Shown: one piece after another, positions 1 through 64,000 of the stretch
How the letters are laid out: every line of letters starts with the position of its first letter
Position numbering within the stretch: the stretch's first letter is position 1
Assembly (NCBI GenBank): GCA_018781585.1
Contig: JADMJT010000006.1
Span: 11,116-75,115 of the forward strand
Direction of reading: 5' to 3'
DNA length: 64,000 bases
Source: Burkholderiales bacterium
GTDB taxonomy: Bacteria > Pseudomonadota > Gammaproteobacteria > Burkholderiales > Thiobacteraceae
The notes under the pieces: model-generated
What the model was told of the DNA's origin: nothing
Databases searched by the model: none
What the model saw: the letters and a program-made list of their open reading frames with translations, nothing else
Program-made: the position numbers and the translations under genes

Positions 1-1567
1 GGGACGCGCCATTACCGATGTCCTCAGCCCGAATTAAATCTGTAACATTTTCATTTTTAAGGTAAATATTTCCGCCATCGAAGCGCACATCGAGACTGGC
101 GGCCAGCCCGGCCAAGCGCTCATCATCGAATGCGATGCCGCCTTTAACCGCCGCCAAGGCCACTAATCGGTACAGCGCCCCGCTATCCAGATAGTGAAAT
201 CCCAGCTTCTCGGCCACCCGCTGCGCCACCGTGCCCTTACCGGAAGCGGAAGGGCCATCGATGGCAATCACGGCCACAGAAGACCGCGCAAGGCGTTGAA
301 ATACATCAAAATACTCAGGGAAAGTTTTGGCCACACACTTAGGATCATTGATGCGCACCGGCACCCCGCCCAAGGCGACGAGCGAGAAACACATCGCCAT
401 GCGGTGATCATCATAAGTATCGATCACGGCATGAGGAGTAAGGGATGCAGGGGGGGTGATGCGAATGAAATCGGCCCCTTCTTCCACGGTCGCGCCCACT
501 TTTCGCAACTCGGTGGCCATGGCATGGATGCGGTCGGTTTCTTTAACGCGCCAACTACCGATGTTGCGCAGCGTGGTCGTGCCGTCGGCGAACAATGCGG
601 CGACCGCGAGGGTCATCGCCGCGTCGGGGATATGGTTCAAGTCGGCATCGATGGCTTTCAGCCGTCCGTCGCCAGAGGCTTCGATCCAATGTTCGCCCAT
701 CGTGATGGTGGCGCCCATCTGTTGCAGCACCTCCACGAACCGCACATCACCCTGAATACTGGTCTTGCCCACGCCTTCTACCCGCACCGGCCCACCGCCG
801 ATCGCGCCAGCGGCGAGAAAATACGACGCGCTGGAAGCGTCACCCTCGACCTGGATCACGCCAGGACTGGTATAGCATTGCCCGCCGCGCACGATAAATT
901 CTTGCCAGCCGCGACGTTCGACCGTCACCCCGAAGCGCGCCATGAGATTCAGCGTGATCTCGATATACGGTTTGGAAATCAACTCGCCTACCACTTCCAC
1001 CGTGGTATCCGCCTGGGTTAGCGGAAGCGCCATCAACAACGCGGTCAGAAACTGGCTCGATACATTGCCTTTGATGCTGACCCGGCCACCAGCGTGGATC
1101 GTGGCGGGCTTAATCTCCAAAGGTGGAAAGCCGGGCTTACCCAGATAAGCGATATCCGCACCGAGTTGCGCCAAGGCATCCACCAGATCGCCGATTGGCC
1201 GCTCATGCATGCGTGGCACACCGGAAAGTTTGTAATGCCCATGGGACAGCGCCAGCGCGGCGGTGAGCGGACGGAATGCGGTGCCCGCGTTGCCCAAAAA
1301 CAATACTGCGTCCTTCACCGGAAATGCGCCGCCGATGCCATGCACGGTGTAATCGCGGCTCTCGCCCTGCTGTTGCCAATGCACCCCGAGCGCCTGTAAC
1401 GCCGCCAGCATGTGCTGCGTATCATCGGACGCGAGCAAGCCTTTGACTTCTGTCGCTCCGCTGGCTAGCGCCGCCAGAAGCAAGGTGCGATTGGAAATGC
1501 TTTTGGAGCCGGGCAATATAACCGTGCCGGCCATGCGAGAAATGGGTTGAAGATCGAGGAATTCCAT
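1..1567 (-). CDS. aroA: EPSP synthase (3-phosphoshikimate 1-carboxyvinyltransferase) fused in frame to cytidylate kinase; the 3-prime end runs off the window
   Basis: My own reverse-strand translation from the ATG at 1567 reads [34 protein letters not shown]...[11 protein letters not shown]...[14 protein letters not shown]...[17 protein letters not shown]. It then continues with no stop into [37 protein letters not shown], the cytidylate kinase P-loop. The ORF is missing from the track because it has no stop inside the window. Confidence 0.85.
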
Positions 1568-1579
1568 GCGGCAAACGCG

Positions 1580-2437
1580 TTAATGCTTGAGATGTTTTTG
1601 TCGTGCGTCGCGGGCTGCGACAAATAACTGCGCTAACGCGGCGCTATCCCCACGTTCGATCAATTGCTTGATCCGCGCCAACTCGGCTTCATAACCTGCG
1701 AGTTGCTGCAACAGCGCATCACGATTGGCCAGACAGATATCGCGCCACATTTCCGGGCTGCTGCCGGCAATACGAGTGAAATCGCGAAAACCGCTGGCGG
1801 CGAAGCCGAACAAAGCTTCGGCATTCGGCTGTGCGGCGATATAGTCGACTAAGCCAAACGCCAATAGATGCGGCAAATGGCTCACTGCGGCAAACACTTC
1901 ATCATGCAGTGCGGGCGCCATCTCAGAAACCTTTGCGCCGCAACTTTGCCATAACTGGGCGATCAATTCCTTGGCGGCCGGATTCGTTTCAGGCAAAGGC
2001 GTCAACACCACATTGCGCTCGCGAAACAAATCACCCCGCGCCGCTTTCACACCGCTCTGCTCTGCCCCAGCGATCGGATGCCCCGGCACGAAATGCGTTA
2101 AATGCTGAGACAAATTCGCACGCGCCAGCGCCACTACATCCTGTTTGGTACTACCCACATCGGTCACGATTGTGTTCGGCGCGAGATACGGGGCAATTGC
2201 CGACATCATCGCCCCCATTTGTCCCACCGGGACCGCCAGTAGCACCACATCCGCGCCTTGCACGGCCTGTGCTGCTTCGGCATAGGCGTCGATCACGTAC
2301 ATGCCGAGTGCAGCGCTTAAATTTTCTGCGCTACGTCCTACCCCCACCACCTCACGCACCAAGCCCGCTTCGCGCAAAGCCAGTGCGAAGGAACCGCCGA
2401 TGAGGCCGACGCCGATGAGGGTGAGTTTATTAATCAT
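1580..2437 (-). CDS. tyrA: prephenate/arogenate dehydrogenase
   Basis: Track ORF 1580..2632, trimmed to the internal start MINKLTLIGVGLIGGSFALAL (Rossmann GxGxxG). That start lies 11 nt after the upstream gene stop. Sits in an aromatic amino-acid gene context. Confidence 0.85.
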   Translation of the reverse strand: MINKLTLIGVGLIGGSFALALREAGLVREVVGVGRSAENLSAALGMYVIDAYAEAAQAVQGADVVLLAVPVGQMGAMMSAIAPYLAPNTIVTDVGSTKQDVVALARANLSQHLTHFVPGHPIAGAEQSGVKAARGDLFRERNVVLTPLPETNPAAKELIAQLWQSCGAKVSEMAPALHDEVFAAVSHLPHLLAFGLVDYIAAQPNAEALFGFAASGFRDFTRIAGSSPEMWRDICLANRDALLQQLAGYEAELARIKQLIERGDSAALAQLFVAARDARQKHLKH

Positions 2438-2448
2438 TTTCGAACGTC

Positions 2449-3465
2449 TTAAATACTCCGCCCGATCACCTGCGCGATGCCCGCCAACTCGCCCATGAGT
2501 TGCTTCAATTCGTTCGGGTCCAGCGCTTGATCCGCGTCGCACCACGCTTCGCACGGCTTGGGATGCATCTCCACCAGTAAGCCATCGGCCCCTGCGGCAA
2601 TCGCCGCGCGCGACAAGGCGGGCACCATCCACGCTTTGCCACCCGCATGCGAGGGATCGACGATCACCGGCAAGTGGGTTTCTTTTTTCAGCACCGGGAT
2701 CGCGGTCACATCCAGCACATTGCGGTAGTAGGTCTCATAGGTGCGGATACCGCGCTCGCAGAAAATGATGTTGTGGTTGCCGCCGGCCGCGATATATTCC
2801 GCCGCCATCAGCCATTCGGAGATGGTCGCCGACATGCCGCGCTTGAGAATGACGGGCGTACTGATCTTGCCGACTTCTTTCAGCAAATCGAAATTCTGCA
2901 TATTGCGTGTGCCGATTTGAATCACATCCACTTTGTACTCAAGGAAAGTGTCGAGCATGCGCACATCCATCAATTCGGTCACGATGGGCAGGCCTTGCGC
3001 ATCGGCCGCTTTGCGGAACAAGTCGAGGCCTTCCACGCCCTTGCCCTGGAAGGCATAGGGGCTGGTACGCGGTTTGAATGCACCGCCGCGCATCAAACGA
3101 CAGCCGGCGGCTTTGACGAATTTGGCTGACTGCTCCATTTGATCTTGCGTTTCCACCGAACAGGGGCCGGCAATGATTTGAATTTGCTTCCCGCCCAAGG
3201 GCACGCCCTTGATGTCGATGACCGTATTTTCCTTATGCCACTCGCGCGCCACGATCTTGTAAGGTTTGACGATGTGCATGGAATTCTCGACGCCGGGCAG
3301 CGCATCGATCATTTCCTGATCCAGCTTGCGCTCGTCGCCGATGGCGCCGATGACGGTGCGCTCTGTGCCGCGCGAAACATTGGCATCGAGGCCGAATTCC
3401 TTGATCTTTTTGACGACGCCCTCGATTTGCGCATCCGATGCGCCATTTTCCATTACGATAATCAT
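2449..3465 (-). CDS. 3-deoxy-7-phosphoheptulonate (DAHP) synthase, type I-beta with an N-terminal regulatory domain
   Basis: 338 aa. The catalytic region reads QIIAGPCSVE...LMRGGAFKPRTSPYAFQG...KRGMSATI...IVDPSH. It is preceded by an extension of about 70 aa (MIIVMENGASDAQIEGVVKKIKEFG). Confidence 0.8.
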   Translation of the reverse strand: MIIVMENGASDAQIEGVVKKIKEFGLDANVSRGTERTVIGAIGDERKLDQEMIDALPGVENSMHIVKPYKIVAREWHKENTVIDIKGVPLGGKQIQIIAGPCSVETQDQMEQSAKFVKAAGCRLMRGGAFKPRTSPYAFQGKGVEGLDLFRKAADAQGLPIVTELMDVRMLDTFLEYKVDVIQIGTRNMQNFDLLKEVGKISTPVILKRGMSATISEWLMAAEYIAAGGNHNIIFCERGIRTYETYYRNVLDVTAIPVLKKETHLPVIVDPSHAGGKAWMVPALSRAAIAAGADGLLVEMHPKPCEAWCDADQALDPNELKQLMGELAGIAQVIGRSI

Positions 3466-3480
3466 GATCTATATCCTTAA

Positions 3481-4581
3481 TTATTCCTGTATCGCGTCGG
3501 TTAACGCGCTTAAAAATTTCTGGTTTTCCGCTTCCAGGCCGATGCTGACGCGCAAATACTCCGGCATGCCGTAATTCGCCACGGGGCGCACGATGACGCC
3601 CCGCTTCAGCAAGCGTTGATACATCGCGGTCGCGTTGCCGATGCGGAAGCTCAAAAAATTCCCGCACGAGGGAATGTAACCCAATTTGAGCTTATTCAAT
3701 CCAGCGGTGATTTGCTGCATCCCTGCCGCATTCAATGCGACGCTGTTGCGCAAATGCGCCACATCGCCCAGTGCCGCGATCGCCGCCGCTTGCGCCACAC
3801 TGCTCACGTTAAACGGCTGGCGCACGCGATTCAGCATCGACGCCACCTCTTGATGCGCCAAGGCAAAACCCACGCGCAGGCCGGCTAAGCCATATGCCTT
3901 GGAAAAAGTGCGCGCGATCAGCAGATTCGGAAAACGCTTTAGCCAGCCCACACTATCCGGCGCCACCTCGGGTGCTAAGTATTCGTAATAGGCTTCGTCC
4001 AGCACGATCAGCACTTCGCGCGGTACTTGCTCGATGAAGCCCAGCAACCCATCGGGCGCAAGCATGGTGCCCGTCGGGTTGTTGGGATTGGCGAGGAATA
4101 CCAAACGCGTCGTCTCCTCGATCGCTTCCAACATCGCCTTCGGGTCATTGCCAAAATCCTGGGCGGGCACTTCGATCCCGCGCGCACCCACCGCTTGCAC
4201 CACCAAGGGATACACGGCAAACGCATGTTGCGAATATACGGCGGATAGACCCGGCGCTAAAAAAGCCCGCGCCGCAAATTCCAGCACGTCGTTCGATCCA
4301 TTGCCGAGCACGACCTGCGACGGCAGCACGCCATATTTTTTGGCGAGTGCGGTTTTTAGTTCGAAACCGTTGCCGTCGGGATAACGCGCCAAATCGGGCA
4401 AGCAGCGCTCAATCGCTTTGATCGCCTGCGGGCTTGGCCCGAGCGGGTTTTCATTCGACGCCAACTTGACGATATCCTGCTCGCGCAATCCCATTTCGCG
4501 CGCAAGCTCGGCGATGGGCTTACCCGGCTGATAAGGTGCAATCGCCCGGATATAAGCGGGCGCGAGATCACATAGGTCCAT
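3481..4581 (-). CDS. hisC: histidinol-phosphate / aromatic aminotransferase (class II PLP enzyme)
   Basis: 366 aa with LASNENPLGPSP, LGNGSNDVLE and RTFSKAYGLAGLRVG (PLP lysine motif). Confidence 0.85.
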   Translation of the reverse strand: MDLCDLAPAYIRAIAPYQPGKPIAELAREMGLREQDIVKLASNENPLGPSPQAIKAIERCLPDLARYPDGNGFELKTALAKKYGVLPSQVVLGNGSNDVLEFAARAFLAPGLSAVYSQHAFAVYPLVVQAVGARGIEVPAQDFGNDPKAMLEAIEETTRLVFLANPNNPTGTMLAPDGLLGFIEQVPREVLIVLDEAYYEYLAPEVAPDSVGWLKRFPNLLIARTFSKAYGLAGLRVGFALAHQEVASMLNRVRQPFNVSSVAQAAAIAALGDVAHLRNSVALNAAGMQQITAGLNKLKLGYIPSCGNFLSFRIGNATAMYQRLLKRGVIVRPVANYGMPEYLRVSIGLEAENQKFLSALTDAIQE

Positions 4582-4622
4582 GGTTTAATATTTTCAGCGC
4601 ACAAAGCGACAATGCGGTTAAA

Positions 4623-5687
4623 TCAGATCACTGCCACGGGATAAGAACCCAAGATTTTCAGGAACGGCGCTAATCCCTTCAACTCGCTCAATGCTTGGGC
4701 CACCGGGGCATCTTCCTGGTGGCCTTCGACATCGACGTAAAACACATATTCCCATTTACCCGCGCCACTGGGACGTGATTCGAGCTTGGTCATGGAGACG
4801 CCGTTGCGCGCGAAGGGCCCGAGCAGATCATGCATCGCGCCGGGTTGATTCGGCGCCGCCATCACCAGCGAGGTTTTGTCGCGGCCGGAGCGGCCCGCAT
4901 CGTGCGCGCCCAACACCAAGAAGCGCGTGGTGTTATTGGGTTCGTCCTCGATGTTGCGGGCGAGCGGGGTGAGGCCGTAAATCTCCGCCGCGGTCTCGCC
5001 GGCGATGGCCGCACTAGTAGGCTCTGATGCCGCCAGCTTAGCCGCTTCGGCGTTGCTACCCACGGTGATGCGCGCGACAGCGGGTAAATTTTTATTCAGC
5101 CACTCATGGCATTGCGCAAACGATTGAGCATGGGAATAGAGCTTGGTAATGCCCGCCATGCCATCCTCTTTACGCAACAGGTACTGGTGCACGCGCACCA
5201 CGACTTCGCCACAAATCATCAACGGGGTATTGAGCAATAAATCCAAGGTGCGGCCGATTGCGCCCTCGGTGGAATTTTCCACCGGCACAACCGCATACGC
5301 GGCCATGCCGGACTCCACTTTGCGAAACACCTCATCAATCGATGCGCAATCGGTCGTATCGGCGGCATGGCCGAAATGCTTGATCGCCGCCGCTTGGCTG
5401 AAGGTGCCTTGCGGCCCCAAATAGGCGACCGACAGGGGTTGTTCAAGGGCCAGGCAAGCCGACATGATTTCGCGAAACAATCTAGCGGTCGTTTCGCTTG
5501 AAAGTGGCCCAGGGTTGGCTTCTTTGACGCGGCGCAAGACTTGCGCTTCACGTTCTGGCCGATAAATATTGCCTTGTTTTAAACGGCCGATGGTCTGGGC
5601 GATCAGCGCGCGCCTGCTGATGAGCTTTAATAGCTCATCATCAATCTGATCAATTTCCGTGCGTAGCTTTTGCAGATCGTCCGACAT
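4623..5687 (-). CDS. pheA: bifunctional chorismate mutase / prephenate dehydratase (P-protein)
   Basis: 354 aa. N-terminal CM_2 helix (LRTEIDQIDDELLKLISRRA), a PDT domain (YLGPQGTFSQAAA) and a C-terminal ACT domain with the ESRP motif (KLESRPS). Confidence 0.9.
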   Translation of the reverse strand: MSDDLQKLRTEIDQIDDELLKLISRRALIAQTIGRLKQGNIYRPEREAQVLRRVKEANPGPLSSETTARLFREIMSACLALEQPLSVAYLGPQGTFSQAAAIKHFGHAADTTDCASIDEVFRKVESGMAAYAVVPVENSTEGAIGRTLDLLLNTPLMICGEVVVRVHQYLLRKEDGMAGITKLYSHAQSFAQCHEWLNKNLPAVARITVGSNAEAAKLAASEPTSAAIAGETAAEIYGLTPLARNIEDEPNNTTRFLVLGAHDAGRSGRDKTSLVMAAPNQPGAMHDLLGPFARNGVSMTKLESRPSGAGKWEYVFYVDVEGHQEDAPVAQALSELKGLAPFLKILGSYPVAVI

Positions 5688-5696
5688 ACCGGTTCA

Positions 5697-6869
5697 CTAG
5701 AGTGAGCGTACCATCAACACGCCCTTTATCGCGGCGATCTTATCGATCACTGCCTGCGGCGGGGCACTGTCCACATCCACCAAGGTGTAAGCCATCTCCC
5801 CTTTGGATTTGTTGACCATGTTATGAATATTGAGGCCGGAATCAGCCAGCGCAGTCGAGATCTGCCCCACCATGTTCGGCACATTGGCATTCGCTACCGC
5901 GATGCGAAATGGCGACTCGCGCTGCATGGACACATTGGGGAAATTCACCGAATTGAGCACGTTGCCGTTTTCCAAAAAATCGCGCACTTGTTCGGCGACC
6001 ATAATGGCGCAATTGTCTTCGGCTTCCTCGGTCGAGGCGCCAAGATGCGGCAAGGCAACCACTTTCGGATTGCCCTTGAGCGTGTTCGAAGGGAAGTCGC
6101 ACATATAGCCGCGCAACTGCCCGTTGGCCAAGCCTTCGACCACAGCCTTATCGTCTACGATGCCTTCACGCGAAAAATTCAGCAGCACGGTGCCGGGTTT
6201 CATCAGCGCGATGCGCGCGCTGTCGATCAGGTTGCGCGTGGCGTCCAGCAACGGCACATGCAGCGAAATAAAATCGCTGTTCTTTACCACTTCTTCCACA
6301 CTGTTCGCTTTGGTCACCGTAGCGGGTAAGCGCCAGGCCGCTTCGACGGTAATTTCGGGATCGTAGCCCAGCACATTCATGCCGAGCTTGATGCCGGCAT
6401 CCGCCACCAAGGAACCGATGGCGCCCAGGCCGATCACGCCCAAGGTGCGATTGGGCAATTCGATCCCCGCGTAATTTTTCTTGCCCGCTTCCACCGCCTT
6501 GGACATCGCGGCATCTTCGCCCGTAAGGCTATTGGTGAAATTCCAAGCGGGAATCAAGTTGCGTGCGGCCATCAGCATGCCGGCGATCACCAGTTCCTTC
6601 ACCGCGTTGGCGTTGGCGCCCGGCGCGTTAAACACCGGCACCCCGCGTTCGCTCATTTTGGCCACGGGTACATTGTTGGTGCCGGCGCCGGCGCGCGCGA
6701 TGGCTTTCACACTCGCCGGAATCGTCATGTCGTGCATCTTGAATGATCGCACCAAAATGGCGTCCGGTTCGGCAATGTCGTTGCCGATTACATAGTGGTC
6801 GGCCGGCAGGCGCGACAGGCCCTGCACCGAGATGTTGTTGAGGGTTTGAATTTGGAATTTCTTAGCCAT
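5697..6869 (-). CDS. serA: D-3-phosphoglycerate dehydrogenase (2-hydroxyacid dehydrogenase with C-terminal ACT)
   Basis: 390 aa. NAD site [13 protein letters not shown], a catalytic-region HLGAST motif and an ACT-like tail. Overlaps the serC stop by 8 nt. Confidence 0.8.
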
Positions 6870-7944
6870 GCTGTTTCTCGAAAGCTTTCATGTGTTCAAC
6901 CAAAGCGCGTACGCCATCGATCGGCATCGCGTTGTAAATCGAAGCGCGCATCCCGCCCACCGAGCGGTGGCCCTTGAGTTGCACCAGGCCGCGTGCTTTC
7001 GCGCCTTTGAGGAAGGCTTCATCCAGCGCCGCATCCTTCAGGGTGAACGGAATATTCATGCGCGAGCGATTTTCTTTCGCGGTCGGACAATGATAGAAGC
7101 GGGTTGCATCCAGATAGTCATACAGCACATTGGCTTTGGCGAGGTTGTGGCTTTCCATCGCGGCGAGCCCGCCATTGTGCTTTAACAACTTGAACACCAA
7201 ACCCGCGATGTAGATAGCGTAGGTCGGCGGCGTGTTGTACATGGATTCGTTGTCGGCATGGATCTTGTAATCGAGCATGCTCGGTGTACCCGCGACGGTT
7301 TCGCCCAGCAAATCCTCGCGCACGATCACGATGGTCAGACCCGCCGGGCCGATGTTTTTCTGCGCACCGGCATAGATCACGCCGTATTTCGACACGTCGA
7401 TCGGCTTCGATAAAATGTTGGAGGACATGTCCGCCACCAGCGGCACATTGCCCGTCTGCGGCACCCAATGAAACTCGACGCCACCGATGGTTTCATTCGG
7501 CGTGTAGTGCACATAGGCCGCGTTGGCATCGAGCGACCATTTATCCTGGGTGGGCGCGTAGGAAAAATTCTTGTCTTCGGATGTGGCCGCGACATTCACC
7601 GCACAAAACTTCTTCGCTTCCTTGATGGCCTTTTTCGACCATTCACCGGTATTCACATAGTCCGCGCTGTTTTTGCCGCGCAGCAGATTCATCGGCACCA
7701 TGGCGAACTGAGTCGATGCGCCGCCTTGCAAGAACAACACTTTGTAGTGGGCAGGAATCGCCAGCAGCTCGCGCAAATCGGCTTCGGCCTGCGCCGCGAT
7801 GCCCATGAATTCCTTGCCGCGATGGCTCATCTCCATCACCGACATGCCGCAGCCTTGCCAGTTGAGCAGTTCATCGCGCGCTTGTTCGAGTACCTGCTGT
7901 GGCAATACCGCCGGACCTGCGCTGAAGTTATAAATACGTTCCAT
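6862..7944 (-). CDS. serC: phosphoserine aminotransferase
   Basis: 360 aa. Reads [22 protein letters not shown]...[10 protein letters not shown]...[12 protein letters not shown] (PLP lysine). The start overlaps the gyrA stop (TAATG). Confidence 0.9.
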
Positions 7945-10505
7945 TACTCGTTCCCCTCTCCCTCTTCTACATCCGTCTCGACGATGCGCTGCAAGCTGAC
8001 CAGCTTCTCGCCTTCGCCGGTATTAATCAGGGTGACGCCCTGCGTGGCGCGCCCCATTTCGCGAATCTCTTTCACCCGGGTGCGGATCAGCACGCCGCCG
8101 GTCGTGATCAACATGATCTCGTCGTTCTCGTCCGCCAGCGTCGCCGCCACCACCGGGCCGTTACGCGCGCTGGTTTGAATCGCGATCATGCCTTGGGTGC
8201 CGCGCGCGTGGCGGGTGTATTCGGTGATCGGGGTGCGCTTGCCGTAGCCGTTCTCGGTCGCCGTCAACACGGATTGGGTTTCGCTTTCCGCCACCAACAT
8301 CGAGATAACTTTCTGCCCCTCAGCCAAGCGCATGCCGCGTACGCCATGCGCGCCGCGACCCATCGGACGCACGTCGGATTCCTCGAAACGTACGGCTTTG
8401 CCGCCGTTGGAGAACAACATCACATCGTGCTTGCCATCGGTAATGGCCGCGCCCACCAGATAGTCGCCGTCGTCCAAGGACACCGCGATAATGCCGCTGG
8501 TGCGGGGACGCGAGAAATCGGTCAACGGGGTCTTCTTCACTGTGCCCATGGCGGTCGCCATAAAGACATAGTGCAGCTCGTCGAATTCCTTGACCGGCAG
8601 CAGCGCGGTGATCTTCTCGCGGTCTTCCAGCGGCAGCAGATTCACAATCGGCTTGCCGCGCGAAATGCGGCTACCCTGCGGCACGTCGTAAACCTTGATC
8701 CAATACACGCGGCCACGATTGGAGAAACACAAAATGTAATCGTGGGTATTGGCGATGAAAAGATTATCGATGAAGTCGTCTTCCTTGGTAGGGGCAGCTT
8801 GCTTGCCGCGCCCACCGCGCTTCTGGGCGCGGTATTCCACCAGCGGTTGCGATTTCATATAACCCGTGTGCGAGAGCGTCACCACGACCTCTTCCGGCGT
8901 GATGAGGTCTTCCATCGAGATGTCTTGTGCATTGTGCACAATCTCGCTCTTACGCTTATCGCCGTACTGCGCTTTGACCTGCCCCAACTCGTCGGTGATG
9001 ATTTGGGTGATGCGCGCGGGCTTGGCGAGGATGTCGATGAAATCAGCAATCTTCTCCAACACGTCTTTGTACTCGGCGACAATTTTGTCTTGCTCCAGGC
9101 CGGTCAAACGCTGCAAACGCAATTCCAGAATCGCCTGCGCTTGGGTATCGGAGAGACGATAGCCTTGTTGCGTCATCCCGAAATCGGCGGACAGCCCTTC
9201 GGGGCGGCTCGCGGCGGCATCGGCCACGGCGCGCGCTAGCATGTCCCCCACCAAGTTGGAGGCCCAGGTTTTATCCATCAAACGCTCTTTGGCGATCGCG
9301 GGCGTCTCAGACGCTTTGATCAGAGCGATAATTTCGTCCACGTTGGACAGCGCCACGGCCAGGCCTTCCAAAATGTGGCCGCGTTCACGCGCCTTGCGCA
9401 ATTCGAAAATCGTGCGCCGCGTCACCACCTCGCGCCGATGGCGCAAGAAGGCATCCAACATTTGCTTCAGATTTAAGAGGCGCGGCTGGCCGTCGACCAG
9501 CGCGACCATATTCATGCCGAAGGTGTCTTGCATCGGGGTGAGCTTGTACAGATTATTGAGCACCACCTCGGGCATTTCGCCGCGCTTTAACTCGATCACC
9601 ACGCGCATGCCGGACTTATCTGACTCGTCGCGCAAATCGGAGAGACCTTCCAGCCGCTTTTCACGCACCAACTCGCCAATCTTGATCAGCAGATTGGCTT
9701 TGTTCACTTGGTAGGGCAACTCATCGATGATGATCGATTGACGGCCTTTCTCTAAATCTTCGAAATGTGTGCGGGCGCGCATCACCACCCGGCCTTTGCC
9801 GGTGCGATAGCCTTCTTTGACGCCCGCCGTGCCGTAGATGATGCCGGCGGTGGGGAAATCCGGCGCGGGCACGATCTCGATCAATTCGTCGATGGTGATG
9901 GCCGGATTAGCGAGGATCGCCAAACAAGCATCCACCACCTCGGTCAAATTGTGCGGCGGAATATTGGTGGCCATACCCACAGCGATGCCCGACGACCCGT
10001 TCACCAACAGGTTCGGCGTCTTGGTGGGGAGTACCGTCGGCTCCATTTCCTTGCCGTCGTAGTTGGGCACGAAATCGACCGTTTCCTTGTCGATATCCGC
10101 CAGCAATTCGGACGTGATGCGCGCTTGACGACACTCGGTGTAACGATAAGCGGCAGGGGAATCGCCGTCGATCGAGCCGAAGTTGCCTTGGCCGTCGATC
10201 AGCATGTAGCGCATGGAGAAATCCTGCGCCATGCGCACCAGCGCATCGTAGGTCGCCGTATCGCCATGCGGATGATATTTACCCAGCACGTCACCGACGA
10301 CGCGCGCGCACTTCACATACGGCCGGTTCCACACATTATTCGACTCGTGCATCGCAAATAAAACGCGGCGATGCACCGGCTTCAGTCCGTCTCGCACATC
10401 GGGCAAGGCCCGCCCCACAATTACGCTCATCGCATAATCGAGGTAGGAATTGCGCATCTCTGCTTCAAGGCTTACCGGAATTGTCTCTTTAGCGAATTGA
10501 TCCAT
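7944..10505 (-). CDS. gyrA: DNA gyrase subunit A
   Basis: 853 aa. Reads [28 protein letters not shown] and the QRDR-like [17 protein letters not shown], with repeated C-terminal beta-pinwheel blades. Confidence 0.97.
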
Positions 10506-10733
10506 ATTTATCAGTTACTTATATTGTATCCGCCAGGACGGCGGAGGGACGGAATCAAAGTTGAAGATTGTAACACGAGCCCCCTTCCCCAGCCAGACTC
10601 CCACTACCGGCTCAAGTTTTAATGAGAAAACCCGTAAAGAAACCCGTACTTGAGTCTTGTAATTACAGCGTTATATAGTTAACATCCGCTCAAGTGTCCC
10701 CCCCAGTTACATAAGACAAAGAAAGGCCTCAAC

Positions 10734-11441
10734 ATGACAATTGCCAAAATATTGAAAAGCACTTCCAGCCTCCTGATCGCTCTCAGCTTAGGTCTAGGTG
10801 CAGGCGTAGCAACGGCCCACAGCGATGGCAAAGTCACGCCTGGCTATTTGCAAGACACCAACAGGCACGTGGTGAAAAACAATTTCGGCCAATGCTGGCG
10901 CACGGGCTCCTGGACGCCGGCCATGGCCATCGCCGAATGCGATCCCGATTTGGTTAAGAAAGAAGTGGTAGCCAAGAAGCCAGATACCGTGCCGGCACAA
11001 CCACTGATGCCGCCAAACCTCGGCCCGGACAAGCCCGCTTTTACCAAGATCAATCTGCAAGCCGAAACGCTATTCGATTTCGACAAAGCAGTGCTGCGCG
11101 CCGATGGCAAAAAAACCCTGGATGATGAAGTCGTCGCCAAGATGAAACAGTATCCGGAAGTGGAAGTGGTGTTGGTCACGGGTCACGCCGATCGCATCGG
11201 TTCGGAAAAATACAACAATAGTCTTTCTGATCGCCGTGCCGCCGCCGCCAAGGGCTATATCGTCAGCCAAGGCATTGATGCCAAACGCGTCGAAACCGTA
11301 GGCAAGGGTGAAGCCGAGCCTCTAGTCGATTGCAAGGACGTAAAAGGCCGTGAAAGCGGTAAGAACAAGAAGCTAGTTGAGTGCCTGCAACCCAACCGCC
11401 GCGTACTGGTGGAAGTCAAAGTTCAGGCGCCCGCCAAGTAA
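10734..11441 (+). CDS. OmpA-family (OmpA/MotB C-terminal domain) exported protein
   Basis: 235 aa. Signal peptide LLIALSLGLGAGVATA. OmpA_C motifs FDFDKAVLRADGK...GHADRIGSEKYNNSLSDRRAAA...NRRV. Confidence 0.85.
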   Translation: MTIAKILKSTSSLLIALSLGLGAGVATAHSDGKVTPGYLQDTNRHVVKNNFGQCWRTGSWTPAMAIAECDPDLVKKEVVAKKPDTVPAQPLMPPNLGPDKPAFTKINLQAETLFDFDKAVLRADGKKTLDDEVVAKMKQYPEVEVVLVTGHADRIGSEKYNNSLSDRRAAAAKGYIVSQGIDAKRVETVGKGEAEPLVDCKDVKGRESGKNKKLVECLQPNRRVLVEVKVQAPAK

Positions 11442-11460
11442 TCTCAATCCAAGCAATCTA

Positions 11461-11488
11461 GCCCCGCCATTGAGCGGGGCTTTTTTTT
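11461..11488 (+). terminator. rho-independent terminator after the ompA-like gene
   Basis: GCCCCGC-cattga-GCGGGGC stem-loop followed by eight T residues. Confidence 0.85.
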
Positions 11489-11508
11489 GAGTTCGCCGTG
11501 GCAACATC

Positions 11509-12822
11509 ATGAGAACCATTGACACACTCATCAACGCACGTTGGATACTTCCGATTGAGCCGCCGGGCATCGTGTTGGAGCATCACAGCATTGCGATCGA
11601 CGCCGGACGTATCGTCGCGCTCTTGCCCACGGCAGACGCCACCGTCGACTTCGCCGCGCGTGAGCATATCGAACTCAATCAGCATGTGCTGATGCCTGGC
11701 CTGATCAATCTGCATACACACGCTGCCATGACGCTGATGCGCGGCCTGGCCGACGATCTGCCGCTGATGACGTGGCTCAAAGATCACATCTGGCCGGCGG
11801 AAGGCCATCACCTTGCGCCCTCATTCGTGAAAGACGGCACGCAACTGGCCTGCGCCGAAATGTTGCGCGGCGGTGTAACCTGCTTCAACGATATGTATTT
11901 TTTTCCCGAAGCCACGGCACAAGCGGTGGACCAAGCGGGTATGCGCGCCATGATCGGCATGATCGCAATCGAATTTCCCACCCCCTATGCCGCCGATGCC
12001 GATGACTATCTGCGCAAGGGCTTGGAAGTGCGCGACGCCTATCGCGACCATGCGCGCATTGCCTTCAGCATGGCGCCGCACGCGCCCTATACGGTGAGCG
12101 ATAAAACCTTCGAGAAAATCCTCACGCTCGCCGAGCAGTTGGAAGCGCCCATTCATATCCATATGCATGAGACACAAGACGAGATCGATCAGAGCCTGAA
12201 CGACCATCAGCTACGCCCCTTGGCACGGCTGCAAAAGCTCGGCTTATTGAGCCCGAGTGTCATCGCCACACACATGGTGCATTTGACCCAGGACGAAATC
12301 GCGCTGTGCGCCGAGCGCGGCGTCAATATTGCGCACTGCCCCGTTTCCAATCTCAAACTCGCCAGCGGCATCGCGCCAATCGCCCAACTCATCGCCAGGG
12401 GTGTCAATATCGGTCTCGGTACCGACGGCGCGGCCAGTAATAATCGTTTGGATTTGCTGAGCGAAATGCGCATTGCAGCCCTGCTCGCCAAAGGCGCCAG
12501 CGGTGACGCCACCGCCCTCCCCGCGCATCAAGCGCTGGCCATGGCCACCCTCAATAGCGCGAAAGCTCTGGGGCTGGAGCAGGAAATCGGCTCACTTAAG
12601 CCGGGCAAAGCGGCGGACATCGTGGCCATAGAATTAGCCACACTAGAAACCGCTCCCCTCTATGACGTCGCCTCGCATTTGGTATACGTAGCGGGGCGAG
12701 AGCAAGTCACCGATGTGTGGGTAAGCGGCAAACGACTCTTGAGCAGCCGCACGCTTACCACACTCGATGCGCATGAACTCGCCGCCAAGGCGGCGCATTG
12801 GCAAGGCGTGCTAAAAAGCTAG
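11509..12822 (+). CDS. TRZ/ATZ-family amidohydrolase, likely 5-methylthioadenosine/S-adenosylhomocysteine deaminase
   Basis: 437 aa. Metal-binding INLHTHAAM (HxH) and HMHE motifs. Sits immediately upstream of ubiG-gph. Confidence 0.7.
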   Translation: MRTIDTLINARWILPIEPPGIVLEHHSIAIDAGRIVALLPTADATVDFAAREHIELNQHVLMPGLINLHTHAAMTLMRGLADDLPLMTWLKDHIWPAEGHHLAPSFVKDGTQLACAEMLRGGVTCFNDMYFFPEATAQAVDQAGMRAMIGMIAIEFPTPYAADADDYLRKGLEVRDAYRDHARIAFSMAPHAPYTVSDKTFEKILTLAEQLEAPIHIHMHETQDEIDQSLNDHQLRPLARLQKLGLLSPSVIATHMVHLTQDEIALCAERGVNIAHCPVSNLKLASGIAPIAQLIARGVNIGLGTDGAASNNRLDLLSEMRIAALLAKGASGDATALPAHQALAMATLNSAKALGLEQEIGSLKPGKAADIVAIELATLETAPLYDVASHLVYVAGREQVTDVWVSGKRLLSSRTLTTLDAHELAAKAAHWQGVLKS

Positions 12823-12834
12823 TATCATCTCGCC

Positions 12835-13530
12835 ATGAACGTTGACGAACTCGAACTACAAAAATTCTCCGCACTCGCGCATCGCTGGTGGGACCCGAAT
12901 AGCGAATTCAAGCCGCTGCACGACATCAACCCGCTGCGGTTGAATTACATCGACGGGCTCGCGCACATCGCCGGAAAAAAGGTCCTCGATGTCGGCTGCG
13001 GCGGCGGCATCCTATCCGAGAGCATGGCCGCGCGCGGCGCCGAGGTGACCGGCATTGATCTCGGCGACAAGCCGCTCAAGGTCGCCAAACTACACTTGCT
13101 CGAAACCGGACAAAAAGTGGATTACCGCTTGATCGCGGTCGAAGATTTGGCCGCGGAGCAACCCGGTCAATTCGATGTCGTCACCTGTATGGAAATGCTC
13201 GAACATGTGCCCGACCCGGCTAGCATCGTCCGCGCCTGCGCGCAGCTTGCCAAACCCGGCGGTCAGGTTTTTTTCTCCACGCTTAACCGCAATCCCAAGT
13301 CATATTTATTCGCGGTGATCGGCGCAGAGTATCTGCTCAATCTACTGCCACGCGGCACGCACGACTACGCTCGATTCATCAAACCCTCCGAACTCGCGCG
13401 CTTTGCCCGCGCTGCCGGATTAAACGTGAGCGAAGTCATCGGCATGAGTTACCAGCCGTTCAGCAAAACCTACTCGCTCGGCCCCGACGCCTCGGTTAAT
13501 TACCTCATCGCTGCCCGCAAAGATGGCTGA
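12835..13530 (+). CDS. ubiG: ubiquinone biosynthesis O-methyltransferase
   Basis: 231 aa. Reads [30 protein letters not shown] with SAM motif [13 protein letters not shown]. Confidence 0.9.
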
Positions 13531-14179
13531 ACCGATTGGAGCGGTGCTGTTCGATCTGGATGGCACGCTGGCCGACACCGCGCTGGATTTAGCCTACGCG
13601 CTAAATGAACAACGGCGGCGTCACGGCTTAGTCCCCTTGCCGCATGAAACGATCCGCCCACAAGTCTCGCATGGCACACAGGGCTTACTCAAAGTCGGCT
13701 TTGAAGTCACATCGAAGTCGCCAAACTTTGCCACGTTGCGCGCCGAATATCTGGAACTTTATACCCAGCATATCTGCGATCGCACCGTGCTCTTTCCCGG
13801 TATATCCGAGCTACTGCAGGCGCTGGAAGCACGCAAACTGCGCTGGGGGGTCGTCACCAACAAACCGGCGCGCTTTACCCTGCCCTTACTCAAAGCCTTG
13901 AACCTGGAACACCGCGCCGCTTGCATCATCAGCGGCGACTCCACGCCCAATTCCAAACCGCATCCCGAGCCGCTGCTCACCGCCGCCGCGCAAGTGCGTG
14001 TCGCGCCTGCTGCTTGCCTCTATGTCGGCGATGCCGAGCGCGATGTGGAATCGGCGGTCGCCGCCGGCATGAAAGCCCTGATTGCCAACTATGGCTATCT
14101 CGACGTGCAGGATCAGCCCGACACCTGGGGCGCGTATGCGCGCATCGACACGCCGGCCGATATCCTCGGCTTTTTGTAA
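13523..14179 (+). CDS. gph: HAD-family phosphoglycolate phosphatase
   Basis: 218 aa. HAD motif [11 protein letters not shown] and motif [10 protein letters not shown]. Overlaps ubiG by 8 nt. Confidence 0.75.
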
Positions 14180-14183
14180 TCCG

Positions 14184-15329
14184 CTAAGGCAACACCGACG
14201 GCATTTGCTTCGTCAGTTCGCTGCGCAGCCCCGGCGCTTGGCCGCATAAAACAAAGCCCTGCAAATTACCCTGCTCGTTCTTAAAGCGCGCCACCAGGCA
14301 TGCCGCTTCCATCTCCATACTCCATTGGCCGGGCTGGTTCGGCGCCGGTGGCGCGACGGTCAAGGGCAGTACGGGCGTTTTTACCACCACCGGCATGGCC
14401 GGGTAACACACAGGCGTGGGCGTGCCGGCCAGCGTCGCCGCCAAGGCGCGCGCCTGCTGTAACAGCGGCTGCACATAGGGCAGCACCCAGCCTTCCACTT
14501 CCGCGCAATCGCCCATGGCGTAAATGCCGGACACGCTCGTTTGCAACATACGATCGACAACGATGCCGCGCCCAGCAGCCACACCTGCTGCCTGCGCCAA
14601 CGCCAAGCGTGGACGCAAACCGATCGCCGATAGCACGACATCCGCTGTCAGCACGGAACCGTCATCCAGCGTCAGCGTGATGCCGTTGCCCGCCGTTTCT
14701 GCGCTGACGGCACGGCGACCGAAATGCCACGCCACCCCAGCCGCTGCCAATGATTCACTGAGGCGTTGTGCAATCGGCGCGGGCAAGATGCGCTCCAAAG
14801 GAGATGCACCGAGGTGCACCACTGCCGCTTCATAACCCGCTGCCGCCAGATCGTTGGCGAACTCACAGCCGATCAAACCGCCGCCAAGAATTGCCACGCT
14901 TTTCTTACCAGCCAGCGCTGTCCGAAACCGCGTGTAATCGCCGAGATCATTCACGCTTAAAATTTTCCCGGCAGCCGGGCCCGCTACGCCGTGCGCGATC
15001 GGGTCCGCCCCCAGCGCCAGCACCAGATGGCTATAGGGCACGCTGCCCTGATCCGTCTCGATCTGCTGCGCAGCGGTATCAATACGAATCACGCGAGTGT
15101 GAGTCAGCACTTCAGCATTCATACTGGCGCTAATTTGCGCCGCAGTCTGATTCGCTAATTGTTCGGGTGCCTTGCCCGTGGCCAGCGCATTGGAGAGACT
15201 CGGCTTGGCATAGGCCGCCCCCTCATCGGCGGTAATGACCGTGACCGGTGTCTCACGATCCAGCTTGCGCAACTCCCGCAACAAGCCGTAGCCGGCCATG
15301 CCCGAACCGATAATGACGATGGGTTCCAT
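14184..15329 (-). CDS. rubredoxin-NAD(+) reductase (FAD-dependent pyridine nucleotide-disulfide oxidoreductase)
   Basis: 381 aa. FAD site IVIIGSGMAGY and NAD site VAILGGGLIGCEFA. Lies directly downstream of a rubredoxin gene. Confidence 0.8.
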   Translation of the reverse strand: MEPIVIIGSGMAGYGLLRELRKLDRETPVTVITADEGAAYAKPSLSNALATGKAPEQLANQTAAQISASMNAEVLTHTRVIRIDTAAQQIETDQGSVPYSHLVLALGADPIAHGVAGPAAGKILSVNDLGDYTRFRTALAGKKSVAILGGGLIGCEFANDLAAAGYEAAVVHLGASPLERILPAPIAQRLSESLAAAGVAWHFGRRAVSAETAGNGITLTLDDGSVLTADVVLSAIGLRPRLALAQAAGVAAGRGIVVDRMLQTSVSGIYAMGDCAEVEGWVLPYVQPLLQQARALAATLAGTPTPVCYPAMPVVVKTPVLPLTVAPPAPNQPGQWSMEMEAACLVARFKNEQGNLQGFVLCGQAPGLRSELTKQMPSVLP

Positions 15330-15344
15330 ACTGGTTTCCTTTTG

Positions 15345-15521
15345 TTACGCTGCGATCTGAATCATTTCGAAATCGGCTTTGGCTACGCCGCAGTCGGGGC
15401 AGGCCCAGTCCACCGGAATATCTTCCCAGCGCGTGCCGGCCGGGATGCCGTCTTCCGGCAAGCCCACCGCTTCGTCGTAAATAAAGCCACACACCACACA
15501 TTCCCATTTAGCTGCATTCAT
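15345..15521 (-). CDS. rubredoxin (58 aa; below the ORF-track length cutoff)
   Basis: My translation is [58 protein letters not shown]. It carries two CxxCG knuckles (CVVCG, CPDCG) and the conserved W/Y/F core. Confidence 0.9.
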
Positions 15522-15567
15522 GATATTTCCTTTCGATTAAAGTTACTCGCTTAGCGAGTCTAAGTCC

Positions 15568-15591
15568 CTCTCTCCCGCTTGCGGGAGAGAG
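15568..15591. other. 11-bp GC/CT-rich inverted repeat between the rubrerythrin and rubredoxin genes; no T-tract
   Basis: CTCTCTCCCGC-tt-GCGGGAGAGAG. A second small hairpin ACTCGC-tta-GCGAGT lies at 15545-15559. Confidence 0.4.
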
Positions 15592-15616
15592 TTAGGAGAG
15601 AGGGCAACAACCATCA

Positions 15617-16111
15617 TTAAGCTGCTGCTTTCTCTTTATGCGGCCCCGCTACTTGTGCGGCACGTGCGCGGTAGTGATTCGCATGGCGCTCTTCCACCTT
15701 GGCCAACGCGGCGAAGCGCTTTTCGGCCTTGGCGAGGATGGCGCGGAACTGCTCGGCATGCGCTTGCGACTCGGCGATTTGCTCATCGAATTCCGCCACC
15801 GCCGCTTGCTGACCCTCCACTTCGGCTTCATGCCGAAACGTCGGGTACATTTCTGTGTATTCATGCGTCTCGCCGGCAATCGCATATTCCAAACATTTCG
15901 CCGGACTCATGCCGGCACGGGGGAAGAGCAAGTCGGCGTGACCGAGCGCGTGCTGTACTTCCTGCGCTGCCGTGTCTTCGAAAATACGCGCCGATTCCTC
16001 ATCGCCCGCCGCACGGCAAACCTTGGCAAAGTGCAGGTATTTGATATGCGCCATGGATTCGCCGGCAAACGCGGCTTCCAAATTTTGGATAGTGATAGAA
16101 GCTTGTTTCAT
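15617..16111 (-). CDS. rubrerythrin-family ferritin-like diiron protein (no C-terminal rubredoxin domain)
   Basis: 164 aa. Reads NLEAAFAGESMAHIKY...AAQEVQHA...AIAGETHEYTEMYP...ESQHAEQF, giving ExxH diiron ligand pairs. No CxxC at the C-terminus. Confidence 0.8.
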   Translation of the reverse strand: MKQASITIQNLEAAFAGESMAHIKYLHFAKVCRAAGDEESARIFEDTAAQEVQHALGHADLLFPRAGMSPAKCLEYAIAGETHEYTEMYPTFRHEAEVEGQQAAVAEFDEQIAESQAHAEQFRAILAKAEKRFAALAKVEERHANHYRARAAQVAGPHKEKAAA

Positions 16112-16233
16112 GTCGATCTCCTGTTTGGGTTACGTCCGTTATGTAGACACCCCGCATTCTGGGCAAACCCTATCAATCTATCCAATGGATTAATTTTGTA
16201 ATATTGATCGATATATTCGATTAATATAAGCCC

Positions 16234-17175
16234 ATGGCTGCCCTACCCTCTCTGCGCCAACTGAGCTACCTGGTCGCTCTGGCCGAACGCCTGAATTTCA
16301 CTCAGGCGGCACAGGACTGCTTCGTCACGCAATCGACCCTCTCCGCTGGCATCATGGAACTGGAATCGATTCTGAATGCGCGCTTGGTAGAACGCGAACG
16401 GCACCGCGTTTTCATGACGCCGCTAGGCCTGGAGATTACAGAACGGGCGCGCGGGTTGCTGGCGGCGGCAGAAGACTTGGCGCAAACCGCAGCGCGTGCC
16501 GCCGACCCGCTCGCGGGTATGGTGCGGCTGGGCGTGATTCCCACCATCGCGCCTTTTCTACTACCCATGGTGCTGCCGGAAATGCGCAGTCGTTATCCCG
16601 GGCTGCAATTTGCGCTGCGCGAAGACCTCACTGCCAATCTACTGGCTCGGCTCGACAGCGGCCAACTCGATTTCGCCTTGATCGCCCTCCCTTATGAATT
16701 GGGCAATCTCATGACGCGCACACTGTTTAGCGAAGAGCTGTGGCTGGTCACGCCGCCCGGCAAAAAAAATCCGCGGCGCGTGAATGTCTCCGCCATCAAT
16801 CCGGAACAATTACTGCTGTTGGAAGAAGGCCATTGCCTGCGCGGCCATATTCTGAGCGGTTGCGGGCTCAATGCGCGCCCGCACGGCCTGGAAGCAACTA
16901 GCCTCTACACCTTGGTGCAAATGATTGAGGAAGGCATGGGCGTGGGATTATTGCCGGAGATGACCCTGCGCGCCGGTTTGCTAAAAAATAGTCCGCTCAT
17001 CGCACAACCTTTTGCCGCACCCGCCCCCACGCGCAGCATCGCATTAGTGGCGCGCGCCTCGACTGCGCGCCGTGACGCATTCGACCGATTAAGCGAAGTA
17101 ATCATCGCGCAACATAGCCGAAGTCTGGCGGCCAAGCTGCCTTCTGTATCGCGGCGAGGACGTCCTGCCACCTAG
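16234..17175 (+). CDS. oxyR: LysR-family regulator, OxyR-like peroxide sensor
   Basis: 313 aa. The HTH reads LRQLSYLVALAERLNFTQAAQDCFVTQSTLSAGI. The redox-cysteine context EEGHCLRGHILSGCG resembles the OxyR C199/C208 region. Divergent from the rubrerythrin gene. Confidence 0.75.
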   Translation: MAALPSLRQLSYLVALAERLNFTQAAQDCFVTQSTLSAGIMELESILNARLVERERHRVFMTPLGLEITERARGLLAAAEDLAQTAARAADPLAGMVRLGVIPTIAPFLLPMVLPEMRSRYPGLQFALREDLTANLLARLDSGQLDFALIALPYELGNLMTRTLFSEELWLVTPPGKKNPRRVNVSAINPEQLLLLEEGHCLRGHILSGCGLNARPHGLEATSLYTLVQMIEEGMGVGLLPEMTLRAGLLKNSPLIAQPFAAPAPTRSIALVARASTARRDAFDRLSEVIIAQHSRSLAAKLPSVSRRGRPAT

Positions 17176-17256
17176 CCCATTCACGCTACCCCCCTCTACA
17201 TGCGCCAGAACCGCCTATAATAATTTTTAGCCCTATCGCCTTAGAGGAGACTCAAA

Positions 17257-17712
17257 GTGATTGCTATATCCGTCAATGGCAAGAAGTTTCAAGTCGATGT
17301 CGAACCCGACACACCCGTCCTGTGGGTGCTGCGCGATCAACTCGGCTTCACCGGCACTAAATATGGCTGCGGCGTCGCACAATGCGGCGCCTGCACGGTG
17401 CATCTCAACGGCAATCCGATCCGCGCCTGCGTCACACCGGTGTCGGCCGTAGCCGGACAAAAGATCACCACCATCGAAGGCCTCAGCTCCAAGGTCGGCC
17501 GCGCCGTGCAAACCGCCTGGGAAAAACTCGAAGTCGTGCAATGTGGTTACTGTCAGTCGGGACAGATCATGTCTGCCGTCGCCCTGCTCAGCACCAACAA
17601 GAAACCCAGCGACGAAGATATCGACAGCGCAATGGCGGGCAATCTGTGTCGCTGCGCCACCTATCAACGCATCCGCGCCGCGATTCACGAAGCGGCCAAG
17701 TCGTTAAAGTGA
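17257..17712 (+). CDS. (2Fe-2S)-binding small subunit of a molybdenum hydroxylase (IorA / aldehyde dehydrogenase type)
   Basis: 151 aa with a GTG start after GAGGAG. Cluster motifs [12 protein letters not shown] and [10 protein letters not shown]...[10 protein letters not shown]. Confidence 0.85.
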
Positions 17713-17722
17713 GGAGGCGAAC

Positions 17723-19936
17723 ATGAGCGAAATCAAAATCGTCAATGAAAGCCGCCGCCGCTTTCTTCAGGCCGGCGCCGGGCTCACCCTTGCCATCTAT
17801 CTGCCTGGCGGCTATGCCGCACCGGTCGAGGCCACGCCGGGAAAAGCCGGCTCCGCAGCGCCCGCCACCGTCATCGAATTCGAACCCAATGCCTTTGTGC
17901 GGATCGGCGAAGACAATACCGTCACGGTGATCGCCAAACATCTGGAGATGGGGCAAGGCACCTACACCGGTCTCGCCACCCTGGTGGCAGAGGAACTCGA
18001 TGCCGCCTGGCCGCAAATCAAGGTAGAAGGCGCACCGGCCAATGCCAGGCGCTACAACAACCTGCTGTGGGGGCCCATGCAAGGCACCGGCGGCAGCACG
18101 GCCATGGCCAACTCATTCGAGCAGATGCGCCGGGCAGGCGCCGCAGCGCGCTTCATGCTGGTCGCGGCGGCGGCTGCAGAATGGAGCGTGCCGGCAAAAG
18201 AAATCACGGTTAAAAACGGCATCGTCAGCCACGCTGCCTCCAATCGAAAAGCCAGCTTTGGCGAACTCAGCGCCAAGGCCGCGATGCAAGCGGCCCCCCA
18301 ACCAGAAGACATTACGCTCAAGGAACCCAAAGATTTTGTCTACATCGGCAAACAATCGCCGCGCCAAGACAGCAAACCCAAGATCAACGGCAGTGCCCAA
18401 TTCACCAGCGACGTGAAGCTGCCGGGCATGCTCACCGCCCTCGTCGCCCGCGCACCGCGCTTCGGCGCCACCGTAAAATCCTTCGACGCTTCGGGGGCGA
18501 AGGCGATTGTTGGCGTGCACGACGTGGTTGCGATTCCGAATGGGGTTGCCGTACTGGCGAAAGATTTCTGGACCGCCAAGCAGGGCCGCGACGCGCTCAA
18601 AATCGAGTGGGATGAGAGCAAGGCGTTCAAGCTCAACAGCAGCGACATGCTCGCGCACTACAAGACCCTGGCGCGCTCCCCCGGCGCCGTCGCCCGCAAG
18701 GCGGGGGATGCCGAAAAAACCCTGGGCCGCGCCGCCAAGCGCCTGGAAGCAGCGTTCGAGTTTCCTTATCTGGCCCACGCCGCGATGGAGCCAATGGATT
18801 GCGTGGTCAAGCTCACGGGCGATCAGTGCGAAATCTGGAACGGCGAACAATCACAGACCAGTGACCAAATGAATGTCGGCAAACTGCTCGGCATCCCACC
18901 CGAGAACGTGAAAATCAACATGCTCTACGCGGGCGGCAGTTTCGGCCGCCGCGCCAACCCGCATTCCGACTATGTGTTGGAAGCGGTGCAAATCGCCAAG
19001 GCCATCAAGGGCCGCGTGCCGGTGAAAATGATCTGGACGCGCGAGGACGACCTGCGCGCCGGGCAATATCGGCCGATGTTCTACCACACGCTGCGCGCGG
19101 GGCTGGATGCGAGCGGCAATCTGGTCGCCTGGCAGCACCGTCTGGTGGGCCAGTCCATCATCGCCGGTACCGCTTTCGAAGGCGGCATGATGAAAGACGG
19201 CATCGATATCACCTCGGTCGAGGGCGCCGCCAACCTGCCTTATGCTGTTCCCAACCTGCTGGTGGATCTGCACACGCCGAAGTATCCGGTGCCGGTGCAG
19301 TGGTGGCGCTCGGTCGGCTCCACGCACACAGCCTTTTCCACCGAAGTGTTCATTGACGAAGTCGCCCACGCCGCGGGCAAAGATCCGCTCGAGTTGCGCC
19401 GCAGCTTGCTCAAGAAACACCCGCGCCACTTGGCGGTGCTGGAGCTGGCAGCGAACAAAGCCGGCTGGGGTAAACCGCTCGCGGCCAAGGACGGTGTGCG
19501 GCGCGGGCGCGGCATCGCAGTACATGAATCCTTCGGGACAGTAGTCGCGCAAATCGCCGAAGTCAGCGTAAAAGCAGACGGCAGCTTCAAGGTTGACCGG
19601 GTAGTGTGCACCGTCGATTGCGGCATCGCCATCAACCCGAGCATCGTCCGCGCCCAGATGGAAGGCGGCATCGGCTTCGGCCTCTCTGCCGCACTCTACA
19701 GCGCCGTCACGCTGAAAGAAGGCCAAGTGGAGCAATCCAATTTCCACGACTACCCGCTACTGCGCATGAGCGAAATGCCGCAGGTTGAAGTGCACATCAT
19801 TCCCTCCAGCGCCAATCCCAGCGGCGTAGGTGAGCCGGGCGTGCCGCCGATTGCACCGGCCGTGGCCAATGCCCTATTCGCCGCCACTGGCAAGCGCCTG
19901 CGCAATCTGCCGCTGCAAGCAAAAGATTTGGTTTAA
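17723..19936 (+). CDS. molybdopterin-binding large subunit (IorB-type, xanthine dehydrogenase family) with a Tat signal
   Basis: 737 aa. Twin-arginine signal [15 protein letters not shown] and an aldehyde oxidase/XDH-like body (GGSFGRR, WWRSVG). Confidence 0.8.
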
Positions 19937-19983
19937 TCGGCGTTTGGAAAATACACGATCAGCACGTGTAATGCTCGTGTTGG

Positions 19984-20037
19984 TTGCCGGCAGGATGCCG
20001 GCGCTACATATCCGTAGCGTCGGCTTCCAGCCGGCAA
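19984..20037. repeat. 24-bp imperfect palindrome (REP-like element or terminator) downstream of the large subunit gene
   Basis: TTGCCGGCAGGATGCCGGCGCTAC-atatcc-GTAGCGTCGGCTTCCAGCCGGCAA. 21 of 24 positions pair. Confidence 0.55.
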
Positions 20038-20093
20038 ATCGACCCAGTACCCAGCAGGTACAATCTCGCCTAATGATGAACATTTAATAGACT

Positions 20094-21080
20094 ATGCCTA
20101 GCGCCGAAATCGAAGTCCTAAGCACCCTACGCTTCTGGCAAGCGCAAGGCCAATCCGCCGCGCTCGCCACCGTCGTGCGCACTTATGGTTCCAGCCCGCG
20201 CCCGGCAGGGTCGCTGGTGGCGATTCGCGCCGATGGTGCGGTGATCGGCTCCGTTTCCGGCGGCTGCATCGAGCAGGATTTGATCGAGCGCGTGCGTATG
20301 GCAATACCCGCATTGCCGCAACGCCTGGTTTATGGCGGCGCGGCGGAAGAAAATCGGCGCTGGAGCATGCCCTGCGGCGGTCAGATGGAGTTAGTGCTCG
20401 AATCCGCGCCCAGCGCCGCGATACTCGATCAACTCCTCGCTGCATTGCATGCGCGGCAACCCATCGCGCGCCGGCTCGATCTGGCGAGCGGCGTATCCAC
20501 CTTGTTTACGCCCAGCGCCACCACCCGCTTAATCTGCGACGAGCAACAACTCATCATCCCCCACGGCCCGCAACTGCGCCTACTCATCATCGGTGCGGTG
20601 CAAACCGCGCGCTATCTGGCCGAAATGGCTGCGGCGCTCGATTACACCGTCTTGGTTTGCGATCCGCGCGAAGAATATCGCCTCACCTGGAATGTGCCGG
20701 GCAGCGAACTACTCGACGGCATGCCGGACGATGCCATCACGGCTATGCAGCCCGATGCTTATACCGCTATCGTGGCGCTGACCCACGACCCCAAGCTCGA
20801 CGACATGGCGCTGATGGAAGCACTGCGCTCGCCCGCCTTCTACGTTGGCGCGCTCGGATCAAAGCGCAACAACACCAAGCGGCGCGAACGCTTGGCCTTG
20901 CTCGATCTGGCAGCGGATGACATCGCACGCTTGCGCGGGCCGGTAGGCTTGCCGATCGGCTCGCGCACCCCGCCCGAAATCGCCGTAGCCATCCTGGCCG
21001 ATCTGATCGCCGTGCGCAACGGCATCGAATTGATTGCGGCAAGCGCGCCCACGCTCCAGCCGCAATACGCCACCGCGTGA
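20094..21080 (+). CDS. XdhC-family molybdenum-hydroxylase maturation/accessory protein
   Basis: 328 aa. N-terminal XdhC_CoxI-like region (ALATVVRTYGSSPRPAGS...GSVSGGCIE) and a Rossmann-like C-terminal half (LLIIGAVQTARYLA). Confidence 0.75.
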   Translation: MPSAEIEVLSTLRFWQAQGQSAALATVVRTYGSSPRPAGSLVAIRADGAVIGSVSGGCIEQDLIERVRMAIPALPQRLVYGGAAEENRRWSMPCGGQMELVLESAPSAAILDQLLAALHARQPIARRLDLASGVSTLFTPSATTRLICDEQQLIIPHGPQLRLLIIGAVQTARYLAEMAAALDYTVLVCDPREEYRLTWNVPGSELLDGMPDDAITAMQPDAYTAIVALTHDPKLDDMALMEALRSPAFYVGALGSKRNNTKRRERLALLDLAADDIARLRGPVGLPIGSRTPPEIAVAILADLIAVRNGIELIAASAPTLQPQYATA

Positions 21081-21637
21081 TCGCCGGCATCCTGCTCGCC
21101 GCCGGAAGCAGCACCCGCTTCGGCTCCCACAAGCTCTTGCACCTGCTGCCCGACGGCACGCCCATGGCTGTGGCCGCGCTGCGCAATCTGGCGCAAGGCG
21201 TGGATGAGGTCATCGCAATCGTGCGCCCCGGCGATGCCGAATTGATGCAGCTACTAGCGCGAGAAAATGTTCGGGTACTGCCTTGCGCCAACGCAGAGCA
21301 AGGCATGGGCGCCAGCCTCGCCTGCGGCGTTTGCGCAGCACCCGATGCTGAGGGCTGGATTATCGCCTTGGCGGATATGCCCTTCGTGCCGGGGGAGATC
21401 GTCTCCACCCTCGCCACCCGGCTCAAAGCAGGCGACGCCATCGTGGCACCGGCATACCTTGGCCAGCGCGGCCATCCGGTGGGCTTTAGCCGCGCGTTTT
21501 ATCCAGCGCTCGCCGCACTCAGCGGTGACCGTGGCGCGCGGCATTTACTCGACCTGCATGTAGAGCAACTGCACTTAATTGCTGCAAATGAGCCCGGCAT
21601 CTTGCACGACATAGATACGCCAGAGGATTTGTCTTAG
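21077..21637 (+). CDS. MobA/MocA-like nucleotidyltransferase (molybdenum cofactor cytidylyl/guanylyltransferase)
   Basis: 186 aa with a GTG start overlapping the xdhC stop. Reads ILLAAGSSTRFGSHKLL...ALADMPFV. Confidence 0.7.
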   Translation: MIAGILLAAGSSTRFGSHKLLHLLPDGTPMAVAALRNLAQGVDEVIAIVRPGDAELMQLLARENVRVLPCANAEQGMGASLACGVCAAPDAEGWIIALADMPFVPGEIVSTLATRLKAGDAIVAPAYLGQRGHPVGFSRAFYPALAALSGDRGARHLLDLHVEQLHLIAANEPGILHDIDTPEDLS

Positions 21638-21730
21638 GAATTTGACTACACCCATACTAGGCAACTGTAGCGCCGATTTCCATCAGAAAAAACAGTGCAT
21701 AACCAATAAGTTATGCTTTTCCGTTGCAGA

Positions 21731-21790
21731 AATGGGTGTAAATGGATAGCTATTTAGCTAACCCACACAAATGGGTGTAATTGGGTGTAA
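21731..21790 (+). promoter_or_regulatory. three direct copies of a (A/T)TGGGTGTAA motif at the Fic gene 5-prime end
   Basis: AATGGGTGTAA occurs at 21731-21741 and 21770-21780, and TTGGGTGTAA at 21781-21790. The first in-frame ATG (21771) lies inside the repeats. Confidence 0.4.
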
Positions 21791-22850
21791 CATTGGTTAC
21801 ATGATCCAAACAAACACCATCCAGATCACGCCTGAGATTCTGACTTTGATCGCCAAGATCGATGAATTCAAGGGCGCTTGGCGTGCCCTAGGCTCGCTTG
21901 CACCTGATCGCTTATCGGCCCTGCGCCATGTCGCTACGATCGAGAGTATCGGCTCTTCCACGCGTATCGAAGGCAGCAAGTTATCGGACCGCGAAGTAGA
22001 ACGCCTACTGTCCAATTTGCAGATCAAGCACTTTGCAACTCGCGATGAGCAGGAAGTCGCCGGTTACGCTGAACTCATGGAACTGGTGTTCAGCGCGTGG
22101 CAGGACATCCCCTTCACCGAGAACCATATCAAGCAACTCCACCAGATATTGCTGCAGCACAGCGAGAAGGACGCGCGACATCGCGGCAATTACAAGACCA
22201 ACCCCAACCACGTGGTTGCCTTGGACGAGAACGGTGCACAGATCGGCGTCGTGTTTCAGACAGCCACACCCTTCGACACGCCGCGTCTAATGACGGAATT
22301 GCTTAACTGGGTTCAGGCTGAACGTGCAACAGCTCGCCTGCATCCGCTGCTAATCATCGCCTTGTGTGTCGTGGTGTTTCTTGAGATACACCCGTTCCAG
22401 GATGGCAATGGCCGACTCTCACGCGCACTCACCACCCTGCTGCTTCTGCAAACGGGCTATGCCTACGCGCCTTATAGTTCCCTGGAAAGCATAATCGAGC
22501 AAAACAAAGAAGCTTACTATCTGGCGCTGCGGCAAACCCAGGGAACAATTCGCAACGACACCCCGAACTGGCAACCGTGGCTTGTATTCTTCCTACGATC
22601 ACTGGCCGAGCAAGTAAAGCGACTAGAGAAAAAGGTCGAACGCGAAAAGATCGTATTGGCCGCACTGCCGGAACTCTCGTTGCAGATTGTCGAGTTTGCC
22701 CGCGAGCATGGTCGCATCACAATCGGTGAAGCTATCAAACTAACCGGCGCCAGCCGTAACACGCTCAAGCAGCATTTCCGTGCCCTTGTCGAACGCGGAC
22801 ACCTGAATCAGCATGGTAGCGGCCGTGGCGTTTGGTACGAACTAAAATGA
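21771..22850 (+). CDS. Fic/DOC-family protein (AMPylase-type) with a C-terminal winged-HTH; alternative start at 21801
   Basis: 359 aa. Canonical Fic motif HPFQDGNGRLSR. The C-terminal HTH-like region reads ITIGEAIKLTGASRNTLKQHFRALVERGHL. Confidence 0.85.
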   Translation: MGVIGCNIGYMIQTNTIQITPEILTLIAKIDEFKGAWRALGSLAPDRLSALRHVATIESIGSSTRIEGSKLSDREVERLLSNLQIKHFATRDEQEVAGYAELMELVFSAWQDIPFTENHIKQLHQILLQHSEKDARHRGNYKTNPNHVVALDENGAQIGVVFQTATPFDTPRLMTELLNWVQAERATARLHPLLIIALCVVVFLEIHPFQDGNGRLSRALTTLLLLQTGYAYAPYSSLESIIEQNKEAYYLALRQTQGTIRNDTPNWQPWLVFFLRSLAEQVKRLEKKVEREKIVLAALPELSLQIVEFAREHGRITIGEAIKLTGASRNTLKQHFRALVERGHLNQHGSGRGVWYELK

Positions 22851-22956
22851 TCGGCAAGATACCCTCCCACTTGAACTTTCACGCGCCAGCCCCATCTGAT
22901 TCCCGTACAATATGAAACAAGACAGTCGTGTGTCTTGTGCAGTAAATCTCAGCAAT

Positions 22957-23323
22957 GGGGGCGACCTGGCTTCGACGTGGGTTGCGAAGCAGTGCAGTGC
23001 ATACCGAGGACCAGTTACCTCGTAAATACATCTGGAAATTTATAGTTGCCAACGACGACAACTACGCTCTAGCCGCTTAATACCGGTTAGACTCTGCACC
23101 ACTTCTCCCATGGGGTGGATCTGAGCAATCAGACGCAGAGTCATATACATGGGATAGCGTTGTGCAGGGTCGCTTTGCACCAACGCGAAATCCAAGGCGA
23201 CTCGCTTGAACTCAGCCTGTTCGGCCGGCGTAGTTCGGGTTAAAACCAAAAGACCGGACTAAGTATGTAGATCTGTCTGTAGAGGACTTGCGGACGGGGG
23301 TTCGATCCCCCCCGCCTCCACCA
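22957..23323 (+). ncRNA. ssrA: tmRNA (transfer-messenger RNA)
   Basis: 5-prime end GGGGGCGACCTGGCTTCGACGTGGG. Tag reading frame GCC AAC GAC GAC AAC TAC GCT CTA GCC GCT TAA = ANDDNYALAA* at 23048-23080. 3-prime T-arm/acceptor GGGGGTTCGATCCCCCCCGCCTCCACCA. Confidence 0.97.
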
Positions 23324-23345
23324 TTAATACCCCCAACGGGGTCCA

Positions 23346-23375
23346 ACGCCGTCCAAGTGACGGCGTTTTTCTTTT
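23346..23375 (+). terminator. island-borne rho-independent terminator just after the tmRNA gene
   Basis: ACGCCGTC-caagt-GACGGCGT followed by TTTTTCTTTT. Confidence 0.7.
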
Positions 23376-23437
23376 GTATAACACAATGTTATACGTCCGC
23401 TATCAGCTTGCAATATCCACAGACCTCCAGTAATAAT

Positions 23438-23457
23438 GGGGGTACTGCAGGGGGTAT
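23438..23457 (+). repeat. putative integrase arm-type site, left end
   Basis: GGGGGTACTGCAGGGGGTAT. It shares the GGGGGTA-5nt-GGGGGTAT layout with 51501-51520. An inverted copy ATACCCCC lies at 23327-23334. Confidence 0.55.
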
Positions 23458-23485
23458 TTCGTTAAATCGAACTCAGGAGAAAGTC

Positions 23486-24748
23486 ATGGCTGGGGGTATC
23501 GGCGGAAAGCTATCAGATAAGGCAGTCAAAGCCTTCACTGCAAAGGCAGAGCGCGGCAAAAAACTTGCCGACGGCGGCGGGCTGCATCTTTTCATCACCC
23601 CGGCGGGCGGCGCCACATGGCGCATCAAGTACCGTATCAAGGGCAAGGAAAATATCTACTCCGTCGGACCTTACCCCCTGATCTCTCTCGCCGCTGCTCG
23701 GGTCGAACTGAGCAAGGTCAAAACGCTCCTCCTGGAAAGCAAGGATCCTGTCGCGGATCGCCGGGTAAACCGGGCGGTCACGGTGGCCTGCGCGGACAAT
23801 ACTTTCAAAAGCATCGCCCAGGAATGGCTGACCATGAAGCAACGTGAATGGAGCGCTGGGCACCATACCAAGTCGGCCAGAGCCTTCGAGCGTGACATCT
23901 ACCCGGCGCTTGGCAACTTACCTATCAGCAGCATCACCCCCGCCGTCGTCGCAAAAGCCATCGAGGACATCAACAAACGCGACGTCCTCGAAACCGCCAC
24001 CCGCATTCTCCAGCACCTGAACGGCGTGTTTCGCTACGCACAGGCAAAGGGGCTCTGCCGCGACAACCCCGCCCTGCCCGCCCGTGAAATCCTGCCGCGC
24101 AAGAAAGACAGCGGGCGCATGCCCGCGCTACTGGAATTTTCGGCGCTCGGCAACTTGCTGCGCCGCGCGGAAGCGGCTCGCCTCTCCCCCTCAGTGCGCA
24201 TGGCACATCGCCTATGCGCATTCACAGCCGCACGCATTGGCAACATTGTCGATGCCGAGTGGCGTGAATTTCACCTGCAAGATGAGCAGCCTGTCTGGAT
24301 CATCCCGCGCAAGAAGATGAAAGTCACCTCACGCGAGGCCGATCATCGCATCCCCTTATCGCCGGAGATCGCCGGCGAGCTACGCCAGTGGCGGGAGCTA
24401 TTCGGCGGGCGTGGCTTCGTCTTCCCCTCCCCGACCGGCGGGAAACATATCGGCAGGGAATCCATCGAAAAGGTCTACCGAGTGACATTGGGCTTGGCGG
24501 GCAAGCACTCGCCACACGGCTGGCGCAGCGCCTTTTCCACCTTGGCCCGGGATCACGGTTTCGAGCGTGACGTGGTGGAACTCTCGCTCGACCACATTCA
24601 CGACAACCAGGTCGCGCGCGCCTATGACCGCGGGGAACGGTTCGTCCAGCGGGTGGAATTGTTCAACTGGTGGGGCAAGCAGCTTGCTGGTGCCCAGCGC
24701 GGAGGAAAAATCATCCCGCTGCCGGGTAAAGCACCCATTGCGGCTTGA
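23486..24748 (+). CDS. tyrosine-type site-specific integrase, P4-like
   Basis: Track ORF 23288..24748 trimmed to the ATG at 23486, which follows AGGAGA. N-terminal KLSDKAVKAF...GGGLHLFITPAGGATWRIKYRIKGKE (DUF4102-type arm-binding domain). Catalytic region HRLPL..., HGWRSAF, and LDH...VARAY. Confidence 0.9.
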   Translation: MAGGIGGKLSDKAVKAFTAKAERGKKLADGGGLHLFITPAGGATWRIKYRIKGKENIYSVGPYPLISLAAARVELSKVKTLLLESKDPVADRRVNRAVTVACADNTFKSIAQEWLTMKQREWSAGHHTKSARAFERDIYPALGNLPISSITPAVVAKAIEDINKRDVLETATRILQHLNGVFRYAQAKGLCRDNPALPAREILPRKKDSGRMPALLEFSALGNLLRRAEAARLSPSVRMAHRLCAFTAARIGNIVDAEWREFHLQDEQPVWIIPRKKMKVTSREADHRIPLSPEIAGELRQWRELFGGRGFVFPSPTGGKHIGRESIEKVYRVTLGLAGKHSPHGWRSAFSTLARDHGFERDVVELSLDHIHDNQVARAYDRGERFVQRVELFNWWGKQLAGAQRGGKIIPLPGKAPIAA

Positions 24749-24945
24749 TTAGCTTCACCCCGGGCAATCACGATCAGAACGCATCGTACCTAGCGTGCTA
24801 TGAGTCGATGTGGCCCAATTAGCATTCAATAAATCGACCACTTACGCCGTCTGCTAAATTGGTACGCTCAAAAAATGTGCGAGGTCGCACAAAAGTCGAT
24901 CACCCTTGCAGTCTTTCCTGCCTACTTGGCGGGAACGCTTACGAC

Positions 24946-25434
24946 CTAAGTACCCCACGCAGAAAATCGCTTGCGGCACTCTTCCTCGGGGAAGCGGCTT
25001 TCTTCATCCATCATCGCTCGCAGGGCTTCGGTCGCCTTCTTTTTTGAGATGGCCTTGGATTCAACAAGTCGATCGAGCAACCAAAGTGATCCATGAACTA
25101 CTACGAATCGCTTGGCCGCAAGCTTGCGCAGCCTGCCATCGCCTGTCAACAACGTGCACTGCAGCTTGTCGGCCAGAAAAAAACAGGAAACATCTGCGAG
25201 TGAGCTGTAGTTGAGCGTTTGCATTAAGACACCGAGCCGGTTGATTTCTTCGCCGCTGAGGTCGTGAATCTTGAGCCCCAAGGAAATCAGACGCAGGGCT
25301 TCTGGGGCAATCAGTTCTGCCTTGACGAAATCGGTCGTGCAAAATTCGTACGGCAGACTGAACAAGACATCCAACAATCCGGCGCGATGGAAATCAACCC
25401 AGATGTTGGTGTCGGAAACCAGAATGCGAGGCAT
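24946..25434 (-). CDS. PIN-domain-like protein (putative toxin/nuclease)
   Basis: 162 aa. N-terminal ILVSDTNIWVDF acidic motif and TGDGRLRK near the C-terminal half. The start overlaps the upstream gene stop (TGATG). Confidence 0.6.
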   Translation of the reverse strand: MPRILVSDTNIWVDFHRAGLLDVLFSLPYEFCTTDFVKAELIAPEALRLISLGLKIHDLSGEEINRLGVLMQTLNYSSLADVSCFFLADKLQCTLLTGDGRLRKLAAKRFVVVHGSLWLLDRLVESKAISKKKATEALRAMMDEESRFPEEECRKRFSAWGT

Positions 25435-26480
25435 CAGGACTCCAGCGCACCAGCCCGTTCCAGGTCAGATAGCGAAATCTGCAAAAACTCCGCCGCTTTC
25501 GCCGGGGTATACAGCCCCTCCGCAAGCCCCCTGTAAACCAGCCAACGGAAACGGATAGGCTCTTCCCTTTCCAGCTTCTCGGGTTCGTCTTTTCGGAATC
25601 CCCATTGGCTGAACCGCACCATCATGAAACGATAGGTTGCTTCGGAAATGATGGCGATATCCAGCAGGCGGCGCAGCACCGCCTGCATCGATATGCCATA
25701 CGCGCGCTTCGCGAGTTTCAGCTCCTGGATGTGAACATGCGCGCGCTTCCGCCCGAATTCCTCGAAGACTTTCTCTTCCGGAAACAAAAAAGCCCCGGCG
25801 AAGCGGTGGCACCAGTTTTCACAATCCTTATCCGACAAGCTGGCGGGCATCTTCATCACGATATGGCCCAGCTCATGCGCGGCGGTAAATCGCTGTCGCT
25901 CGCCGGGCTTGTTCTGATTCACGATCACGACAATATGGTCGGAATCCTCGACAGTCGCCGAGAGACCGTCGAACGCATCAGGCGCATCAATTTCGACAAC
26001 CTTGATGCCATGATCTTCAAGCAGCTCGGTCAGATTCTGGATCGCATCAATGCCGATGGCCCACTGCTCTCGCAACAATTTAGCAGCGTTCTCAACATCC
26101 TTAACCGTGCGAACTGGAAACTTACGGCCGAGTGGGAAGGAAATCGCGACATCACCTGCTTCAAAGCAGGACTCAAGTGAAAGATATCGCTCGAGATGCT
26201 CGCGCGCCTGCTCTTCAATCGACCGCTGGTTGGTCTTCGAGAGTTTGGTTTGCTTGCGGAACTCGACCTCGCCCAACACCACCGTATCGGGGCGAAAAAA
26301 ATACTCGGGCTTTAACCCGAGTGCGTTGGCCAGTTGAATAATCCTGGTAGAGCCCGGCGTATCCCGCCCGGCCTCGTACTTGCTTAGCGCCTGCTTCGAA
26401 ATATCCCCGATAGCGTCGGCCAGATCCTGCAGCGACATACCCCGGAGAATTCGAGCGCGGCGAATGCGTTCATGTAACAT
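25434..26480 (-). CDS. XRE-family HTH fused to an ImmA/IrrE-type (M78) zinc metallopeptidase
   Basis: 348 aa. HTH RIRRARILRGMSLQDLADAIGDISKQALSKYEAG. HExxH motif AAHELGHIVM. Confidence 0.85.
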   Translation of the reverse strand: MLHERIRRARILRGMSLQDLADAIGDISKQALSKYEAGRDTPGSTRIIQLANALGLKPEYFFRPDTVVLGEVEFRKQTKLSKTNQRSIEEQAREHLERYLSLESCFEAGDVAISFPLGRKFPVRTVKDVENAAKLLREQWAIGIDAIQNLTELLEDHGIKVVEIDAPDAFDGLSATVEDSDHIVVIVNQNKPGERQRFTAAHELGHIVMKMPASLSDKDCENWCHRFAGAFLFPEEKVFEEFGRKRAHVHIQELKLAKRAYGISMQAVLRRLLDIAIISEATYRFMMVRFSQWGFRKDEPEKLEREEPIRFRWLVYRGLAEGLYTPAKAAEFLQISLSDLERAGALES

Positions 26481-26491
26481 GCCCCCTCCTT

Positions 26492-26529
26492 GGTTGACAT
26501 TTAATTATAAATAAAGTAATTTGTCAACC
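26492..26529. promoter_or_regulatory. palindrome with back-to-back divergent sigma70-like promoters / putative operator
   Basis: GGTTGACA-22 nt AT-rich-TGTCAACC. Each strand reads TTGACA, then 17 nt, then a -10-like hexamer (TAATTT or TTAAAT). Confidence 0.5.
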
Positions 26530-26558
26530 TCCAAACTACGTTTAAACAGGAGAACATC

Positions 26559-26765
26559 ATGAGCAAGCAACCTTCCAACCACGGCAAGTCCTGGACGCCC
26601 CAACAGGAAAAGCAGCTTCAGAAACTTGCTCACGAAAACACTCCCACGCGCGTCATCGGCCTCAAGATGGGGCGCACGGAAAGCTCCATCCAGAACAAGG
26701 CGAGCGACGTCGGCGTATCTCTGAAACCGGTCAATCAGTCGCCGTACAACCGCCGCAAACCTTGA
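26559..26765 (+). CDS. small hypothetical protein (possible Myb/SANT-like HTH)
   Basis: 68 aa. AGGAGA lies upstream of the ATG. WTPQQEKQLQKLAHENTPTRVIGLKMGRTESSIQNKA resembles a Myb-like repeat. Weak call. Confidence 0.45.
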   Translation: MSKQPSNHGKSWTPQQEKQLQKLAHENTPTRVIGLKMGRTESSIQNKASDVGVSLKPVNQSPYNRRKP

Positions 26766-26768
26766 GTG

Positions 26769-27635
26769 TCAGCCCCCGGCGGCATGTATAGGCACGATGC
26801 CTCTGCACGCCGGGTACTTTGAGCAGCCCCAAAAACTGCGGCCCATATTCTCACCTTGCTTGGCCGTGCGCCTTACCATCGAAGCACCACACTTCGGGCA
26901 TGCCGGCGCTGAGTCAGCACCCCTGCTAACCGAATCAGATATGACAGGTTCGGCTGCTGCATGAGAAGTGGATCGCACCGAGTCGATAACCCGCCGCAGC
27001 TTTTCTCCATCGATGAGCGCGATATTTTTACCACCTGCAAATTCTTTCGCCTCCTGCGTAAACACACCAGACGTAACAACCACGCCACCCTGCGCTTTCT
27101 GTGCAGCCATCACACCATAAAGCTCACGCACTGTTTTCACGCCAACCTTGAACGTCTTCCACTGCTTGCATTGCACAAGCACTGTTTGCCCGTTCTTCGT
27201 CAGCACTAAATCAACGCCGCCATCCGCGCCACCGCCGCCGATCTCGCGCACGTTGAAACCCTGCCGGCGATAGGCTTCGCCGACCAGCATCTCGAACTCC
27301 TGCCAGGACATGCCATTCAACGCGTCAGCATCCGCACGCTCGCCCGTTTTCTCAAGCAGATTTTCGCGCTTACGCCGACCCAATGCAGAAGCTAATGCGC
27401 CAACCATGAATGCCACAGGCAACAGATACTGCCCAATCATCGCCAGAGTCTTGTAAATCTGTTTAGCCGCGACGCCACCTGCGCCAGCCAGTTGAGTTGG
27501 CGTACTTAACTCCATGACAGCGAAAGGATGGATAACTAAATACGCCACGACTGCAATCACAATTCCAAGCCACCAAGGCAACATTGCAGCCAGGCTAACA
27601 AGATCATCAAATAAACCACCCTTGCGGCGACCCAT
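26769..27635 (-). CDS. membrane-anchored Mrr-like restriction endonuclease-fold protein with a C-terminal topoisomerase-type zinc ribbon
   Basis: 288 aa. Two to three N-terminal hydrophobic helices. Mrr_cat core GGADGGVDLVLTKNGQTVLVQCKQWK. Zinc ribbon CPKCGASMV...FWGCSKYPACRG. Confidence 0.8.
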   Translation of the reverse strand: MGRRKGGLFDDLVSLAAMLPWWLGIVIAVVAYLVIHPFAVMELSTPTQLAGAGGVAAKQIYKTLAMIGQYLLPVAFMVGALASALGRRKRENLLEKTGERADADALNGMSWQEFEMLVGEAYRRQGFNVREIGGGGADGGVDLVLTKNGQTVLVQCKQWKTFKVGVKTVRELYGVMAAQKAQGGVVVTSGVFTQEAKEFAGGKNIALIDGEKLRRVIDSVRSTSHAAAEPVISDSVSRGADSAPACPKCGASMVRRTAKQGENMGRSFWGCSKYPACRGIVPIHAAGG

Positions 27636-27671
27636 TCACTACCCCTTGTTCCCGTTATTCACAGATTCTAA

Positions 27672-29744
27672 TTAAAGCCGTAGATCATCAAGAAATTCGG
27701 AGGGTGTATCACCGCTTGTCACGAGTAGATGATCCCTTGCACGGGTACAAGCCACATAGAGTAAATGGCGTTCCGTGTTGTACACCTCTTCCAAGTCTGC
27801 ATCGTCGGCCACTGTCTCGATCCGCTCTTGCGAGGGGATGATCTCGTCGTCGCAAGCCATCACGACGACAGTTCGAAACTCCAAGCCCTTGGCCAGATGC
27901 ATTGTGCTTATTGAAACATAGCCACTGGTCGTTTCAACGTGCTCATCGAGCACTTTGTAAGGAAACCCCGCCCCTTCAACGGCCCCACGAGCCCTGTCCA
28001 GTTCAGCCGCGGAACGAACAAAAACGCCGATTTCGTGAGGTTTGATCCCCTCATCCCTCCTATCGGAGAGCCATCGCGCGACAACTTTTATTTCCTCGTC
28101 TGGCGTGCTCAGGATTTGGATGGCGGGGGCCGGCCCATTGAATACTGAAACCGTGCCACGTCGTTCCTCCGTATTGCCATCCACATCGGACAATTCCGGC
28201 CCCAGCAATTGATCGGCCTGCATCCGGATCTGATGCGAGGTTCGGTAGTTGATGTGAAGCGTGCGCGAGCGTCCGCGAATATCGACGCCGAGCGCTTTCC
28301 ACGAAAATGCCTGCTGAAAAATCCGTTGTCCCAGATCGCCTGCAAAGAAAAGGCTATTGGGCCGGCCGCCCCCAAGCGCGGCAAGGAAACGCAGTTGGGG
28401 TACATCGATATCTTGAGATTCATCCACCACGGCGAAATCAAATGGCGGATGTTTGCTGTCGGCAAGGTGTGATGCCAACCGGCTGAACATCTCGGCATGG
28501 GTGATCAGCTTGCGCGCTTTCAGCCCGGATCGAGCCTGCTCGAAGATCGACCAGAGCGCGCGCCGCTGCTGTTCCGGCAAGCGGGTTTTTCGCCCCAGCC
28601 GTTTGACATCACGATACGCATCCCAAGTGCCCAACTGCCATGCGTCAACAATCTGCTCCCACTCGGTCAGCAAAAACTGCTGGCTGAATTTGTTGCCATC
28701 GACCTTGCTGGCGACTTCGCCAAGCACCTGCCGCACCATCTCTCGTGAAGCAAGATTGGCCTTGCCGAAATTCGACTCATAGAGCCGCTGGCCAATCGCG
28801 TTCATGGAGTGCACTTCCAGCCGCTCGCCAAGGTGTGGTTCATTGCTGATAAGCCGCCTCAGTTTCGCGCGCAACGCATCGGCCAGCGTGTCAGAAAAAG
28901 TAGTGAGCAACACGCGGCTATCAGGATAGGTGCGGGTGAGAAAAACAGCCCGATGCAACGCAACAATCGTCTTGCCCGTACCCGCCGCGCCGGAAACCCG
29001 CGCAGGGCCACTGTAATCCCGCTCCACCCATTGCCGCTGCGCCGGATGGAGAAAGACAGTCCACTTTTCCCACGGGTAGTCGAGTGCACGCGCCAGCTCT
29101 TCCACATTACTCATCACACGGAAGCGGCGCTGCGCGTCCGGGTGCGCAAACGGGTCAACGCCGATAGCGGCAGGTTTTATGACTTGAGGCGTTACGCCGG
29201 TGGCCAGATCGAGCAAAGCCTCGGCTGCTTCGCCAGGCAAGTGGTCTGCCAGATCGAGAATCGAATCTTCATTCGCCTGGCGCACATCCGCTAGCCATTC
29301 GGCAGGCACCCCGTAGCCGAGCAACTCATCATCAGATACATGCGCAAACAACAGGGGTTTAGCCGGCGCGGCTTGCGCAACCTCGATGTATTTCGGGACG
29401 ATGATTTCCTCAACTCGTTCACGGATTTCCACCAACTGCGCCGCGCCAGTTTTAGGGTGCGTTTCCAGCTTGCGTCGCTCGGCCCAGTGATACGCCTTGT
29501 CGTGGTGATCGACATAGGCCAAGAGCAAACTGGCCGCCGTCTTGTGCACAATCATCCGAATGTCGCTGCTTACCCGTACCGACCAGAAATTCTTGTCCTT
29601 TGCTTTGTCGAGCTTATGGAAGCTCATGCCCGAATTGACCGGATTCATTTGCAGATCGAATGCGGTGGTTTTGACGGCTTTCTGCTCATCGCCTGTGAGT
29701 TTGGCGAGGCTGTCGGTGAAGGTGTCGGCGATGCGGAAGTCCAT
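27672..29744 (-). CDS. UvrD/Rep-type SF1 helicase with an N-terminal RelE/ParE-like domain
   Basis: 690 aa. Helicase motifs SGAAGTGKTIVAL (I), AVVDESQDI (II), INYRTS, MHLAKGLEFRTVVV and YVACTRARDHL (VI). The first 95 aa or so (FHKLDKAKDKNFWSVRVSSDIRMIVHK...LLLAYVDHHDKAYHWA) look like a RelE/ParE-fold module; that part is an inference. Confidence 0.8.
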   Translation of the reverse strand: MDFRIADTFTDSLAKLTGDEQKAVKTTAFDLQMNPVNSGMSFHKLDKAKDKNFWSVRVSSDIRMIVHKTAASLLLAYVDHHDKAYHWAERRKLETHPKTGAAQLVEIRERVEEIIVPKYIEVAQAAPAKPLLFAHVSDDELLGYGVPAEWLADVRQANEDSILDLADHLPGEAAEALLDLATGVTPQVIKPAAIGVDPFAHPDAQRRFRVMSNVEELARALDYPWEKWTVFLHPAQRQWVERDYSGPARVSGAAGTGKTIVALHRAVFLTRTYPDSRVLLTTFSDTLADALRAKLRRLISNEPHLGERLEVHSMNAIGQRLYESNFGKANLASREMVRQVLGEVASKVDGNKFSQQFLLTEWEQIVDAWQLGTWDAYRDVKRLGRKTRLPEQQRRALWSIFEQARSGLKARKLITHAEMFSRLASHLADSKHPPFDFAVVDESQDIDVPQLRFLAALGGGRPNSLFFAGDLGQRIFQQAFSWKALGVDIRGRSRTLHINYRTSHQIRMQADQLLGPELSDVDGNTEERRGTVSVFNGPAPAIQILSTPDEEIKVVARWLSDRRDEGIKPHEIGVFVRSAAELDRARGAVEGAGFPYKVLDEHVETTSGYVSISTMHLAKGLEFRTVVVMACDDEIIPSQERIETVADDADLEEVYNTERHLLYVACTRARDHLLVTSGDTPSEFLDDLRL

Positions 29745-29788
29745 GAATGGTTCTTTGTGTTAGCTAAATATAATCGCGGACTTCAAGC

Positions 29789-31627
29789 TTATGTTGGAAT
29801 GAAGCCCCTACGACCATGGCTTGCGCCGGTAAATCTGATGACATTGATTGCCCCATCAAGATCATGAGGAGGGTCTTCATTTTCAAAGATAATTACTTGT
29901 GCACTTGAAAATTCATCGGCTATCGAACGATAGAAAGCGTCTTTTACGTCTCTGCTGAATTCACCCTCATCAGTATCTGGCTCTCTGTACACGACCAAAG
30001 GTGAGTCAATAACAACAAGACCAGGATGGGGCAAGGACTCATCTAAGCAAAGCCGCATCAACGCGAGATTGAATGCTGCATGAGCAATAGCACGCACACC
30101 CTTTCCGTGACTGGTTCTGCCGCGACCAGAAATAATTATGTCTTGGTCATCTTCACTGAATGTAACGCGGCCTAGGTCAGGAAAATGCCACTCCTTCAAT
30201 AGGTACTCAACTTCCTGACAAAAATCTTCCGCCTCATCAGCACCGACTCTAGTTGACTCCCCCCCCGAGTTTTTCTCTTGCTTCAGGTTTCTCACTTCAT
30301 GTAACAGCACTGTTAACTCTTCCGCACGAGTGTGAATGTCGAGGGCGGCACGGTATGTATCCCGTTCAGATTCGCTGTTTTTAAGCTTTTGCAGGGCACC
30401 ATTCATTCTTGGCCTAATGCGATCGTTAAGCTCTTCTGTGATTGCCTTCAGTTCAAGCTGCGATTCCTTGCCGACAGTTGTAATTCGATCAATTTCAGCA
30501 TCGTTCGATTGCCGGGTTGACTGCAAATCCGCAAGTAATACTCTAATCTTGTTCGCCTCGGCAAGGCATGCAGTTGCTACGTTATCAGGCGCGGCGTTGG
30601 GCAAACGGTGTGTGTGTTCATGGTGCTCAGCAACAGAGCCGCAGACTGGGCAACGCTCTTCCTTCATCTGAGCCAGCCGAGTACCTGCCTCTGCAATGGT
30701 CTCAAGTCGTCGTAGATCAGAAGCGTACTGTTGTTGCAAAAGTTGGAATCTTTGCTGTAGCTCGGTTAACACATCTTTTCGTGATTCCAGTTGGCGAAGA
30801 TGTGTCCAAACTGTTCGGCGTTTATCCTCAAGCGGAGCGACGGCCTTTTGCTCGGCAGCAAGTTCCTCTGATGCATCGGCGTGCAACGCCTCAGCCTGAG
30901 TAAACTGCTGCCTCCACTCGGTCACATTCCCAGCTAGATTTAGCTCGCTCAATTTCTGTTTTGTGCGATCCAATAGTATCTCTAGCACTTCTGTTTTACC
31001 TTGTTGCTTTCCTCTGGCTATCTTGATGTCTTCTTTTGAAATAACGCTCGCATCATCGCTTCCCGCCAATAGAAGACGAAAAACAGAGCTTTCAACAGGA
31101 CGGGTCGAGTACCCGCCGCGCAGAGAGTAGATTGGCGACAACTCACGAATTATGGTTTCTTCATTCACAAGAATTAGTCGAGCAAGATCACGAAAACTAA
31201 ATGGGCGTGTTGTCCCGCGCCGGTTAGTACGAACTGTCTTACCAGCCAAGCAGGATAAGTTCAAAAGTAAATTAGAAATAGTATCGGTGGCACCATCTCG
31301 ATGCTTTCTGCCAAGAATTTTTTTCACTCCGTTCTGGTCATAGAAATTAAAGTCTCCGCCCTTAATGCTTCGCTCTAATATAATTTCTGCTTCATCGTTC
31401 TCCTGGCAAAGAGCGATCTGAACCAAATCGTAGGGCGCAGCTTCGGGTACAGGTTTGGGTGATTTACTCGCGCCAAACATGAAGTCGATACACTGAAAGA
31501 TGAAGGTCTTACCTGTATCCGATGGGCCAGATACGACATTTAGGCCAGTTCTAAAACGAACCTCAGCATTGGGGACGCCCGTACCCATGAGTGTAATGCG
31601 CGAAATATAAAATCTAGTCACTGCCAT
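29789..31627 (-). CDS. lmuB: SMC/Rad50-like ABC ATPase with coiled coil and CxxC hook (Lamassu LmuB / ABC-3C ATPase)
   Basis: The start is taken at the ATG at 31627 (MAVTRFYISRI), which overlaps the upstream stop by 10 nt. Walker A GPSDTGKT. A long heptad-rich middle contains EERCPVCGS. The C-terminal region carries VVIDSPL (Walker B-like). Confidence 0.75.
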   Translation of the reverse strand: MAVTRFYISRITLMGTGVPNAEVRFRTGLNVVSGPSDTGKTFIFQCIDFMFGASKSPKPVPEAAPYDLVQIALCQENDEAEIILERSIKGGDFNFYDQNGVKKILGRKHRDGATDTISNLLLNLSCLAGKTVRTNRRGTTRPFSFRDLARLILVNEETIIRELSPIYSLRGGYSTRPVESSVFRLLLAGSDDASVISKEDIKIARGKQQGKTEVLEILLDRTKQKLSELNLAGNVTEWRQQFTQAEALHADASEELAAEQKAVAPLEDKRRTVWTHLRQLESRKDVLTELQQRFQLLQQQYASDLRRLETIAEAGTRLAQMKEERCPVCGSVAEHHEHTHRLPNAAPDNVATACLAEANKIRVLLADLQSTRQSNDAEIDRITTVGKESQLELKAITEELNDRIRPRMNGALQKLKNSESERDTYRAALDIHTRAEELTVLLHEVRNLKQEKNSGGESTRVGADEAEDFCQEVEYLLKEWHFPDLGRVTFSEDDQDIIISGRGRTSHGKGVRAIAHAAFNLALMRLCLDESLPHPGLVVIDSPLVVYREPDTDEGEFSRDVKDAFYRSIADEFSSAQVIIFENEDPPHDLDGAINVIRFTGASHGRRGFIPT

Positions 31628-32142
31628 GAGACCTCCTGGGCATTCAACACTGACTCCATCTCGAACTCGGCCCCCCACTCGCCAACATGCTTTTCAGCGA
31701 GCTGCGTAATTTCGTTGTCAGACAAGCCCCCAAATTCCGTAACTAACCATGCTGCCCTTTCGCGAAGGTGTGCCAAATACTCCGAGCTTAATACATCAAG
31801 GAAACCAGCCGAACGGTCTGTCGCGGAAAAAAGGACACCGTGTTCCGTGTAATGGCGGTCAATAAGGCCCCGGCTGAGGAATAGCAGCAATCCATCTTCC
31901 AGCATGCTGCGGCGTACCAGCAATTCGCCACTACGATGCGGCGTCTGCGGATGAAGACCAATCGGCCCGCCAGGAATGTCGTCCGAGTGCACGAGCAAAT
32001 AGTCAAAGACAACAAGTCGTTGCAACGAGAGTGCCGAGGGATATGAATCGTTCAAAATGGCCAAAGCACGAAGTCCAATCTCAACGGGGCCGTTGAAGGG
32101 CGAGGGGAGGCGTGGCTGGTGTTGAGTAATCACTTTACCCAC
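31618..32142 (-). CDS. lmuC: small middle component of the three-gene ABC system (LmuC-like)
   Basis: 174 aa with a GTG start overlapping the upstream stop by 13 nt. I recognise no enzymatic motif. The call rests on its position between the effector and the SMC-like ATPase. Confidence 0.55.
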   Translation of the reverse strand: MGKVITQHQPRLPSPFNGPVEIGLRALAILNDSYPSALSLQRLVVFDYLLVHSDDIPGGPIGLHPQTPHRSGELLVRRSMLEDGLLLFLSRGLIDRHYTEHGVLFSATDRSAGFLDVLSSEYLAHLRERAAWLVTEFGGLSDNEITQLAEKHVGEWGAEFEMESVLNAQEVSWQ

Positions 32143-33236
32143 CTAACTTTCTTGTCGTTTGCAAGCTGATGGCAGATACCGCCGCGATCCCGCACCGACA
32201 ATCTAGCATTTAGCGCGTGGCCTGTTAGCTGTAAAAGCCGTGCCGTCTTTACAACAGCCATAACCCGCCGGTATCCATCTTCGTGATGGGTGCGGAAATC
32301 ATCTTTAATCCCGCCGTGAACATCTTCTTGAAGCTTCTCGAATTCACCTGGTGGCAATGTGTCACGTGAAAATGCTCGCAGTGCCTCTGCACTATAGAAC
32401 TCAAGCCGAGAGTCACTGAAGTGTTCACATACGTCAGTCTCGCTTGCGATGTCACCGATGCGATCCACATTCCGCTTTAGGTGATCGGCGTATGCGTCTA
32501 ATAGCTGCCGCACATAATTCGCCTCGTGGTCTGCTGGATCATCTGGTGGCGTGTCCACTGGCGGCCTTAGTGGCAGCCCCCCTCCAAATCGTGCGACATG
32601 CCAACGTGTCTTTGCATGTTCATCAATGATCCGAAGTGGTGGAATAGCACTGAAGATCGAAAAATCTAGCCCATTGATGTATGCCGTGAGCGTGTCGTCA
32701 AGCTCAATGGTTGCAGTTGAAGTAATGCCCGCTCGGCAGTGCGCATCCCAATTGGCTATGAGCTGAGCACGCAGCTCGCTCGGTTTCTTTAGCATATTGG
32801 CCAGTTTTGTTCCTGCACCTTGTGGTGCCACGAAGAAATAGTGCCGGGGGTAGCTGTAGTCCCCGCGCCGAGTGTAGTAGACGAGCTTACCAAGTTCCAC
32901 CCAAATGTCCCCCGGACGCAGTGGGTCTTGATAGTGTTTGCACTGATAGTTGTCCCACTTGCTGTTGTCGAGCTTGCACGTCGCAATAACGTCCCGCCCC
33001 ATGTCCCCAGCACCCCCGCAACGCTCTACAAGGCTGTACTCATTACGGAGCGAGTCGGCCCACTCAAGAACAAATTCCTCCCACTGCCGGTCGCTAAAAA
33101 TCTTAATGCGCTCAATGGCAGGAATGGGAAGCCCTAGAGCAACAAAATCGGGTGGGACAGCAGCGGGTGCTGCGGGCGTTGGTAATGGCTTCGTTTGTGG
33201 GAACGCTGTCATATGGCTACTCCAAAAATAGTCCAT
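32130..33236 (-). CDS. lmuA: effector: Mrr/PD-(D/E)xK-like restriction-endonuclease fold N-terminus plus an ABC-3C-type C-terminal domain (LmuA-like)
   Basis: 368 aa. The nuclease-like core is GGAGDMGRDVIATC...WDNYQCKHY (D...QxK). The C-terminal region ends GGICHQLANDKKVRWVK. Confidence 0.6.
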   Translation of the reverse strand: MDYFWSSHMTAFPQTKPLPTPAAPAAVPPDFVALGLPIPAIERIKIFSDRQWEEFVLEWADSLRNEYSLVERCGGAGDMGRDVIATCKLDNSKWDNYQCKHYQDPLRPGDIWVELGKLVYYTRRGDYSYPRHYFFVAPQGAGTKLANMLKKPSELRAQLIANWDAHCRAGITSTATIELDDTLTAYINGLDFSIFSAIPPLRIIDEHAKTRWHVARFGGGLPLRPPVDTPPDDPADHEANYVRQLLDAYADHLKRNVDRIGDIASETDVCEHFSDSRLEFYSAEALRAFSRDTLPPGEFEKLQEDVHGGIKDDFRTHHEDGYRRVMAVVKTARLLQLTGHALNARLSVRDRGGICHQLANDKKVRWVK

Positions 33237-33248
33237 CCGTGAAGCTGT

Positions 33249-36038
33249 CTATACCACCTTAAACACCTTCATCACCTCATCCCCCAGGTGATTGATAACC
33301 TTTACCGCAATCCGCCCTGACTTGGGTTTGTCGAAAGGCCGTGAGGTGTCGCTGTTGAGCGATGCCCAGGCTTCTTCGTTAATCTCAGCTTTGAGGGTGG
33401 TCTTGAGTGCTTTGTAGGGATCGTTTGCGCCCAAGAAATATGCATGGCGGACGAAGAAGCTTTCTTCGTTGTAGTCGGTGTCGATGAACCAGCAGGCGAT
33501 GCCTTCGGCGCCATCGCTGCGGACTTCTCCGGTGTTGGGGTGGAATACGTCCACGCCGTTGACCTTGACGCGGACTTGACCGGCTTCGGCTTCGATAATG
33601 TCGATGTCCGGCTCGCCGAAGATGACGAAGAGGTTGCCCTTGCCGGTATTTTTGAGATCGTCGGCCATATGCAGATCGGCGTTCATGCGCGCCTTGAGCA
33701 CGGGGATGCGGCCGAGTTTGTCGAATTCCGTTGAACGGGCGTCGTAGTTGAAGGCGCAGGCGATGAGCACATCGAAACCGGCATCGCCCGCTTCGCGTGC
33801 GGCTTCCACCAAGTCAGGGCGGGAGACGGTGCCAAACTCAGGTCCGATGAAGATGGCTGCGCGTTTTTCGCCGCCTGCATCCTCGTATCTCCCTTCGGCG
33901 CAGACCAGATCGCCCGGCCACGGAGTGAGGGAGGTAAAATTTATTTTGTCTTCCTTGTGCGCCTGCTGCACGCCAGCGGTTTTGAGATTTTCCAGGATCA
34001 TCTGGACGAAGTCGCGTTCCTCGCCGTAGCCTGCTTCTGTCTGGGCAGCGCGGTCGATCAGCTCGTCGTTTTCATCCACGGTCAGCACGCGGTGCGGCGA
34101 AAGGCTCTCCACCGTAAAGGGGCCAGCCACGCGAACCTTTTTCTTGTCCTCGTAAGGCTTGTCGTAGAGGTATTCGTGCTCAGCCTTGGCGGCGATGGAG
34201 GCGTCGATTTCTTTCTGGCGGGCGATGCGCGCACTCCACCAGTCAGTGTGCAATTTTTTCGCTGCGTCGGGCCACTTGGCGTCAGCCTCGCGGGGGATTT
34301 CCCATTCATGCCATTGCTTGCCCAGAGCCTTGTTCAGCTGTTCTCGTAGCGGCTCCAGCGTCTTCTGGAACTTGTCCCAAATCACGTCGATCTCGGCGTT
34401 GTTGGCGATGGATTTCAGGGTGACGTGCGGCACGCGCTCATAGACGAAGCCTTGGCGGATGTTGCCGCGTGTGGGCTGACTGGATGGCACGCTGCGGGTG
34501 ATTTCACCTTCCTTGACCTGCCCGTCGCGGCTGTCGGCGAGTAGGTAAAAGGGATAACGGGCGCCCATGATGCGGGCGCGGGCCAGGGCCAGCGCGACGC
34601 GGGAGGTGTCGAGGGTAATCCAGCGACGGCCCCACTGCTCGGCGACATAGGCAGTGGTGCCGGAGCCGCAGGTAGGGTCGAGGACGAGGTCGCCGGGATC
34701 GGTGGCCATCAAGAGACAACGCTCAACCACCTTGGTATGAGTCTGCACAACATAAGTTGGGTCGTCTTCGCCTCTCGTGTCATTCCAGACGTGAGATAGT
34801 TCTCGGTAAGGAAAATCATTGAAGTAGCGTTTGTAAATCCGCAAGCCCGACTGCTGGAGAAGTCGGCCAATTTTCCACAGCCGCCTGATGCCATCCGCCT
34901 GCGTCTTCCAATGACGATTTGGTTTGCAAGACAAAACAATCTTCTTGCCGCGCGCAACAACTTCGATGTCAGGATCATCTCCGCCTTTGGAGACTATGCT
35001 GTCTGTAGTAAGCAGCTTGGCACCGACAGGTAAACTGAGCTTGCCGCCCTCTGTAAAGCCACTAGCCGGCAGAAGCTGACCGTCGTCGAGTTCTACACGC
35101 TTGTATTCTTTTGCTCCAGAGTCACCTGGCGTCGTTTGCTCGTAGAATTTTCGATACTTGATGGCTTCAATTCGCTTGGCGTAAAACACTATGTAGTCAT
35201 GTGTCGTTGGGAGCGTGGAGGTTGTCGAGCCGCTCGTTTTCTGAACGGCGATGAGTGAGCAGAAGTTTTGCTCGCCAAACACCTCGTCCATCACTGCCCT
35301 TACCCGGTGCACATTCTCCTCCCCAATCTGCACAAAAATTGACCCGGAATCGGTCAACAAATCCCGCGCCACGGTCAGCCGGTCGCGCAGGTAGGTGAGA
35401 TAGGAGTGAATACCATCGCGCCAAGTATCGCGAAATGCCTTTACCTGCTCCGGCTCGCGGGTGATGTGGTCGGTGTTGCCGTCCTTCACGTCGCGGCTGG
35501 TGGTGGACCACTGAAAGTTGGAGTTGAATTTGATGCCATAGGGCGGATCGAAATAGATGCACTGCACCTTGCCGCGCAGCCCTTCACGCTCGGCAAGACT
35601 GGCCATGACTTGCAGGCTGTCGCCGAGGATCATGCGGTTGGCCCAGTGGGCATCGTGCTGGTAGAACTCGGTCTTGGCGTTGTCGTCGGGCAGGCCGTTG
35701 AAGTCGGCGAAGAGGTCATCCATTGTGCCCGGTTGCATTTTCTCACTCGCCTCGGTACGTCGGTGCAGGTCGTCGATGAGTACCTTGGGGTGGACCTTCT
35801 CCTGGATGTAGAGCGGCGGCGCATGAACGACGAGATCAGACCAGTCCTGCTCATCCTTGCCGCGCCACACAAGTTGCGGGTCAAGATCGCGGTTGCGGCG
35901 TTCATAGGCCACGCGGACGGGGCTTTGCTCTTCCTTCTGCATCACCGACTGGTATTCGGCGGTAGGAATGTTTTTGCGCGTGGCCTCGTCGTGCTTGAGG
36001 GTTTCGACGGTGAGCTTGGATGTGGGTTTTTTGGCCAT
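33249..36038 (-). CDS. mod: type III-like DNA methyltransferase (Mod; N6A/N4C beta class)
   Basis: 929 aa. Motif IV IYFDPPYGIKF precedes motif I VLDPTCGSGTTAYVA. The start lies 1 nt after the res stop. Confidence 0.85.
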   Translation of the reverse strand: MAKKPTSKLTVETLKHDEATRKNIPTAEYQSVMQKEEQSPVRVAYERRNRDLDPQLVWRGKDEQDWSDLVVHAPPLYIQEKVHPKVLIDDLHRRTEASEKMQPGTMDDLFADFNGLPDDNAKTEFYQHDAHWANRMILGDSLQVMASLAEREGLRGKVQCIYFDPPYGIKFNSNFQWSTTSRDVKDGNTDHITREPEQVKAFRDTWRDGIHSYLTYLRDRLTVARDLLTDSGSIFVQIGEENVHRVRAVMDEVFGEQNFCSLIAVQKTSGSTTSTLPTTHDYIVFYAKRIEAIKYRKFYEQTTPGDSGAKEYKRVELDDGQLLPASGFTEGGKLSLPVGAKLLTTDSIVSKGGDDPDIEVVARGKKIVLSCKPNRHWKTQADGIRRLWKIGRLLQQSGLRIYKRYFNDFPYRELSHVWNDTRGEDDPTYVVQTHTKVVERCLLMATDPGDLVLDPTCGSGTTAYVAEQWGRRWITLDTSRVALALARARIMGARYPFYLLADSRDGQVKEGEITRSVPSSQPTRGNIRQGFVYERVPHVTLKSIANNAEIDVIWDKFQKTLEPLREQLNKALGKQWHEWEIPREADAKWPDAAKKLHTDWWSARIARQKEIDASIAAKAEHEYLYDKPYEDKKKVRVAGPFTVESLSPHRVLTVDENDELIDRAAQTEAGYGEERDFVQMILENLKTAGVQQAHKEDKINFTSLTPWPGDLVCAEGRYEDAGGEKRAAIFIGPEFGTVSRPDLVEAAREAGDAGFDVLIACAFNYDARSTEFDKLGRIPVLKARMNADLHMADDLKNTGKGNLFVIFGEPDIDIIEAEAGQVRVKVNGVDVFHPNTGEVRSDGAEGIACWFIDTDYNEESFFVRHAYFLGANDPYKALKTTLKAEINEEAWASLNSDTSRPFDKPKSGRIAVKVINHLGDEVMKVFKVV

Positions 36039-36039
36039 A

Positions 36040-39000
36040 TTAAATTTCCTCCACCGCTGACTGGGTGGCCACTGAATCGATCATTTTATTGAACTCGGCT
36101 TCGACCTTCTTTGCGAAGTCGTGCTGCATTTGGTACACCTCGGTAAATTCCGCAAAGGCCCAGCGACCGTAGTTGCCCAGGTTGTTCACGCCGGGCACCC
36201 AGTAGATGTCCATGGTGTTTTTCTTTTCCTTGGCGTCTTCGCGGCGATAGCCCTTAATTTCGACAATGAGATGCAGCAAGTCGTCTTCGCCGTGGCCGTC
36301 ATCAACCAGCACGATGAAGTCTGGGATGTACTTGCGCGTTTCGGAGCCATAACGATATGGAACTTCCAGCCCGAGGTTGTGGTTTTTGACATAGGCTTTG
36401 ACGCGCGGGTGCGACTCTGCGACGCGGCAGAATTCACCCTCCCAGTCGCTGTCGAGGATCACCCAGTTGAGGTGGCAACGGCGGGCATCGGTCTCCCAGC
36501 GGTCCATCTTCGAGGTGTTGAAGTTGACATGCGCAGTGCTGCCCACTGGGTTGTAGGGGTCGAGCACGGCTTTGATCGGACGTTTGCCTAGATCAGATCG
36601 CGTGATGCCTGCCACGATGCGCTCGCAGGCCATATCGGCCAGCATTTTGTATTTGAGTTGCGCCGGATAGGTGCCGCCCTTGCACACCAGATAGCCTTCG
36701 ATCCACTGGCGAGCGATGCGCTTGAGTTGGCCGAACAGGTTGAGTTGAGGATCGCCGTTAGCGTCACGGAATTTTGTCAGTAGCAGATGTGAGGTGAGTT
36801 CGTAGATGACTTGTGATGGACGAACATCGCCGGTGTGTACCAGATTCAAATCCACTGTTTCGCCGATGATCCCGGAATTGCGCGTTTCGGTTGCGCCCAC
36901 CAGATCGGGGGTGAGTTCGAGCACGGAGTCGTCGTTGAATTCAGCGGAGAGACGATCTTCTGGCAACTCGGTGCGATAGCCTTGCACGCGCGGGAATGTA
37001 ATCTCGCAGTCATCACGATCGGGACGGATAGCTTTGACCTGGATGGTCTCGCGCGGTTTTTGCGGCGGCGCGACTACAGGTTTGGCGGTGAAATCGAAGG
37101 GGATGCCCAGCACGTCGGCGTATTCGACGTTGAACAGACCTTCCTCGTTGAGCTCGTAGGACTGGCGGCGCAAGGCGCGGCCAATTACCTGTTCGCACAG
37201 CAACTGGGTGCCGAAGGCGCGCACGCCCAGCACATGGGTGACGGTATTAGCATCCCAACCTTCGGTGAGCATGGATACAGACACGACGCAGCGGATGGAA
37301 TCGCCGAGGCGACCGGACTTGCCGACGGTGTTCATCACCTCGCGCAACAGTGAAGCGTCGTCCAGTTCCTTGCCTGCCCGCAGTTCATCGGCGAGTTTGC
37401 CGCCGCGTTCAAAAATCTCTTTGCGAAATTGAGTTATCTCGTCCGATGCCATATTGCGGAAATTGTCATCCAGGGCATCACCGGATTCGAGTTGCTCGCT
37501 ATCTATCAGCAGAGTGCGCGGACGGCCCAGCGGGTTGCCGTGTTCGTCGTGGTTGCGAAACAGGGCAAAACGTCCTTCCACCAGTTTGCTGGAGCCATCA
37601 TCATGTTGTTGCTGAAAACCGGAGATGTAGTCATAAACCAGCTTGGATGCGGATGTGTTGTTGCATACGACGATGAAGCAAGGCGGCACAGAGATTTTTT
37701 CTTTGGCCCAAAGCTCGAAGGTCTTTTCATAATGACCATATAGTGCTTCGAGTGCGGTCTGCAATTGGGTTGGCAGGTCGAGTGGGTTAAGCGTGTCGCC
37801 TTTGCCGCGCCCTTTCTTTGGCATCTTGGCGCGGATGTGTTCCCACAAATTGCGGAACATGGGCATTTCATTGCCGGGGATGTTATCTGCCACTGGCACG
37901 CGCGGTAGCTTGACGATGCCACATTCGATGGCATCCATCAGCGAGAAGTCGCTCATAGTCCAGGGGAACAAAGTGCCTTCAACATAGCCGGAGCCGCTCA
38001 GAAAGAATGGCGTGGCGGAGAGATCAATGACGCGGGGTACACCCAACTTGCGATTGACGGCTTCGAGGCCGGAAATCCATAAGCGTGCCGCCTCATTGTT
38101 TTCTTCGGCTTCCTTTTTCTCGTCGCCTTTCAGGTCTTCGTCATCGGTTTCTGCCTTCGGCTTTTCGCGGTAGCAGTGATGCGCTTCGTCATTGATGACC
38201 AGGACGTTTTTCATGCCCATCAATTCTGGCATGACACGCTGGAGCATTTGACCTTCGGTTTCGAGGGTGTCGAGTGGATCGCCGCCACGCCCTTGCAGCA
38301 GCAATCGCCCGCCTTTGGATAACTCCATGCGTTCGCGCAGTTTGAATGCGTGGTAGTTGGTGATGACGATTTTGGCGCGCTCCAGATCGCCCATCATGTC
38401 GCTGGGCACCAGTTCACGGCTTTGGTAGTAACTGTCCGGATCATTCGGTTGCAGCACGCGCAGGCGATCCTTGATGGTGAGTCCAGGTGCGACGACCAAA
38501 AAGCCGCGCGTGAATTTTTTGCTGGTGGGGCGGCGCACGGCGTTGATGGTCTGCCAAGCAATCAGCATGGCCATGACGGTGGTCTTGCCCGCACCGGTGG
38601 CCAGTTTCAGCGCCAGCCGCATCAGTTCGGGATTGGCATCGTTGTTGGCATTGGTCAGATAATCCAGAAACCGTTCCGCTGATTTGCCCAACTGGGGTGC
38701 GACTTCAGTCAGCCAGATAAGCGTTTCAACCGCCTCGACCTGACAGAAAAATGGACGAACGCCGCTGAAATTGTGATGCCGCCAATGTTGTAACAGCCGC
38801 GCAGTTTCTGGCGAGACGTGCCAAGTGTTGGGATTGGGTAAAGCACGCCATTTACCTACTTCCTGGCGAACCGCGTTGATGATGGCCGCCGTTTTTTGGT
38901 ATTCCTGCGCTTGGGTAGAGAGCCCCTTGTCATCGTCCAGCAACAACGATGTTTGTTCGGCTTGGCCTTTCCGTTTCTTAGGCTTAGGAAGTGGAGTTAT

Positions 39001-39126
39001 GTATTCTGCAGGACGGCGTTTATCAATTATCTGTTGTGTCGGCTGCCCATGGTCGAGTTCCCAATGACGAGATGGATGCTCGTAGGGGGAGTTGAGGATT
39101 GGTTTCTCGAAAAATTGGTTTTCCAT
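36040..39126 (-). CDS. res: type III-like restriction enzyme Res subunit (SF2 helicase + C-terminal PD-(D/E)xK)
   Basis: The track ORF starts at a TTG (39159); I prefer the ATG at 39126 (MENQFFEKPILNSPYEHP). Motif I LATGAGKTTVMA, motif II VINDEAHH. The nuclease motif is YIPDFIVLVDD...LIVEIKGY. Confidence 0.85.
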   Translation of the reverse strand: MENQFFEKPILNSPYEHPSRHWELDHGQPTQQIIDKRRPAEYITPLPKPKKRKGQAEQTSLLLDDDKGLSTQAQEYQKTAAIINAVRQEVGKWRALPNPNTWHVSPETARLLQHWRHHNFSGVRPFFCQVEAVETLIWLTEVAPQLGKSAERFLDYLTNANNDANPELMRLALKLATGAGKTTVMAMLIAWQTINAVRRPTSKKFTRGFLVVAPGLTIKDRLRVLQPNDPDSYYQSRELVPSDMMGDLERAKIVITNYHAFKLRERMELSKGGRLLLQGRGGDPLDTLETEGQMLQRVMPELMGMKNVLVINDEAHHCYREKPKAETDDEDLKGDEKKEAEENNEAARLWISGLEAVNRKLGVPRVIDLSATPFFLSGSGYVEGTLFPWTMSDFSLMDAIECGIVKLPRVPVADNIPGNEMPMFRNLWEHIRAKMPKKGRGKGDTLNPLDLPTQLQTALEALYGHYEKTFELWAKEKISVPPCFIVVCNNTSASKLVYDYISGFQQQHDDGSSKLVEGRFALFRNHDEHGNPLGRPRTLLIDSEQLESGDALDDNFRNMASDEITQFRKEIFERGGKLADELRAGKELDDASLLREVMNTVGKSGRLGDSIRCVVSVSMLTEGWDANTVTHVLGVRAFGTQLLCEQVIGRALRRQSYELNEEGLFNVEYADVLGIPFDFTAKPVVAPPQKPRETIQVKAIRPDRDDCEITFPRVQGYRTELPEDRLSAEFNDDSVLELTPDLVGATETRNSGIIGETVDLNLVHTGDVRPSQVIYELTSHLLLTKFRDANGDPQLNLFGQLKRIARQWIEGYLVCKGGTYPAQLKYKMLADMACERIVAGITRSDLGKRPIKAVLDPYNPVGSTAHVNFNTSKMDRWETDARRCHLNWVILDSDWEGEFCRVAESHPRVKAYVKNHNLGLEVPYRYGSETRKYIPDFIVLVDDGHGEDDLLHLIVEIKGYRREDAKEKKNTMDIYWVPGVNNLGNYGRWAFAEFTEVYQMQHDFAKKVEAEFNKMIDSVATQSAVEEI

Positions 39127-39323
39127 ATTATGTTTTCTGAGGATCAATCCAATATTCAAATAGAGGCATGATGCCGTGCTCCGAGCTCACAGAGTGAGCT
39201 ACTCCCCGTAATTCGCCTGAGTTTTACCAAGCGCATTTACCACAATTTCACGCAATGCCTACGGTTCTAATACTTCTACTTCTAGCCCATGCTTCATGGA
39301 TATCGTTTTCTAAAAAACCCTTT

Positions 39324-39551
39324 TTATTCCTTGCCTGCTGGGCCAGGCGATCCTTCCACTATTTCCAATAGATCCCCTACTTCGCATTCGAATAAGCGGC
39401 ATATTTTTTCGATAGCGATCAGGTCTATGCGCTCTGCTTTCTCGTGGTAGAGCAAGGCAATCGTGTTTCGATTCAAGTCAGTAGCCTTCGCCACGTCGGC
39501 AATTTTCATCTTGTGCTCGCCCATTAGGCGGGACAGGTGGCACTTAATCAT
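39324..39551 (-). CDS. XRE/Cro-type HTH transcriptional regulator (possible controller protein of the downstream array)
   Basis: 75 aa. HTH KIADVAKATDLNRNTIALLYHEK. Same strand as res and upstream of it. Divergent from the AAA+ gene. Confidence 0.8.
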   Translation of the reverse strand: MIKCHLSRLMGEHKMKIADVAKATDLNRNTIALLYHEKAERIDLIAIEKICRLFECEVGDLLEIVEGSPGPAGKE

Positions 39552-39689
39552 TTAGACACTCCAAAATACGAAACGCTACTTTGAATAGCGTAACAACCGT
39601 CAAGAACGCAAAAAGACTTTACAAATGCCATTTAACCGGCTAGAGTGCCATTCAGAATGACAAACCGCCTGTCTAGGAAGGAAGCTGTT

Positions 39690-40847
39690 ATGTCGGATGG
39701 TAGTGCAAAAGTGTGGCCGGGAGAAGACTTCAAGATGGATTCTTTGGAATCGGAGGAGACGCCGGAGTGCAAAGACACTGTAAAAGATGATCAGGAGACA
39801 ACTGCGGATAGCTCTCCGGAGCCAGGTGCAGAACCAGAAGCAGCTACGCCGTCCTGCCCTGCCAATCATATATATGTGCTCGACCCTATCGCCGTGCGCC
39901 GGATGACCAACCCGGTAACGGCCCGGCAACGTGGCGAGACACAGACCCGGCTGCGTGATTTGCTGCTTCAACACCAACATCTCGCCAGCCCGTATCCATT
40001 GCGCCCCTACCCGGCTGATATGGCGCAACGTTGGAAGAAGCTGCGCTCGAAGTTTCCAAATTTCAGCGAAGTGCTCGATCTCTTGGAGAAGCGCTACGCA
40101 CTCGCGCTGCTACGCCGGGACACGCCAGTTTCGTTTCCACCATTGCTTCTGCTCGGAGACCCCGGGGTCGGAAAGACGGCATTCAGCAAAGCACTGAGTA
40201 AGGAAATCGGCTTGTTTTATGGCGAAATTCAGATGTCTGGTCTCACAGAGGCATTTACGATTTCTGGGCTTGATGTCGGCTGGAGCAGCGGCAATCCGGG
40301 CCGCGTGTTTGAATATGTATCGGCCGCCAGGCATGCGAATCCTCTATTGCTGCTCGATGAATTCGACAAGTGTAGTCAAGGCGGCAGTGGTGGCGATCCG
40401 CACGCGCCCTTTCACGTCTTGCTCGAGCGTCATTCGGCGCAGCATTTCGAAGATATGGCAATTCGCCTGCCCGCAGATATGCGTTGGATCAATTGGGTTG
40501 CTACGGCCAATGAACCGCTCGCCATCCCAGCCTCATTGCTTTCCCGCTTCCGGCGAATTGTCGTGCCCAAACCTAGCCGCACGCAGATGACTGCCGTGAT
40601 TAATTCAGTCTACGAGGAGAAGCGCGATTCAGTGACGAACGGCGACTTGTTCGCACGGAAGCTCGACCAGTCAATCGTTGAACTACTTCTGGATCTCACG
40701 CCACGTGCGGTTGGTCTTGTCATCGAGGAGGCCATGGGCGCTTGTGCCAAGCGTTCACGACGCGGGCGATTGCTGCGTATCACGCCTGGCGATGTTTTTT
40801 TGCCGAAAAGCCACGAACAGCGGCGCATCGGTTTTTTCCCCAACTGA
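39690..40847 (+). CDS. Lon-like AAA+ ATPase without a protease domain; acidic, low-complexity N-terminus
   Basis: The track ORF starts at 39645; the ATG at 39690 follows GGAAGGAAG. Walker A LLLLGDPGVGKTAFSKAL, Walker B NPLLLLDEFDK, sensor/Arg region IPASLLSRFRRIVV. This layout parallels the Lon AAA+ module. Confidence 0.75.
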   Translation: MSDGSAKVWPGEDFKMDSLESEETPECKDTVKDDQETTADSSPEPGAEPEAATPSCPANHIYVLDPIAVRRMTNPVTARQRGETQTRLRDLLLQHQHLASPYPLRPYPADMAQRWKKLRSKFPNFSEVLDLLEKRYALALLRRDTPVSFPPLLLLGDPGVGKTAFSKALSKEIGLFYGEIQMSGLTEAFTISGLDVGWSSGNPGRVFEYVSAARHANPLLLLDEFDKCSQGGSGGDPHAPFHVLLERHSAQHFEDMAIRLPADMRWINWVATANEPLAIPASLLSRFRRIVVPKPSRTQMTAVINSVYEEKRDSVTNGDLFARKLDQSIVELLLDLTPRAVGLVIEEAMGACAKRSRRGRLLRITPGDVFLPKSHEQRRIGFFPN

Positions 40848-40881
40848 TCACCAGCTAGCAATCCGCCACAGGAGAATTGAC

Positions 40882-41394
40882 ATGACACCCACTGCAACCA
40901 AGAAACACGAAGCGCGAGACCTTCCACCCCACGACCTGCCCACAGCTCTCGCCGCCCCAGTTGCGCTGATTGCCGACCTCGGCTGGGCTGCTGGGTTCAT
41001 CGACGGAGAGGGCTGCATTTCCGCGGTATGGCAGCGATACAAAGACCCAACTCGACGCACCTGCATTCGTATCAAGTTACAGGTGGCCCAGAACGATTAC
41101 AGCAGCCTTCGGCGGTTGCAAAATATTTTGGGCGTCCAAAGCGAAATCGTGCAGTTGAAGCGGACACAGGCACAAAACCGTCCGGTGTATTCCCTCAACT
41201 TTGATACTCGGCATGCGATCGGCGCACTGCTCAAAGTGGCGCCATTCCTGCATCGCAAGAAGATGGAAGCCGAAACCTGCTTCCAGCTCTGGGTGGAAGG
41301 CATGATGGGCGTGCGCTTCGGGCCCAAGCCTATCCCCGAGGAAATCTGGGCGATCCGGGAGAAATACTTGCTGAAGCTGCAGCGCCTGAAGTAA
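40882..41394 (+). CDS. free-standing single-motif LAGLIDADG homing-endonuclease-fold protein
   Basis: Track ORF 40678..41394 trimmed to the ATG at 40882, which follows GGAGA. The LAGLIDADG motif is LGWAAGFIDGEGCISAV. The second-half motif LLKVAPFLHRKKMEAE resembles the I-CreI-type core. Confidence 0.75.
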   Translation: MTPTATKKHEARDLPPHDLPTALAAPVALIADLGWAAGFIDGEGCISAVWQRYKDPTRRTCIRIKLQVAQNDYSSLRRLQNILGVQSEIVQLKRTQAQNRPVYSLNFDTRHAIGALLKVAPFLHRKKMEAETCFQLWVEGMMGVRFGPKPIPEEIWAIREKYLLKLQRLK

Positions 41395-41488
41395 GAAAAG
41401 AAGCGGATCGTACTCACAGACTGCAGCCGAAACATAAAGGCTTTTCTAAACCTGCGGGGCCACGGCACCACCCCTGTAATTCATTTAA

Positions 41489-41800
41489 GGTTTTGCTATT
41501 CCCCACATAAAAAGCGCGGACCAAGCAAAAGACCGCTACGGCCGCACCGTCCGCCGCGTGATTTGCGTCGGGGCAGATGCCAACGCCGAGCAGCTGTGCC
41601 GCGGCATGGCTGAGGTATACAGCAAATACGTGCGCGACCAATCGCTCTATGAGATCGATGCCGAAGCCCGAGCAGCCCAGCGCGGTCTATGGTCAGACGC
41701 CAACCCGACGCCCCCTTGGAGTGGCGGCATAAATAGACCCAATCGCGCCAACGTACTGGGAGCAAGTTCAGAGGGCGTTCCTGCCCCTGGATCGGGTTGA
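41489..41800 (+). pseudogene. 5-prime-truncated thermonuclease (staphylococcal nuclease-like) remnant
   Basis: The frame is open only from 41489. It reads ...KDRYGRTVRRVICVGADANAEQLCRGMAEVYSKY...YEIDAEARAAQRGLWSDANPTPPW, which is the C-terminal third of SNase-family proteins. No N-terminal OB-fold half and no plausible start are present. Confidence 0.65.
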
Positions 41801-41837
41801 CGAATAATTCGGACCAGCATTCGAGGAGCAGCGCAAG

Positions 41838-42857
41838 TTATTCTGGCATTGTCTCGGACGTGAAAGGAATATCCATATAGAGGCTGCCGTCGTTGCGATG
41901 TGAGACGATCAGCCCTCCTTCGACGACAAGTTCATCTGCAAGGTCGCCAAGTGCCTCGAACGAGCTTTGGTCGCTCCAATGTCCGTAATCGTCGGCAATG
42001 CGCTTGCAGAGCACGCCCAAACGCTCGAAATATGACGCGAACCAGTGACCTTTGAGAGCAGCCTTCGTTTTTGGCAAGTCCATCAATGACAGCCTTTGCC
42101 CCGCCATGTTGCCGAGATGATATGCGGCAAACTTCATGAGTGAGCCGTAGGCAGCATATATCTCGGCCATAATCTTAGTGACATCTCCGTGCCGACGATA
42201 CGCCTTTATGAGCGCGTTGGCCTTCGAGCGCGTCTCGTTCAACAGAAGAATGAAAGTCTCCTCGTAGCCGGCAGTGGGGTCATGTCCGAAGGGTGCGCTG
42301 ATCCAGGTTGCTGCGTATTCGTCCCAGCACGCCAAGTTGATCTGCCACCTTGCAGCGTCATGGATATTCTTGTAAACGTTCTGCAAGAGAACGTTTGGAA
42401 ATGCCGTGTCGAAGCGATGCGTTATCTCGACATGTGCACATTCATGCGCAAGCGTGTGTAGTGCCAACTTGAAATGCTCAGAGTTGGGATCTTCAAGCGC
42501 GATGGCTAAAGCCGCGTTCAACACAATGTGACTCTTCACGATTCCATCGCGAATGACGGAAGGTGTCATCGCGACGCCGATAGCAAATTCATCGGACGGT
42601 GTTAGTCGATGTGAGTAGAGGTATCCCCGATCAAGGTCTAGCAGCGCCTGATTGTAGTCAAATGCAATCGTGACCCCGTCGAGACGGCTTAGGTCGATTT
42701 GGCGGCTCAACTCTTGGATATATACGCCGGCAAGGTGCGCGAATTGCGTTGCCCGCTCTTCCATATCGAATCCCCGTACGGTGACGGGAAGGTTTTTTGG
42801 CGCAGTATACGGGCGATCTTCCGGCTCCCTTGTCCCACTTTGGATATCCTTTTCCAT
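41838..42857 (-). CDS. hypothetical protein with an HExxH motif (possible zincin-like metallopeptidase)
   Basis: The track ORF starts at 42878; the ATG at 42857 follows AAGGAG. The only motif I recognise is LHTLAHECAHVEITH. Confidence 0.6.
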   Translation of the reverse strand: MEKDIQSGTREPEDRPYTAPKNLPVTVRGFDMEERATQFAHLAGVYIQELSRQIDLSRLDGVTIAFDYNQALLDLDRGYLYSHRLTPSDEFAIGVAMTPSVIRDGIVKSHIVLNAALAIALEDPNSEHFKLALHTLAHECAHVEITHRFDTAFPNVLLQNVYKNIHDAARWQINLACWDEYAATWISAPFGHDPTAGYEETFILLLNETRSKANALIKAYRRHGDVTKIMAEIYAAYGSLMKFAAYHLGNMAGQRLSLMDLPKTKAALKGHWFASYFERLGVLCKRIADDYGHWSDQSSFEALGDLADELVVEGGLIVSHRNDGSLYMDIPFTSETMPE

Positions 42858-42944
42858 GGCTCCTTTCCTGCGGATCAAATGCCCCGACTTTTGGTCGGAG
42901 AGTTGATCGCGGCTAGCCGATACCCTTATGGCTAACGAAGGCCG

Positions 42945-45440
42945 CTAAAGGTACAACGACGGCTCTTCATTCCACTCCGATATCAAGCTGCGTGCTAGAG
43001 TTTGACCGGATAAAAGCTCTCTTAACTGTGCCACCTTGCCTTCCATCTGTCGGGCTTCACCGGATAGGGCTGTCAGGATCGCGACATCGGCCTTCAGTTC
43101 ATTCGCCGTCGCGGCAAGATCCTCGATGTCGCTCTTTGCGATCTGGTCTACCCTTGGCTTTGCCTCACCAATGAAAAATTTTCCGTCCACGATGCAAACC
43201 ACGTCCAGTTCGCGGTCGGCTTTCATGCCCTGGTTCTCGGGGTAGTCGCGAAAGAGCGCCGTTTGGGGTGCAAAAATGAACGATTTTTTTGCTTCTCGCC
43301 GCAGTGCACTCAGTGCCCATATGACGCTGAGCGTATCGTGCTCGCGAAGACACGTTGCCAGAAACTCGTTGAGACGGAAGTCGAGAGTGAGATCAACAGG
43401 GAGGTGATGCTCTTGCTGGCAAATCTCGCATGGCATCACGTTCTTCAGAGCATCGACGGAAACCCAGTTTCGATGGGAGCAGTGGCGGCAGACCCACTCG
43501 TGACCGCGATAGAACACACCGCGTTCACACAAGTATCCAAGGGAGCTCTTGATGCCTTCAGGTGCATCCGCGAGGATCGCGTCGCTCTGGTCTTTTATAT
43601 GGGTATTTACCTCTATTGCTGCCGTCAGCTCCTTTTTCCACGCTTCCAGAAGACGGGTGTATTGCGTGGTTAGCCTGGGAACTCTGAGATCGCTCGACAT
43701 CTGTATTACGCGCTCGGCCAAGTTTTGCCAGCCGGCCCCATCCTCGATCACTAGCGTCCCGCTCTTTGCCTTGAGGCGCCGCTGCAGTTTCGTGATCACC
43801 ACCGGGTATTGCTCGGTCGCCGGCGTAGCCATCGTTTCAAATTGCGTTCGCCAGAAGTGCCCACCGAGCACGGCTTCGGCGTCGCTCAGCGAGCCAAACA
43901 TACCCAGGACACCCTGCAGGTAGCGCCCCTTGTCAGATGGTTTTGAAAACTTGTACGCGACATTTGTCGCGAGTACCTTTCGCATGTCGCGGTATGCATA
44001 CTGTGCGGCGTCGTTTAGCAGGCTATAGAACACCTCTTGGTCTTCTGGCTGTGACACCTCTAAGGCTTGGATGTCTTTGTGCACCTCAATGCCAATGTCG
44101 CCGGTTCGCAATATCCTTGTGGGTCGTTTTTTGTGGAATACACGCAGTAGCTGCGGACGTTTTGGCAGCGTCCACACGTCCCGAACATTGTCAAACCGGC
44201 TGTTATCGTTCAAGCGATCGATTTGGAGATCAACGTACCAACTTCCTCTGGACATGATCGGATGCGCGCCGGTGCAGTACTTGACCTGTATCGGGCTCGG
44301 GACTGACACGGCTACAGGGCTCTCACCGATGGCGACTTCTGAAGAAGCGTTGTCTGTAGGGCGCACAAAGTGGATGCTCTTGTCCCCTGCCGGGCAGCAG
44401 TCTTCCGCCGTATCAATCCGCGCAACATTGACGATTGACATCGACGGCCCGCGGAGTTGCTCGGCAAACGCCTCGAGTTCTTCTTTATTCAACGAGTGCG
44501 AGCGCACCGAAACCCTTGACGAGCTATTGTTCTGGCCTAGCCAGTTGCAGTTCCGGAGGAACTCTGCAATACACTTGGTGTTATCAGGCTCCAACCTAGT
44601 CGCAGCCGGAACACGGAGGGTCTTGTACGTTTGGTGCTGCGCGTCGTCGTAGAGCAGCGCGGAATTCCAGCACGTAACTCTATCCAGAAAGCTGTCGCCC
44701 ACGACTAGGCAGAAGCTGTCTCGCCACGGATGCTCCACGCGATGCCGCTGCGCGTAGAGGTTCGACAGATAACCGAGCGTGAGGAGGCTGTTATTATGGT
44801 GCAACCGCGGCAGAATTTCATACGCGCTGTTGATTTCCTCGTGTCCTGCGTTACCGAAGTGCCATCGGTTCGCCGGCGGGTCTGGAGGGGTCAACATCAA
44901 TGGCCGAACATAGTCGGCCAATTCGCGATGAACCGGGAACTGTTCTAGACTTGAGGAGAGTGAGCCGAAGTTATCTGTCACGAAACCGTCGTCGCGCCAT
45001 AGTGGATAGGAATCCAGAATCAGTTCTGGACGTGCCCGAATAGCACCCGAGCTGATCTTCAAAAACGGCAGCCATGATAGGGCCGTCAGCGCGGGCTCTT
45101 CGAGGCCGACGCTGGGGTGCTCCTCGAGTGTGTCGCGCTTTCTCTCGCGACCCAAGATTACCGTGTCTGCTAAAAGGTCAGCAAGCGGTTGAACGAGGGC
45201 GGCGTTGTCATACGTCAATGCGAAGACGACATCAGGGTCGAGCACGCGCAGCCAATTAGCATAGCGCTGGGGAATCAAGGCGTTTTCAACCGGCACGACC
45301 AGTGATTGACGGCCACCGTGTCTGCCAAGGCACGACGCAAAGATACTGTTAAGCCAGCGGGGTGCATCGAGACCGTCCTCAATGAGGTAGGCGACACGAA
45401 CAGGACGCGAGATGGCGTGGATTTTCGGACTAGGTTTCAC
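42945..45440 (-). CDS. large hypothetical protein (831 aa) with a C-terminal CxxC...CxxC zinc ribbon and a PD-(D/E)xK-like nuclease motif
   Basis: GTG start with GGAG 8 nt upstream. I found no P-loop. Residues about 651-681 read CRHCSHRNWVSVDALKNVMPCEICQ. Residues about 744-761 read ELDVVCIVDGKFFIGEAK (D...ExK). Confidence 0.7.
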   Translation of the reverse strand: MKPSPKIHAISRPVRVAYLIEDGLDAPRWLNSIFASCLGRHGGRQSLVVPVENALIPQRYANWLRVLDPDVVFALTYDNAALVQPLADLLADTVILGRERKRDTLEEHPSVGLEEPALTALSWLPFLKISSGAIRARPELILDSYPLWRDDGFVTDNFGSLSSSLEQFPVHRELADYVRPLMLTPPDPPANRWHFGNAGHEEINSAYEILPRLHHNNSLLTLGYLSNLYAQRHRVEHPWRDSFCLVVGDSFLDRVTCWNSALLYDDAQHQTYKTLRVPAATRLEPDNTKCIAEFLRNCNWLGQNNSSSRVSVRSHSLNKEELEAFAEQLRGPSMSIVNVARIDTAEDCCPAGDKSIHFVRPTDNASSEVAIGESPVAVSVPSPIQVKYCTGAHPIMSRGSWYVDLQIDRLNDNSRFDNVRDVWTLPKRPQLLRVFHKKRPTRILRTGDIGIEVHKDIQALEVSQPEDQEVFYSLLNDAAQYAYRDMRKVLATNVAYKFSKPSDKGRYLQGVLGMFGSLSDAEAVLGGHFWRTQFETMATPATEQYPVVITKLQRRLKAKSGTLVIEDGAGWQNLAERVIQMSSDLRVPRLTTQYTRLLEAWKKELTAAIEVNTHIKDQSDAILADAPEGIKSSLGYLCERGVFYRGHEWVCRHCSHRNWVSVDALKNVMPCEICQQEHHLPVDLTLDFRLNEFLATCLREHDTLSVIWALSALRREAKKSFIFAPQTALFRDYPENQGMKADRELDVVCIVDGKFFIGEAKPRVDQIAKSDIEDLAATANELKADVAILTALSGEARQMEGKVAQLRELLSGQTLARSLISEWNEEPSLYL

Positions 45441-45981
45441 TCAAGCAACTCCGTTACGAATCGAATAGTCCGCAATATCGCGATCATGAATCCGGCTATC
45501 GTGCACCGAGAAGGTGGAATCACATTTTTGATCGAGCCGCTTCATCGCTCTTTACTAACGCATCTTATCAACAATTCCATTGGGAATGACCCACGGCTAT
45601 CCAGGTCCTCGTACTTCTCCCTGTTCCTGTACATTGGGTCACGACTCAGACTTTCCCGAGACAGTACATTGAATCAGTCTTCTGGGTGACCGATTTCGGC
45701 GCAATGCTGTTGGTCACTTTGGCCGAGCAAGAGACACCGGCCGCACTCAGCGTGAGCCTCAGCTTCTGGCCGAACAGTGCCACCTAGAGTATGGAAGTGC
45801 ATGACCGCTGCATTGGAGACATTGGGCGCTATGAAATGTCGCTAGCAATACGAATCATCGCGATAAAGCGGGTTTTCAGCGTACTTAACACATGGCAAAG
45901 ATTACATAACCCTTAGAATGGCGCAGGAAATAAGCCGCTTCGACTGGTAAACTTGCGGTTTGCCAAATTTTACTAAGACAT

Positions 45982-47055
45982 ATGAAGCCAGCCGCACCCG
46001 AAATTTTCCAAGTCCCAACCAACGAGTTTCAATCAGCATTCAAGCCCGGCACGCCTGAATTCGAGATGGCGGCGATGACCCACTACGCCGCCGAATACTC
46101 AAATCGCGGTTGGACGGCCGTCGTCACCGTTGATCCGGATTTTATTCGCGTCGTGGCACTGCCCGCCGGCGGGATGGACCCCAAAGCATACGTACTGGGC
46201 CTGCTGAAAAATCGGTTTCTCGAAGACGCGCTGCCGATTCTGGAAGCTCTGGACGGCATGATCGATGACGCCGATATCGCCTTCAATCATGGAATCTGCC
46301 TGTCGGAATTGGGCCACATCGCGGAGTCGGTGGAGCCGTTGGAACGCGCCATCGGGATCGACCCAAAATACGTCAATGCATATGTGGGGCTTGGATTCTC
46401 CCTTACAAAACTTGGCCGAAATGAAGAGGCTGAGGCGCCGCTGCGCAAAGCTATCGCGCTGGATCCCGAGAATTCGTATGCGAAACGGAATCTGGCGGCT
46501 GTGTTGGGCCGCATGGGACGGATGCAGGAGGCGCTACCGTTCTTCCGCCAGGCGGCGTCCCTCGCACCGAACGATCCCGGAGCGATGCTTGGCCTGGCGC
46601 AATGTCTCGACGATCTTGACGGTGATTACCGCAAAGAGGCGGACAAGATTTACGAGCAGATCACCAATAAATTTGGCGATCACCCGGTCGCAGAAATGGC
46701 GCGGGTAGCCCGCAACAAGATTGCCGGCGAAGACTTGCATGCAACGGTGGATGGAAAAATAAGAATGGATGCCGTGTTTTACATGCAGGGGGCGATGGAG
46801 CATTTCGCCGCCATGCCGAAAGAACGTATCGGCAAGATCGCAATGGAAATCGCCAACCTTGGCCGCGACGGGCTCAAGATCAACGAACCGGAGGCTCGCT
46901 ATCACCTCGAAAATATGGAAGGTGATTTTTCCGGTCTGCATTTGCTGTGCCTCATGCACGTAGGCTTCCGAATGTTCGATCCGGAGGCGGATGCCGGTAC
47001 AGGCCTTGATCGTGAATATAAAGCAGCGGTAGCAATGCAAGGTGGAAAGGCGTGA
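45982..47055 (+). CDS. tetratricopeptide-repeat protein
   Basis: 357 aa. Consecutive TPR-like 34-mers (AFNHGICLSELGHIAESVEPLERAIGIDPKYVNAYVGLGFSLTKLGRNEEAEAPLRKAIALDPENSYA...). Confidence 0.75.
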   Translation: MKPAAPEIFQVPTNEFQSAFKPGTPEFEMAAMTHYAAEYSNRGWTAVVTVDPDFIRVVALPAGGMDPKAYVLGLLKNRFLEDALPILEALDGMIDDADIAFNHGICLSELGHIAESVEPLERAIGIDPKYVNAYVGLGFSLTKLGRNEEAEAPLRKAIALDPENSYAKRNLAAVLGRMGRMQEALPFFRQAASLAPNDPGAMLGLAQCLDDLDGDYRKEADKIYEQITNKFGDHPVAEMARVARNKIAGEDLHATVDGKIRMDAVFYMQGAMEHFAAMPKERIGKIAMEIANLGRDGLKINEPEARYHLENMEGDFSGLHLLCLMHVGFRMFDPEADAGTGLDREYKAAVAMQGGKA

Positions 47056-47567
47056 GCGCGATCCCGGAGAGCTATTGGCAGATCATTGAACCGCTGATCG
47101 CGACGGCGCGCGGCTTTCTGGAAAACGGCGAGAAACTGTCGCCCATTGCCTTCGTTGGCAACTTCGAGGCGGGCACTACTATCCCAGTGCAGATGCAAGC
47201 TGGCAGCGATGAGGCAAAAGATCAATCGGCGCGAGCCATCAAATTGATTGCCGAACAGCACAATGCCGATTTTATTTTCACCATCATGGAAGCGTGGTCG
47301 CTCCGGCCAGACAAGCTCCACATGATCGATGAAATATACGATAAATACGGCTCGATTGGCGCAAGCCCCTATGCGATTGATGTGGTGACGTTTTCGCTCG
47401 AAGCCCGGCATGGTGTTTTTATCGCGCAGTGCCCAATTAAACCCAAGGGGTACAGCAAGAAAAAACGCACCTTCGGCAAACCGGAGTTTCGGCTATTCAC
47501 AGAAGCGCAGGGGCGATTCGTGGATTTGCTGCCGGTGAAAGATGGCGCGGGCGGGACGTTGCATTGA
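47052..47567 (+). CDS. hypothetical protein (171 aa), translationally coupled to the TPR gene
   Basis: The GTG start overlaps the TPR stop (GTGA). I recognise no motif. Confidence 0.5.
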   Translation: MSAIPESYWQIIEPLIATARGFLENGEKLSPIAFVGNFEAGTTIPVQMQAGSDEAKDQSARAIKLIAEQHNADFIFTIMEAWSLRPDKLHMIDEIYDKYGSIGASPYAIDVVTFSLEARHGVFIAQCPIKPKGYSKKKRTFGKPEFRLFTEAQGRFVDLLPVKDGAGGTLH

Positions 47568-47675
47568 TGTAATAAGGATCACAACCCAAGATTGCGATCC
47601 GACCACCAACTCCATCACTAAGTTGCCAGCTCTCATCGGACGAGATCATCAAAACTTAAGCGGACCCAACTCGCG

Positions 47676-47741
47676 GCCCATCCGCGCCCCATCCGGGCCC
47701 GCCTAATCCGAGTCATATCCGTGCCCCATCCGGGCCCGGAT
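47676..47741. repeat. array of five direct ATCCG-core repeats plus one inverted copy, mostly 11 nt apart
   Basis: ATCCG occurs at 47680, 47691, 47706, 47717 and 47728, and CGGAT at 47737. The longer unit GCCCCATCCGGGCCC occurs at 47686-47700 and 47723-47737. Confidence 0.6.
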
Positions 47742-47915
47742 ATGGTCCACCCAGTCAATCCTATCCAATACGTAAACCGAAAAACCCATTCTTATTCGCA
47801 GATGGCCATCCAATGATATAGGTACTCAGAAGCACGACTTTCTATATAAACAGCCTCGCTATCAAACGCGTAGCAGCCACACATGTGCAATCTTAATGCG
47901 AACAGCCGATACCGA

Positions 47916-47950
47916 TATTAATGCGAGTGCATTTTGTACTCGCATTAATA
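47916..47950. repeat. perfect 13-bp inverted repeat (hairpin or operator)
   Basis: TATTAATGCGAGT-gcattttgt-ACTCGCATTAATA. A third copy of TTAATGCGA lies at 47893-47901. Confidence 0.6.
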
Positions 47951-48067
47951 GGAGGGGGTGCGGGATTTGCGAAGCGAATCGTGCGCCCCCGAACAGCGGT
48001 GGCTGGCGTGTGGCTTGCGAATGCAAGACACATGACAGACAGGCACAACGTGCCAGCTGCATTCACC

Positions 48068-48195
48068 AAAGCGAGGCTACTGACGAAATAAAAAGCGGGG
48101 CTGATGTGCAGCTTATCCACGGCGCTGCTGCCGGCCCCTCTCAGGCCAGGGCAGCAGCGCGGTGGGTAAGGTGCGGGAAAAAGCGAGGCTACTGA
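48068..48195. repeat. 16-nt direct repeats flanking a long GC hairpin
   Basis: AAAGCGAGGCTACTGA occurs at 48068-48083 and 48180-48195. Between them lies GCGCTGCTGCCGGCC-cctctca-GGCCAGGGCAGCAGCGC (48122-48160). Confidence 0.55.
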
Positions 48196-48471
48196 AAATG
48201 GATTTTTAGGTGGCCCACTACTGACGACAAAAGCTTGTCTTATCCCTGACCAAGCCCTCTTCGCCGGGCGGGCTCGCCGGGTGGGTTTGATAACCCACCC
48301 GTTCGAGTAAGCGTGTCACGCACCAACAGCGTCAAGGGGTGAGCATAAACGTTGCGCTGCGCGCAAATTGGCAGCACAAATTTATCCCTCCCTTTTCCCT
48401 TGACCCCGCCTCATGCGTGCAGAAACGCCAAACCATAGCGACCAGAGATATCTAGAGAAGAAAACTACAAG

Positions 48472-48783
48472 TCAGGCATGAGAAGGCTTTGGCGCCTTCT
48501 TGATTTTGATTTCTACAACCTTGCCAACTGCCCTGGCTGCCTTGATGAGCGTGTCTAGTTGGATGGACGTATTGTTGGGATCCAACACACGGTCAAGTTG
48601 GGAGCGGCTGGTTTCCATTTTTTGCGCCATGGCGAGTTTGGTCAGGTGCGCTGCTTGCATGCTGTCTTCAAGCTGCTCGGACAGCACGCGTTTGAGCGCC
48701 TTCGCCTGCACTTCTTCGAAGACACCTTCTTCTTTCAAGAAGTCATCAAAATCAGAACCGGTATGAGGATTACGTTTCGCCAC
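48472..48783 (-). CDS. HigA-like HTH antitoxin
   Basis: Track ORF 48472..48861 trimmed to the GTG at 48783 (VAKRNPHTGSDFDDFLKEEG), which overlaps the toxin stop by 14 nt. The HTH region reads MQAAHLTKLAMAQKMETSRSQLDRVL. Confidence 0.7.
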   Translation of the reverse strand: MAKRNPHTGSDFDDFLKEEGVFEEVQAKALKRVLSEQLEDSMQAAHLTKLAMAQKMETSRSQLDRVLDPNNTSIQLDTLIKAARAVGKVVEIKIKKAPKPSHA

Positions 48784-49123
48784 GATGCCACTCCTTAAAG
48801 CGTTTTTCCGCCAGATCAATATCCGCACTTGGGGTCTGCTGCGTCTTCTTGATAAAGCCATGCAGCAGAATCATTTGCCCGCCCTCGACCGCAAATAGCG
48901 TCCGCGCAATCCGGTTACCCAGAGACGTGCGAACTTCCCAAACAGCGCCGCGCAAGTGATCGACGCGAGGCTTGCCGATGGGCCATTTGTATTGCACGTA
49001 GGCAATGTCTTCGCCAATGGTTTTTCGATCATCCTTTGGCAATTCCTTAAGCCATTCGCGCACCGGTTCCTTGCCGGCTGCCGAGCGATAGAAAATCGCC
49101 CGGAGTTTCTGGGGGCTAGGCAT
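48770..49123 (-). CDS. RelE/HigB-superfamily toxin (Gp49-like)
   Basis: 117 aa. Reads FYRSAAGKEPVREWLKELPKDDRKTIGEDIAYVQYKWPIGKPRVDHLRGAVWEVR...RTLFAV...ILLHGFIKKTQ. Confidence 0.75.
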   Translation of the reverse strand: MPSPQKLRAIFYRSAAGKEPVREWLKELPKDDRKTIGEDIAYVQYKWPIGKPRVDHLRGAVWEVRTSLGNRIARTLFAVEGGQMILLHGFIKKTQQTPSADIDLAEKRFKEWHRGET

Positions 49124-49189
49124 TTATGTAATGTACCTTATACGGTACGTTTTGGCAAGGCGACCCATTGTACTCGGCTTGATTCACGG

Positions 49190-50227
49190 CTAGCGGCGCT
49201 TGGGCGCATTGCTGCCTGGTCCACTATAGACACGGCGCCGCGGTCTAACGGCGCGGGTTGCTTTCACTCCTAGCACACGGTTGCCGCCCCGCCGGGCCTG
49301 CCGCTGATGTCCGTAAAAGCGTTGCGTCTCTTCAACTGAATGCCCTAAAGCTTGAGCAACCTGATCCGAATCCAAGTCATCCGCCTTTAAGTCAGCCGAA
49401 AATTGATGACGGTAAACATAGGGAGTTACGTGGGCTTTACGACGCGGCCAGAGTTTTTTCGAAATACCAACAACCGAATCTTTCAACAGCGCAGCTTTAA
49501 CCGTGACAATCAGCGGCGAGCCTTGGACTGCCAACTGCCGCTCAAGATGTGCCGCTTCGGGGGAGTCTATCCTAATGAGAATAGACCGCTCTTTCTGACC
49601 GAATTTGCCGTCATGTGTCTTCGCTCCAATTACTTTGAACAAAATACCTTCATTCAACCCCTCAACTTTGATGCCGGCTTCCAACTCAGCAGGGCGACAA
49701 CCAGTACAAGACAAAATCGCGATAGCGTCACGATACTTCCCACGTTTAGGAACCGCCTCCCACATTCGAGCGCGCCAATCACTTGGTAGTTGGGCGAGAA
49801 CTCGCCGCTTGGAAAGGCTTTGCGTGACGATGGCTTGCGCCTTGGCATGCGCGACCCAAGCACCGATCTGACCAGAATGTATCCGCTGGCGCTTAGGGTC
49901 GGGGGCGTACTGGTTGAGCCTTATGCGCAATTCCTGAAGCCTTTTGACGGATCGAATCGTACTCTGATGCTCGCCCATCCCGTAGGCAAAAATGGATATG
50001 CTACGGAGCAACCGCATCTCATGCAAAATGCCATATATCCACGCGGCCCGATAAAAATAAAAACTATTTTTCCGGGCCGCACCCATTTTCAAGGGTGTTG
50101 CGCTGTCTTTTGTCATGCGCTTGCAGGCCTGCAGATACTGGCGGCATGTCGTTTCACTTGGCTTGGGAAAGTGATCCAGAAATCTTTCGACCGATTGGAT
50201 GAACCGGGAAAACTGTACATGATCCAT
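49190..50227 (-). CDS. second tyrosine recombinase / phage-integrase-family protein
   Basis: 345 aa. Catalytic-region motifs LSCTGCRPAEL, TPYVYRHQF and ALGHSVEETQRFYGH. Confidence 0.7.
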   Translation of the reverse strand: MDHVQFSRFIQSVERFLDHFPKPSETTCRQYLQACKRMTKDSATPLKMGAARKNSFYFYRAAWIYGILHEMRLLRSISIFAYGMGEHQSTIRSVKRLQELRIRLNQYAPDPKRQRIHSGQIGAWVAHAKAQAIVTQSLSKRRVLAQLPSDWRARMWEAVPKRGKYRDAIAILSCTGCRPAELEAGIKVEGLNEGILFKVIGAKTHDGKFGQKERSILIRIDSPEAAHLERQLAVQGSPLIVTVKAALLKDSVVGISKKLWPRRKAHVTPYVYRHQFSADLKADDLDSDQVAQALGHSVEETQRFYGHQRQARRGGNRVLGVKATRAVRPRRRVYSGPGSNAPKRR

Positions 50228-51070
50228 TTAATTTCTCCTCGATAGAGTAGTACTTCAACAGGCCAATACAGGCCACCGTTATCCCCCAAATAAAACTGCG
50301 CTTGCCCACCCCTAGACAAGGAAACATTGAAAATTTATTGACTCACCCTTGGCCTTTCTGAATACCAAGGCATCCCAGACCATATTTGGGAAGTTCGTGA
50401 ATCCTATTCCAAACGCTTACAGCGGATGAAGTGAGCACACTACGTTTCGCTGATATTTCCGGTGTGTCCATAACAACGAATCCTTCGCAATAATCAGGAA
50501 TACACAATTGCAGGTTTCTTGGTAGTAGATCAAGTCGATAGAAGGTTGAGCGGGAGACTAATCGCTTCGTGAACTACATCGCACGATTACGACATCTCCA
50601 ACAGATTGAAACCGCACGCATTACCAAAAATACAACACTGAAAATCGCGCCATTCACTAAATCTAAAGCGTTGCCGTTGCGGCGGTTGACTTTGTGGTTG
50701 GCAATACCATGGAGTTGCTGAAGCAATCCGTGATCGGGAGGCGAGCGCTTAACAATTCTTAGCGATGGTATGAAAAATCTTGTCGGCGTACTGGGTGGTT
50801 TGCTTACCCAAATGGTGTAAACACTTATGCCTGCCCTATTCTGGCATCCACGCACCATGACCTCCATACACCAAAAACAGCAATGTCAGCCGCGTGTCAC
50901 CTCAAAATATGAAATAGTTTCAGTCTATGAGCACACCCCATTGAGGCTTGAAACGCTAGTGTTCTCTTTAAACGTATTCGCTTTCAATGCAGAGAATTTT
51001 CGTGTATTTCTAGATGCACTGGCTCGAAAATTTAGTCAGTGCATTTGGATAAATAGATGAAAGGAATGGT

Positions 51071-51343
51071 ATGGATTTGTCTGAAATGAGATGCGTCCGG
51101 TTGCCGGAAGTCATATCACTGCTGGGCCTAAGCAGGAGTTCAATTTACTTGCAAATAAGCGACGGTTTGTTTCCGCCACCGATTCACATGAGCGCGCGAT
51201 GCTCGGCTTGGCCAATGCATGAGGTCCAACGGATTATCCTAGCCCGCGTGGCGCAGAAGACAGAGAGCGAGGTTCGGGAAATCGTGCGGGAAATCATAAA
51301 AGCACGGCAATCTGTTGGCACACTTGAAACTGAATCTGTATAG
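51071..51343 (+). CDS. AlpA-family regulator / excisionase-like HTH protein
   Basis: 90 aa. Reads RCVRLPEVISLLGLSRSSIYLQISDGLFPPPIHMSARCSAWPMHEVQRII. Confidence 0.8.
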   Translation: MDLSEMRCVRLPEVISLLGLSRSSIYLQISDGLFPPPIHMSARCSAWPMHEVQRIILARVAQKTESEVREIVREIIKARQSVGTLETESV

Positions 51344-51428
51344 CACTTCTGCAATACTGCGCCTCTAGGCGCCGCAGGCTCAACCTGCCACAGCAATCGC
51401 GGATGAATCCCGCAACGAATTGCACACC

Positions 51429-51456
51429 AACCCGCGGCGACGCGGGTTTATTTTTT
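51429..51456 (+). terminator. rho-independent terminator after the AlpA-like gene
   Basis: AACCCGCG-gcga-CGCGGGTT followed by TATTTTTT. Confidence 0.7.
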
Positions 51457-51500
51457 GTGATACCGTATAGTGCATGATTAGCAATAGAGGTGCTGATTTC

Positions 51501-51520
51501 GGGGGTATTTCTGGGGGTAT
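51501..51520 (+). repeat. putative integrase arm-type site, right end
   Basis: GGGGGTATTTCTGGGGGTAT. It has the same 12-nt-offset layout as 23438-23457. Confidence 0.55.
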
Positions 51521-51586
51521 TCCTCGAAAATTGGACTCAATTTTTAAGATAAGTTTCCAGGCCTACCAAGGGAAATAGCTCGACTA

Positions 51587-51606
51587 GTTCGCCCCCCCCC
51601 ACCATA
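51587..51606 (+). repeat. degenerate attR (relic of the tmRNA 3-prime end)
   Basis: GTTCGCCCCCCCCCACCATA compared with the tmRNA end GTTCGATCCCCCCCGCCTCCACCAT. It shares the GTTCG, C-run and CCACCAT(T)AAT elements, with indels. Confidence 0.5.
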
Positions 51607-51611
51607 ATTTG

Positions 51612-51645
51612 AAATCCCAACCCTTATCGGTTGGGATTTTTTTTG
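51612..51645 (+). terminator. strong rho-independent terminator, probably the original ssrA terminator displaced by the island
   Basis: AATCCCAACC-cttatc-GGTTGGGATT followed by TTTTTTT, directly after attR. Confidence 0.75.
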
Positions 51646-52108
51646 CCGGGAACGCCAGTGTTGGCGTGGTTTCGCGCCTTGGCATTTCCGCCTGGTCAAT
51701 TTTAAACGCGCACATGTGGTCAAAATTTGGCGCGCAGGGACAATTGTTAATCAGCATGCAAAACTGACCAGGAAACCGGGGTAAACAGCGTCCAAATTTG
51801 ACCACCTCGGATGTGCCATCATCTGGCCTTTTTGGCTGGAGTAACCTGGAGTGATCTGCATGGAAGCCATCGGCAAGATCGCCCGCCGCCCTTATCTACA
51901 CCCCCAAGAGTATCCAATCGACTGTACTATTCAATTTTGTTACAGCGAGTTAAATACGTTCCCAGGCTTGAAATATCCAAGCTAATCTATTAATAATGCA
52001 TATTAATAACAAGGCATTTTCATACCGGGCGTATGTAACCGGGAATCGGCGGAAGTTGTCCGGTTTGCAGGTCGCGCACTGTCGCCTCAGCACAATGGGG
52101 GTACCCAA

Positions 52109-52804
52109 TTGAATCAGTCTCGACAACCCGATGCCTATGCTAACGAGCCTCAGCTTAAGGATGCCCTGCCCATCAACCCACTCGACGCAACCATCCTGGT
52201 GGTGGATGACGATGCCTCGGTGCGGCGCAGTTTGGCGCGTCTGCTTCGTTCAGCAGGCTGGAAAGTCGAAACGTTTGCTTCTGCCAACGACCTTCTGGAT
52301 CAAGCGCCGTTCACCGCGCCAGGTTGCATATTGCTCGACGTCCAGATGCCTGGGATGAGCGGCATGGAGTTGCACGAAAGCCTATCCGGGCTGGGTGTCT
52401 CGCTGCCGGTGGTTTTCCTGACCGGAAAGGGTGATATCTCGATGAGCGTGCAAGCCATGAAGCATGGCGCGATCGACTTTCTGGTCAAGCCGGTTGCCGA
52501 GGATGTCCTGTTGCAAGCGCTGGAGCAGGCCATCGCGCGTCATCTTGCCGACGCAGCCGGCAGGCAGGCGCGCGACGACGTCGCGTCGCGCCTTGCGCTG
52601 CTCTCCCCGCGCGAACGCGAGGTGCTGCAACATGTCCTGCGGGGGCGCCTGAACAAGCAGATTGCCGGTGACCTGGGTATCGCCGAGAAAACCGTGAAGG
52701 TGCATCGCGGTCGGGTGATGGAGAAGATGGCCGCCGGCTCGCTCGCGAAACTGGTTCACATGTGCGATACCGCAGGTATTGAATTTCCCGACGCCGTTGG
52801 CTGA
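52109..52804 (+). CDS. response regulator, REC + LuxR/FixJ-type HTH
   Basis: 231 aa with a TTG start in the track; the true start is uncertain. REC domain ILVVDDDASVRRSL...LLDVQMPGMSG. LuxR HTH LSPREREVLQHVLRGRLNKQIAGDLGIAEKTVKVHR. Confidence 0.85.
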   Translation: MNQSRQPDAYANEPQLKDALPINPLDATILVVDDDASVRRSLARLLRSAGWKVETFASANDLLDQAPFTAPGCILLDVQMPGMSGMELHESLSGLGVSLPVVFLTGKGDISMSVQAMKHGAIDFLVKPVAEDVLLQALEQAIARHLADAAGRQARDDVASRLALLSPREREVLQHVLRGRLNKQIAGDLGIAEKTVKVHRGRVMEKMAAGSLAKLVHMCDTAGIEFPDAVG

Positions 52805-52953
52805 AACGCCTCCGGCTTCCGCGCCCCCCCCTCAAGAAGCAGATCAAAACCCGCTTTAGCCGCGCCGACCGCCAGTGGGACCAAAGTCTAATTGTTCGCG
52901 CTGTTGCAAGCGCCTAATTTTGAGACTTCTCACACGCTGGCGGGACGCCCTTC

Positions 52954-53343
52954 GTGGCTCTGAAAACGGATACATTACTCGTGCACATCGTCGACGACGA
53001 CGAATCGGTGCGAAAGGGACTGTCGCGCCTGATGCGTTCGGCGGGCATCGAAAGCCGCGCCTACGAGAGCCCGCAGCGCTTTCTGGCGGAAGTGCGCAAC
53101 GAAGGACACGCCTGCATTCTGGCGGACATCACCATGCCGCATATAAGCGGCCTGGAATTGGCCGCACAACTCAAGGCGAAGGGCATTACATTGCCGATCA
53201 TCGCGATTTCGGCGCGCGATGACGACGAAACCCGGCAATTGGCCCGGGACTTGGGCGTGCGCTTTTTTCTGCGCAAGCCCGTAGATGACCAGGCGCTGAT
53301 CGACGCGATCTCCTGGGTGATGCAGCAGGATCCACAGGAATAA
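52954..53343 (+). CDS. single-domain response regulator (REC only)
   Basis: 129 aa with a GTG start. Reads VHIVDDDESVRKGL...ILADITMPHISGLEL...IIAISA. Confidence 0.8.
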   Translation: MALKTDTLLVHIVDDDESVRKGLSRLMRSAGIESRAYESPQRFLAEVRNEGHACILADITMPHISGLELAAQLKAKGITLPIIAISARDDDETRQLARDLGVRFFLRKPVDDQALIDAISWVMQQDPQE

Positions 53344-53368
53344 CGCCCATTCGACGCGGAGGGACGCG

Positions 53369-55159
53369 TCAGGTGCCGGTCTTGTCTTCAAGCGGCAAAA
53401 CAAAGTGGAAGGTCGCCCCGCGATCCGGGTTGGCTTCGGCCCAGATACCGCCGCCGTGGGATTCCATGATGGAGCGGCACACTTCCAGCCCCACGCCCAG
53501 CCCTTGCGGTTTGGTCGTGTAGAAGCCGTCGAACACCCGATCCAGCATGTCCTCGGCGATCCCGATGCCGCTATCGCGGATCGACACCAACGCCTTACCG
53601 TCGACACGCGCCGCGGTCACCCGCAGCATTCGCTGGTCTGGCACTTGTTCCGCCATCGCCTCCAGCGCGTTGATCATCAGATTGAGCGCCACCTGCTGGA
53701 TTTGCGTTTTGTTCGCCCGGATGGCCAGGTTCGCTTCCAGCAAGTGCTCGACCACTACGCCGGTTCTGACAAACTCGCTGTGCAGGAGCATGATTACTTC
53801 GTTGATGCACTGGCCCAGATCGATATCGGCGTAAGGCGTTTCCTGCTGCTGCAGCATCGCGCGCAAGCCATTGATCACCGCACCGGCGCGTTTGTCGTCG
53901 CGCACGATGTCCTGGAGGATTTCGCGCATTTCATCGAGATCGACCTTGTCTTGCGCCAGGAAGCGAAGGCCCGCCTGGGCATTGCTGAGCATGGCAGCCA
54001 AGGGCTGGCATAGCTCATGAGCGAGCGAGCTCGTGATCGCACCGGTGCTCGCCACGCGGTCCGCATGCCAGACCTGCCGGCGAAACCGGTTCAGCGCCTC
54101 ATCCTTCTGCCGCGACTCGGTAATGTCGATGTACACGCTACTGACCGCATAAGCCGACCCGTCCTCGCGCAGCAGCGGGAACTTGATGGACTGGAACGTG
54201 CGCGCTTCCCCGCCGCAATCCAGCACCTCCTCGCTTTCGACATCCTGACGCGTATCGAGCGCATGGCGTTCGTTTGCATCGATGATCGCCGCCTGCTCCC
54301 GTGGAAACAGATCGAAAACTTTTTTGCCGGCGATCGCGCCTTCGCGGGTGCGAAACGCGGATTCGAATTTGCGATTGATCAACTGGAAATGCCCCTTCAA
54401 ATCCTTCAGGCAGATCGCCACCGGCAAGTGATCCAACACCGCGCGCAATCGCCGTTTTTGATCCCGCGATTCCAGCATCATTTCCATATCCATCACCACG
54501 ATCAGCGCAAGGAAACCGAAATCACTGGTATGGACAAACTCGACGAGCTTCAGGTTGATGGCGACGTTCAACAGGCTCAACACGGCAAATGCGCTAAGCG
54601 CCCAGGCCATTACCCGGGCCCTTCGCTGCTGTCCTCGCCGATATTGAAGGTAACAGGCATACAAACTGTACGACAGCGAGATCACGATGCCCAGCCACGC
54701 CAGGTTGTGCCAGACAGTCCGCTGAATCACCCGCAAATCCGCAACCCGTTCCCCCCAAGGCAAGTCGAAATAAGCCATGCTCGACGAATCGGCGATTTGA
54801 ACGCCACTGGGCAACGCCAGATTGACGGCAAACAGCAGGGCCCAAAAACCGGACAAGCCGAACAACAATTTTCGCGGACGGATGCCGGTGTAATCGGCAA
54901 CAAACCAAAGAAAGGCCGGCACAAAGAAACACAGGAACACAATCTCCCAGCGCCGCATCGCCACCAGTTCCGAAACGGTGTGCGCGCCATACGCGCCCGC
55001 CCTGGCCATGATCAAAGCCGCCGTCAGCAGAGACATCAACGCGAACAGCAGATGGATACGGTTCACCCGCCGGCGCAACACGGCGAGCCCGTGATGCAGC
55101 GCAGTGTAGGCGCAGACACCACTCATGACATACAGGGCAGGAACCAGGATTTCTTTCAT
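53369..55159 (-). CDS. sensor histidine kinase (multi-TM N-terminus, PAS, HisKA, HATPase_c)
   Basis: 596 aa. About 6-7 N-terminal hydrophobic helices. H-box SSLAHELCQPLAAM. N and G boxes LMINALEAM, RDSGIGI and GLGVGLEV. Confidence 0.85.
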   Translation of the reverse strand: MKEILVPALYVMSGVCAYTALHHGLAVLRRRVNRIHLLFALMSLLTAALIMARAGAYGAHTVSELVAMRRWEIVFLCFFVPAFLWFVADYTGIRPRKLLFGLSGFWALLFAVNLALPSGVQIADSSSMAYFDLPWGERVADLRVIQRTVWHNLAWLGIVISLSYSLYACYLQYRRGQQRRARVMAWALSAFAVLSLLNVAINLKLVEFVHTSDFGFLALIVVMDMEMMLESRDQKRRLRAVLDHLPVAICLKDLKGHFQLINRKFESAFRTREGAIAGKKVFDLFPREQAAIIDANERHALDTRQDVESEEVLDCGGEARTFQSIKFPLLREDGSAYAVSSVYIDITESRQKDEALNRFRRQVWHADRVASTGAITSSLAHELCQPLAAMLSNAQAGLRFLAQDKVDLDEMREILQDIVRDDKRAGAVINGLRAMLQQQETPYADIDLGQCINEVIMLLHSEFVRTGVVVEHLLEANLAIRANKTQIQQVALNLMINALEAMAEQVPDQRMLRVTAARVDGKALVSIRDSGIGIAEDMLDRVFDGFYTTKPQGLGVGLEVCRSIMESHGGGIWAEANPDRGATFHFVLPLEDKTGT

Positions 55160-55363
55160 TTTATTGATTCTAATTGTTTTATCGGGTCGGCGGAGCGTTT
55201 GCCGGATGGCCCCGATATTGTGCTGCCCGAAATGCGGGCCGAGCGACGTTCATCGGAAATAAGACCAAAGCCCAATAGGCCAAACGAAACGGCCAAAGTA
55301 GTCTGAACGGGGAAACAAGCGCAATTCTGCACCCAACCGTGCCTTTTGAAGGAGATTTCAGTC

Positions 55364-55927
55364 ATGAGCACTTATACCACTGCGAAATTTCATTCGATTT
55401 TCGTCGTATTGACGCTCTCGCTCCTCATGTTGCCATTCGGCGGCGCGCAAGCAAAGAGCGAGAAGGAAATCGACGCGAGCGTCGATGTCGCGCTGGAGCG
55501 TTTCAAGAAGGACGTGAAAGGCGCCGACGACTATCTGAAGGGCGCGAAAGGCGTGCTGGTCATGCCCAACGTCAAGAAGGCCGGTTTCGTTGTCGGCGCG
55601 CAATGGGGCGAAGGCGCCCTCAGGGTCGGCAACAAGTCGGTTGGATACTACAAGATGGACGCCGGATCGGTCGGCTTCCAGGCGGGCTATCAGGAAGCGA
55701 ATATTGTGTTCCTGTTCCTGACTCAGGATGCGCTGAACAGCTTCCGCGCCAGCAAGGGCTGGACCGCAGGCATCGAAGGCGGCATTACCGTGGTGGATGC
55801 TTCCTTCGGCGGAACGCTGGATACATTGAAAGCGAAGGATTCCATTGTCGCCTTTGTCATCGGCAAGGAAGGCTTGATGGCAGGGTGGTCGGCCAAAGGC
55901 ACGAAATTCACCAAGCTCGGAAAATAA
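55364..55927 (+). CDS. SYLF (YSC84-like, DUF500) domain exported protein
   Basis: The ATG at 55364 follows AGGAGA. Signal peptide ...LLMLPFGGAQA. Reads GVLVMPNVKKAGFVVGAQWGEGAL...GSVGFQAGYQ...GIEGGITV. Confidence 0.7.
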   Translation: MSTYTTAKFHSIFVVLTLSLLMLPFGGAQAKSEKEIDASVDVALERFKKDVKGADDYLKGAKGVLVMPNVKKAGFVVGAQWGEGALRVGNKSVGYYKMDAGSVGFQAGYQEANIVFLFLTQDALNSFRASKGWTAGIEGGITVVDASFGGTLDTLKAKDSIVAFVIGKEGLMAGWSAKGTKFTKLGK

Positions 55928-55990
55928 GACGCCTTCATGCATAGCCGCACCTCAAAAAAATACGAAGACTTTCCACACTGGAGAAGAATC

Positions 55991-56785
55991 ATGCGAAACA
56001 CTTACTCTCCCTTTTTTATCGGCGCGCTTCTGGTTACGGCCGGGATGACATCAGCGCCGGTGTGGGCAGATACCGCAGGCGGCGAGCAGTGGCAGTTCGA
56101 GGTGACACCCTATCTATTCGCAGCCGGGATGAAAGGCACCACCGGGGCGCGGGGCGTGACCACCGATATCGACCTCAGTTTCGGCGACATTCTCGATGTC
56201 CTCGACTTCGGCGCCGCCGGATTGTTCGAAGCCCGCAAAGGCCACTGGACCTTTGCGCTCGACGCCAGCTACTCGAAATTGAGTATCGGCGGTAACCGCT
56301 CGTTTCAGGGCCCGCTGGGCTTCAGCAACAACGTCGCGCTGAATGTCAATTTCACGCAGCAGATATACACCCCTTATGTCGGTTACCGCGTGCTCGACGA
56401 ACGCACCAAAGTGGACCTGATCGGCGGCGCGCGTTACACCTCGCTCGAATCGGATCTAACGCTTGCCTTAACCACCGGCGCGGCGCTGCTGCCGGATGGC
56501 AGTCGCAGCGTGGGCGGCTCCGTGAACTGGTGGGACCCCATCATCGGCGTGCAAGTAACGACACCTATCGCCGATAAGTGGTCTTTCGTGGGTTATGCCG
56601 ATGCCGGTGTTGGCGGGGAATCGGATTCCACCTACCAGGCGCAGGCCCTACTCAAGTGGCAATTTGGCAAAACCTTTTCTGCCAAATTCGGTTATCGCTA
56701 CCTGGCCCAGGATTACAGAAAGGACGGCATTGTGTGGGACGTAAAATTTAGCGGGCCGTATCTTGGATTGGGCATCGCCTTCTGA
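55991..56785 (+). CDS. outer-membrane beta-barrel protein
   Basis: The ATG at 55991 follows GGAGAAG. Signal peptide FFIGALLVTAGMTSAPVWA. Alternating beta-strand pattern with a C-terminal GPYLGLGIAF. Confidence 0.65.
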   Translation: MRNTYSPFFIGALLVTAGMTSAPVWADTAGGEQWQFEVTPYLFAAGMKGTTGARGVTTDIDLSFGDILDVLDFGAAGLFEARKGHWTFALDASYSKLSIGGNRSFQGPLGFSNNVALNVNFTQQIYTPYVGYRVLDERTKVDLIGGARYTSLESDLTLALTTGAALLPDGSRSVGGSVNWWDPIIGVQVTTPIADKWSFVGYADAGVGGESDSTYQAQALLKWQFGKTFSAKFGYRYLAQDYRKDGIVWDVKFSGPYLGLGIAF

Positions 56786-56892
56786 AGATCGCCTAAGGGG
56801 AAGCGAGCGCTCGAATCTCGGCGCTCGCGGGGTAATCCGCATTCCCGGTTTAAATTTGAGTGGCGCCGATTCCTTAACTATTGGAGGTTTAC

Positions 56893-57708
56893 ATGCGTAG
56901 CAGCAATCATCGTAAGCACCACACGATTCTGGCCACCCTACTCGCCGCTGCCGCAAGCTCGCCGGCCTTGGCGGAAGGCGATGCCGAACTCGCCAAGGCA
57001 ACGCAGAATCCCATTGCGGCCCTGATCAGTCTGCCGCTGCAATACAACTACGATAGCGATATCGGGCCGGTAAAAGATGGACACAAATCGCAGTTGAATG
57101 TCCAACCGGTGATCCCCTTTTCGATCGGCACGGATTGGAATCTGATCTCCCGCACCATTGTGCCGCTGATCAGCCAAAACGATGTCACGCCCGGCGCCGG
57201 CACGCAATCCGGAATCGGCGACATCACGCAAAGCCTGTTTTTCTCGCCGAAGAAACCCACTGCTTCGGGCTGGATCTGGGGCGCCGGCCCGGTGTTCCTG
57301 CTGCCCGCCGGCCATGACGATCTGACCGCCGACAAGTGGGGAGCCGGGCCCACTGCCGTCCTCTTGAAACAGGATAGCGGTTGGACCTATGGCGCGCTGG
57401 CGAACCACATCTGGTCGTTTGCCGGCGCCGATCAGCGGCGTGACATCAGTTCCACATTTGTACAACCGTTCCTGTCTTATACCACCAAGACCTACACCAC
57501 TTTCGGCATCAATACCGAATCCACCTACGACTGGAAATCGGAAAAGTGGTCGGTACCGATCAATCTCTCGGCGACCCAGTTACTCAAGATCGGCGGTCAA
57601 CCCATGACCCTCTCCGCCGGCGCGCGCTACTGGGCCGATAGCCCCGAAGGCGTCGGCCCCAAAGGTTGGGGATTCAGACTGACGGCAACCTTCCTGTTCC
57701 CGAAGTGA
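56893..57708 (+). CDS. outer-membrane transporter-like beta-barrel (MetA-pathway/phenol-degradation-like family)
   Basis: The ATG at 56893 follows GGAGG. Signal peptide LLAAAASSPALA. Reads NPIAALISLPLQYNYD..., with a C-terminal LTATFLFPK. Confidence 0.6.
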   Translation: MRSSNHRKHHTILATLLAAAASSPALAEGDAELAKATQNPIAALISLPLQYNYDSDIGPVKDGHKSQLNVQPVIPFSIGTDWNLISRTIVPLISQNDVTPGAGTQSGIGDITQSLFFSPKKPTASGWIWGAGPVFLLPAGHDDLTADKWGAGPTAVLLKQDSGWTYGALANHIWSFAGADQRRDISSTFVQPFLSYTTKTYTTFGINTESTYDWKSEKWSVPINLSATQLLKIGGQPMTLSAGARYWADSPEGVGPKGWGFRLTATFLFPK

Positions 57709-57718
57709 ATGGACTCTG

Positions 57719-58507
57719 ATGGCGTTGAATATCTTCGACCGAAGTTCAATGATGCGAAGCGCCGCTTTCACGCTCATCGCATGTGGCATCCTGCTAGGCC
57801 AGACTGGTTTCGCACCGCTTGCTCTGGCGCAGCAGGCGCCCGCCGCGCAGCAAGCCCAGCCCACTCCTCAGCAACGCGCGGCCATGCTCAAGCAATGGCT
57901 GCTGGCGAGCCAGAACCAGATTCGCGCATATGAATGGGTGGAAACCACGACCCACAGCAAGGATGGCGAAGAAAAATCGAGCATCCAGAAGCGTTGCTAT
58001 TACGGTGTGGACGGCAAGCTCCAGAAAGTCGTGTTGCACCAAACGGCGGAGCAGAAGAAAGGCCCGCCCGGCATCCTGCCACTGGGGCGGCTGGCCAAGA
58101 AGGCCGCCGAGAACAAAAAGCAAGCCGTCACCGACTATATGCGCAGCGCGGAGGAGCTGGTGCACAAATACATCCCGCCCGTTCCGGACTTGATTCAACA
58201 GTCGATCAACTCAGGCAAGCTCGGCATCCAGGTGTTGCAGCCCGGACGCATGGTGCGCCTGACATTTGCCGGCTATCTCAAGCCTGGCGATTCGCTGGGG
58301 GCCGATATCGAACTGCCGACCAACCGCCTGCTGGCCGTGACGGTGGCCAGCTATCTTGACAGCCCGCAGGATGCCATCGCCCTCAATGTCACCATGTCGG
58401 TGCTGCCAGATGGCACGATCTACCCCGCGCGATCGAGTCTGGACGCCAAGGCGAAAGGCTTGAACGTCACCGTCGAAAACGCGGGCTACCGGCGCATCGC
58501 GCCCTGA
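57719..58507 (+). CDS. hypothetical exported protein
   Basis: 262 aa. Signal peptide MMRSAAFTLIACGILLGQTGFAPLALA, so the start is possibly at 57749. No motif recognised. Confidence 0.5.
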   Translation: MALNIFDRSSMMRSAAFTLIACGILLGQTGFAPLALAQQAPAAQQAQPTPQQRAAMLKQWLLASQNQIRAYEWVETTTHSKDGEEKSSIQKRCYYGVDGKLQKVVLHQTAEQKKGPPGILPLGRLAKKAAENKKQAVTDYMRSAEELVHKYIPPVPDLIQQSINSGKLGIQVLQPGRMVRLTFAGYLKPGDSLGADIELPTNRLLAVTVASYLDSPQDAIALNVTMSVLPDGTIYPARSSLDAKAKGLNVTVENAGYRRIAP

Positions 58508-58545
58508 CCCATGCATCTTGAAGCAATCGATAGGAGGAGGTACCC

Positions 58546-59343
58546 ATGCTGCGAGCTGGTTTGATATTGGCCACATCCTTGCTGGCCACGAATGTGGCTT
58601 GGGCGGAAACCGCCACGCCCGCCACCGAGACGGAATCCCAGCAATTCGCACGCGCCCGCCTCATGGAAATGGCCCAATTCCTGAGCGGCGCGGAAAAGTT
58701 CAGCGTCACGCTGCGCGTCGGCTACGACGTGGTGCAAGCCGACGGGCAGAAGATCGAGTTCGGCGAGATTCGCGAACTTTCCGTGCATCGGTCCGATCAG
58801 GCGCGCATTGCGGAAACGTCGAGCGACGGCAAGCACGACCTATTGCTGTTCGACGGCAAGCACGTCACCACATTCGATGGCGCGACCAAGCGCTACGCCC
58901 AGGCGCCCCAACCCGGCGATCTGGATGCCACGGCCATCTATTTTGTCCGTGACCTGCAAATGCGCCTGCCCCTGGCGCCCATGTTCACGCAACAGTTTCC
59001 CCAGGAATTGCAGCGCCGCGTGAAGCATATCGATTACGTCGAACGCACGACTATCCTGGGCGTGCCCACGCACCATATCGCGGCGCGCACCGAGAATGTG
59101 GATTTTCAAGTATGGATCGCTGACGGCAAGCAACCCTTGCCGCTGCGCGTCGTGCTGAGCTATCCGGCAGCCGAAGGCCAGCCGCAGTTCTGGGCAAATT
59201 TTTCCAAGTGGAATATGTCGCCGCGCTTTGGCAAGTCCACCTTTGCTTTCAAACCGCCGGCCGATGCGAAGCAGATCCCGTTTGCGGTCCAGCTCCTGCC
59301 GCAGTCCGGCGCTCCGTCCCTGAACCAAGGAGGCAAGCCATGA
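58546..59343 (+). CDS. DUF2092-like (LolA-fold) periplasmic protein
   Basis: 265 aa. Signal peptide LILATSLLATNVAWA. The sequence pattern FSVTLRVGYDVVQADGQKIEFGE...LLLFDGKHVTTFD...YAQAP is typical of that family as I recall it. Confidence 0.55.
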   Translation: MLRAGLILATSLLATNVAWAETATPATETESQQFARARLMEMAQFLSGAEKFSVTLRVGYDVVQADGQKIEFGEIRELSVHRSDQARIAETSSDGKHDLLLFDGKHVTTFDGATKRYAQAPQPGDLDATAIYFVRDLQMRLPLAPMFTQQFPQELQRRVKHIDYVERTTILGVPTHHIAARTENVDFQVWIADGKQPLPLRVVLSYPAAEGQPQFWANFSKWNMSPRFGKSTFAFKPPADAKQIPFAVQLLPQSGAPSLNQGGKP

Positions 59344-60101
59344 TTTCGCAGAATCTGACAGACAAAGTTTCGCTGATCGCGCTGGCGGCAACGTTATCCA
59401 TGATCCTCACTGCTCAAGACGTCGAGGCGCGTGTGGGCGGCGCAGGCTTCTCGCGCCAGGGCGCCGCCTCGGCGGGCAGTTTATCGAGCAAGCGCAGCGC
59501 TGGCGCCGCAAGATCCAAAGAGGCTGCGGCGGGTACGAGCAGCGCTTCCGTCAGCCAGCCATCCCGCCCAGCCGCACCCACCACCATGCAGCAAGGCGCG
59601 ACCACTCAGCAGGCCCCGGCCACGGGCAGCGCCGCGGACAATCAGGCGCAACGGCAGGAAGCCATATCATCCAATCAGGAACAACGGCAGAGCGTCAGTT
59701 CATCCAACCAGGCGCAGCGGCAGGAAGCCGCCAAATCGAGCGGCTATTATCCACCCCCCTACCCGAGCCAGCCGGTCTACTACCCGCCGCCGACCTACGT
59801 CGTCCATCACGATGATGACTGGGACAGCGGATCTGCGGCGGTGGGTTTCGTCGCTGGCGCCGTGGTCGGCGCCGCGGCGGCATCCAGCTCGAAGCCCGCG
59901 CCCGCCCCGGCACCGGCACCGGCCCCCACGACCACGGTAATCTACGCCCCACCGCCTGCGCCGGCGGCAACCTTGCCGTGCGCCCCGAACGTGAAAACCG
60001 TTGGCGGCGTGACTTACTACGCCTGTGGATCCAGCTACTACATCCAGGCCTATGGCTCCGCAGGCCCGATCTACATGCCGGTACAGCCGCCGGTGAAATA
60101 A
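59340..60101 (+). CDS. low-complexity Q/A/S/P-rich exported protein
   Basis: Track ORF 59208..60101 trimmed to the ATG at 59340 (an ATGA overlap, after AAGGAGG). Signal peptide VSLIALAATLSMILTAQDVEA. Three 11-aa repeats and a PAPAPAPAP run. C-terminal GVTYYACGSSYYIQAYG. Confidence 0.6.
   Translation: MISQNLTDKVSLIALAATLSMILTAQDVEARVGGAGFSRQGAASAGSLSSKRSAGAARSKEAAAGTSSASVSQPSRPAAPTTMQQGATTQQAPATGSAADNQAQRQEAISSNQEQRQSVSSSNQAQRQEAAKSSGYYPPPYPSQPVYYPPPTYVVHHDDDWDSGSAAVGFVAGAVVGAAAASSSKPAPAPAPAPAPTTTVIYAPPPAPAATLPCAPNVKTVGGVTYYACGSSYYIQAYGSAGPIYMPVQPPVK
59640..59738 (+). repeat. 3 x 33-nt in-frame tandem repeat inside the low-complexity gene
   Basis: The units start at 59640, 59673 and 59706. 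They encode NQAQRQEAISS / NQEQRQSVSSS / NQAQRQEAAKS. Confidence 0.8.
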
Positions 60102-60601
60102 TGACTGCCATGATGAGATCAACGCCCATGAAGCTGATAACAATCATCCTCCTTGCCTTGCCGGTGTTGTTTGCCGGCCCGGCCGTTGCGGAGGGGGCAG
60201 ACGCCAACGGCGTGAAATCGCTTCGCGCCGAAATCAGGGCAGACAAGAAACAGATCGTCGCGGCCAATCTTCCGCTTACCGAAGCCGAAGCGAAACGCTT
60301 CTGGCCCGTCTATGAAAACTACCAGAACGAGTTGCAGACAATCAGCGCAAAGCTGGAAAAAATCATTCTCACCTACGCCGATGCGTACAAGAAGGGCGCC
60401 GTGCCGGATGACACCGCGAAGCGGCTGACCGAAGAGGCAATGGCTGTCGAGGAAGCGGAAGTCAAACTCAAACGCCGATACCTCTCCAAATTCTCGCGCC
60501 TGCTGCCCGCGGCGAAGGTGGCGCGTTATTTTCAAATCGAGAACAAAGTCCGGGCTGAGATCAAGTACGAATTTGCGAAGCATGTTCCGCTGATCCAATA
60601 A
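60101..60601 (+). CDS. hypothetical periplasmic helical protein
   Basis: Track ORF 59978..60601 trimmed to the ATG at 60101. Signal peptide LITIILLALPVLFAGPAVA. Confidence 0.5.
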   Translation: MTAMMRSTPMKLITIILLALPVLFAGPAVAEGADANGVKSLRAEIRADKKQIVAANLPLTEAEAKRFWPVYENYQNELQTISAKLEKIILTYADAYKKGAVPDDTAKRLTEEAMAVEEAEVKLKRRYLSKFSRLLPAAKVARYFQIENKVRAEIKYEFAKHVPLIQ

Positions 60602-60665
60602 GCAACAAACCCGCCGCGTTGCTGGCGCGGACTGGCGTCAACCGGCACAAAATTGCGAAGCTCCC

Positions 60666-61985
60666 ATGTCACCCCTTAACCCAGGAAACCACCCAGTGAA
60701 AAAACCACATGAAACTTTATTGCACACCCTGCTGCTCTCTCTTGCACTCGCTGCCGCAGGTGCAAGCCATGCGCAGGACTACGAAGCCCCGGCCAATCTC
60801 AAAGCCAGCGATTTCGCACCGGCCGTACTCATGAAAGGTGCGCTCTACACGGTCGACGACCAAGTCAGCATTGAGGGCGGCATGCCACGCTTCACCATCC
60901 GCTCCCCCTACGGCACATGGCAGGCACGCGGCGTCGGCATGCTTGAGATTCGTGTTTCCGAATTACCCGCTTTCCAGGAGCTGACTAAAATCAGCAAGTC
61001 CGATGAGTTTCTCAAATCCGCCAAAACCGCCGTGGGCGATCAGGCCAAGACCGTAGGCCAACTCGTCCAGCATCCGGTCGACACCGTCGGCAATATTGCA
61101 TCCGGTATCGGCATTCTGGCCACCCGCGCCGGCACCCTGGTAAGCTCGGGCGCCACGCGGGTCGGCGATACCGTCAACGGCGACACCAAAGCGCAAAAGC
61201 CTATCCTCAAAGCGGTGGAAACGGCGGCAGGCACGGCCGAGCCGCGCAAAATCATCGGCGGCCCCCTGGGCTACAATCAAAAACGCCGCGAGTGGGCACG
61301 CCTGCTCAAGGTCGACCCCTATACCAACAACGCGGCGCTGTCCGACAAGCTTGGGGACTTCGCTTCGGCGAGCTTTGCCGGTAGCTTTCCCGTCAACGCC
61401 ACCGTCGGCGTAGTGGCGGCGCCGCTGTCTTATACGACCACACTCAACCAGGCAGCCCAACTCGAAGCATCCCAGTATCCGCCTATCGACGTTGAAAGCC
61501 GCAACGAAACCCGGCTCAAAAAAATGGGCATCGAGGGCCTTCCGGTGCGCACGCTATTCCGCAACAGCTACTTCACGCCCACCCTGCAGACATCTCTGGT
61601 GCTCGCTCTGGAGTCCTTGGGCAATGTTGCAGGACGCGCCGATGTCGTCACCTTTGCCAGCCGCGCCGCATCAGACGATGAAGCGCGCTACGTCATCAAC
61701 TCGGTGCTGGTGCTGGCGCGTCACAGCCAAACTGTCGGCGCACTCACCAGTGTGCGCGCTGCCGACAACGTGCTCGCTGGCGGCGCCGCTAATGGCAAGG
61801 TCGTCGTCCCTGTCCCCTTGGACTATATTCCTTGGGTCAAAGCAGTCGATGACTTCTCCCAACGCAAGGATCTGAACGGCACCGAGCGCTGGCTGCTGAT
61901 CACGGGCAAGATGACGCCCAAGGCAACGCAAGAACTCGGCAAACGTGGCTGGCGCGTAGCGGAAAACCTCGCGGCGGCCAAATAG
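60666..61985 (+). CDS. hypothetical exported protein (about 430 aa)
   Basis: 439-aa ORF. The likely start is the GTG at 60696, giving KKPHETLLHTLLLSLALAAAGASHA as signal peptide. Confidence 0.5.
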   Translation: MSPLNPGNHPVKKPHETLLHTLLLSLALAAAGASHAQDYEAPANLKASDFAPAVLMKGALYTVDDQVSIEGGMPRFTIRSPYGTWQARGVGMLEIRVSELPAFQELTKISKSDEFLKSAKTAVGDQAKTVGQLVQHPVDTVGNIASGIGILATRAGTLVSSGATRVGDTVNGDTKAQKPILKAVETAAGTAEPRKIIGGPLGYNQKRREWARLLKVDPYTNNAALSDKLGDFASASFAGSFPVNATVGVVAAPLSYTTTLNQAAQLEASQYPPIDVESRNETRLKKMGIEGLPVRTLFRNSYFTPTLQTSLVLALESLGNVAGRADVVTFASRAASDDEARYVINSVLVLARHSQTVGALTSVRAADNVLAGGAANGKVVVPVPLDYIPWVKAVDDFSQRKDLNGTERWLLITGKMTPKATQELGKRGWRVAENLAAAK

Positions 61986-62016
61986 CCCGCGTGATCGTGG
62001 CTTGAAAGGGGAAACC

Positions 62017-62760
62017 ATGATTAACTTGGATACCATTCGCCACGGCCTGGAGCATAGCGAGTTCTTCCTCGAGTATCAGCCCATCATCGATCTCGATCAG
62101 GGGCGCTGCGTCGGCGCAGAGGCGCTGGTGCGCTGGCAGCGCCCGACAGGCGTTCTACTCCCCGATGATTTCATTCCGTTGATCGAGAAAACGCCGCTTT
62201 CGGGGCTGGTCGCATATTGGGTGATCGACCAAGTAGCGAAAGAATTGGGGGGCTGGCTCCAGGCCCAGCAAGGCGTCGAGATGCACATCAATGTGCCGCC
62301 CGAAATCCTGGGCCGGGGCGGGCTGGAGTATGCCGCGCAGAAGTCCGGTCTACAGGATGTCAAGGATAAGATCGTACTGGAAATCACCGAACGCGGCGTG
62401 CCGGACCAGATCGGATTGGATGCACTCGACTATGCAGCGCGTCACGGCATAAGACTTGCCCTGGACGATGTCAGAATTGATCCCGCCAGCATGCTGATCC
62501 TGTCGCGAAGCAACGTGAGCATCATCAAGATCGATAAGAGCGCACTGCAGGACATCGGCGACGGTGGCGCTCCGCCTTGGGCCGAGACCTTGGCGGTGTT
62601 GCTGAAGACTACGGACATCAAGGTGATCGCCGAGGGTGTGGAGACGGCCGAGCAGCTTGCCGTGCTGAAGGCGGCGGGCGTTCGGCGGGCACAGGGGTTT
62701 TATTTCTCACCGGCCCTGCGCGCGGACCTTTTCCTGCGCTATTTCGAGCGTCAGGCCTGA
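62017..62760 (+). CDS. EAL-domain protein (putative c-di-GMP phosphodiesterase)
   Basis: Reads EFFLEYQPIIDL...GAEALVRW...LEITE...LALDDV...IKIDKS...VIAEGVET...AQGFYFS. Confidence 0.85.
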   Translation: MINLDTIRHGLEHSEFFLEYQPIIDLDQGRCVGAEALVRWQRPTGVLLPDDFIPLIEKTPLSGLVAYWVIDQVAKELGGWLQAQQGVEMHINVPPEILGRGGLEYAAQKSGLQDVKDKIVLEITERGVPDQIGLDALDYAARHGIRLALDDVRIDPASMLILSRSNVSIIKIDKSALQDIGDGGAPPWAETLAVLLKTTDIKVIAEGVETAEQLAVLKAAGVRRAQGFYFSPALRADLFLRYFERQA

Positions 62761-62762
62761 AT

Positions 62763-64000
62763 CTAGAATGGCGAGCCCAGGAACATGAAGCCGGTACGAT
62801 GGCCGCCCTCCCCCAATCCCAGCCCGACATAGAGCGGGCCAATCGGCGTATCCGAGCCCACGAACACGCTGCCATTGAGCAAGCCATCACCCAAATCGAT
62901 ATCGGCTTTTCTTTGCCACACGTTGCCGTATTCGATCGAGGCGCCGATGAACGCCGGCAGTATTTTCAACTCGGAAAAGTTGCGATAGATCGCGGCGGTG
63001 GCGACACCGCTATGCTGGCCGCTCAACTGGTTCTGCGCATAACCCGATAGCCGCAGAAAACCGCCCAAGCGGTATCGACTCTCGACTGGCGCATTGTCGT
63101 TAAAGGTGGTGTTGTAGCGCAACCCGCCAACCACCGTGTTCCGGCCCCACGTGTAGGCGTGGACATAATTCAGATTGCCTTGGTTAAAGCTGCTGTCCGA
63201 ACCCAATGATTTCTTGGCGGTGCTCAGCTCCAATATCGCTTTGTTGCCCGCAGTCGGGAACAGGACATTATCCAGTTTGTCTTCATACAAGCGCGCGTAA
63301 AGCTGGCCCAGATGGAAATTATAGCCGTCCAGTGTTGGGTCGCCGACCACCACATCGGTTGTGCCATAGGCCCTGCGGTAACCGATGCGCCCCTCTCCCC
63401 AGGTGCCGAAATTGCGGCCGGCGGCCAAATCGATCCCCAAGCGCCGAATGTTGAACTCGGAAGAAACGTCGTCGCCTTTGTAGTTCTGGAATCGATTGCG
63501 TGCCGCAGCGATCCTTGCGTTCAAAAAGTATTTGGAGCCTACATCGAGCGGCTGATACAACTCGGCGGCAAGTCCATTGTCCTGACCAAGTTGCAGTGCC
63601 AGACGAAGCTCCCCGTTGAGCGCATTGATGGCGGTGCGCGTGTAGAGCACGCCCAGGTTGTAGGAAGTATCCCCCTGAAAATCGTCCGTCAGTTCCAGGC
63701 CGAATTGCAGGTAGTTGGGGCCCCAGGTTTTTTCCTTGGCATGCAGCACCACGCCGCTTTGTCCGTTCTCCTGCACCACCTCATAGCGCACGCTCTCGAA
63801 CACATCCAGTCCATAGACCTCGCCAATGTCCGCGTCCATCTTTGCGGGATCCAAGGGCTGGCCCGGTTGCAAGGAAATGCGCGCCAGTATGACGGCGTCG
63901 CTGATGCGGGATTTGTTATCGAGGCGCACGAAATCGACGACCGGCGGCGTAGCGACGACTTCACGCTTGGCCATGAGTTGCCGATAGCTGGCCAAATCGA
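62763..64000 (-). CDS. BamA/TamA-type (surface antigen D15) outer-membrane beta-barrel domain protein; 5-prime end outside the window
   Basis: The frame is open to the window edge; the track start at 63995 is a TTG. It has a POTRA-like segment (ISLQPGQPLDPAKMDADIGEVYGLDVFESVRYEV) and a barrel ending GFMFLGSPF. Confidence 0.7.
   Translation of the reverse strand, partial: DLASYRQLMAKREVVATPPVVDFVRLDNKSRISDAVILARISLQPGQPLDPAKMDADIGEVYGLDVFESVRYEVVQENGQSGVVLHAKEKTWGPNYLQFGLELTDDFQGDTSYNLGVLYTRTAINALNGELRLALQLGQDNGLAAELYQPLDVGSKYFLNARIAAARNRFQNYKGDDVSSEFNIRRLGIDLAAGRNFGTWGEGRIGYRRAYGTTDVVVGDPTLDGYNFHLGQLYARLYEDKLDNVLFPTAGNKAILELSTAKKSLGSDSSFNQGNLNYVHAYTWGRNTVVGGLRYNTTFNDNAPVESRYRLGGFLRLSGYAQNQLSGQHSGVATAAIYRNFSELKILPAFIGASIEYGNVWQRKADIDLGDGLLNGSVFVGSDTPIGPLYVGLGLGEGGHRTGFMFLGSPF

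Follow-up and report, generated by a model that had tools for sequence, protein, structure and literature searches.

A Lamassu cassette lodged in a putative Res-Mod-helicase host operon within a defence array of a Burkholderiales bacterium

The array of eight genes described here, from a Burkholderiales bacterium, is very probably a mosaic, in which an operon coding for Res, Mod and a helicase (hereafter the triad) carries a Lamassu cassette in the slot between Mod and the helicase, with an XRE regulator and an Mrr-type nuclease as separate neighbours. The array occupies positions 26769-39551 of the window, i.e. the whole stretch of 64,000 nt that was analysed (GCA_018781585.1 JADMJT010000006.1:11116-75115). 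All eight genes lie on the minus strand, in the transcription order XRE, Res, Mod, LmuA, LmuC, LmuB, helicase and Mrr (Table 1). A preliminary description of this DNA had proposed the fusion of four independent systems. This view had to be abandoned: Res, Mod and the helicase form a single conserved frame, Lamassu is cargo that is also found outside that frame, and neither XRE nor Mrr is conserved.

Table 1. Features of the array and its surroundings, with positions counted from the first nucleotide of the window.
Feature	Position	Strand	Evidence or remark
XRE/HTH_26 regulator, 75 aa	39324-39551	-	Pfam HTH_26 3e-20
XRE-res spacer, 197 nt, 42% GC, AT-rich	39127-39323	-	candidate place for res promoter
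Res, SF2 helicase + C-terminal endonuclease, triad gene 1	36040-39126	-	ResIII, RE_endonuc, NCBIfam NF046055
Mod, beta-class N6/N4 DNA methyltransferase with long C-terminal extension, triad gene 2	33249-36038	-	N6_N4_Mtase, PADLOC MTase_III
LmuA, Lamassu effector, cassette gene 1	32130-33212 (longer call to 33236)	-	CTD6, PADLOC LmuA
LmuC, ABC-3C middle component MC2	31618-32142	-	MC2, PADLOC LmuC
LmuB, SMC/Rad50-like ABC ATPase, last cassette gene	29789-31627	-	PADLOC LmuB
LmuB-helicase spacer, 44 nt	29745-29788	-	moves together with cassette in L001 and L003
RelE/YoeB-fold domain (predicted) + UvrD/PcrA-like SF1 helicase, triad gene 3	27672-29744	-	UvrD-helicase, UvrD_C, Foldseek
Predicted membrane-anchored Mrr-type nuclease + C-terminal Top1-type zinc ribbon	26769-27635	-	Mrr_cat, Zn_ribbon_Top1, hydrophobic N-terminus
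Inverted repeat ACGCTA-n7-TAGCGT, candidate operator	39573-39591	.	22-40 nt 5' of XRE start codon
tmRNA gene	22957-23323	+	Rfam RF00023, 235 bits
P4-type integrase	23288-24748		directly downstream of tmRNA gene

ORF calls and domain searches bore out the eight genes of the preliminary description, together with their places, their common minus strand and their domain identities, and all of its junctions after the XRE gene were reproduced (a 1-nt spacer, a 12-nt spacer, two overlaps, of 13 and 10 nt, and spacers of 44 nt and 36 nt). Comparison with the loci L001 and L002 fixes the conserved LmuA start at the ATG at 33212 (MTAFPQ), so that the Mod-LmuA spacer measures 36 nt and not 12; in L001, a 94%-identical locus, the ATG further upstream falls out of frame. 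Res starts with the ATG at 39126 and not with the TTG at 39159, thus leaving 197 nt between XRE and Res. The GC content of LmuB is 47.5%, versus 55-58% for the triad genes. The array lies within an island of ~28 kb adjoining the tmRNA gene, which is likely the integration site of the island. A RosmerTA-like pair is also located in the island.

The first triad protein, Res, combines an SF2 helicase-like motor (ResIII, 1.3e-9, residues 140-385) with a PD-(D/E)xK endonuclease domain (RE_endonuc, 1.4e-5, residues 899-985; both from Pfam), which is the architecture of a type III Res, and it belongs to the BPTD_3080 family of restriction endonucleases (NCBIfam NF046055, 1373 bits versus a cut-off of 800). 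The REase_III models of PADLOC barely detect the protein (E about 1e-4), and a PADLOC-based survey would therefore probably miss the triad Res. Mod matches N6_N4_Mtase (2.5e-29) and PADLOC MTase_III (PDLC03632, 1489 bits), its nearest solved structures being EcoP15I Mod 4zcf (4e-16) and 6k0w; motif IV (CIYFDPPYG, residues ~160-170) precedes motif I (LDPTCGSGTT, residues ~446-455), the order of a beta-class type III Mod. The third protein carries the Pfam domains UvrD-helicase and UvrD_C, and its core resembles UvrD, PcrA and Rep. In an AF2 model (pLDDT 91.3, pTM 0.84), the N-terminus of this helicase (residues 1-~100) has a RelE/YoeB fold, for which Foldseek returned YoeB 2a6r, RelE 3bpq/3g5o/2khe and YafQ 4mmj (probability 1.0, TM (target) 0.67-0.75), and Pfam gives a weak HigB-like match (E 0.005). 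Residues R57, R63, H80, H81 and Y85 of the domain are invariant in 35 homologues and presumably sit where YoeB-type catalytic residues are expected.

The three genes are conserved as a unit in the order Res-Mod-helicase, as judged from a census of the best 80 metagenomic loci by helicase similarity, among at least 579 confirmed relatives. In 61 of these 80 loci, the same ~930-aa Mod (3' end) is found upstream of, and co-oriented with, the helicase, and a Mod fragment is present in a 62nd; the 18 Mod-free loci have no more than 4.5 kb of upstream DNA, and Mod occurs in all loci with more than 4.6 kb. Where the contig reaches far enough, Res is present in 34 of 35 loci, the homologues being 72-89% identical. 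The junction is free of cargo in 16 loci, and there the Mod stop overlaps the helicase start (TGATG/TAATG); the same overlap is seen, and so annotated, at the empty junction of a finished Pseudomonas plasmid (L087, p1NCPPB4222). On plasmids, the helicase accompanies every Res of at least 53% identity, except at one locus cut by a Tn3 transposase, but since sampling was via the helicase, the frequency of close Res-Mod pairs without it can be gauged from about 12 plasmids only. At greater distance, Res-Mod pairs (44% identity, PCC 7002 pAQ5) lack a helicase of this kind, and helicase homologues (31-38%) come after DruE-like proteins, so that the partnership is clade-specific. The triad is widespread and seemingly unnamed, and no description of a Res-Mod-helicase host frame was found.

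The census bears on the possibility that the array is an ordinary defence island, in which a type III R-M system, Lamassu, a solo helicase and Mrr accumulated next to one another by chance at a tmRNA hot spot, each module being the largest unit. The tmRNA gene, the integrase and the RosmerTA-like pair nearby would fit such a history, as would the fact that Lamassu and Mrr are each found alone elsewhere. The helicase, however, is not independent, since every assessable locus has Mod upstream of it, with a stop-start overlap when no cargo intervenes; therefore, Lamassu sits inside an operon and not beside one, and chance accretion seems very improbable.

The triad shares with type III R-M systems (EcoP1I/EcoP15I; Mod2Res1, PMC4005696) a beta-class Mod, with a presumed target-recognition region between DPPY and the FxGxG-type motif, and a Res with an SF2 ResIII motor and a C-terminal endonuclease. 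It departs from them in the order of the genes, res then mod, in an extra conserved C-terminal region of ~430 aa in Mod, and in a Res to which standard type III REase profiles respond only weakly. Moreover, the two-gene mod-res arrangement of type III R-M is extended by a conserved third gene, that of the helicase, which is stop-start coupled to mod.

The Mod-helicase junction is a slot with variable contents, and comparison among the triads suggests a hot spot for swappable immunity cassettes of the same orientation and without promoters. Packed cargo of 0.4-8.2 kb occupies this junction in 45 metagenomic loci, and the plasmids L088 and L099 also carry cargo there. In total, 51 loci bear cargo, with 0.4-9.4 kb between Mod and helicase, and among the best 80 loci about three quarters of the resolvable ones do so. 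The 115 cargo ORFs, called by a simple longest-ORF rule, represent about 85 protein families over the 51 loci; 108 of them are co-directional, and the cargo lies at a median of 30 nt past the Mod stop and 21 nt ahead of the helicase start. Matches in PADLOC and Pfam include HEC-01A (1e-195), GajA (4e-144), NsnB, AbiLi, AriA, Old, RVT_1, GmrSD, SIR2_2, HamA and ThsB_TIR, and the cargo types comprise Gabija, PARIS-like, AbiL, HEC-01, reverse transcriptases, GmrSD, SIR2, Hachiman and Thoeris. Remnants of the helicase 5' end within the cargo of L001, L003, L022, L038, L070 and L094/95 represent recombination scars, and the conserved flanks, the 3' part of Mod and the 5' part of the helicase, may be where recombination exchanges the cargo. 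The Res-Mod junction also takes cargo, less often than the Mod-helicase junction.

The host flanks thus recur with and without an insert, and the inserts are variable, co-directional and rich in defence genes, as in the defence systems embedded within Hma, BREX, DISARM as well as type I R-M (Payne et al., bioRxiv 10.1101/2024.01.29.577857); type III R-M was not among the embedding hosts analysed in detail in that study. In both cases, a multi-gene frame of helicase, methylase and ATPase occurs with and without inserts, and both insert sets are diverse and rich in ABC-ATPase defence systems. Insert-bearing loci amount to 62.7% for Hma versus 74% of resolvable loci for the triad, and co-directional inserts to 96.7% in the embedding study versus 94% in the triad. 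The components themselves are unrelated: Hma, described in Halomonas (PMC11232893), consists of a Snf2/DUF3883 (NOV_C) HmaA, a DUF1156 HmaB and a DUF499 HmaC, whereas the triad consists of a BPTD_3080 Res, an N6_N4 Mod and the RelE-fold UvrD-like helicase. Identity with Hma was rejected, as no Hma model stood among the PADLOC matches listed for Res, Mod or the helicase, although the PADLOC library includes HmaA, and the Pfam domains differ.

The cargo of the window triad is a complete Lamassu cassette of type II (LmuA-LmuC-LmuB). LmuA matches CTD6 (2.4e-41) and PADLOC LmuA (9.2e-121, 402 bits), LmuC matches MC2 (1.8e-48) and PADLOC LmuC (5.5e-53), and LmuB matches AAA_23 and PADLOC LmuB (PDLC03863, 2.9e-165, 549 bits, over 3-608 of 610 positions), with weak Rad50 and DUF3732 matches in a PDB search. 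The LmuB ATPase thus accompanies LmuC and LmuA in an overlapping three-gene unit (13 nt, 10 nt), and in its LmuA (CTD6), LmuC (MC2), LmuB and overlapping frames the cassette is like type II Lamassu, or ABC-3C (PMC8565338; PMC12663957). The N-terminal half of LmuA has no Pfam or PDB match; by inspection only, its D-x3-D...QxK motif (GDMGRDVIA...YQCKHY) resembles Mrr-type PD-(D/E)xK nucleases. The cassette itself is ordinary, and its position inside another operon is the notable part.

Lamassu also lies inside the triads of L001, L093 (Geobacter) and L094/95 (Nitrospirota), with different co-cargo in each. Outside triads, in Chromatiaceae and Crenobacter, L002 carries it behind a DUF4011/MTES_1575 helicase-nuclease and L096 within a Tn7-like element. 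The DNA common to the window and L002 is confined to positions 33223-29784 of the window, i.e. from about 10 nt ahead of the LmuA ATG to 5 nt past the LmuB stop, a boundary drawn from this one non-triad comparison; the sequence upstream of the cassette is also unrelated in L093, L094 and L096. Lamassu is thus a mobile and interchangeable guest of the triad. The distribution also bears on whether the helicase could be an accessory of Lamassu, forming a four-gene Lamassu variant, and not a partner of the R-M pair. The helicase follows LmuB in the window and shares a locus with Lamassu in L001, L003, L093 and L094, but in these four loci LmuB and the helicase are parted by other genes, Lamassu is missing from more than 55 helicase loci, and the Lamassu of L002 and L096 has no helicase. 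The locus census contradicts this assignment, which is scarcely credible.

The eight genes could also be viewed as an obligate composite, in which R-M methylation licenses the Lamassu SMC sensor, the helicase and Mrr serve as further subunits, and XRE exerts control. The genes are indeed tight, co-directional and terminator-free, Lamassu is found again inside this frame in three or more other lineages, and it senses DNA ends (PMC12663957), the product expected of a restriction enzyme. Yet about 85 unrelated protein families occupy the slot over 51 loci, 16 triads lack any cargo, and the same Lamassu cassette appears in the other contexts of L002 and L096; moreover, XRE and Mrr are missing from other triads, and Mrr homologues end unrelated operons. 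This reading is already largely refuted, and we regard it as very improbable. Since the cargo varies freely, comparison between loci lends no support to the earlier proposal of methylation-aware licensing of the SMC sensor, or of cross-talk between R-M and Lamassu. From the suggestion of a larger composite unit with a recurring gene order, one part stands, since part of the order recurs in unrelated genomes, while XRE, Mrr and Lamassu are not fixed parts of it. The nesting of an abortive-infection or toxin module in an R-M operon is reminiscent of PrrC in EcoprrI and of DarTG2/RptR in EPEC. PrrC and its host enzyme are functionally linked; for the window Lamassu, a link of this kind is not indicated. 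The hosts in these two cases differ from the triad in being type I R-M systems, and the fold of RptR differs from that of the window XRE protein.

Both outer genes seem to be separate neighbours of the triad. On the upstream side, XRE is a local gene that is not conserved with it: no XRE homologue was found upstream of Res in 22 other triads, and homologues elsewhere lie directly 5' of RhuM (L002) and of a C5 DNA methyltransferase (L100), where a 54% homologue overlaps the methyltransferase gene start. With respect to controller-protein traits, XRE fits in size (75 aa, with an HTH_26 domain) and position, one 6+6 palindrome is present (14% by chance), and the gene is absent from the 22 triads. 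The Mrr gene (Mrr_cat 2e-34, Zn_ribbon_Top1 4.5e-10, PADLOC mREase_IV 1.4e-13) has an Mrr-type catalytic domain in a stand-alone gene, as type IV (Mrr-like) enzymes do, and is apparently an independent tail gene. From locus to locus, the genes 3' of the helicase bear no relation to one another (159 of 169 are singletons), the same applies to the regions 5' of Res, and Mrr homologues terminate other, unrelated defence operons.

The operon-like packing of the genes was confirmed, and as had been stated previously, no junction contains a GC-rich hairpin plus T-tract; terminator-like matches across the region show no excess (14 versus 15.8 expected from shuffles). The inverted repeat reported ahead of XRE is present, and an equivalent repeat arises in 14% of shuffles of the 138-nt upstream region, such that the repeat alone is unremarkable. 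Co-transcription of the array is plausible in view of the packing, the lack of terminators and the cassette boundary, and promoters internal to coding regions are possible. A single transcript from the XRE-proximal promoter is possible by analogy with RptR, a small upstream repressor that controls the EPEC type I R-M system and its embedded DarTG2 from one promoter (PMC12255303); XRE is absent from all 22 other triads compared, and an AT-rich gap of 197 nt precedes res. This spacer has no consensus sigma-70 match and no terminator, and it is not conserved in other triads. The block from res through the helicase would be transcribed together. The helicase, normally in translational coupling with Mod, would otherwise be expressed only via read-through of the cargo.

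In the mosaic that we favour, Res and Mod would act as a type III-like restriction enzyme, and Lamassu would work on its own, sensing DNA ends and acting through a nuclease effector, leading to abortive infection. The RelE-fold helicase may serve the R-M pair as an accessory or as a back-up effector. A more speculative and rather doubtful extension is that of a three-component immune system with an integron-like junction, which captures and expresses promoter-less cassettes; the helicase would then be an obligatory subunit, providing a RelE-like translation-targeting back-up if restriction fails, and the DNA ends made by Res would feed Lamassu in this array.

The present analysis corrects the reading of such arrays, in that the helicase goes with the R-M pair and the guest is Lamassu. 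The triad would represent a new and abundant host frame for embedding, with at least 579 confirmed relatives in the metagenome scan. Many cargo genes have no known function, and the slot may thus serve as a source of candidate defence systems through guilt-by-embedding. The conserved link between a RelE-fold SF1 helicase and a type III-like methylase also raises the testable question of whether restriction enzymes have accessory or back-up effectors.

The eight minus-strand open reading frames from which the preliminary description had assembled the array were all recovered, and profile searches agreed with each gene call. The junction lengths were likewise reproduced, except where two start codons, of LmuA and Res, had to be moved. 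The LmuA start lies at 33212, leaving a Mod-LmuA spacer of 36 nt; in locus L001, which is 94% identical, the ATG upstream of it is not in frame. The gap between the Res start, also an ATG, and XRE is 197 nt. As had been described, none of the junctions combines a GC-rich hairpin with a T-tract behind it. The palindrome noted ahead of XRE is present, although an equivalent arises in 14% of shuffles of the region. Near-identical DNA occurs in none of the E. coli genomes, and plasmids give partial Mod matches only. A 68-aa ORF on the opposite strand, with no Pfam match, converges on the Mrr stop codon at a distance of 3 nt, and this is where the run of co-directional genes ends.

Features of the array, its surroundings and the comparison loci
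Feature	Sequence	Position	Strand	Match or remark
Fic/DOC protein	window	21771-22850	+	PADLOC SoFic, 1e-50
tmRNA gene	window	22957-23323		Rfam, 235 bits
tmRNA gene and P4-type integrase	window	22957-24748		
HTH_3 + Peptidase_M78 protein, then DUF3368 protein	window	24946-26480	-	PADLOC RmrA, 1e-59
68-aa ORF	window	26559-26765	+	
Eight-gene array	window	26769-39551	-	
XRE	window		-	HTH_26
Res	window	start 39126	-	ResIII + C-terminal endonuclease domain; NCBIfam BPTD_3080-family restriction endonuclease, 1373 bits
Mod	window		-	N6_N4_Mtase; PADLOC MTase_III, 1489 bits
LmuA	window	start 33212	-	CTD6
LmuC	window		-	MC2
LmuB	window		-	
UvrD-like helicase	window		-	
Mrr nuclease	window		-	Mrr_cat + Zn_ribbon_Top1; hydrophobic N-terminus
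Palindrome	window	39573-39591		
AAA ATPase, 831-aa, 346-aa and TPR proteins	window	39645-47567		
Second integrase-like gene and AlpA gene	window	49190-51343		
XRE homologue and C5 DNA methyltransferase	L100	5454-6928		
XRE homologue and RhuM	L002	12894-14129		
Helicase 5' fragment	L001	3760-3840		
Helicase 5' fragment	L003	~190-270		
Helicase 5' fragment	L022	4838-4933		
Helicase 5' fragment	L038	5460-5558		
Helicase 5' fragment	L070	7884-8144		
Helicase 5' fragment	L094	6965-7633		

The helicase had been regarded as an independent module, a view refuted by its neighbours in other genomes. Homologues 70-80% identical are found in Geobacter, Nitrospirota, Methylocaldum, Bdellovibrionota and others, and a publicly annotated sequence of a Burkholderiales MAG is identical to the helicase of the window. 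The window proteins were mapped onto 80 metagenomic loci retrieved with the helicase, the best 80 of at least 579 relatives. The 3' end of a same-strand Mod lies upstream of the helicase in 61 of these loci and a Mod fragment in one more, while in the remaining 18 the upstream DNA is no longer than 4.5 kb. Of the 35 loci with a contig long enough to show Res, 34 have it. The Mod stop and the helicase start overlap in 16 loci (..GTGGAGTGATGGA..). The same arrangement is found on the Pseudomonas avellanae plasmid p1NCPPB4222 (RefSeq) as three abutting genes, annotated "BPTD_3080 family restriction endonuclease", "site-specific DNA-methyltransferase" and "3'-5' exonuclease", and among plasmids the helicase accompanies every Res of at least 53% identity, with the sole exception of a locus cut by Tn3. 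As judged from gene order, Res, Mod and the helicase thus constitute a conserved triad, predicted to be translationally coupled. Only three triads were found in viral contigs, and the triad is therefore not mainly phage-borne. A distant Res-Mod pair (44-52% identity) is carried by Picosynechococcus PCC 7002 pAQ5, its two genes separated by an embedded UPF0175/DUF3368 pair; the third gene of this locus, considered as a diverged helicase, proved to be an ATPase/cytidine-deaminase protein in the position of the helicase.

The junction between Mod and the helicase serves as a slot for additional genes. The distance from Mod stop to helicase start is 0.4-9.4 kb in 45 metagenomic loci (51 with other sources), and 108 of the 115 cargo ORFs are co-directional with the triad. 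They cluster into about 85 families and are closely packed, with median spacings of 30 nt after Mod, 3 nt between cargo genes and 21 nt before the helicase. By its profile matches, most of the cargo is recognisable defence: PADLOC matches include HEC-01A (1e-195), GajA (4e-144), NsnB, AbiLi, AriA, Old and PtuA, and Pfam matches AAA_21, SMC_N, AAA_15, RVT_1, GmrSD, SIR2_2, HamA, ThsB_TIR and STALD. A Geobacteraceae locus, for instance, carries QatABCD, and Methylocaldum a ParA-like gene with SIR2. The Res-Mod junction carries an insert in 11 loci, such as Bro-N or DUF4062/HATPase_c_4. By inspection, no shared attC-like motif was apparent at the cargo borders. Decayed 5' fragments of the helicase gene, of 26-224 codons, lie within the cargo of six loci (L001, L003, L022, L038, L070 and L094/95) and resemble scars left when cassettes were stacked through recombination of one triad with another.

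Lamassu is one mobile cassette within this slot. It is embedded in the triad of L001, where RhuM follows, and in those of a Geobacter MAG (L093) and a Nitrospirota MAG (L094/95), where other two-gene systems and Gabija are stacked with it. Outside the triad it occurs in Crenobacter (L096) in a Tn7-like element, and in a Chromatiaceae MAG (L002; 85% nucleotide identity) directly behind a DUF4011/MTES_1575 helicase-nuclease. The DNA common to the window and L002 is confined to the cassette, with about 10 nt ahead of the LmuA start and 5 nt beyond the LmuB stop; within this common stretch the mobile unit therefore has no promoter of its own. The GC content of LmuB is 47.5%, against 55-58% for the triad genes. 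RhuM-family genes recur beside these cassettes and beside Mrr/zinc-ribbon homologues (L001, L002, L003, L104).

The outer genes of the array, XRE and Mrr, were considered as members of the frame and rejected, since the proteins encoded on either side of the triad, ahead of Res and after the helicase, form no clusters. The genes that follow the helicase at different loci are unrelated to one another (159 of 169 are singletons), as are the genes and DNA upstream of Res, where DNA is kept only between close relatives. The Mrr/zinc-ribbon protein has abundant homologues, which form the last gene of other defence operons, ending a type I R-M with PLD in Sideroxydans, hsdMS with DUF6161, and HTH with a Schlafen-type helicase. 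Homologues of XRE (52-54% identity) immediately precede a C5 DNA methyltransferase, with a 4-nt overlap, in the viral contig L100, and RhuM in L002; XRE is thus plausibly a portable controller-type regulator, yet local to this locus.

A P4-type integrase directly follows the tmRNA gene, a RosmerTA-like pair comes next and then the array; the second integrase-like gene and AlpA follow between 49 and 51 kb, and core genes, of two-component type, are met again from about 52.1 kb. These features therefore suggest that the array sits in an island of about 28 kb at ssrA. An att site bounding the island was sought as a second, directly repeated copy of the tmRNA 3' end, and none was found. The HTH_3/Peptidase_M78 and DUF3368 proteins next to the array look like a RosmerTA-type toxin-antitoxin defence pair. 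On the other side, divergent from XRE, is an AAA ATPase with weak similarity to IetA/Lon, and beyond it lie an 831-aa, a 346-aa and a TPR protein. The 831-aa and 346-aa proteins have no Pfam or PADLOC match, and the former no NCBIfam match either; the genes of this region are possible uncharacterised defence genes of the same island. The Fic/DOC gene just before the tmRNA gene is outside the presumed island. The tag peptide predicted by ARAGORN (AESYTWDSVVQGRFAPTRNPRRLA) is atypical, and its reading frame may be mis-called.

"Embedded" defence systems are known for Hma, BREX, DISARM and type I R-M (bioRxiv 10.1101/2024.01.29.577857; PMC11232893), and the triad shares their architecture, with a similar share of occupied loci and of co-orientation. 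The detailed analysis of embedding covered these four hosts and did not include type III R-M (bioRxiv 10.1101/2024.01.29.577857); Res itself is barely detected by the PADLOC type III REase profiles. The host frame differs from Hma, which was tested and rejected, as no triad protein matches Hma models. RptR, which controls a type I R-M with embedded DarTG2, offers a regulatory precedent for the array (PMC12255303). A literature search found no description of the triad, which is suggestive of novelty, not conclusive.

The comparisons establish a conserved triad, a real slot of variable contents and a mobile cassette. The larger unit proposed in the preliminary description does exist and its co-expression is probable, but it is Res-Mod-helicase with a Lamassu guest rather than a fusion of four systems. 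Transcription would run from upstream of res through the helicase gene, since the latter is as a rule coupled to mod and lacks a separate conserved upstream region. Res and Mod would act as a type III-like enzyme, as fits the motif order of Mod, the EcoP15I Mod as its nearest structure, and the domain layout of Res. Lamassu would be autonomous, sensing DNA ends and activating its own nuclease (PMC12663957). It is conceivable that ends generated by Res are handed to Lamassu; the free variation of the cargo argues against any specific coupling of the two, and it leaves the methylation-licensed sensing that had been suggested for Lamassu with no comparative support. The helicase, carrying a RelE fold, might be an accessory or back-up effector, the weakest step of this scheme.

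The full-length model of the helicase is mediocre (pLDDT 66) and gave generic UvrD matches only, and the N-terminal domain was therefore modelled separately. Residues 1-110, modelled at pLDDT 91, match the structures of YoeB, RelE and YafQ (TM 0.67-0.75), and R57, R63, H80, H81 and Y85 are invariant in 35 homologues. The core is UvrD/PcrA/Rep-like, with the Walker A motif GTGKT and the DExx motif both intact. Distant homologues (31-38% identity) have DruE-like giant helicases (about 1800-2100 aa) as their immediate upstream neighbours in the E. coli IncY plasmid p2 (L097), Nostoc (L098) and Thermus (L089). These giant DEAD-box proteins were considered as Res-Mod fusions, a reading rejected for want of any similarity to Res or Mod. 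Their position suggests a second, Druantia-like partnership, and the helicase family may thus partner large DNA-translocating defence enzymes in general.

Follow-up and report, generated by a model that had tools for sequence, protein, structure and literature searches.

A protease-less Lon-like ATPase, a free-standing LAGLIDADG nuclease, and a repressor form a conserved cassette in bacterial defense islands

Selfish nucleases are typified in textbooks by the LAGLIDADG enzymes, on which meganuclease genome editing is based. Why, then, should one of them be found as a free-standing gene beside a Lon-like AAA+ ATPase in a bacterial defense island? The locus that raises this question lies in a 64,000-nucleotide stretch of Burkholderiales DNA (referred to here as the window), for which a preliminary description had proposed an ATPase-nuclease pair, with a selfish endonuclease as the alternative. 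We found that a repressor, a protease-less Lon-like ATPase, and a free-standing LAGLIDADG nuclease make up one conserved cassette in bacterial defense islands. The comparisons presented below suggest that a "selfish" homing-endonuclease fold may have been turned into the weapon of a conflict or defense system not yet described.

Gene content and boundaries of the cassette

The features of the locus are collected in Table 1; the three genes together occupy ~2.1 kb. The ATPase frame opens at 39645, and its ATG at 39690, preceded by a ribosome-binding site (AGGAAGGAAG at 39675-39684), gives a product identical in sequence to NCBI MBT9611904.1 ("AAA family ATPase," from a Burkholderiales MAG). The nuclease is MBT9611905.1.

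Table 1. Coordinates of the cassette and its adjoining features, in positions of the window
Feature	Position	Strand	Evidence
Divergent HTH_26 (Cro/C1, XRE-type) repressor gene, 75 aa	39324..39551	-	Pfam HTH_26, 3.3e-20
Divergent control region: promoter, palindromes, AAA+ ribosome-binding site	39552..39689	.	Promoter scan and direct reading
Protease-less LonA-type AAA+ ATPase, 385 aa	39690..40847	+	Pfam, NCBIfam, family profile, Foldseek
34-nt spacer with AGGAGA (40870-40875)	40848..40881	+	Direct reading, site scan
Free-standing single-motif LAGLIDADG endonuclease, 170 aa, I-CreI/I-MsoI/I-CvuI type (ATG at 40882)	40882..41394	+	PF00961, profile, Foldseek
5'-truncated staphylococcal-nuclease (SNase) remnant, outside the cassette	41490..41800	+	Pfam and frame analysis

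The ATPase had been described from its motifs as Lon-like and devoid of a protease domain, and both parts of that description stand. The protein matches Pfam AAA (6.6e-13), a profile of its family finds LonA/LONP1 ATPase modules at ~3e-42 across the AAA+ module and the helices preceding it, and a Foldseek search with the predicted model (pLDDT 86) returned Lon chains exclusively. Its sole close relatives of solved structure are LonA ATPase modules. The NCBIfam "lon" model is matched only at positions 352 to 495 of 795, with a score of 71.6 against a cutoff of 608. Walker A (with K162), Walker B (with E224), sensor 1 (N274), the Arg finger (R286), and sensor 2 (R339) are invariant in the family and line up with those of LonA, as does the pore-loop aromatic residue, an invariant W198 aligned with the Lon pore-loop tyrosine. 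Unlike LonA, the protein has no Ser-Lys protease domain (the chain stops ~45 residues past sensor 2, and the PDB alignments end earlier) and no Lon N-terminal (LAN) domain detectable with Pfam. Instead, an acidic disordered N terminus is followed by a helical pre-AAA region, the AAA+ module, and, at the C terminus, a disordered tail that closes with an invariant GF (..RIGFFPN). The N-terminal 100 residues had all been called acidic and of low complexity; this holds for approximately the first 50 (16 D/E versus 4 K/R, with pLDDT <50 at residues 1 to 41), whereas the stretch from residue ~55 to 140 is conserved and has a confidently predicted fold.

Likewise, the second protein proved to be a single-motif (AAGFIDGEGC) LAGLIDADG protein with a ribosome-binding site of its own, as first described. 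It matches PF00961 (1.5e-7), and its family profile retrieves I-CreI-derived, I-MsoI, and I-CvuI chains (5e-16 to 1e-12). I-CvuI, I-MsoI, and I-CreI are also the top Foldseek matches (TM up to 0.74) of an AF2 model (pLDDT 90) whose secondary structure fits the alpha-beta-beta-alpha-beta-beta-alpha core. Besides the single motif and the fold, it shares with these enzymes the active-site acid, Gln, and Lys: E43, Q70, and K126 are the aligned equivalents of I-CreI D20, Q47, and K98, and across 20 family members D41, E43, C45, and K126 never vary, while conservation of Q70 is 90% or higher. It differs from them in its variable N-terminal tail (disordered over residues ~1 to 17, ahead of the LAGLIDADG helix at 27 to 43), in a conserved C-terminal helix of its own that ends in KLQRLK, and in its linkage to a Lon-type ATPase, plus a repressor wherever the upstream flank is readable. 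No sporadic pattern of presence and absence was seen among the few readable lineages of its own clade. Its gene also lies in neither a group I intron nor an intein, as had been claimed: there is no Rfam match at E ≤1 within 38900-42000, and no intein host ORF surrounds the gene, which comes with a ribosome-binding site and a start codon of its own and stands between two other genes. The Rfam scan and the ORF layout rule out an intron or intein origin. The dN/dS values (0.05 to 0.21 for the nuclease and 0.09 to 0.13 for the ATPase, synonymous sites being near saturation in both) point to a maintained enzyme under strong purifying selection, with DNA cleavage as its presumed activity.

The proposed operon and its divergent XRE regulator are borne out by the ORF layout and by the HTH_26 match. 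No terminator-like site was found on the + strand of the 34-nt spacer between the ATPase and nuclease genes; in homologous loci, this spacer measures 22 to 35 nt, and in L094 hardly anything separates the two genes. The repressor is 85 to 92% identical in L001, L002, and L260 (dN/dS of ~0.04 to 0.05), and L094 and L097 carry a divergent regulator homologous to it. In some lineages an Aca2-like HTH or Arc repressor replaces HTH_26, and a small regulator adjoins the AAA+/LAGLIDADG pair in every lineage with a readable upstream flank. A promoter scan of the control region found a sigma70-like promoter (TTTACA at 39618-39623 and TAGAGT at 39641-39646). Two palindromes lie around it (AAATGCCATTT at 39623-39633 and TGCCATTCAGAATGACA at 39646-39662), and a third (ACGCTA-N7-TAGCGT) is located at 39573-39591; those overlapping the promoter are putative repressor operators. 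The TTTACAAATGnCATTTA and TGyCAyyCAGrATGrCA blocks of this region are conserved in L001 and L002. We also considered whether the HTH protein regulates only the neighboring Type III restriction-modification (RM) system, which was ruled out because it accompanies the AAA+/LAGLIDADG pair beside unrelated neighbors. Read-through from the cassette into res/mod is possible in the window. RptR-type regulation (PMC12255303) was rejected, both the protein and the motif being unrelated.

On the right-hand side, the cassette is bounded by the SNase remnant, ~95 nt past the LAGLIDADG stop codon. This gene had been taken for a truncated nuclease, correctly so: its frame opens near 41490 and matches only positions 63 to 107 of the 107 in the Pfam SNase profile. 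The lost 5' half was sought beyond the other side of the cassette and was not found. Between L082 and L084, synteny is lost 82 nt past the LAGLIDADG stop. Flanking repeats were considered as cassette ends and rejected; the sole pair (39186 and 41413) is 11 nt long with one mismatch, is not kept in other loci, and compares with ~0.2 such pairs expected by chance by our own estimate.

Linkage and surroundings in other genomes

The preliminary description had left it to a survey of homologs whether the AAA+ gene is a conserved neighbor of the nuclease. It is: close homologs of the nuclease adjoin a Lon-type family AAA+ gene in 14 distinct lineages (the window, L001, L002/3, L082-85, L086/87, L088, L260, L255, L010/L093, L026/L096, L094, L097, L012, and L013). 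An AAA+ gene lies ≤2 kb away in 18 of the 26 loci that hold a close family member, compared with 0 of ~220 generic LAGLIDADG loci (a control set that included 80 viral contigs), and the pairing is far beyond chance. It occurs in five gene orders (with LAG for the nuclease gene, HTH← →AAA→LAG; HTH or Arc← →LAG→AAA; HTH→LAG→AAA; AAA← →HTH→LAG; and LAG→X→AAA), and the AAA+ and nuclease identities covary over locus pairs (Pearson, 0.88; Spearman, 0.45). The linked AAA+ lineages are 25 to 32% identical to one another, no closer than to stand-alone relatives, so a single origin of the partnership is unproven.

The proposed pair survives as a linkage, in a unit that consists of three genes, including the repressor. 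The dependence is one-sided: an AAA+ neighbor almost always accompanies the nuclease family, whereas the AAA+ family is often without the nuclease; stand-alone relatives sometimes occur in housekeeping-like surroundings (L090-92) or on plasmids beside an HTH gene only. Two nuclease lineages have no AAA+ gene, namely, P0013, with a VirD4/HerA-like ATPase downstream and a serine recombinase nearby, and P0010, which adjoins a HicB-like gene and a methylase. Of the 7 lineages in the window's own clade whose flank is readable, none showed a nuclease-less allele; in this small sample, the AAA+ proteins are 51 to 73% identical.

Relatedly, some lineages involve a further protein, which we call X. It is encoded between the nuclease and ATPase genes in L012 and L013; in P0125 and P0150, it forms the N-terminal part of a fusion with the LAGLIDADG domain (tblastn, 1e-26 to 1e-47). 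Protein X has no PDB or Pfam match, and there are sub-threshold hints of HDIG (E = 0.015) and of a MobH relaxase (E = 0.47). No fusion of AAA+ to LAGLIDADG was found among the best 150 family representatives, in which the long proteins bear the N-terminal domain X instead; the family numbers roughly 186 clusters at E ≤1e-30. The cassette can also be mosaic: in L001, its repressor side is like that of the window, and the part running from the 3' half of the AAA+ gene across the nuclease is like that of L082. The HTH pN between L001 and L082 is 0.5, versus 78% identity of their nucleases.

The defense-island setting first described for the window was confirmed and extended. The window cassette is flanked by the Type III RM system, Lamassu LmuA/LmuB, a type IV Mrr enzyme, and an RmrA-like gene, in a tmRNA-integrated island lying between a tmRNA gene with a P4-type integrase and a second integrase-like gene. 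Placement beside known defense genes recurs in unrelated genomes, the cassette abutting QatABCD, ThsB, and HNH_5 in L082/83, Ppl and DUF4365 in L084/85, and Mrr in L260. L026 is a minimal island of integrase, trio, and one further ORF. An identical cassette stands next to different cargo in L082 and L084. In both L082/83 and L084/85, it has a chromosomal two-component system on one side and variable defense cargo on the other, integrase and replication genes being absent from the vicinity, and an IS insertion in L085 falls at the point where the L082/L084 synteny breaks. Homologs of the nuclease were not found in 72,556 plasmid records; among phage records they were confined to one phage, Xylella phage Bacata (two records, 29% identity), and the best matches in viral contigs were 31 to 33% identical. 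The three genes are best explained as one inherited, co-regulated cassette carried in defense islands and integrase-bearing elements.

Homodimeric enzymes of the I-CreI type cleave pseudo-palindromes of 20 to 22 bp. No conserved candidate cleavage site flanking the cassette was found across lineages. A pseudo-palindrome 3' of the nuclease (GGCGAACGTCTCCTGTTCGGCC) was considered as its target and rejected, being present only in L001 and L082-85; it has related inverted copies elsewhere and a REP-like look.

Known systems and rival explanations

No described system matches the cassette. In agreement with the earlier statement that no named defense system uses a LAGLIDADG effector, no named system in PADLOC-DB 2.0 or NCBIfam 20 was matched by both genes, the ATPase giving only P-loop-level matches and the nuclease only generic "HEase" models (2.5e-6), and full-text and supplement searching of the literature found no LAGLIDADG-based defense system. 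Membership of the ATPase in BrxL, IetA, TRIP13, or DolB was ruled out on the same P-loop-level grounds. The IetA models of IetAS are its best PADLOC matches; they span only residues 122 to 238 (17 to 28 bits), NCBIfam IteA scores 19.3 against a cutoff of 510, and the adjoining partner is the LAGLIDADG protein rather than an IetS-like protease. BrxL of BREX, a DNA-binding Lon-related AAA+ defense factor (PMC10164562), resembles our protein as a Lon-related AAA+ protein without proteolytic function in a defense setting and is a precedent for Lon-like rings in immunity. The protein described here, however, has neither BrxL_N nor the Lon-protease-like C-terminal domain, the PADLOC and Pfam BrxL models do not match it, and no BREX genes lie nearby, the neighbors being the Type III RM system and uncharacterized genes. 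Trip13/Pch2-HORMA of CBASS is a precedent of another kind, an AAA+ remodeler that unfolds its partner from a terminal tail and thereby switches an immune effector pathway, but the TRIP13 model matches over 24 P-loop residues only, and HORMA and cyclase genes are absent here. PARIS (AriA/AriB), Septu (PtuA/PtuB), and Gabija (GajA/GajB) share the arrangement of an NTPase and a nuclease effector in one operon within defense islands, and in several systems of this type the ATPase restrains the nuclease until a trigger arrives. They combine ABC/OLD ATPases with TOPRIM or HNH nucleases, whereas the present cassette combines an unfoldase-type AAA+ protein of the HCLR clade with LAGLIDADG; with PADLOC, no sequence kinship was found past P-loop-level matches.

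The alternative raised at the outset would make the nuclease a selfish, free-standing homing endonuclease. The seg and mob genes of T4 spread by intronless homing, and if this nuclease did so, with its site in or beside the Lon-like AAA+ genes of mobile elements, it would always be found next to one, and the ATPase would be a target or hitchhiker. The one-way dependence suits this idea, as do the structural closeness to true homing enzymes, the conservation across lineages of several putative DNA-contact positions (mapped by eye onto I-CreI), the location of the nuclease at the edge of a rearrangement hotspot (the L082/L084 break, the IS in L085, the truncated gene in the window), and the L001 mosaic, which resembles a co-conversion tract. 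Nuclease genes have been found at boundaries of genetic exchange (PMC10055350), and our gene is like T4 Seg/Mob in being free-standing beside a conserved gene, at a recombination boundary and with mosaic flanks. The T4 enzymes, however, are of the GIY-YIG or HNH type, phage-living, and sporadically distributed, while the present nuclease resides on chromosomes or islands, is constant over the readable lineages of its clade, has a controlling repressor, and in some lineages is partner-fused. Free-standing homing genes thrive in phages and plasmids, from which this one is essentially absent. Homing is also countered by the lack of nuclease-less alleles in the 7 readable lineages of the window's clade, by a linkage that persists over five gene orders and down to 25 to 30% AAA+ identity, even with a third gene in between, by the dedicated repressor wherever the upstream flank is readable, by the fusion to X, and by a tight operon layout in which the nuclease is under purifying selection no weaker than that on the ATPase. 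Thus weakened, the selfish alternative seems to us unlikely.

We think it rather improbable that the trio does housekeeping for the island or satellite that carries it (replication initiation, excision, mobilization, or partition), with the nuclease cutting or nicking the element's own DNA and the ATPase remodeling a nucleoprotein complex. Such a role would account for the integrases beside copies in the window island, L012, L026, and L096, for the GPA-type replication protein and KfrA beside the L010 copy, for the neighbors of the AAA-less P0013 nuclease, for the hints in protein X, and for the Lon-like AAA+ relatives that accompany an HTH gene on conjugative or mobilizable plasmids. Yet the same cassette sits on unrelated element backbones, the L082/83 and L084/85 copies have no integrase or replication gene near them, a conserved flanking site was not found, and LAGLIDADG enzymes are not known to form the covalent DNA intermediates needed by relaxases and rolling-circle initiators. 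We give little credence to a three-part addiction module without any anti-invader role, in which a nuclease toxin restrained by the repressor and/or the ATPase would stabilize itself and its island. A small XRE, Arc, or HicB-like regulator beside a potentially toxic nuclease does resemble toxin-antitoxin loci, the regulation of toxin-antitoxin systems is a classical role of Lon-type ATPases, and the host islands differ widely in content; on the other hand, the regulator is divergent from the toxin in most lineages instead of being co-transcribed with it, and it has been swapped independently of the nuclease (L001 versus L082). Many toxin-antitoxin modules also defend, and sequence alone barely separates addiction from defense or conflict.

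Proposed function and its implications

Judged from its context, the trio has, in our estimate, about an even chance of being a repressor-controlled ATPase-nuclease conflict or defense module. As such, it would most likely be directed at phage or other mobile elements, or else work by abortive infection. The repressor would bind the palindromes over the divergent promoter and keep the operon low. The LAGLIDADG protein, whose fold and active-site residues are observed, would be the DNA-cleaving effector, acting as an I-CreI-like homodimer, and the Lon-type hexamer, with its intact ATPase site and aromatic pore loop, would be a protein remodeler that gates it. In the version we prefer, the hexamer would grip the nuclease by its N-terminal tail, which is variable and disordered, and pulling on this tail would unfold the LAGLIDADG helix right behind it, which provides both dimer interface and active site. 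Tail grip and helix unfolding would thus amount to an ATP-dependent off switch, which might fail upon infection-driven ATP depletion or when a phage factor blocks the ATPase. The opposite polarity may apply instead, the ATPase activating the nuclease or loading it on DNA; physical contact between the two proteins and the polarity of gating are points that we purely infer. LAGLIDADG enzymes usually recognize sites of 14 to 22 bp, and such recognition suits a broadly acting anti-phage nuclease badly, except where it is directed at a conserved sequence or at host DNA.

A more elaborate version, which we offer as a long shot, is that the domesticated homing-endonuclease fold is an immune effector held in check by a protease-less Lon look-alike that doubles as decoy or guard, the outcome being abortive infection. 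The ring would constantly unfold the nuclease dimer from its N-terminal tail, and a host partner may dock via the ring's invariant C-terminal ..IGF tail, which recalls the IGF loop by which ClpX docks ClpP. Phage Lon inhibitors of the T4 PinA type, or loss of ATP, would stall the ring and allow the nuclease to dimerize and cut DNA, perhaps at a host site that is conserved, e.g., a 23S rDNA sequence, as cleaved by I-CreI, I-MsoI, and I-CvuI, the closest relatives of the nuclease.

A small cassette of three genes with obvious mutants makes the hypothesis directly testable. A site-specific and ATP-gated nuclease could be of biotechnological interest as a switchable meganuclease. If the proposed function is correct, this cassette would be the first documented recruitment of the LAGLIDADG fold into a conflict system, and protease-less Lon-type unfoldases would join the short list of AAA+ remodelers that control immune effectors.

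Conservation of the cassette and its island context

The Lon-like AAA+ gene is a conserved neighbour of the LAGLIDADG nuclease (LAG) gene among its close homologues, as would be expected of the ATPase-nuclease defence pair that the preliminary description proposed. Protein searches gave 20 LAGLIDADG and 57 AAA+ relatives, and 252 loci were scanned with both family profiles. A family AAA+ gene lay within 2 kb of LAG in 18 of the 26 loci whose LAGLIDADG score was at least 117 bits, taken as close; of the other eight, six carry the same protein (P0013) and two lie on contigs that stop too soon. Such an adjacent gene was found at none of ~220 generic LAGLIDADG loci, among them 80 IMG/VR contigs and numerous genomes of CPR and Actinomycetota; at one of the ~220 (L058) a weak AAA-profile match lies ~3.8 kb off. 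Over locus pairs, the identity of one protein rises and falls with that of the other (Pearson 0.88), and L086/L088, L010/L093, L012/L013, and L001/L082 are mutual closest relatives for both.

Within the clade of the window (L001, L002/3, L082-85, L086/87, L088, and L260; AAA+ identity 51-73%), every contig with a readable flank has an HTH gene divergent from AAA+ followed by LAG. Beyond these genes the loci have unrelated neighbours, namely type II secretion genes, a two-component system, Qat/Ths/HNH, Ppl/DUF4365, Mrr, or giant ORFs. Distant relatives keep the AAA+-LAG linkage in other orders: Aca2-like HTH, LAG, AAA+ (L010, L093; a Methylophaga element that also encodes a GPA-type replication protein); HTH-LAG divergent from AAA+ beside an integrase (L026, L096); LAG-AAA+ divergent from HTH_26 (L094, L097) or Arc (L255); and LAG, a third gene X, then AAA+ in Rubrivivax and Methylibium (L012, L013). 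In the window, the ATPase and nuclease genes are separated by 34 nt, and no terminator-like site was found between them on the + strand. A promoter scan placed a sigma70-like promoter between the repressor and AAA+ genes; it is surrounded by palindromes (AAATGnCATTT and TGyCAyyCAGrATGrCA) that L001 and L002 conserve and that are probably the operators of the divergent repressor.

The cassette lies in a defence island carried by an element integrated at ssrA. The tmRNA gene overlaps at its 3' end with the P4-type integrase ORF; this arrangement, the second integrase-like gene, and a dip in GC content at 50-52 kb suggest that all the defence genes are carried on a ~27-kb genomic island inserted at ssrA. 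The Lamassu pair is complete, with helicase, Mrr, and RmrA-like genes as neighbours. Downstream of the cassette follow, in order, a 5'-truncated SNase remnant, two large ORFs without a family match, a TPR protein gene, and the second integrase-like gene. Neither ORF matched Pfam, NCBIfam, or PADLOC, and the pair may form a further uncatalogued two-gene system. On visual inspection, the 346-aa product shows an HExxH motif (LAHECAHVE), and the 831-aa product a CxxC...CxxC zinc ribbon and, towards its C terminus, a nuclease-like D...E-x-K motif (DVVCIVDGKFFIGEAK).

Features of the cassette, its island, and compared loci (window coordinates unless a locus is named)
Feature	Position	Strand	Remarks
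Fic/DOC-domain protein	21771-22850		C-terminal winged-helix domain; immediately upstream of tmRNA gene, just outside island
tmRNA (ssrA) gene	22957-23323
P4-type integrase	ORF 23288-24748		directly after tmRNA
RmrA-like HTH-M78 protein	25434-26480
Type IV Mrr enzyme	26769-27635		Zn ribbon
UvrD/NERD-like helicase	27672-29744
Lamassu LmuB	29789-31678		PADLOC 3e-165
Lamassu LmuA	32130-33236		PADLOC 9e-121; ABC-3C CTD6
Type III methyltransferase and BPTD_3080-family restriction enzyme			between Lamassu and cassette
Divergent regulator gene	39324..39551	-	75 aa; MBT9611903.1
AAA+ ribosome-binding site	39675-39684		AGGAAGGAAG; good
AAA+ ATPase gene	ORF 39645..40847, read from ATG 39690	+	385 aa; identical to MBT9611904.1 (AAA family ATPase, Burkholderiales MAG)
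LAG ribosome-binding site	40870-40875		AGGAGA; good
LAGLIDADG nuclease gene	ATG 40882, ORF end 41394	+	170 aa; identical to MBT9611905.1 (LAGLIDADG family homing endonuclease)
Two large adjacent ORFs	41838-45440	-	346 aa and 831 aa
Pseudo-palindrome, weak copy	45721	-
Second integrase-like gene	49190-50227
Domain X	L012 8677-9408; L013 1263-2138		encoded between nuclease and ATPase genes
Pseudo-palindrome, ~22 nt	L082 6441-6488; L084 3102-3149 and 7437 (-); L085 2523; L001 5148-5200		GGCGAACGTCTCCTGTTCGGCC

The ATPase, the nuclease and a fusion partner

Pfam recognises only a generic AAA domain in the AAA+ protein, and the NCBIfam Lon model matches at its positions 352-495 of 795, far under its cut-off. 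A profile built on 28 family members matches LonA and LONP1 chains at ~3e-42, in an alignment that runs from the helices preceding the Lon ATPase and stops short of the protease domain; the structural matches of an AlphaFold model (pLDDT 86) are Lon only. Invariant in the family are Walker A (G156-K162), Walker B (D223 and E224), sensor-1 N274, Arg finger R286, sensor-2 R339, and W198, which aligns to the Lon pore-loop-1 tyrosine. With these residues invariant, the protein is a catalytically complete Lon-type unfoldase module that has an aromatic pore loop but lacks a protease. Its acidic, low-complexity N terminus, put at 100 aa in the preliminary description, was overstated: the acidic, disordered stretch is the first ~50 residues only. 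The last ten residues are disordered and end in an invariant GF, within RIGF.

The LAG protein, which matches PF00961, is a nuclease of I-CreI type whose active site is intact. Its family profile matches I-CreI derivatives, I-MsoI, and I-CvuI at 5e-16 to 1e-12, and these enzymes are again the top structural matches of a model (pLDDT 90) with the canonical fold. G38, D41, G42, E43, G44, C45, and K126 are invariant across 20 relatives and Q70 nearly so; a HMMER alignment sets E43, Q70, and K126 against I-CreI D20, Q47, and K98. Since it has a single motif, the protein is presumably a homodimer. An exhaustive profile search gave 186 clusters at E<=1e-30. The family was absent from 72,556 plasmid records and occurred in phage records only in Xylella phage Bacata (two records, 29% identity); the best viral-contig matches have 31-33% identity.

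Some proteins among these clusters carry a 300-580-aa N-terminal extension. In P0125 and P0150 it is homologous (1e-26 to 1e-47) to protein X of L012 and L013, so in some genomes the nuclease is fused to its neighbour; fusion of gene neighbours is classic evidence of functional linkage. X or a fusion is also listed for P0154, P0164, P0176, P0179, P0197, and P0205. Domain X is uncharacterised, with motifs DHHxxPGG and LFDLGK and only sub-threshold hints of HDIG and MobH.

Limits of linkage and recombination at the cassette

Dependence runs one way, in that Lon-like relatives at 30-37% identity exist without the nuclease: in an island that also holds Wadjet and BrxR genes (L089), in housekeeping-like neighbourhoods (L090-92), and, as longer proteins of 473-524 aa, on conjugative or mobilisable plasmids beside HTH genes and RM or toxin-antitoxin genes (L258, Klebsiella IncA plasmid NZ_CP055012.1; L259, Acidovorax plasmid p1-T1). 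This broader HTH and Lon-like AAA+ pair may be an uncharacterised mobile-element module in its own right. Nuclease-linked AAA+ lineages are no more similar to one another than to stand-alone ones. Two nuclease lineages lack the AAA+ gene. In the P0013 branch (L004-L009), LAG is divergent from HEPN_Swt1 and HTH_26, and behind it come genes for a VirD4/HerA-like P-loop ATPase of 635 aa and a serine recombinase, so that a different hexameric ATPase may have taken the place of the Lon-like one; the neighbours of P0010 are a HicB-like gene, a cytosine methylase, and a large FtsK-like protein.

The nuclease might also have a selfish, homing-like component. The nuclease gene sits at a rearrangement boundary: identity between L082 and L084 is 99.9% over the cassette and stops 82 nt past the nuclease stop codon, L085 has an IS at the same point, and the corresponding site in the window holds a truncated gene. 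The cassette of L001 is mosaic, resembling the window over repressor and promoter (82-87% nt) and L082 from mid-AAA+ gene through the nuclease (76-82%), with the crossover near window 40136-40335, within the AAA+ gene. Between the window and L001 the HTH proteins are 92% and the nucleases 52% identical; between L001 and L082 the nucleases are 78% identical and HTH replacement differences nearly saturated. The repressor-promoter module is exchanged independently of the effector genes. Boundary position and mosaicism both fit nuclease-stimulated recombination, which keeps the selfish component on the table. The nuclease gene is under selection (dN/dS 0.05-0.21; ATPase 0.09-0.13; synonymous sites near saturation) and is not a homing gene in decay. 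A scan of 38900-42000 matched no RNA family, including group I/II introns, and no extein ORF surrounds the gene.

A pseudo-palindrome (GGCGAACGTCTCCTGTTCGGCC) lies 57-82 nt past the nuclease stop codon. Synteny between L082 and L084 breaks at its end, where the IS of L085 has also inserted, and the Ppl-DUF4365 cargo of L084 terminates in a related copy in inverted orientation. The pseudo-palindrome may be REP-like or a site of recombination, and the two outer half-sites resemble the 23S rDNA I-CreI site, with different spacing.

Proposed mechanism and relation to known systems

What recurs, in defence-island and mobile-island context, is a conserved three-gene cassette with a divergent repressor. 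We propose that the repressor limits its expression, that the nuclease dimer would be the effector, and that the ATPase would gate it, our favoured form being an ATP-dependent off switch. The N-terminal tail of the nuclease is variable and disordered and leads straight into the LAGLIDADG helix, which is both dimer interface and active site; because of this connection, an unfoldase pulling on the tail would dismantle the enzyme first. On infection, ATP loss or ring inhibition would release the nuclease. Precedents for such logic exist in CBASS (Trip13-HORMA) and in PARIS and Septu, where an ATPase holds the nuclease; the cassette has no homology to any of these systems. We put a conflict or defence role for the cassette as a whole at even odds, and the specific polarity, with the ATPase as off switch, is considerably more doubtful.

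On the membership criteria tested, the cassette falls outside LonA, BrxL, IetAS, intron- or intein-borne homing genes, and every PADLOC or NCBIfam system. Its component folds (LAGLIDADG, Lon AAA+, and XRE) are known; full-text searches of the literature turned up neither a defence system based on LAGLIDADG nor any account of a LAGLIDADG nuclease paired with a Lon-like ATPase. The cassette is of a known type, the ATPase-plus-nuclease island module, with components undescribed in combination.

Follow-up and report, generated by a model that had tools for sequence, protein, structure and literature searches.

The locus described here lies in a stretch of 64,000 nucleotides (the window) and forms part of a defence island integrated at tmRNA. 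The island encodes Lamassu, Type III R-M, Mrr, an RmrA-like protein and UvrD, and is adjoined by tmRNA and an integrase. The location among Lamassu, Type III R-M and Mrr bears out the defence-island setting proposed in a first-pass annotation of the same DNA. Two genes from the open reading frame (ORF) list occupy the minus strand: one for a protein of 831 aa (42945–45440, GTG start, TAG stop) and, downstream, one for a protein of 339 aa (41838–42857, ATG start). Both ORFs are real, and translation confirmed the motifs previously ascribed to them. No terminator-like site was found in the 87-nt spacer between the genes (42858–42944), which are therefore probably co-transcribed in the window. 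Divergent from the 831-aa gene, a plus-strand pair encoding a TPR protein (357 aa) and a 171-aa protein occupies 45982–47567 and lies outside the present finding. The earlier length of the spacer was exact, whereas the divergent region, given as 540 bp, measures 541 nt.

The GTG start of the 831-aa gene is preceded by GGAG 8 nt upstream and matches the conserved MKP(D/S)PK N-terminus of the homologues. It is abutted by an in-frame TGA (45441–45443) that ends a 34-codon ORF running from the ATG at 45545 (45441–45545, minus strand), both as annotated. The suggestion that this ORF is a leader, or the remnant of an interrupted longer N-terminus, finds no backing, since the MKP motif is also where homologues begin, and the upstream peptide lacks conservation: tblastn located it only in L001 and L002, two identical contigs of the same organism. 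The upstream ORF is probably fortuitous. The ATG of the 339-aa gene has AGGAG ahead of it; the product would be 346 aa long if an upstream TTG were taken as the start.

Neither protein matched a model in Pfam, NCBIfam or PADLOC v2, or a PDB sequence, in agreement with the view that they belong to no described family. The 831-aa protein falls into a large superfamily without annotation, most members of which have 800–870 aa, and it aligns over its full length with 85 close homologues and 2694 cluster representatives. Its AlphaFold (AF2) model has a pLDDT of 90 and a pTM of 0.85, and no solved structure resembles the whole protein. Searches for Walker A and DEAD motifs were negative, consistent with the reported absence of a P-loop.

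The C-terminal part of the 831-aa protein contains a Cys4 zinc ribbon, CRHC...CEIC (C651, C654, C671 and C674; 43401–43511, minus strand), followed by a putative PD-(D/E)xK, or restriction-endonuclease-like, domain (42981–43382). The ribbon follows the pattern W-x-C-x2-C-x3-N-W and resembles RanBP2/NZF fingers; its profile matches the TRABID NZF with E = 0.016, and the matches to zf-Sec23_Sec24 and NZF are sub-threshold. The catalytic motif of the nuclease domain, D746...E759-x-K761 (ELDVVCIVDGKFFIGEAK; 43158–43205), was checked by translation. The four cysteines and D746 are invariant in 94 superfamily members of 20–50% identity, with E759 and K761 reaching at least 90% conservation in that set. 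Retention over such distances indicates that both motifs are more than chance. The predicted secondary-structure order of the domain is alpha-beta-beta-beta-alpha-beta, and sub-threshold matches converge on PDDEXK_10, Card1_endonuc, Hjc and Mrr_cat. An hhalign alignment places the D...ExK motif on the D...QxK motif of Mrr, Foldseek matches the model to Can2 with a probability of 0.77, and the relative P0233 has a PADLOC CARF_PDDEXK match. The PD-(D/E)xK assignment, like the zincin assignment of the 339-aa protein below, is based on motifs, predicted topology and matches none of which reaches a curated threshold. Together, sequence and model indicate that the C-terminus is very likely an active PD-(D/E)xK nuclease, in line with the zinc ribbon and the nuclease-like D...ExK pattern read in the first-pass annotation.

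The remainder of the chain, some 640 residues that fit no known fold family, divides into two regions. The N-terminal alpha/beta region (residues 1–340; 44421–45440, minus strand), delimited by invariant columns, conservation profile and secondary structure, has R12, G42-G43, D68-P-D70, N157-F158-G159, G248, D253, W258-N259 and S314 conserved superfamily-wide, and no family or PDB match was found for it. The region may bind a ligand or metal, or may hold a second catalytic site. The middle region (residues 341–640; 43521–44420), delimited by model secondary structure and conservation profile, is rich in beta-strands in one part, where W401, W423 and P426 are conserved; it also has an SDKGRYLQG motif at 502–510, and its helical segment at 540–620 varies more. 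The description of the first 650 residues as sensor-like is doubtful, given that conservation in the first 80 residues and in the 241–260 motif equals that of the nuclease part.

The 339-aa protein has at least 419 homologues, and its sole family match is phrog_11743, an unannotated phage family (E = 7e-86). The zincin-like motif HECAH (H138-E139-x-x-H142) is encoded at 42432–42446 on the minus strand, as translation confirmed, and a WDEY motif containing E180 at 42315–42326. H138, E139, H142 and E180 do not vary among 68 distinct homologues, whose identity goes as low as 23%. The AF2 model (pLDDT 91.8) consists of a small N-terminal beta-sheet that precedes the active-site helix and of a C-terminal helical bundle, and the downstream glutamate lies on the next long helix. 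No solved structure resembles the whole protein; the best BFVD match is a phage 'endopeptidase family M34' (probability 0.69), and weak fold matches extend to other putative peptidases and to anthrax lethal factor. The zincin-like character noted earlier is upheld, and motif and model together suggest that the protein is likely an active zinc peptidase of the gluzincin type.

The first-pass annotation had joined the two products into one putative defence or abortive-infection system. In such a system the peptidase might, for example, activate or regulate the sensor-nuclease. The arrangement on one strand, 87 nt apart with nothing resembling a terminator between, the island setting and the unannotated status of both proteins speak for such a system. 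However, the pair was never encountered outside this organism. None of 80 genome loci had an 831-aa relative within 10 kb of a 339-aa homologue (tblastn and domain HMMs), and conversely no 339-aa homologue accompanied the 831-aa relative at any of 37 metagenome loci or at about 10 others. The pairing was likewise absent at the closest and the distant relatives sampled for each protein, and the only other loci that contain it, L001 and L002, match the window with 100% identity. The families also differ in size and range, and the neighbours of each are variable and unrelated. Homologues are thus not linked to each other at the loci sampled, the two genes are very probably not a conserved pair, and a single two-gene system is highly improbable. 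The lack of co-occurrence in any other genome therefore argues for separate island genes. We consider the locus to consist of two independent single-gene cargo modules that lie side by side by chance in the tmRNA-integrated defence island, with a probability of roughly 0.6. Joint transcription in the window is plausible, without evolutionary support, and because the genes are probably co-transcribed there, the two proteins may still cooperate locally.

Relatives of the 831-aa protein are found in variable and defence islands, an association with defence genes that is qualitative, as is that of the 339-aa family. One lies near a Type I R-M system; the closest, P0002 (59% identity), is in a locus with GmrSD, HATPase_c_3 and an integrase; others share loci with TIR, OLD-TOPRIM and Abi_C, or with a trio of tyrosine recombinases and MazEF, and one is on a plasmid with a RelE TA. 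Many neighbours are housekeeping or unannotated genes, and no conserved neighbour was found across the sampled loci. Since other large unannotated genes follow some distant relatives, the protein could have a variable partner. The TPR and 171-aa proteins were considered as the actual partners in a three-gene system: in the window they share the 541-nt divergent region with the 831-aa gene, and P0002 directly adjoins a pair of TPR (362 aa) and 178-aa proteins, in convergent rather than divergent orientation. Neither TPR357 nor p171, however, was detected in any of the 37 other 831-aa loci, even at E <= 1e-2, and several of these have ample flanks and 47–58% identity. The pair at P0002 is a candidate homologue, and its presence may reflect no more than cargo common to two related islands. 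Such a three-gene system is accordingly improbable.

The 831-aa protein might instead serve the mobile element or DNA metabolism (recombination, repair, element maintenance or addiction) rather than immunity. It would then owe its island location to travelling with integrases and transposases, and integrases, the tyrosine recombinase trio, IS66, a Mu-like transposase and TniQ/TniB do occur nearby in several loci. The missing PADLOC match and an N-terminal domain that is highly conserved, not diversifying, point the same way. Yet no one kind of recombinase or element accompanies it consistently, genuine defence genes crowd several of the loci, and the family is nearly absent from plasmids and absent from phages (none in 50,697 phage records, none in IMG/VR). 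A non-immune nuclease is rather unlikely on this balance, both as a function and as an account of the island location. As an independent module, the 831-aa protein would be a self-contained nuclease that cleaves nucleic acid, most likely acting alone in an immunity or restriction-like role; the odds of a defence or restriction role are about even. The part ahead of the ribbon has a pocket-like set of strongly conserved residues (R12, GG42-43, D68-x-D70, NFG157-159 and WN258-259). The N-terminal domains may bind a cue or cofactor and would gate or direct the Zn-ribbon-guided nuclease, which would then cut invading DNA or, abortively, cellular DNA. This gating model may be wrong, because such strong N-terminal conservation is unusual for a fast-evolving phage sensor.

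Upx is a single-protein PD-(D/E)xK anti-phage nuclease (PMC13099982, PDB 9wuf). Both Upx and, as proposed, the 831-aa protein are large polypeptides that act alone, occur in defence contexts, lack an NTPase, and carry a C-terminal PD-(D/E)xK core behind N-terminal and middle domains of regulatory function. There is nevertheless no detectable homology between them: Upx falls outside the top 50 Foldseek PDB matches, no PADLOC match was obtained, and the 831-aa protein differs in its Cys4 zinc ribbon and its distinct, highly conserved N-terminal alpha/beta region, with no sign of a second nuclease domain. The CARF-nuclease effectors Can2 and Card1 and the Type IV restriction enzyme Mrr share with it the D...(E/Q)xK motif on a beta-hairpin, the alpha-beta-beta-beta-alpha-beta core and the fusion of the nuclease to an N-terminal non-catalytic or regulatory part, and Type IV enzymes likewise have no conserved methyltransferase partner. 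The matches (Card1_endonuc, Mrr_cat, CARF_PDDEXK and Can2), however, are weak, and none attains its curated threshold; searches for a sensor domain of the CARF, winged-helix, SRA or PUA type gave nothing, the context is neither type III CRISPR nor cyclase, and the N-terminal 640 residues are unlike those of either group.

The 339-aa family occurs on plasmids and ICEs, in genomic islands and now and then in phages (37 plasmids, 1 of 50,697 phage records and 2 IMG/VR contigs). Its members lie near SAVED proteins, a Type ISP R-M enzyme, a kinase and RNase T, near HipA, UvrD/AAA and KAP, near Cas9 and HipA, or, on ICEs, near MmeI R-M, with no conserved neighbour among the sampled loci. We infer from the conserved motifs a solo zinc metallopeptidase, with the HExxH residues and Glu180 on the following helix as ligands, that would most likely act in conflicts by cleaving one particular target protein. 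The chances of a conflict-related role, in defence or anti-defence, are evenly balanced; the protein could be an abortive-infection protease of the Lit kind, or could serve the element as an anti-defence or establishment factor. The latter, in which mobile elements would use the peptidase to cut a defence or regulatory protein of the host, accords with its presence on conjugative plasmids and ICEs (it adjoins ssb and radC on a Celeribacter plasmid), with the phage copy in a moron-like region adjoining an anti-repressor, with its membership of a PHROG family and with its variable neighbours. Against this, it is found just as often on chromosomal islands with defence and TA genes around it, and phage copies are as few as the counts above; an anti-defence rather than host-defence gene is possible, though on the unlikely side.

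Lit of prophage e14 (Peptidase_U49), an HExxH protease, brings about abortive infection by cleaving EF-Tu. About 300 aa long and borne on a mobile element, it works solo, with the zinc site as sole landmark, no partner gene and a role in phage conflict. The 339-aa protein is likewise solo, mobile-element-borne and marked by HExxH alone, but has no sequence match to Peptidase_U49 or the PADLOC Lit models, and differs in its long C-terminal helical bundle and in a defence role that is putative. The gluzincins of families M34 (anthrax lethal factor-like) and M32 also have HExxH on a long helix, a small beta-sheet ahead of it and a glutamate about 38 residues downstream on the next helix. The matches to lethal factor and M32 carboxypeptidase are faint and not significant (best E = 0.018, TM about 0.2), however, no Pfam peptidase family matches, and the domain make-up beyond the active site differs. 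HExxH peptidases of the ImmA/IrrE type (M78) are also common on phages, ICEs and plasmids. Their partner, separate or fused, is an HTH repressor, whereas the 339-aa family has neither a conserved HTH neighbour nor, in the window protein, a Pfam M78 match; the island itself encodes an M78-type protein, paired with or fused to an HTH repressor, at 25434–26480.

The 831-aa protein is encoded on the reverse strand at 42945-45440, with a GTG start and a GGAG sequence 8 nt upstream. The gene for the 339-aa protein follows downstream on the same strand at 41838-42857, after a spacer of 87 nt, and has an ATG start preceded by AGGAG. Both ORFs and the spacer are as described in the first-pass annotation, and so are an in-frame TGA (45441-45443) that abuts the GTG start and a 34-codon ORF that begins at the ATG at 45545. 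The idea that the latter represents a leader ORF or an interrupted N-terminus was discarded, since the 831-aa homologues share an N-terminal start, MKP(D/S)PK, that coincides with the GTG start, and the upstream peptide is not conserved. Its matches are confined to contigs 100% identical to the window, so that neither reading, a lost N-terminus or a conserved leader, holds. No Rfam match to a regulatory RNA was found in the intergenic regions at E ≤ 0.1, promoter-like sites are no commoner there than in shuffled sequences, and in the 541-nt divergent region only short, unremarkable repeats occur.

The two genes had been proposed to constitute a single defence or abortive-infection system in which the 339-aa protein is the peptidase partner of the larger one. 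The co-occurrence of their homologues speaks against this proposal. No relative of the 831-aa protein was detected within 10 kb of a 339-aa homologue at any of 80 loci (33-65% identity) from species-representative genomes of Alpha-, Beta- and Gammaproteobacteria and a few others, using tblastn and both full-length and per-domain HMMs. Conversely, a 339-aa homologue is present at 0/37 metagenome loci that carry an 831-aa relative, and none of the distant and plasmid-borne 831-aa relatives sampled is accompanied by a 339-aa gene. The closest 339-aa relatives (71-72% identity) are ICE cargo with no 831-aa relative alongside, and the closest 831-aa relative (P0002, 59% identity) has an integrase, a HATPase_c_3 protein and GmrSD as neighbours, and no 339-aa gene. 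The pair recurs only in contigs that are 100% identical to the window, and at the loci sampled elsewhere the homologues of the one protein never neighbour relatives of the other. The 831-aa and 339-aa genes are thus not one system. An operon-based inference is tempting here and wrong, as adjacency within a defence island is no evidence of a system.

Neither family has a conserved partner. The same-strand genes upstream of 339-aa homologues encode products of 84 to 1343 aa that are mostly dissimilar to one another and include SAVED proteins, Type ISP R-M, a Zn-ribbon kinase, an RNase T-like protein and an HTH protein. HMMs revealed no C-terminal nuclease or other domain shared by these upstream genes, no conserved HTH neighbour of the 339-aa homologues was found, and when all their neighbours were clustered, the groups reflected nothing but the shared gene order of close relatives. 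A DUF6338 gene stands before the closest 339-aa relatives in two ICE-like contigs of a single sample (L130 and L131, positions 7167-9020 in each), and its product has hydrophobic segments predicted at the N-terminus. Upstream of this gene, L130 has an N6/N4 DNA methylase and L131 an MmeI-type R-M enzyme, and the conjugation genes TraG_N and TraU follow in both. As DUF6338 is present only in these two near-identical ICEs, it was rejected as a conserved partner.

No recurrent cluster emerged from the neighbours of 831-aa relatives either, and they include no conserved methyltransferase; by Pfam, these surroundings are a mixture of integrases, S24 peptidases, RhuM, a C5 methylase and DUF4143, with housekeeping genes at the flanks. 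At two loci, large genes on the same strand follow a distant member of the superfamily at gaps of 37-104 nt: a 691-aa gene after P0232 (L124, 12470-14545), and genes of 851 and 481 aa after P0084 (L128, 12678-16656). They were rejected as hidden partners or paralogues, being mutually dissimilar, unlike the 831-aa and 339-aa families and devoid of Pfam matches. Some sub-branches of the 831-aa superfamily may nevertheless have acquired lineage-specific partners. A TPR (362 aa) and 178-aa pair adjoins P0002, convergent and downstream, and is a candidate counterpart of the divergent TPR (357 aa) and 171-aa pair of the window (45982-47567, forward strand). The TPR and 171-aa pair is missing at 37 other loci with 831-aa relatives.

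The AlphaFold model of the 831-aa protein (pLDDT 90, pTM 0.85) displays alpha/beta domains over residues ~1-340, a beta-rich and then helical part up to ~640, a zinc ribbon at residues 643-680, and a C-terminal alpha-beta-beta-beta-alpha-beta unit. The order of DSSP elements in this putative nuclease domain of the AF2 model is helix 703-716, strands 721-730, 743-751 and 754-763, helix 769-782 and strand 786-793, which puts D746 on one strand and E759-x-K761 on the next, an arrangement that would fit a PD-(D/E)xK nuclease. The motifs reported in the first-pass annotation, CRHC...CEIC and D746...E759-x-K761 in this protein and HECAH in the 339-aa protein, were all located, and the absence of a P-loop was corroborated, with the Walker A and DEAD motifs both missing. 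The zinc ribbon is built from two CxxC knuckles with a W-x-C-x2-C-x3-N-W pattern like that of RanBP2/NZF fingers, of which W649, N658 and W659 are conserved in the close family. It matches a TRABID NZF profile with E = 0.016 and carries a 6-residue insertion relative to NZF.

Curated PD-(D/E)xK families gave no significant profile match to the C-terminus of the 831-aa protein. In profile and HMM tests of its last 196 residues, the sub-threshold matches (PDDEXK_10, Card1_endonuc, Hjc and Mrr_cat; E = 0.06-0.16) all point in one direction. In addition, hhalign sets ELDVVCIVDGKFFIGEAK on the D...QxK motif of the island's own Mrr with E = 0.065, and one distant relative has a PADLOC CARF_PDDEXK match with E = 0.0026. 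A Foldseek search of the whole chain against the PDB returned nothing convincing (TM ~0.1). The sole thematically relevant match was Can2, which combines CARF with a PD-(D/E)xK nuclease (probability 0.77, low TM); matches to ANL enzymes and LacI-type domains (TM ~0.1-0.2) were dismissed as a generic similarity of alpha/beta layers. Among known types, the nuclease domain seems most like those of Mrr, Card1 and Can2, at sub-threshold level in every case. Motif conservation, strand order and the convergent sub-threshold matches agree with one another, and the assignment of a Zn ribbon followed by a PD-(D/E)xK domain is upheld.

An exhaustive profile search revealed that the 831-aa protein belongs to a superfamily of at least 2694 cluster representatives (clusters at 50% identity) at E ≤ 1e-3, 589 of them at E ≤ 1e-30. 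Its members are mostly full-length, at 800-870 aa. The four cysteines of the zinc ribbon (C651, C654, C671 and C674), D746, E759 and K761 are invariant among 48 close homologues. Among 94 superfamily members of 20-50% identity, the invariant residues are G43, D68, D70, W258, the four cysteines and D746, and E759 and K761 are conserved in at least 90%. Residues 1-80, 241-260 and 501-540 equal the nuclease domain in conservation. The first ~650 residues had been described as sensor-like, a description that is now doubtful, since a region as conserved as the nuclease is no fast-evolving sensor. The N-terminal motif set, which comprises a GG loop (GG42-43), D68-x-D70, NFG157-159 and WN258-259, suggests a cofactor-, metal- or ligand-binding site, or possibly a second catalytic site, that may gate or direct cleavage. 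No relative of the N-terminal alpha/beta region was detectable.

Both proteins lack a match in Pfam, NCBIfam, PADLOC and PDB sequences, and sub-domain and deeper profiles yielded nothing over threshold in the same collections, in keeping with the initial view that neither belongs to a recognisable family. PADLOC-DB v2.0 contains 0 families for either protein of the window and 0 for 9/10 distant 831-aa relatives, and no mention was found in the literature under accession, locus tag or PHROG id.

Defence genes that adjoin relatives of the 831-aa protein are Type I R-M, GmrSD with HATPase_c_3, and TIR with OLD-TOPRIM and Abi_C. None was found in 50,697 phage records or in IMG/VR, and only 3 plasmid records carry one. 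In the Burkholderia glumae plasmid pbghn2 (NZ_CP052134.1, 3428-11505), the homologue comes directly after three tandem tyrosine recombinases accompanied by a 174-aa HTH-like protein, and MazEF lies near it. This layout, which is that of a 'recombinase in trio' element, suggests that elements of this type can carry the nuclease gene along as cargo. On a Piscirickettsia plasmid, a RelE toxin-antitoxin locus lies beside the 831-aa relative. At a further locus (L132, 1012-7295), the distant superfamily member P0214, a DUF5131 gene and a 384-aa gene are seemingly inserted in a Dus (tRNA-dihydrouridine synthase) gene, Dus-matching ORFs flanking the insertion on both sides.

Taken at the level of sequence and predicted structure, the 831-aa protein would most likely act alone as a nuclease, with an invariant core probably formed by the Zn ribbon and the PD-(D/E)xK domain, and with an N-terminal region that would gate or direct cleavage. 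A restriction-like or immune role would be in line with its occurrence as a solo gene, with the islands in which it is found and with the lack of copies in phages. The nearest functional analogue is Upx, a single-protein defence nuclease whose C-terminal PD-(D/E)xK core is under the control of an N-terminal and a middle domain (PMC13099982). The likeness does not extend to homology, as Upx (9wuf) is outside the top 50 Foldseek matches of the 831-aa model and the PDB sequence searches were negative. The protein resembles Type IV restriction in being solitary, with no conserved methyltransferase neighbour, but no known modified-base sensor domain (SRA, EVE, PUA or wH) was detected in it. END nucleases, which are modular methylase-less restriction enzymes, were considered as relatives and set aside as unrelated, being composed of PLD and an inactive EndoIII (PMC12191111).

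We regard as unlikely the further-reaching possibility that the superfamily is a new single-protein immune nuclease, in which a new N-terminal module would be enzymatic or bind nucleotides or metal, serving for instance in signal sensing or substrate modification, and would control a PD-(D/E)xK nuclease guided by the Zn ribbon. Were it true, the mechanism would have no representative among the described defence systems. Should the 831-aa protein restrict phages or plasmids, it would represent a single-gene nuclease system not yet described, equipped with a likewise new regulatory or sensor module.

The 339-aa protein was predicted with pLDDT 91.8 and pTM 0.90. Its model begins with a small beta-sheet, followed by a long helix (residues 129-152) that bears the HExxH motif, a second helix (165-187) that contributes E180, the invariant Glu of WDE(Y/F), and a helical bundle. 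All 68 distinct homologues compared, among them a phage protein at 23% identity, share H138, E139, H142 and E180 without exception. The predicted fold is of gluzincin topology, and E180 is inferred to be the third zinc-ligand Glu. A Foldseek search of the model against the PDB was negative, with matches at TM ~0.1-0.2 only, a match to Upx (E = 0.065, rmsd 24 Å) being rejected as noise. The best BFVD match is a phage 'endopeptidase family M34' protein (E = 0.018, probability 0.69), and other putative phage peptidases rank lower. The invariant HExxH and E180, the predicted topology and the weak M34-type match together support the zincin-like reading of this protein. A phage family without annotated function, phrog_11743, matches residues 18-333 over profile positions 7-323 of 323 with E = 7.4e-86.

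Members of the 339-aa family occur on 37 plasmids, half of them conjugative, in two IMG/VR contigs and in one Acinetobacter phage, where the gene lies in a moron-like region with an anti-repressor adjacent. Elsewhere the homologues are found among HipA, UvrD/AAA and KAP genes, with Cas9 and HipA, or with ssb and radC. On the Celeribacter indicus plasmid pP73C (L135), a multiubiquitin-domain and E2/UBC pair (11622-12568), which is a bacterial ubiquitin-like conjugation module, is separated by ~5 kb from the homologue of the 339-aa protein, and the vicinity also holds ssb, radC and an ImmA/IrrE peptidase. The region may be a plasmid leading or anti-defence region.

The 339-aa protein is most likely a zinc endopeptidase with a specific protein target. 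Its nearest analogues are Lit, the M34-type gluzincins and ImmA/IrrE. Lit (Peptidase_U49) is an abortive-infection protease; the 339-aa protein differs from it in having no match to Peptidase_U49 or to the PADLOC Lit models at E ≤ 1. Both the M78 match and the HTH partner that define ImmA/IrrE are missing from the family. Two roles fit the family's spread over all kinds of mobile element, one as a protease of abortive infection like Lit, the other as a factor for anti-defence or establishment. If the protein cleaves a defence or translation factor, it would be a new protease player in the conflict between mobile elements and hosts.

What is left standing is a set of two unannotated solo families of putative conflict genes, a solo nuclease and a solo protease, and the analysis brings to notice two sizeable families without a name in curated databases. 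The first is a recurrent solo gene of variable and defence islands, whose confidently predicted N-terminal architecture of ~640 residues matches nothing known. The second is a solo gluzincin-like putative peptidase on plasmids, ICEs, islands and some phages of Alpha-, Beta- and Gammaproteobacteria.

The location of both genes in a defence island, as originally described, is confirmed by the surrounding genes. The left end of the island (~27 kb) is marked by a tmRNA gene (22957-23323, forward strand) and an overlapping ORF (23288-24748) for a tyrosine integrase, whose domains are Arm-DNA-bind_3, Phage_int_M and Phage_integrase; a search downstream for an attL/attR repeat found no exact copy, 12 nt or longer, of the tmRNA 3' end. 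Three genes of defence type come next. The first (25434-26480) encodes an RmrA-like protein with HTH and Peptidase_M78 domains, the second (26769-27635) an Mrr_cat nuclease that ends in a Top1-type Zn ribbon, and the third (27672-29744) a UvrD-like helicase that matches GajB and NERD+UvrD. A complete Lamassu system is encoded on the reverse strand by LmuB (29789-31678, E = 2.9e-165), LmuC (31618-32142, E = 5.5e-53) and LmuA (32130-33236, E = 9e-121), for which the Pfam names are, in this order, AAA_23, MC2 and ABC-3C CTD6. It is followed by a Type III R-M pair, comprising a Mod-like N6_N4_Mtase of 929 aa (33249-36038) and a Res-like protein of 1039 aa with ResIII and RE_endonuc domains (36040-39159).

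Beyond the TPR pair lie a RelE/HigB-like (117 aa) and HTH antitoxin-like (129 aa) pair (48472-49123), a second, weak Phage_integrase-family ORF (49190-50227) and a 231-aa ORF with weak SduA (DUF4263) and CARF PADLOC matches (52109-52804), and the island may be composite. Between the Type III R-M genes and the 339-aa gene, a small HTH gene (39324-39551, reverse strand) is divergent from an AAA ATPase with weak IetA/TRIP13-type PADLOC matches (39645-40847), which is followed by a LAGLIDADG endonuclease-like ORF (40678/40882-41394; 170 aa in public contigs). The pairing of the AAA ATPase with a LAGLIDADG protein is unusual, and the two may form a small system of their own.
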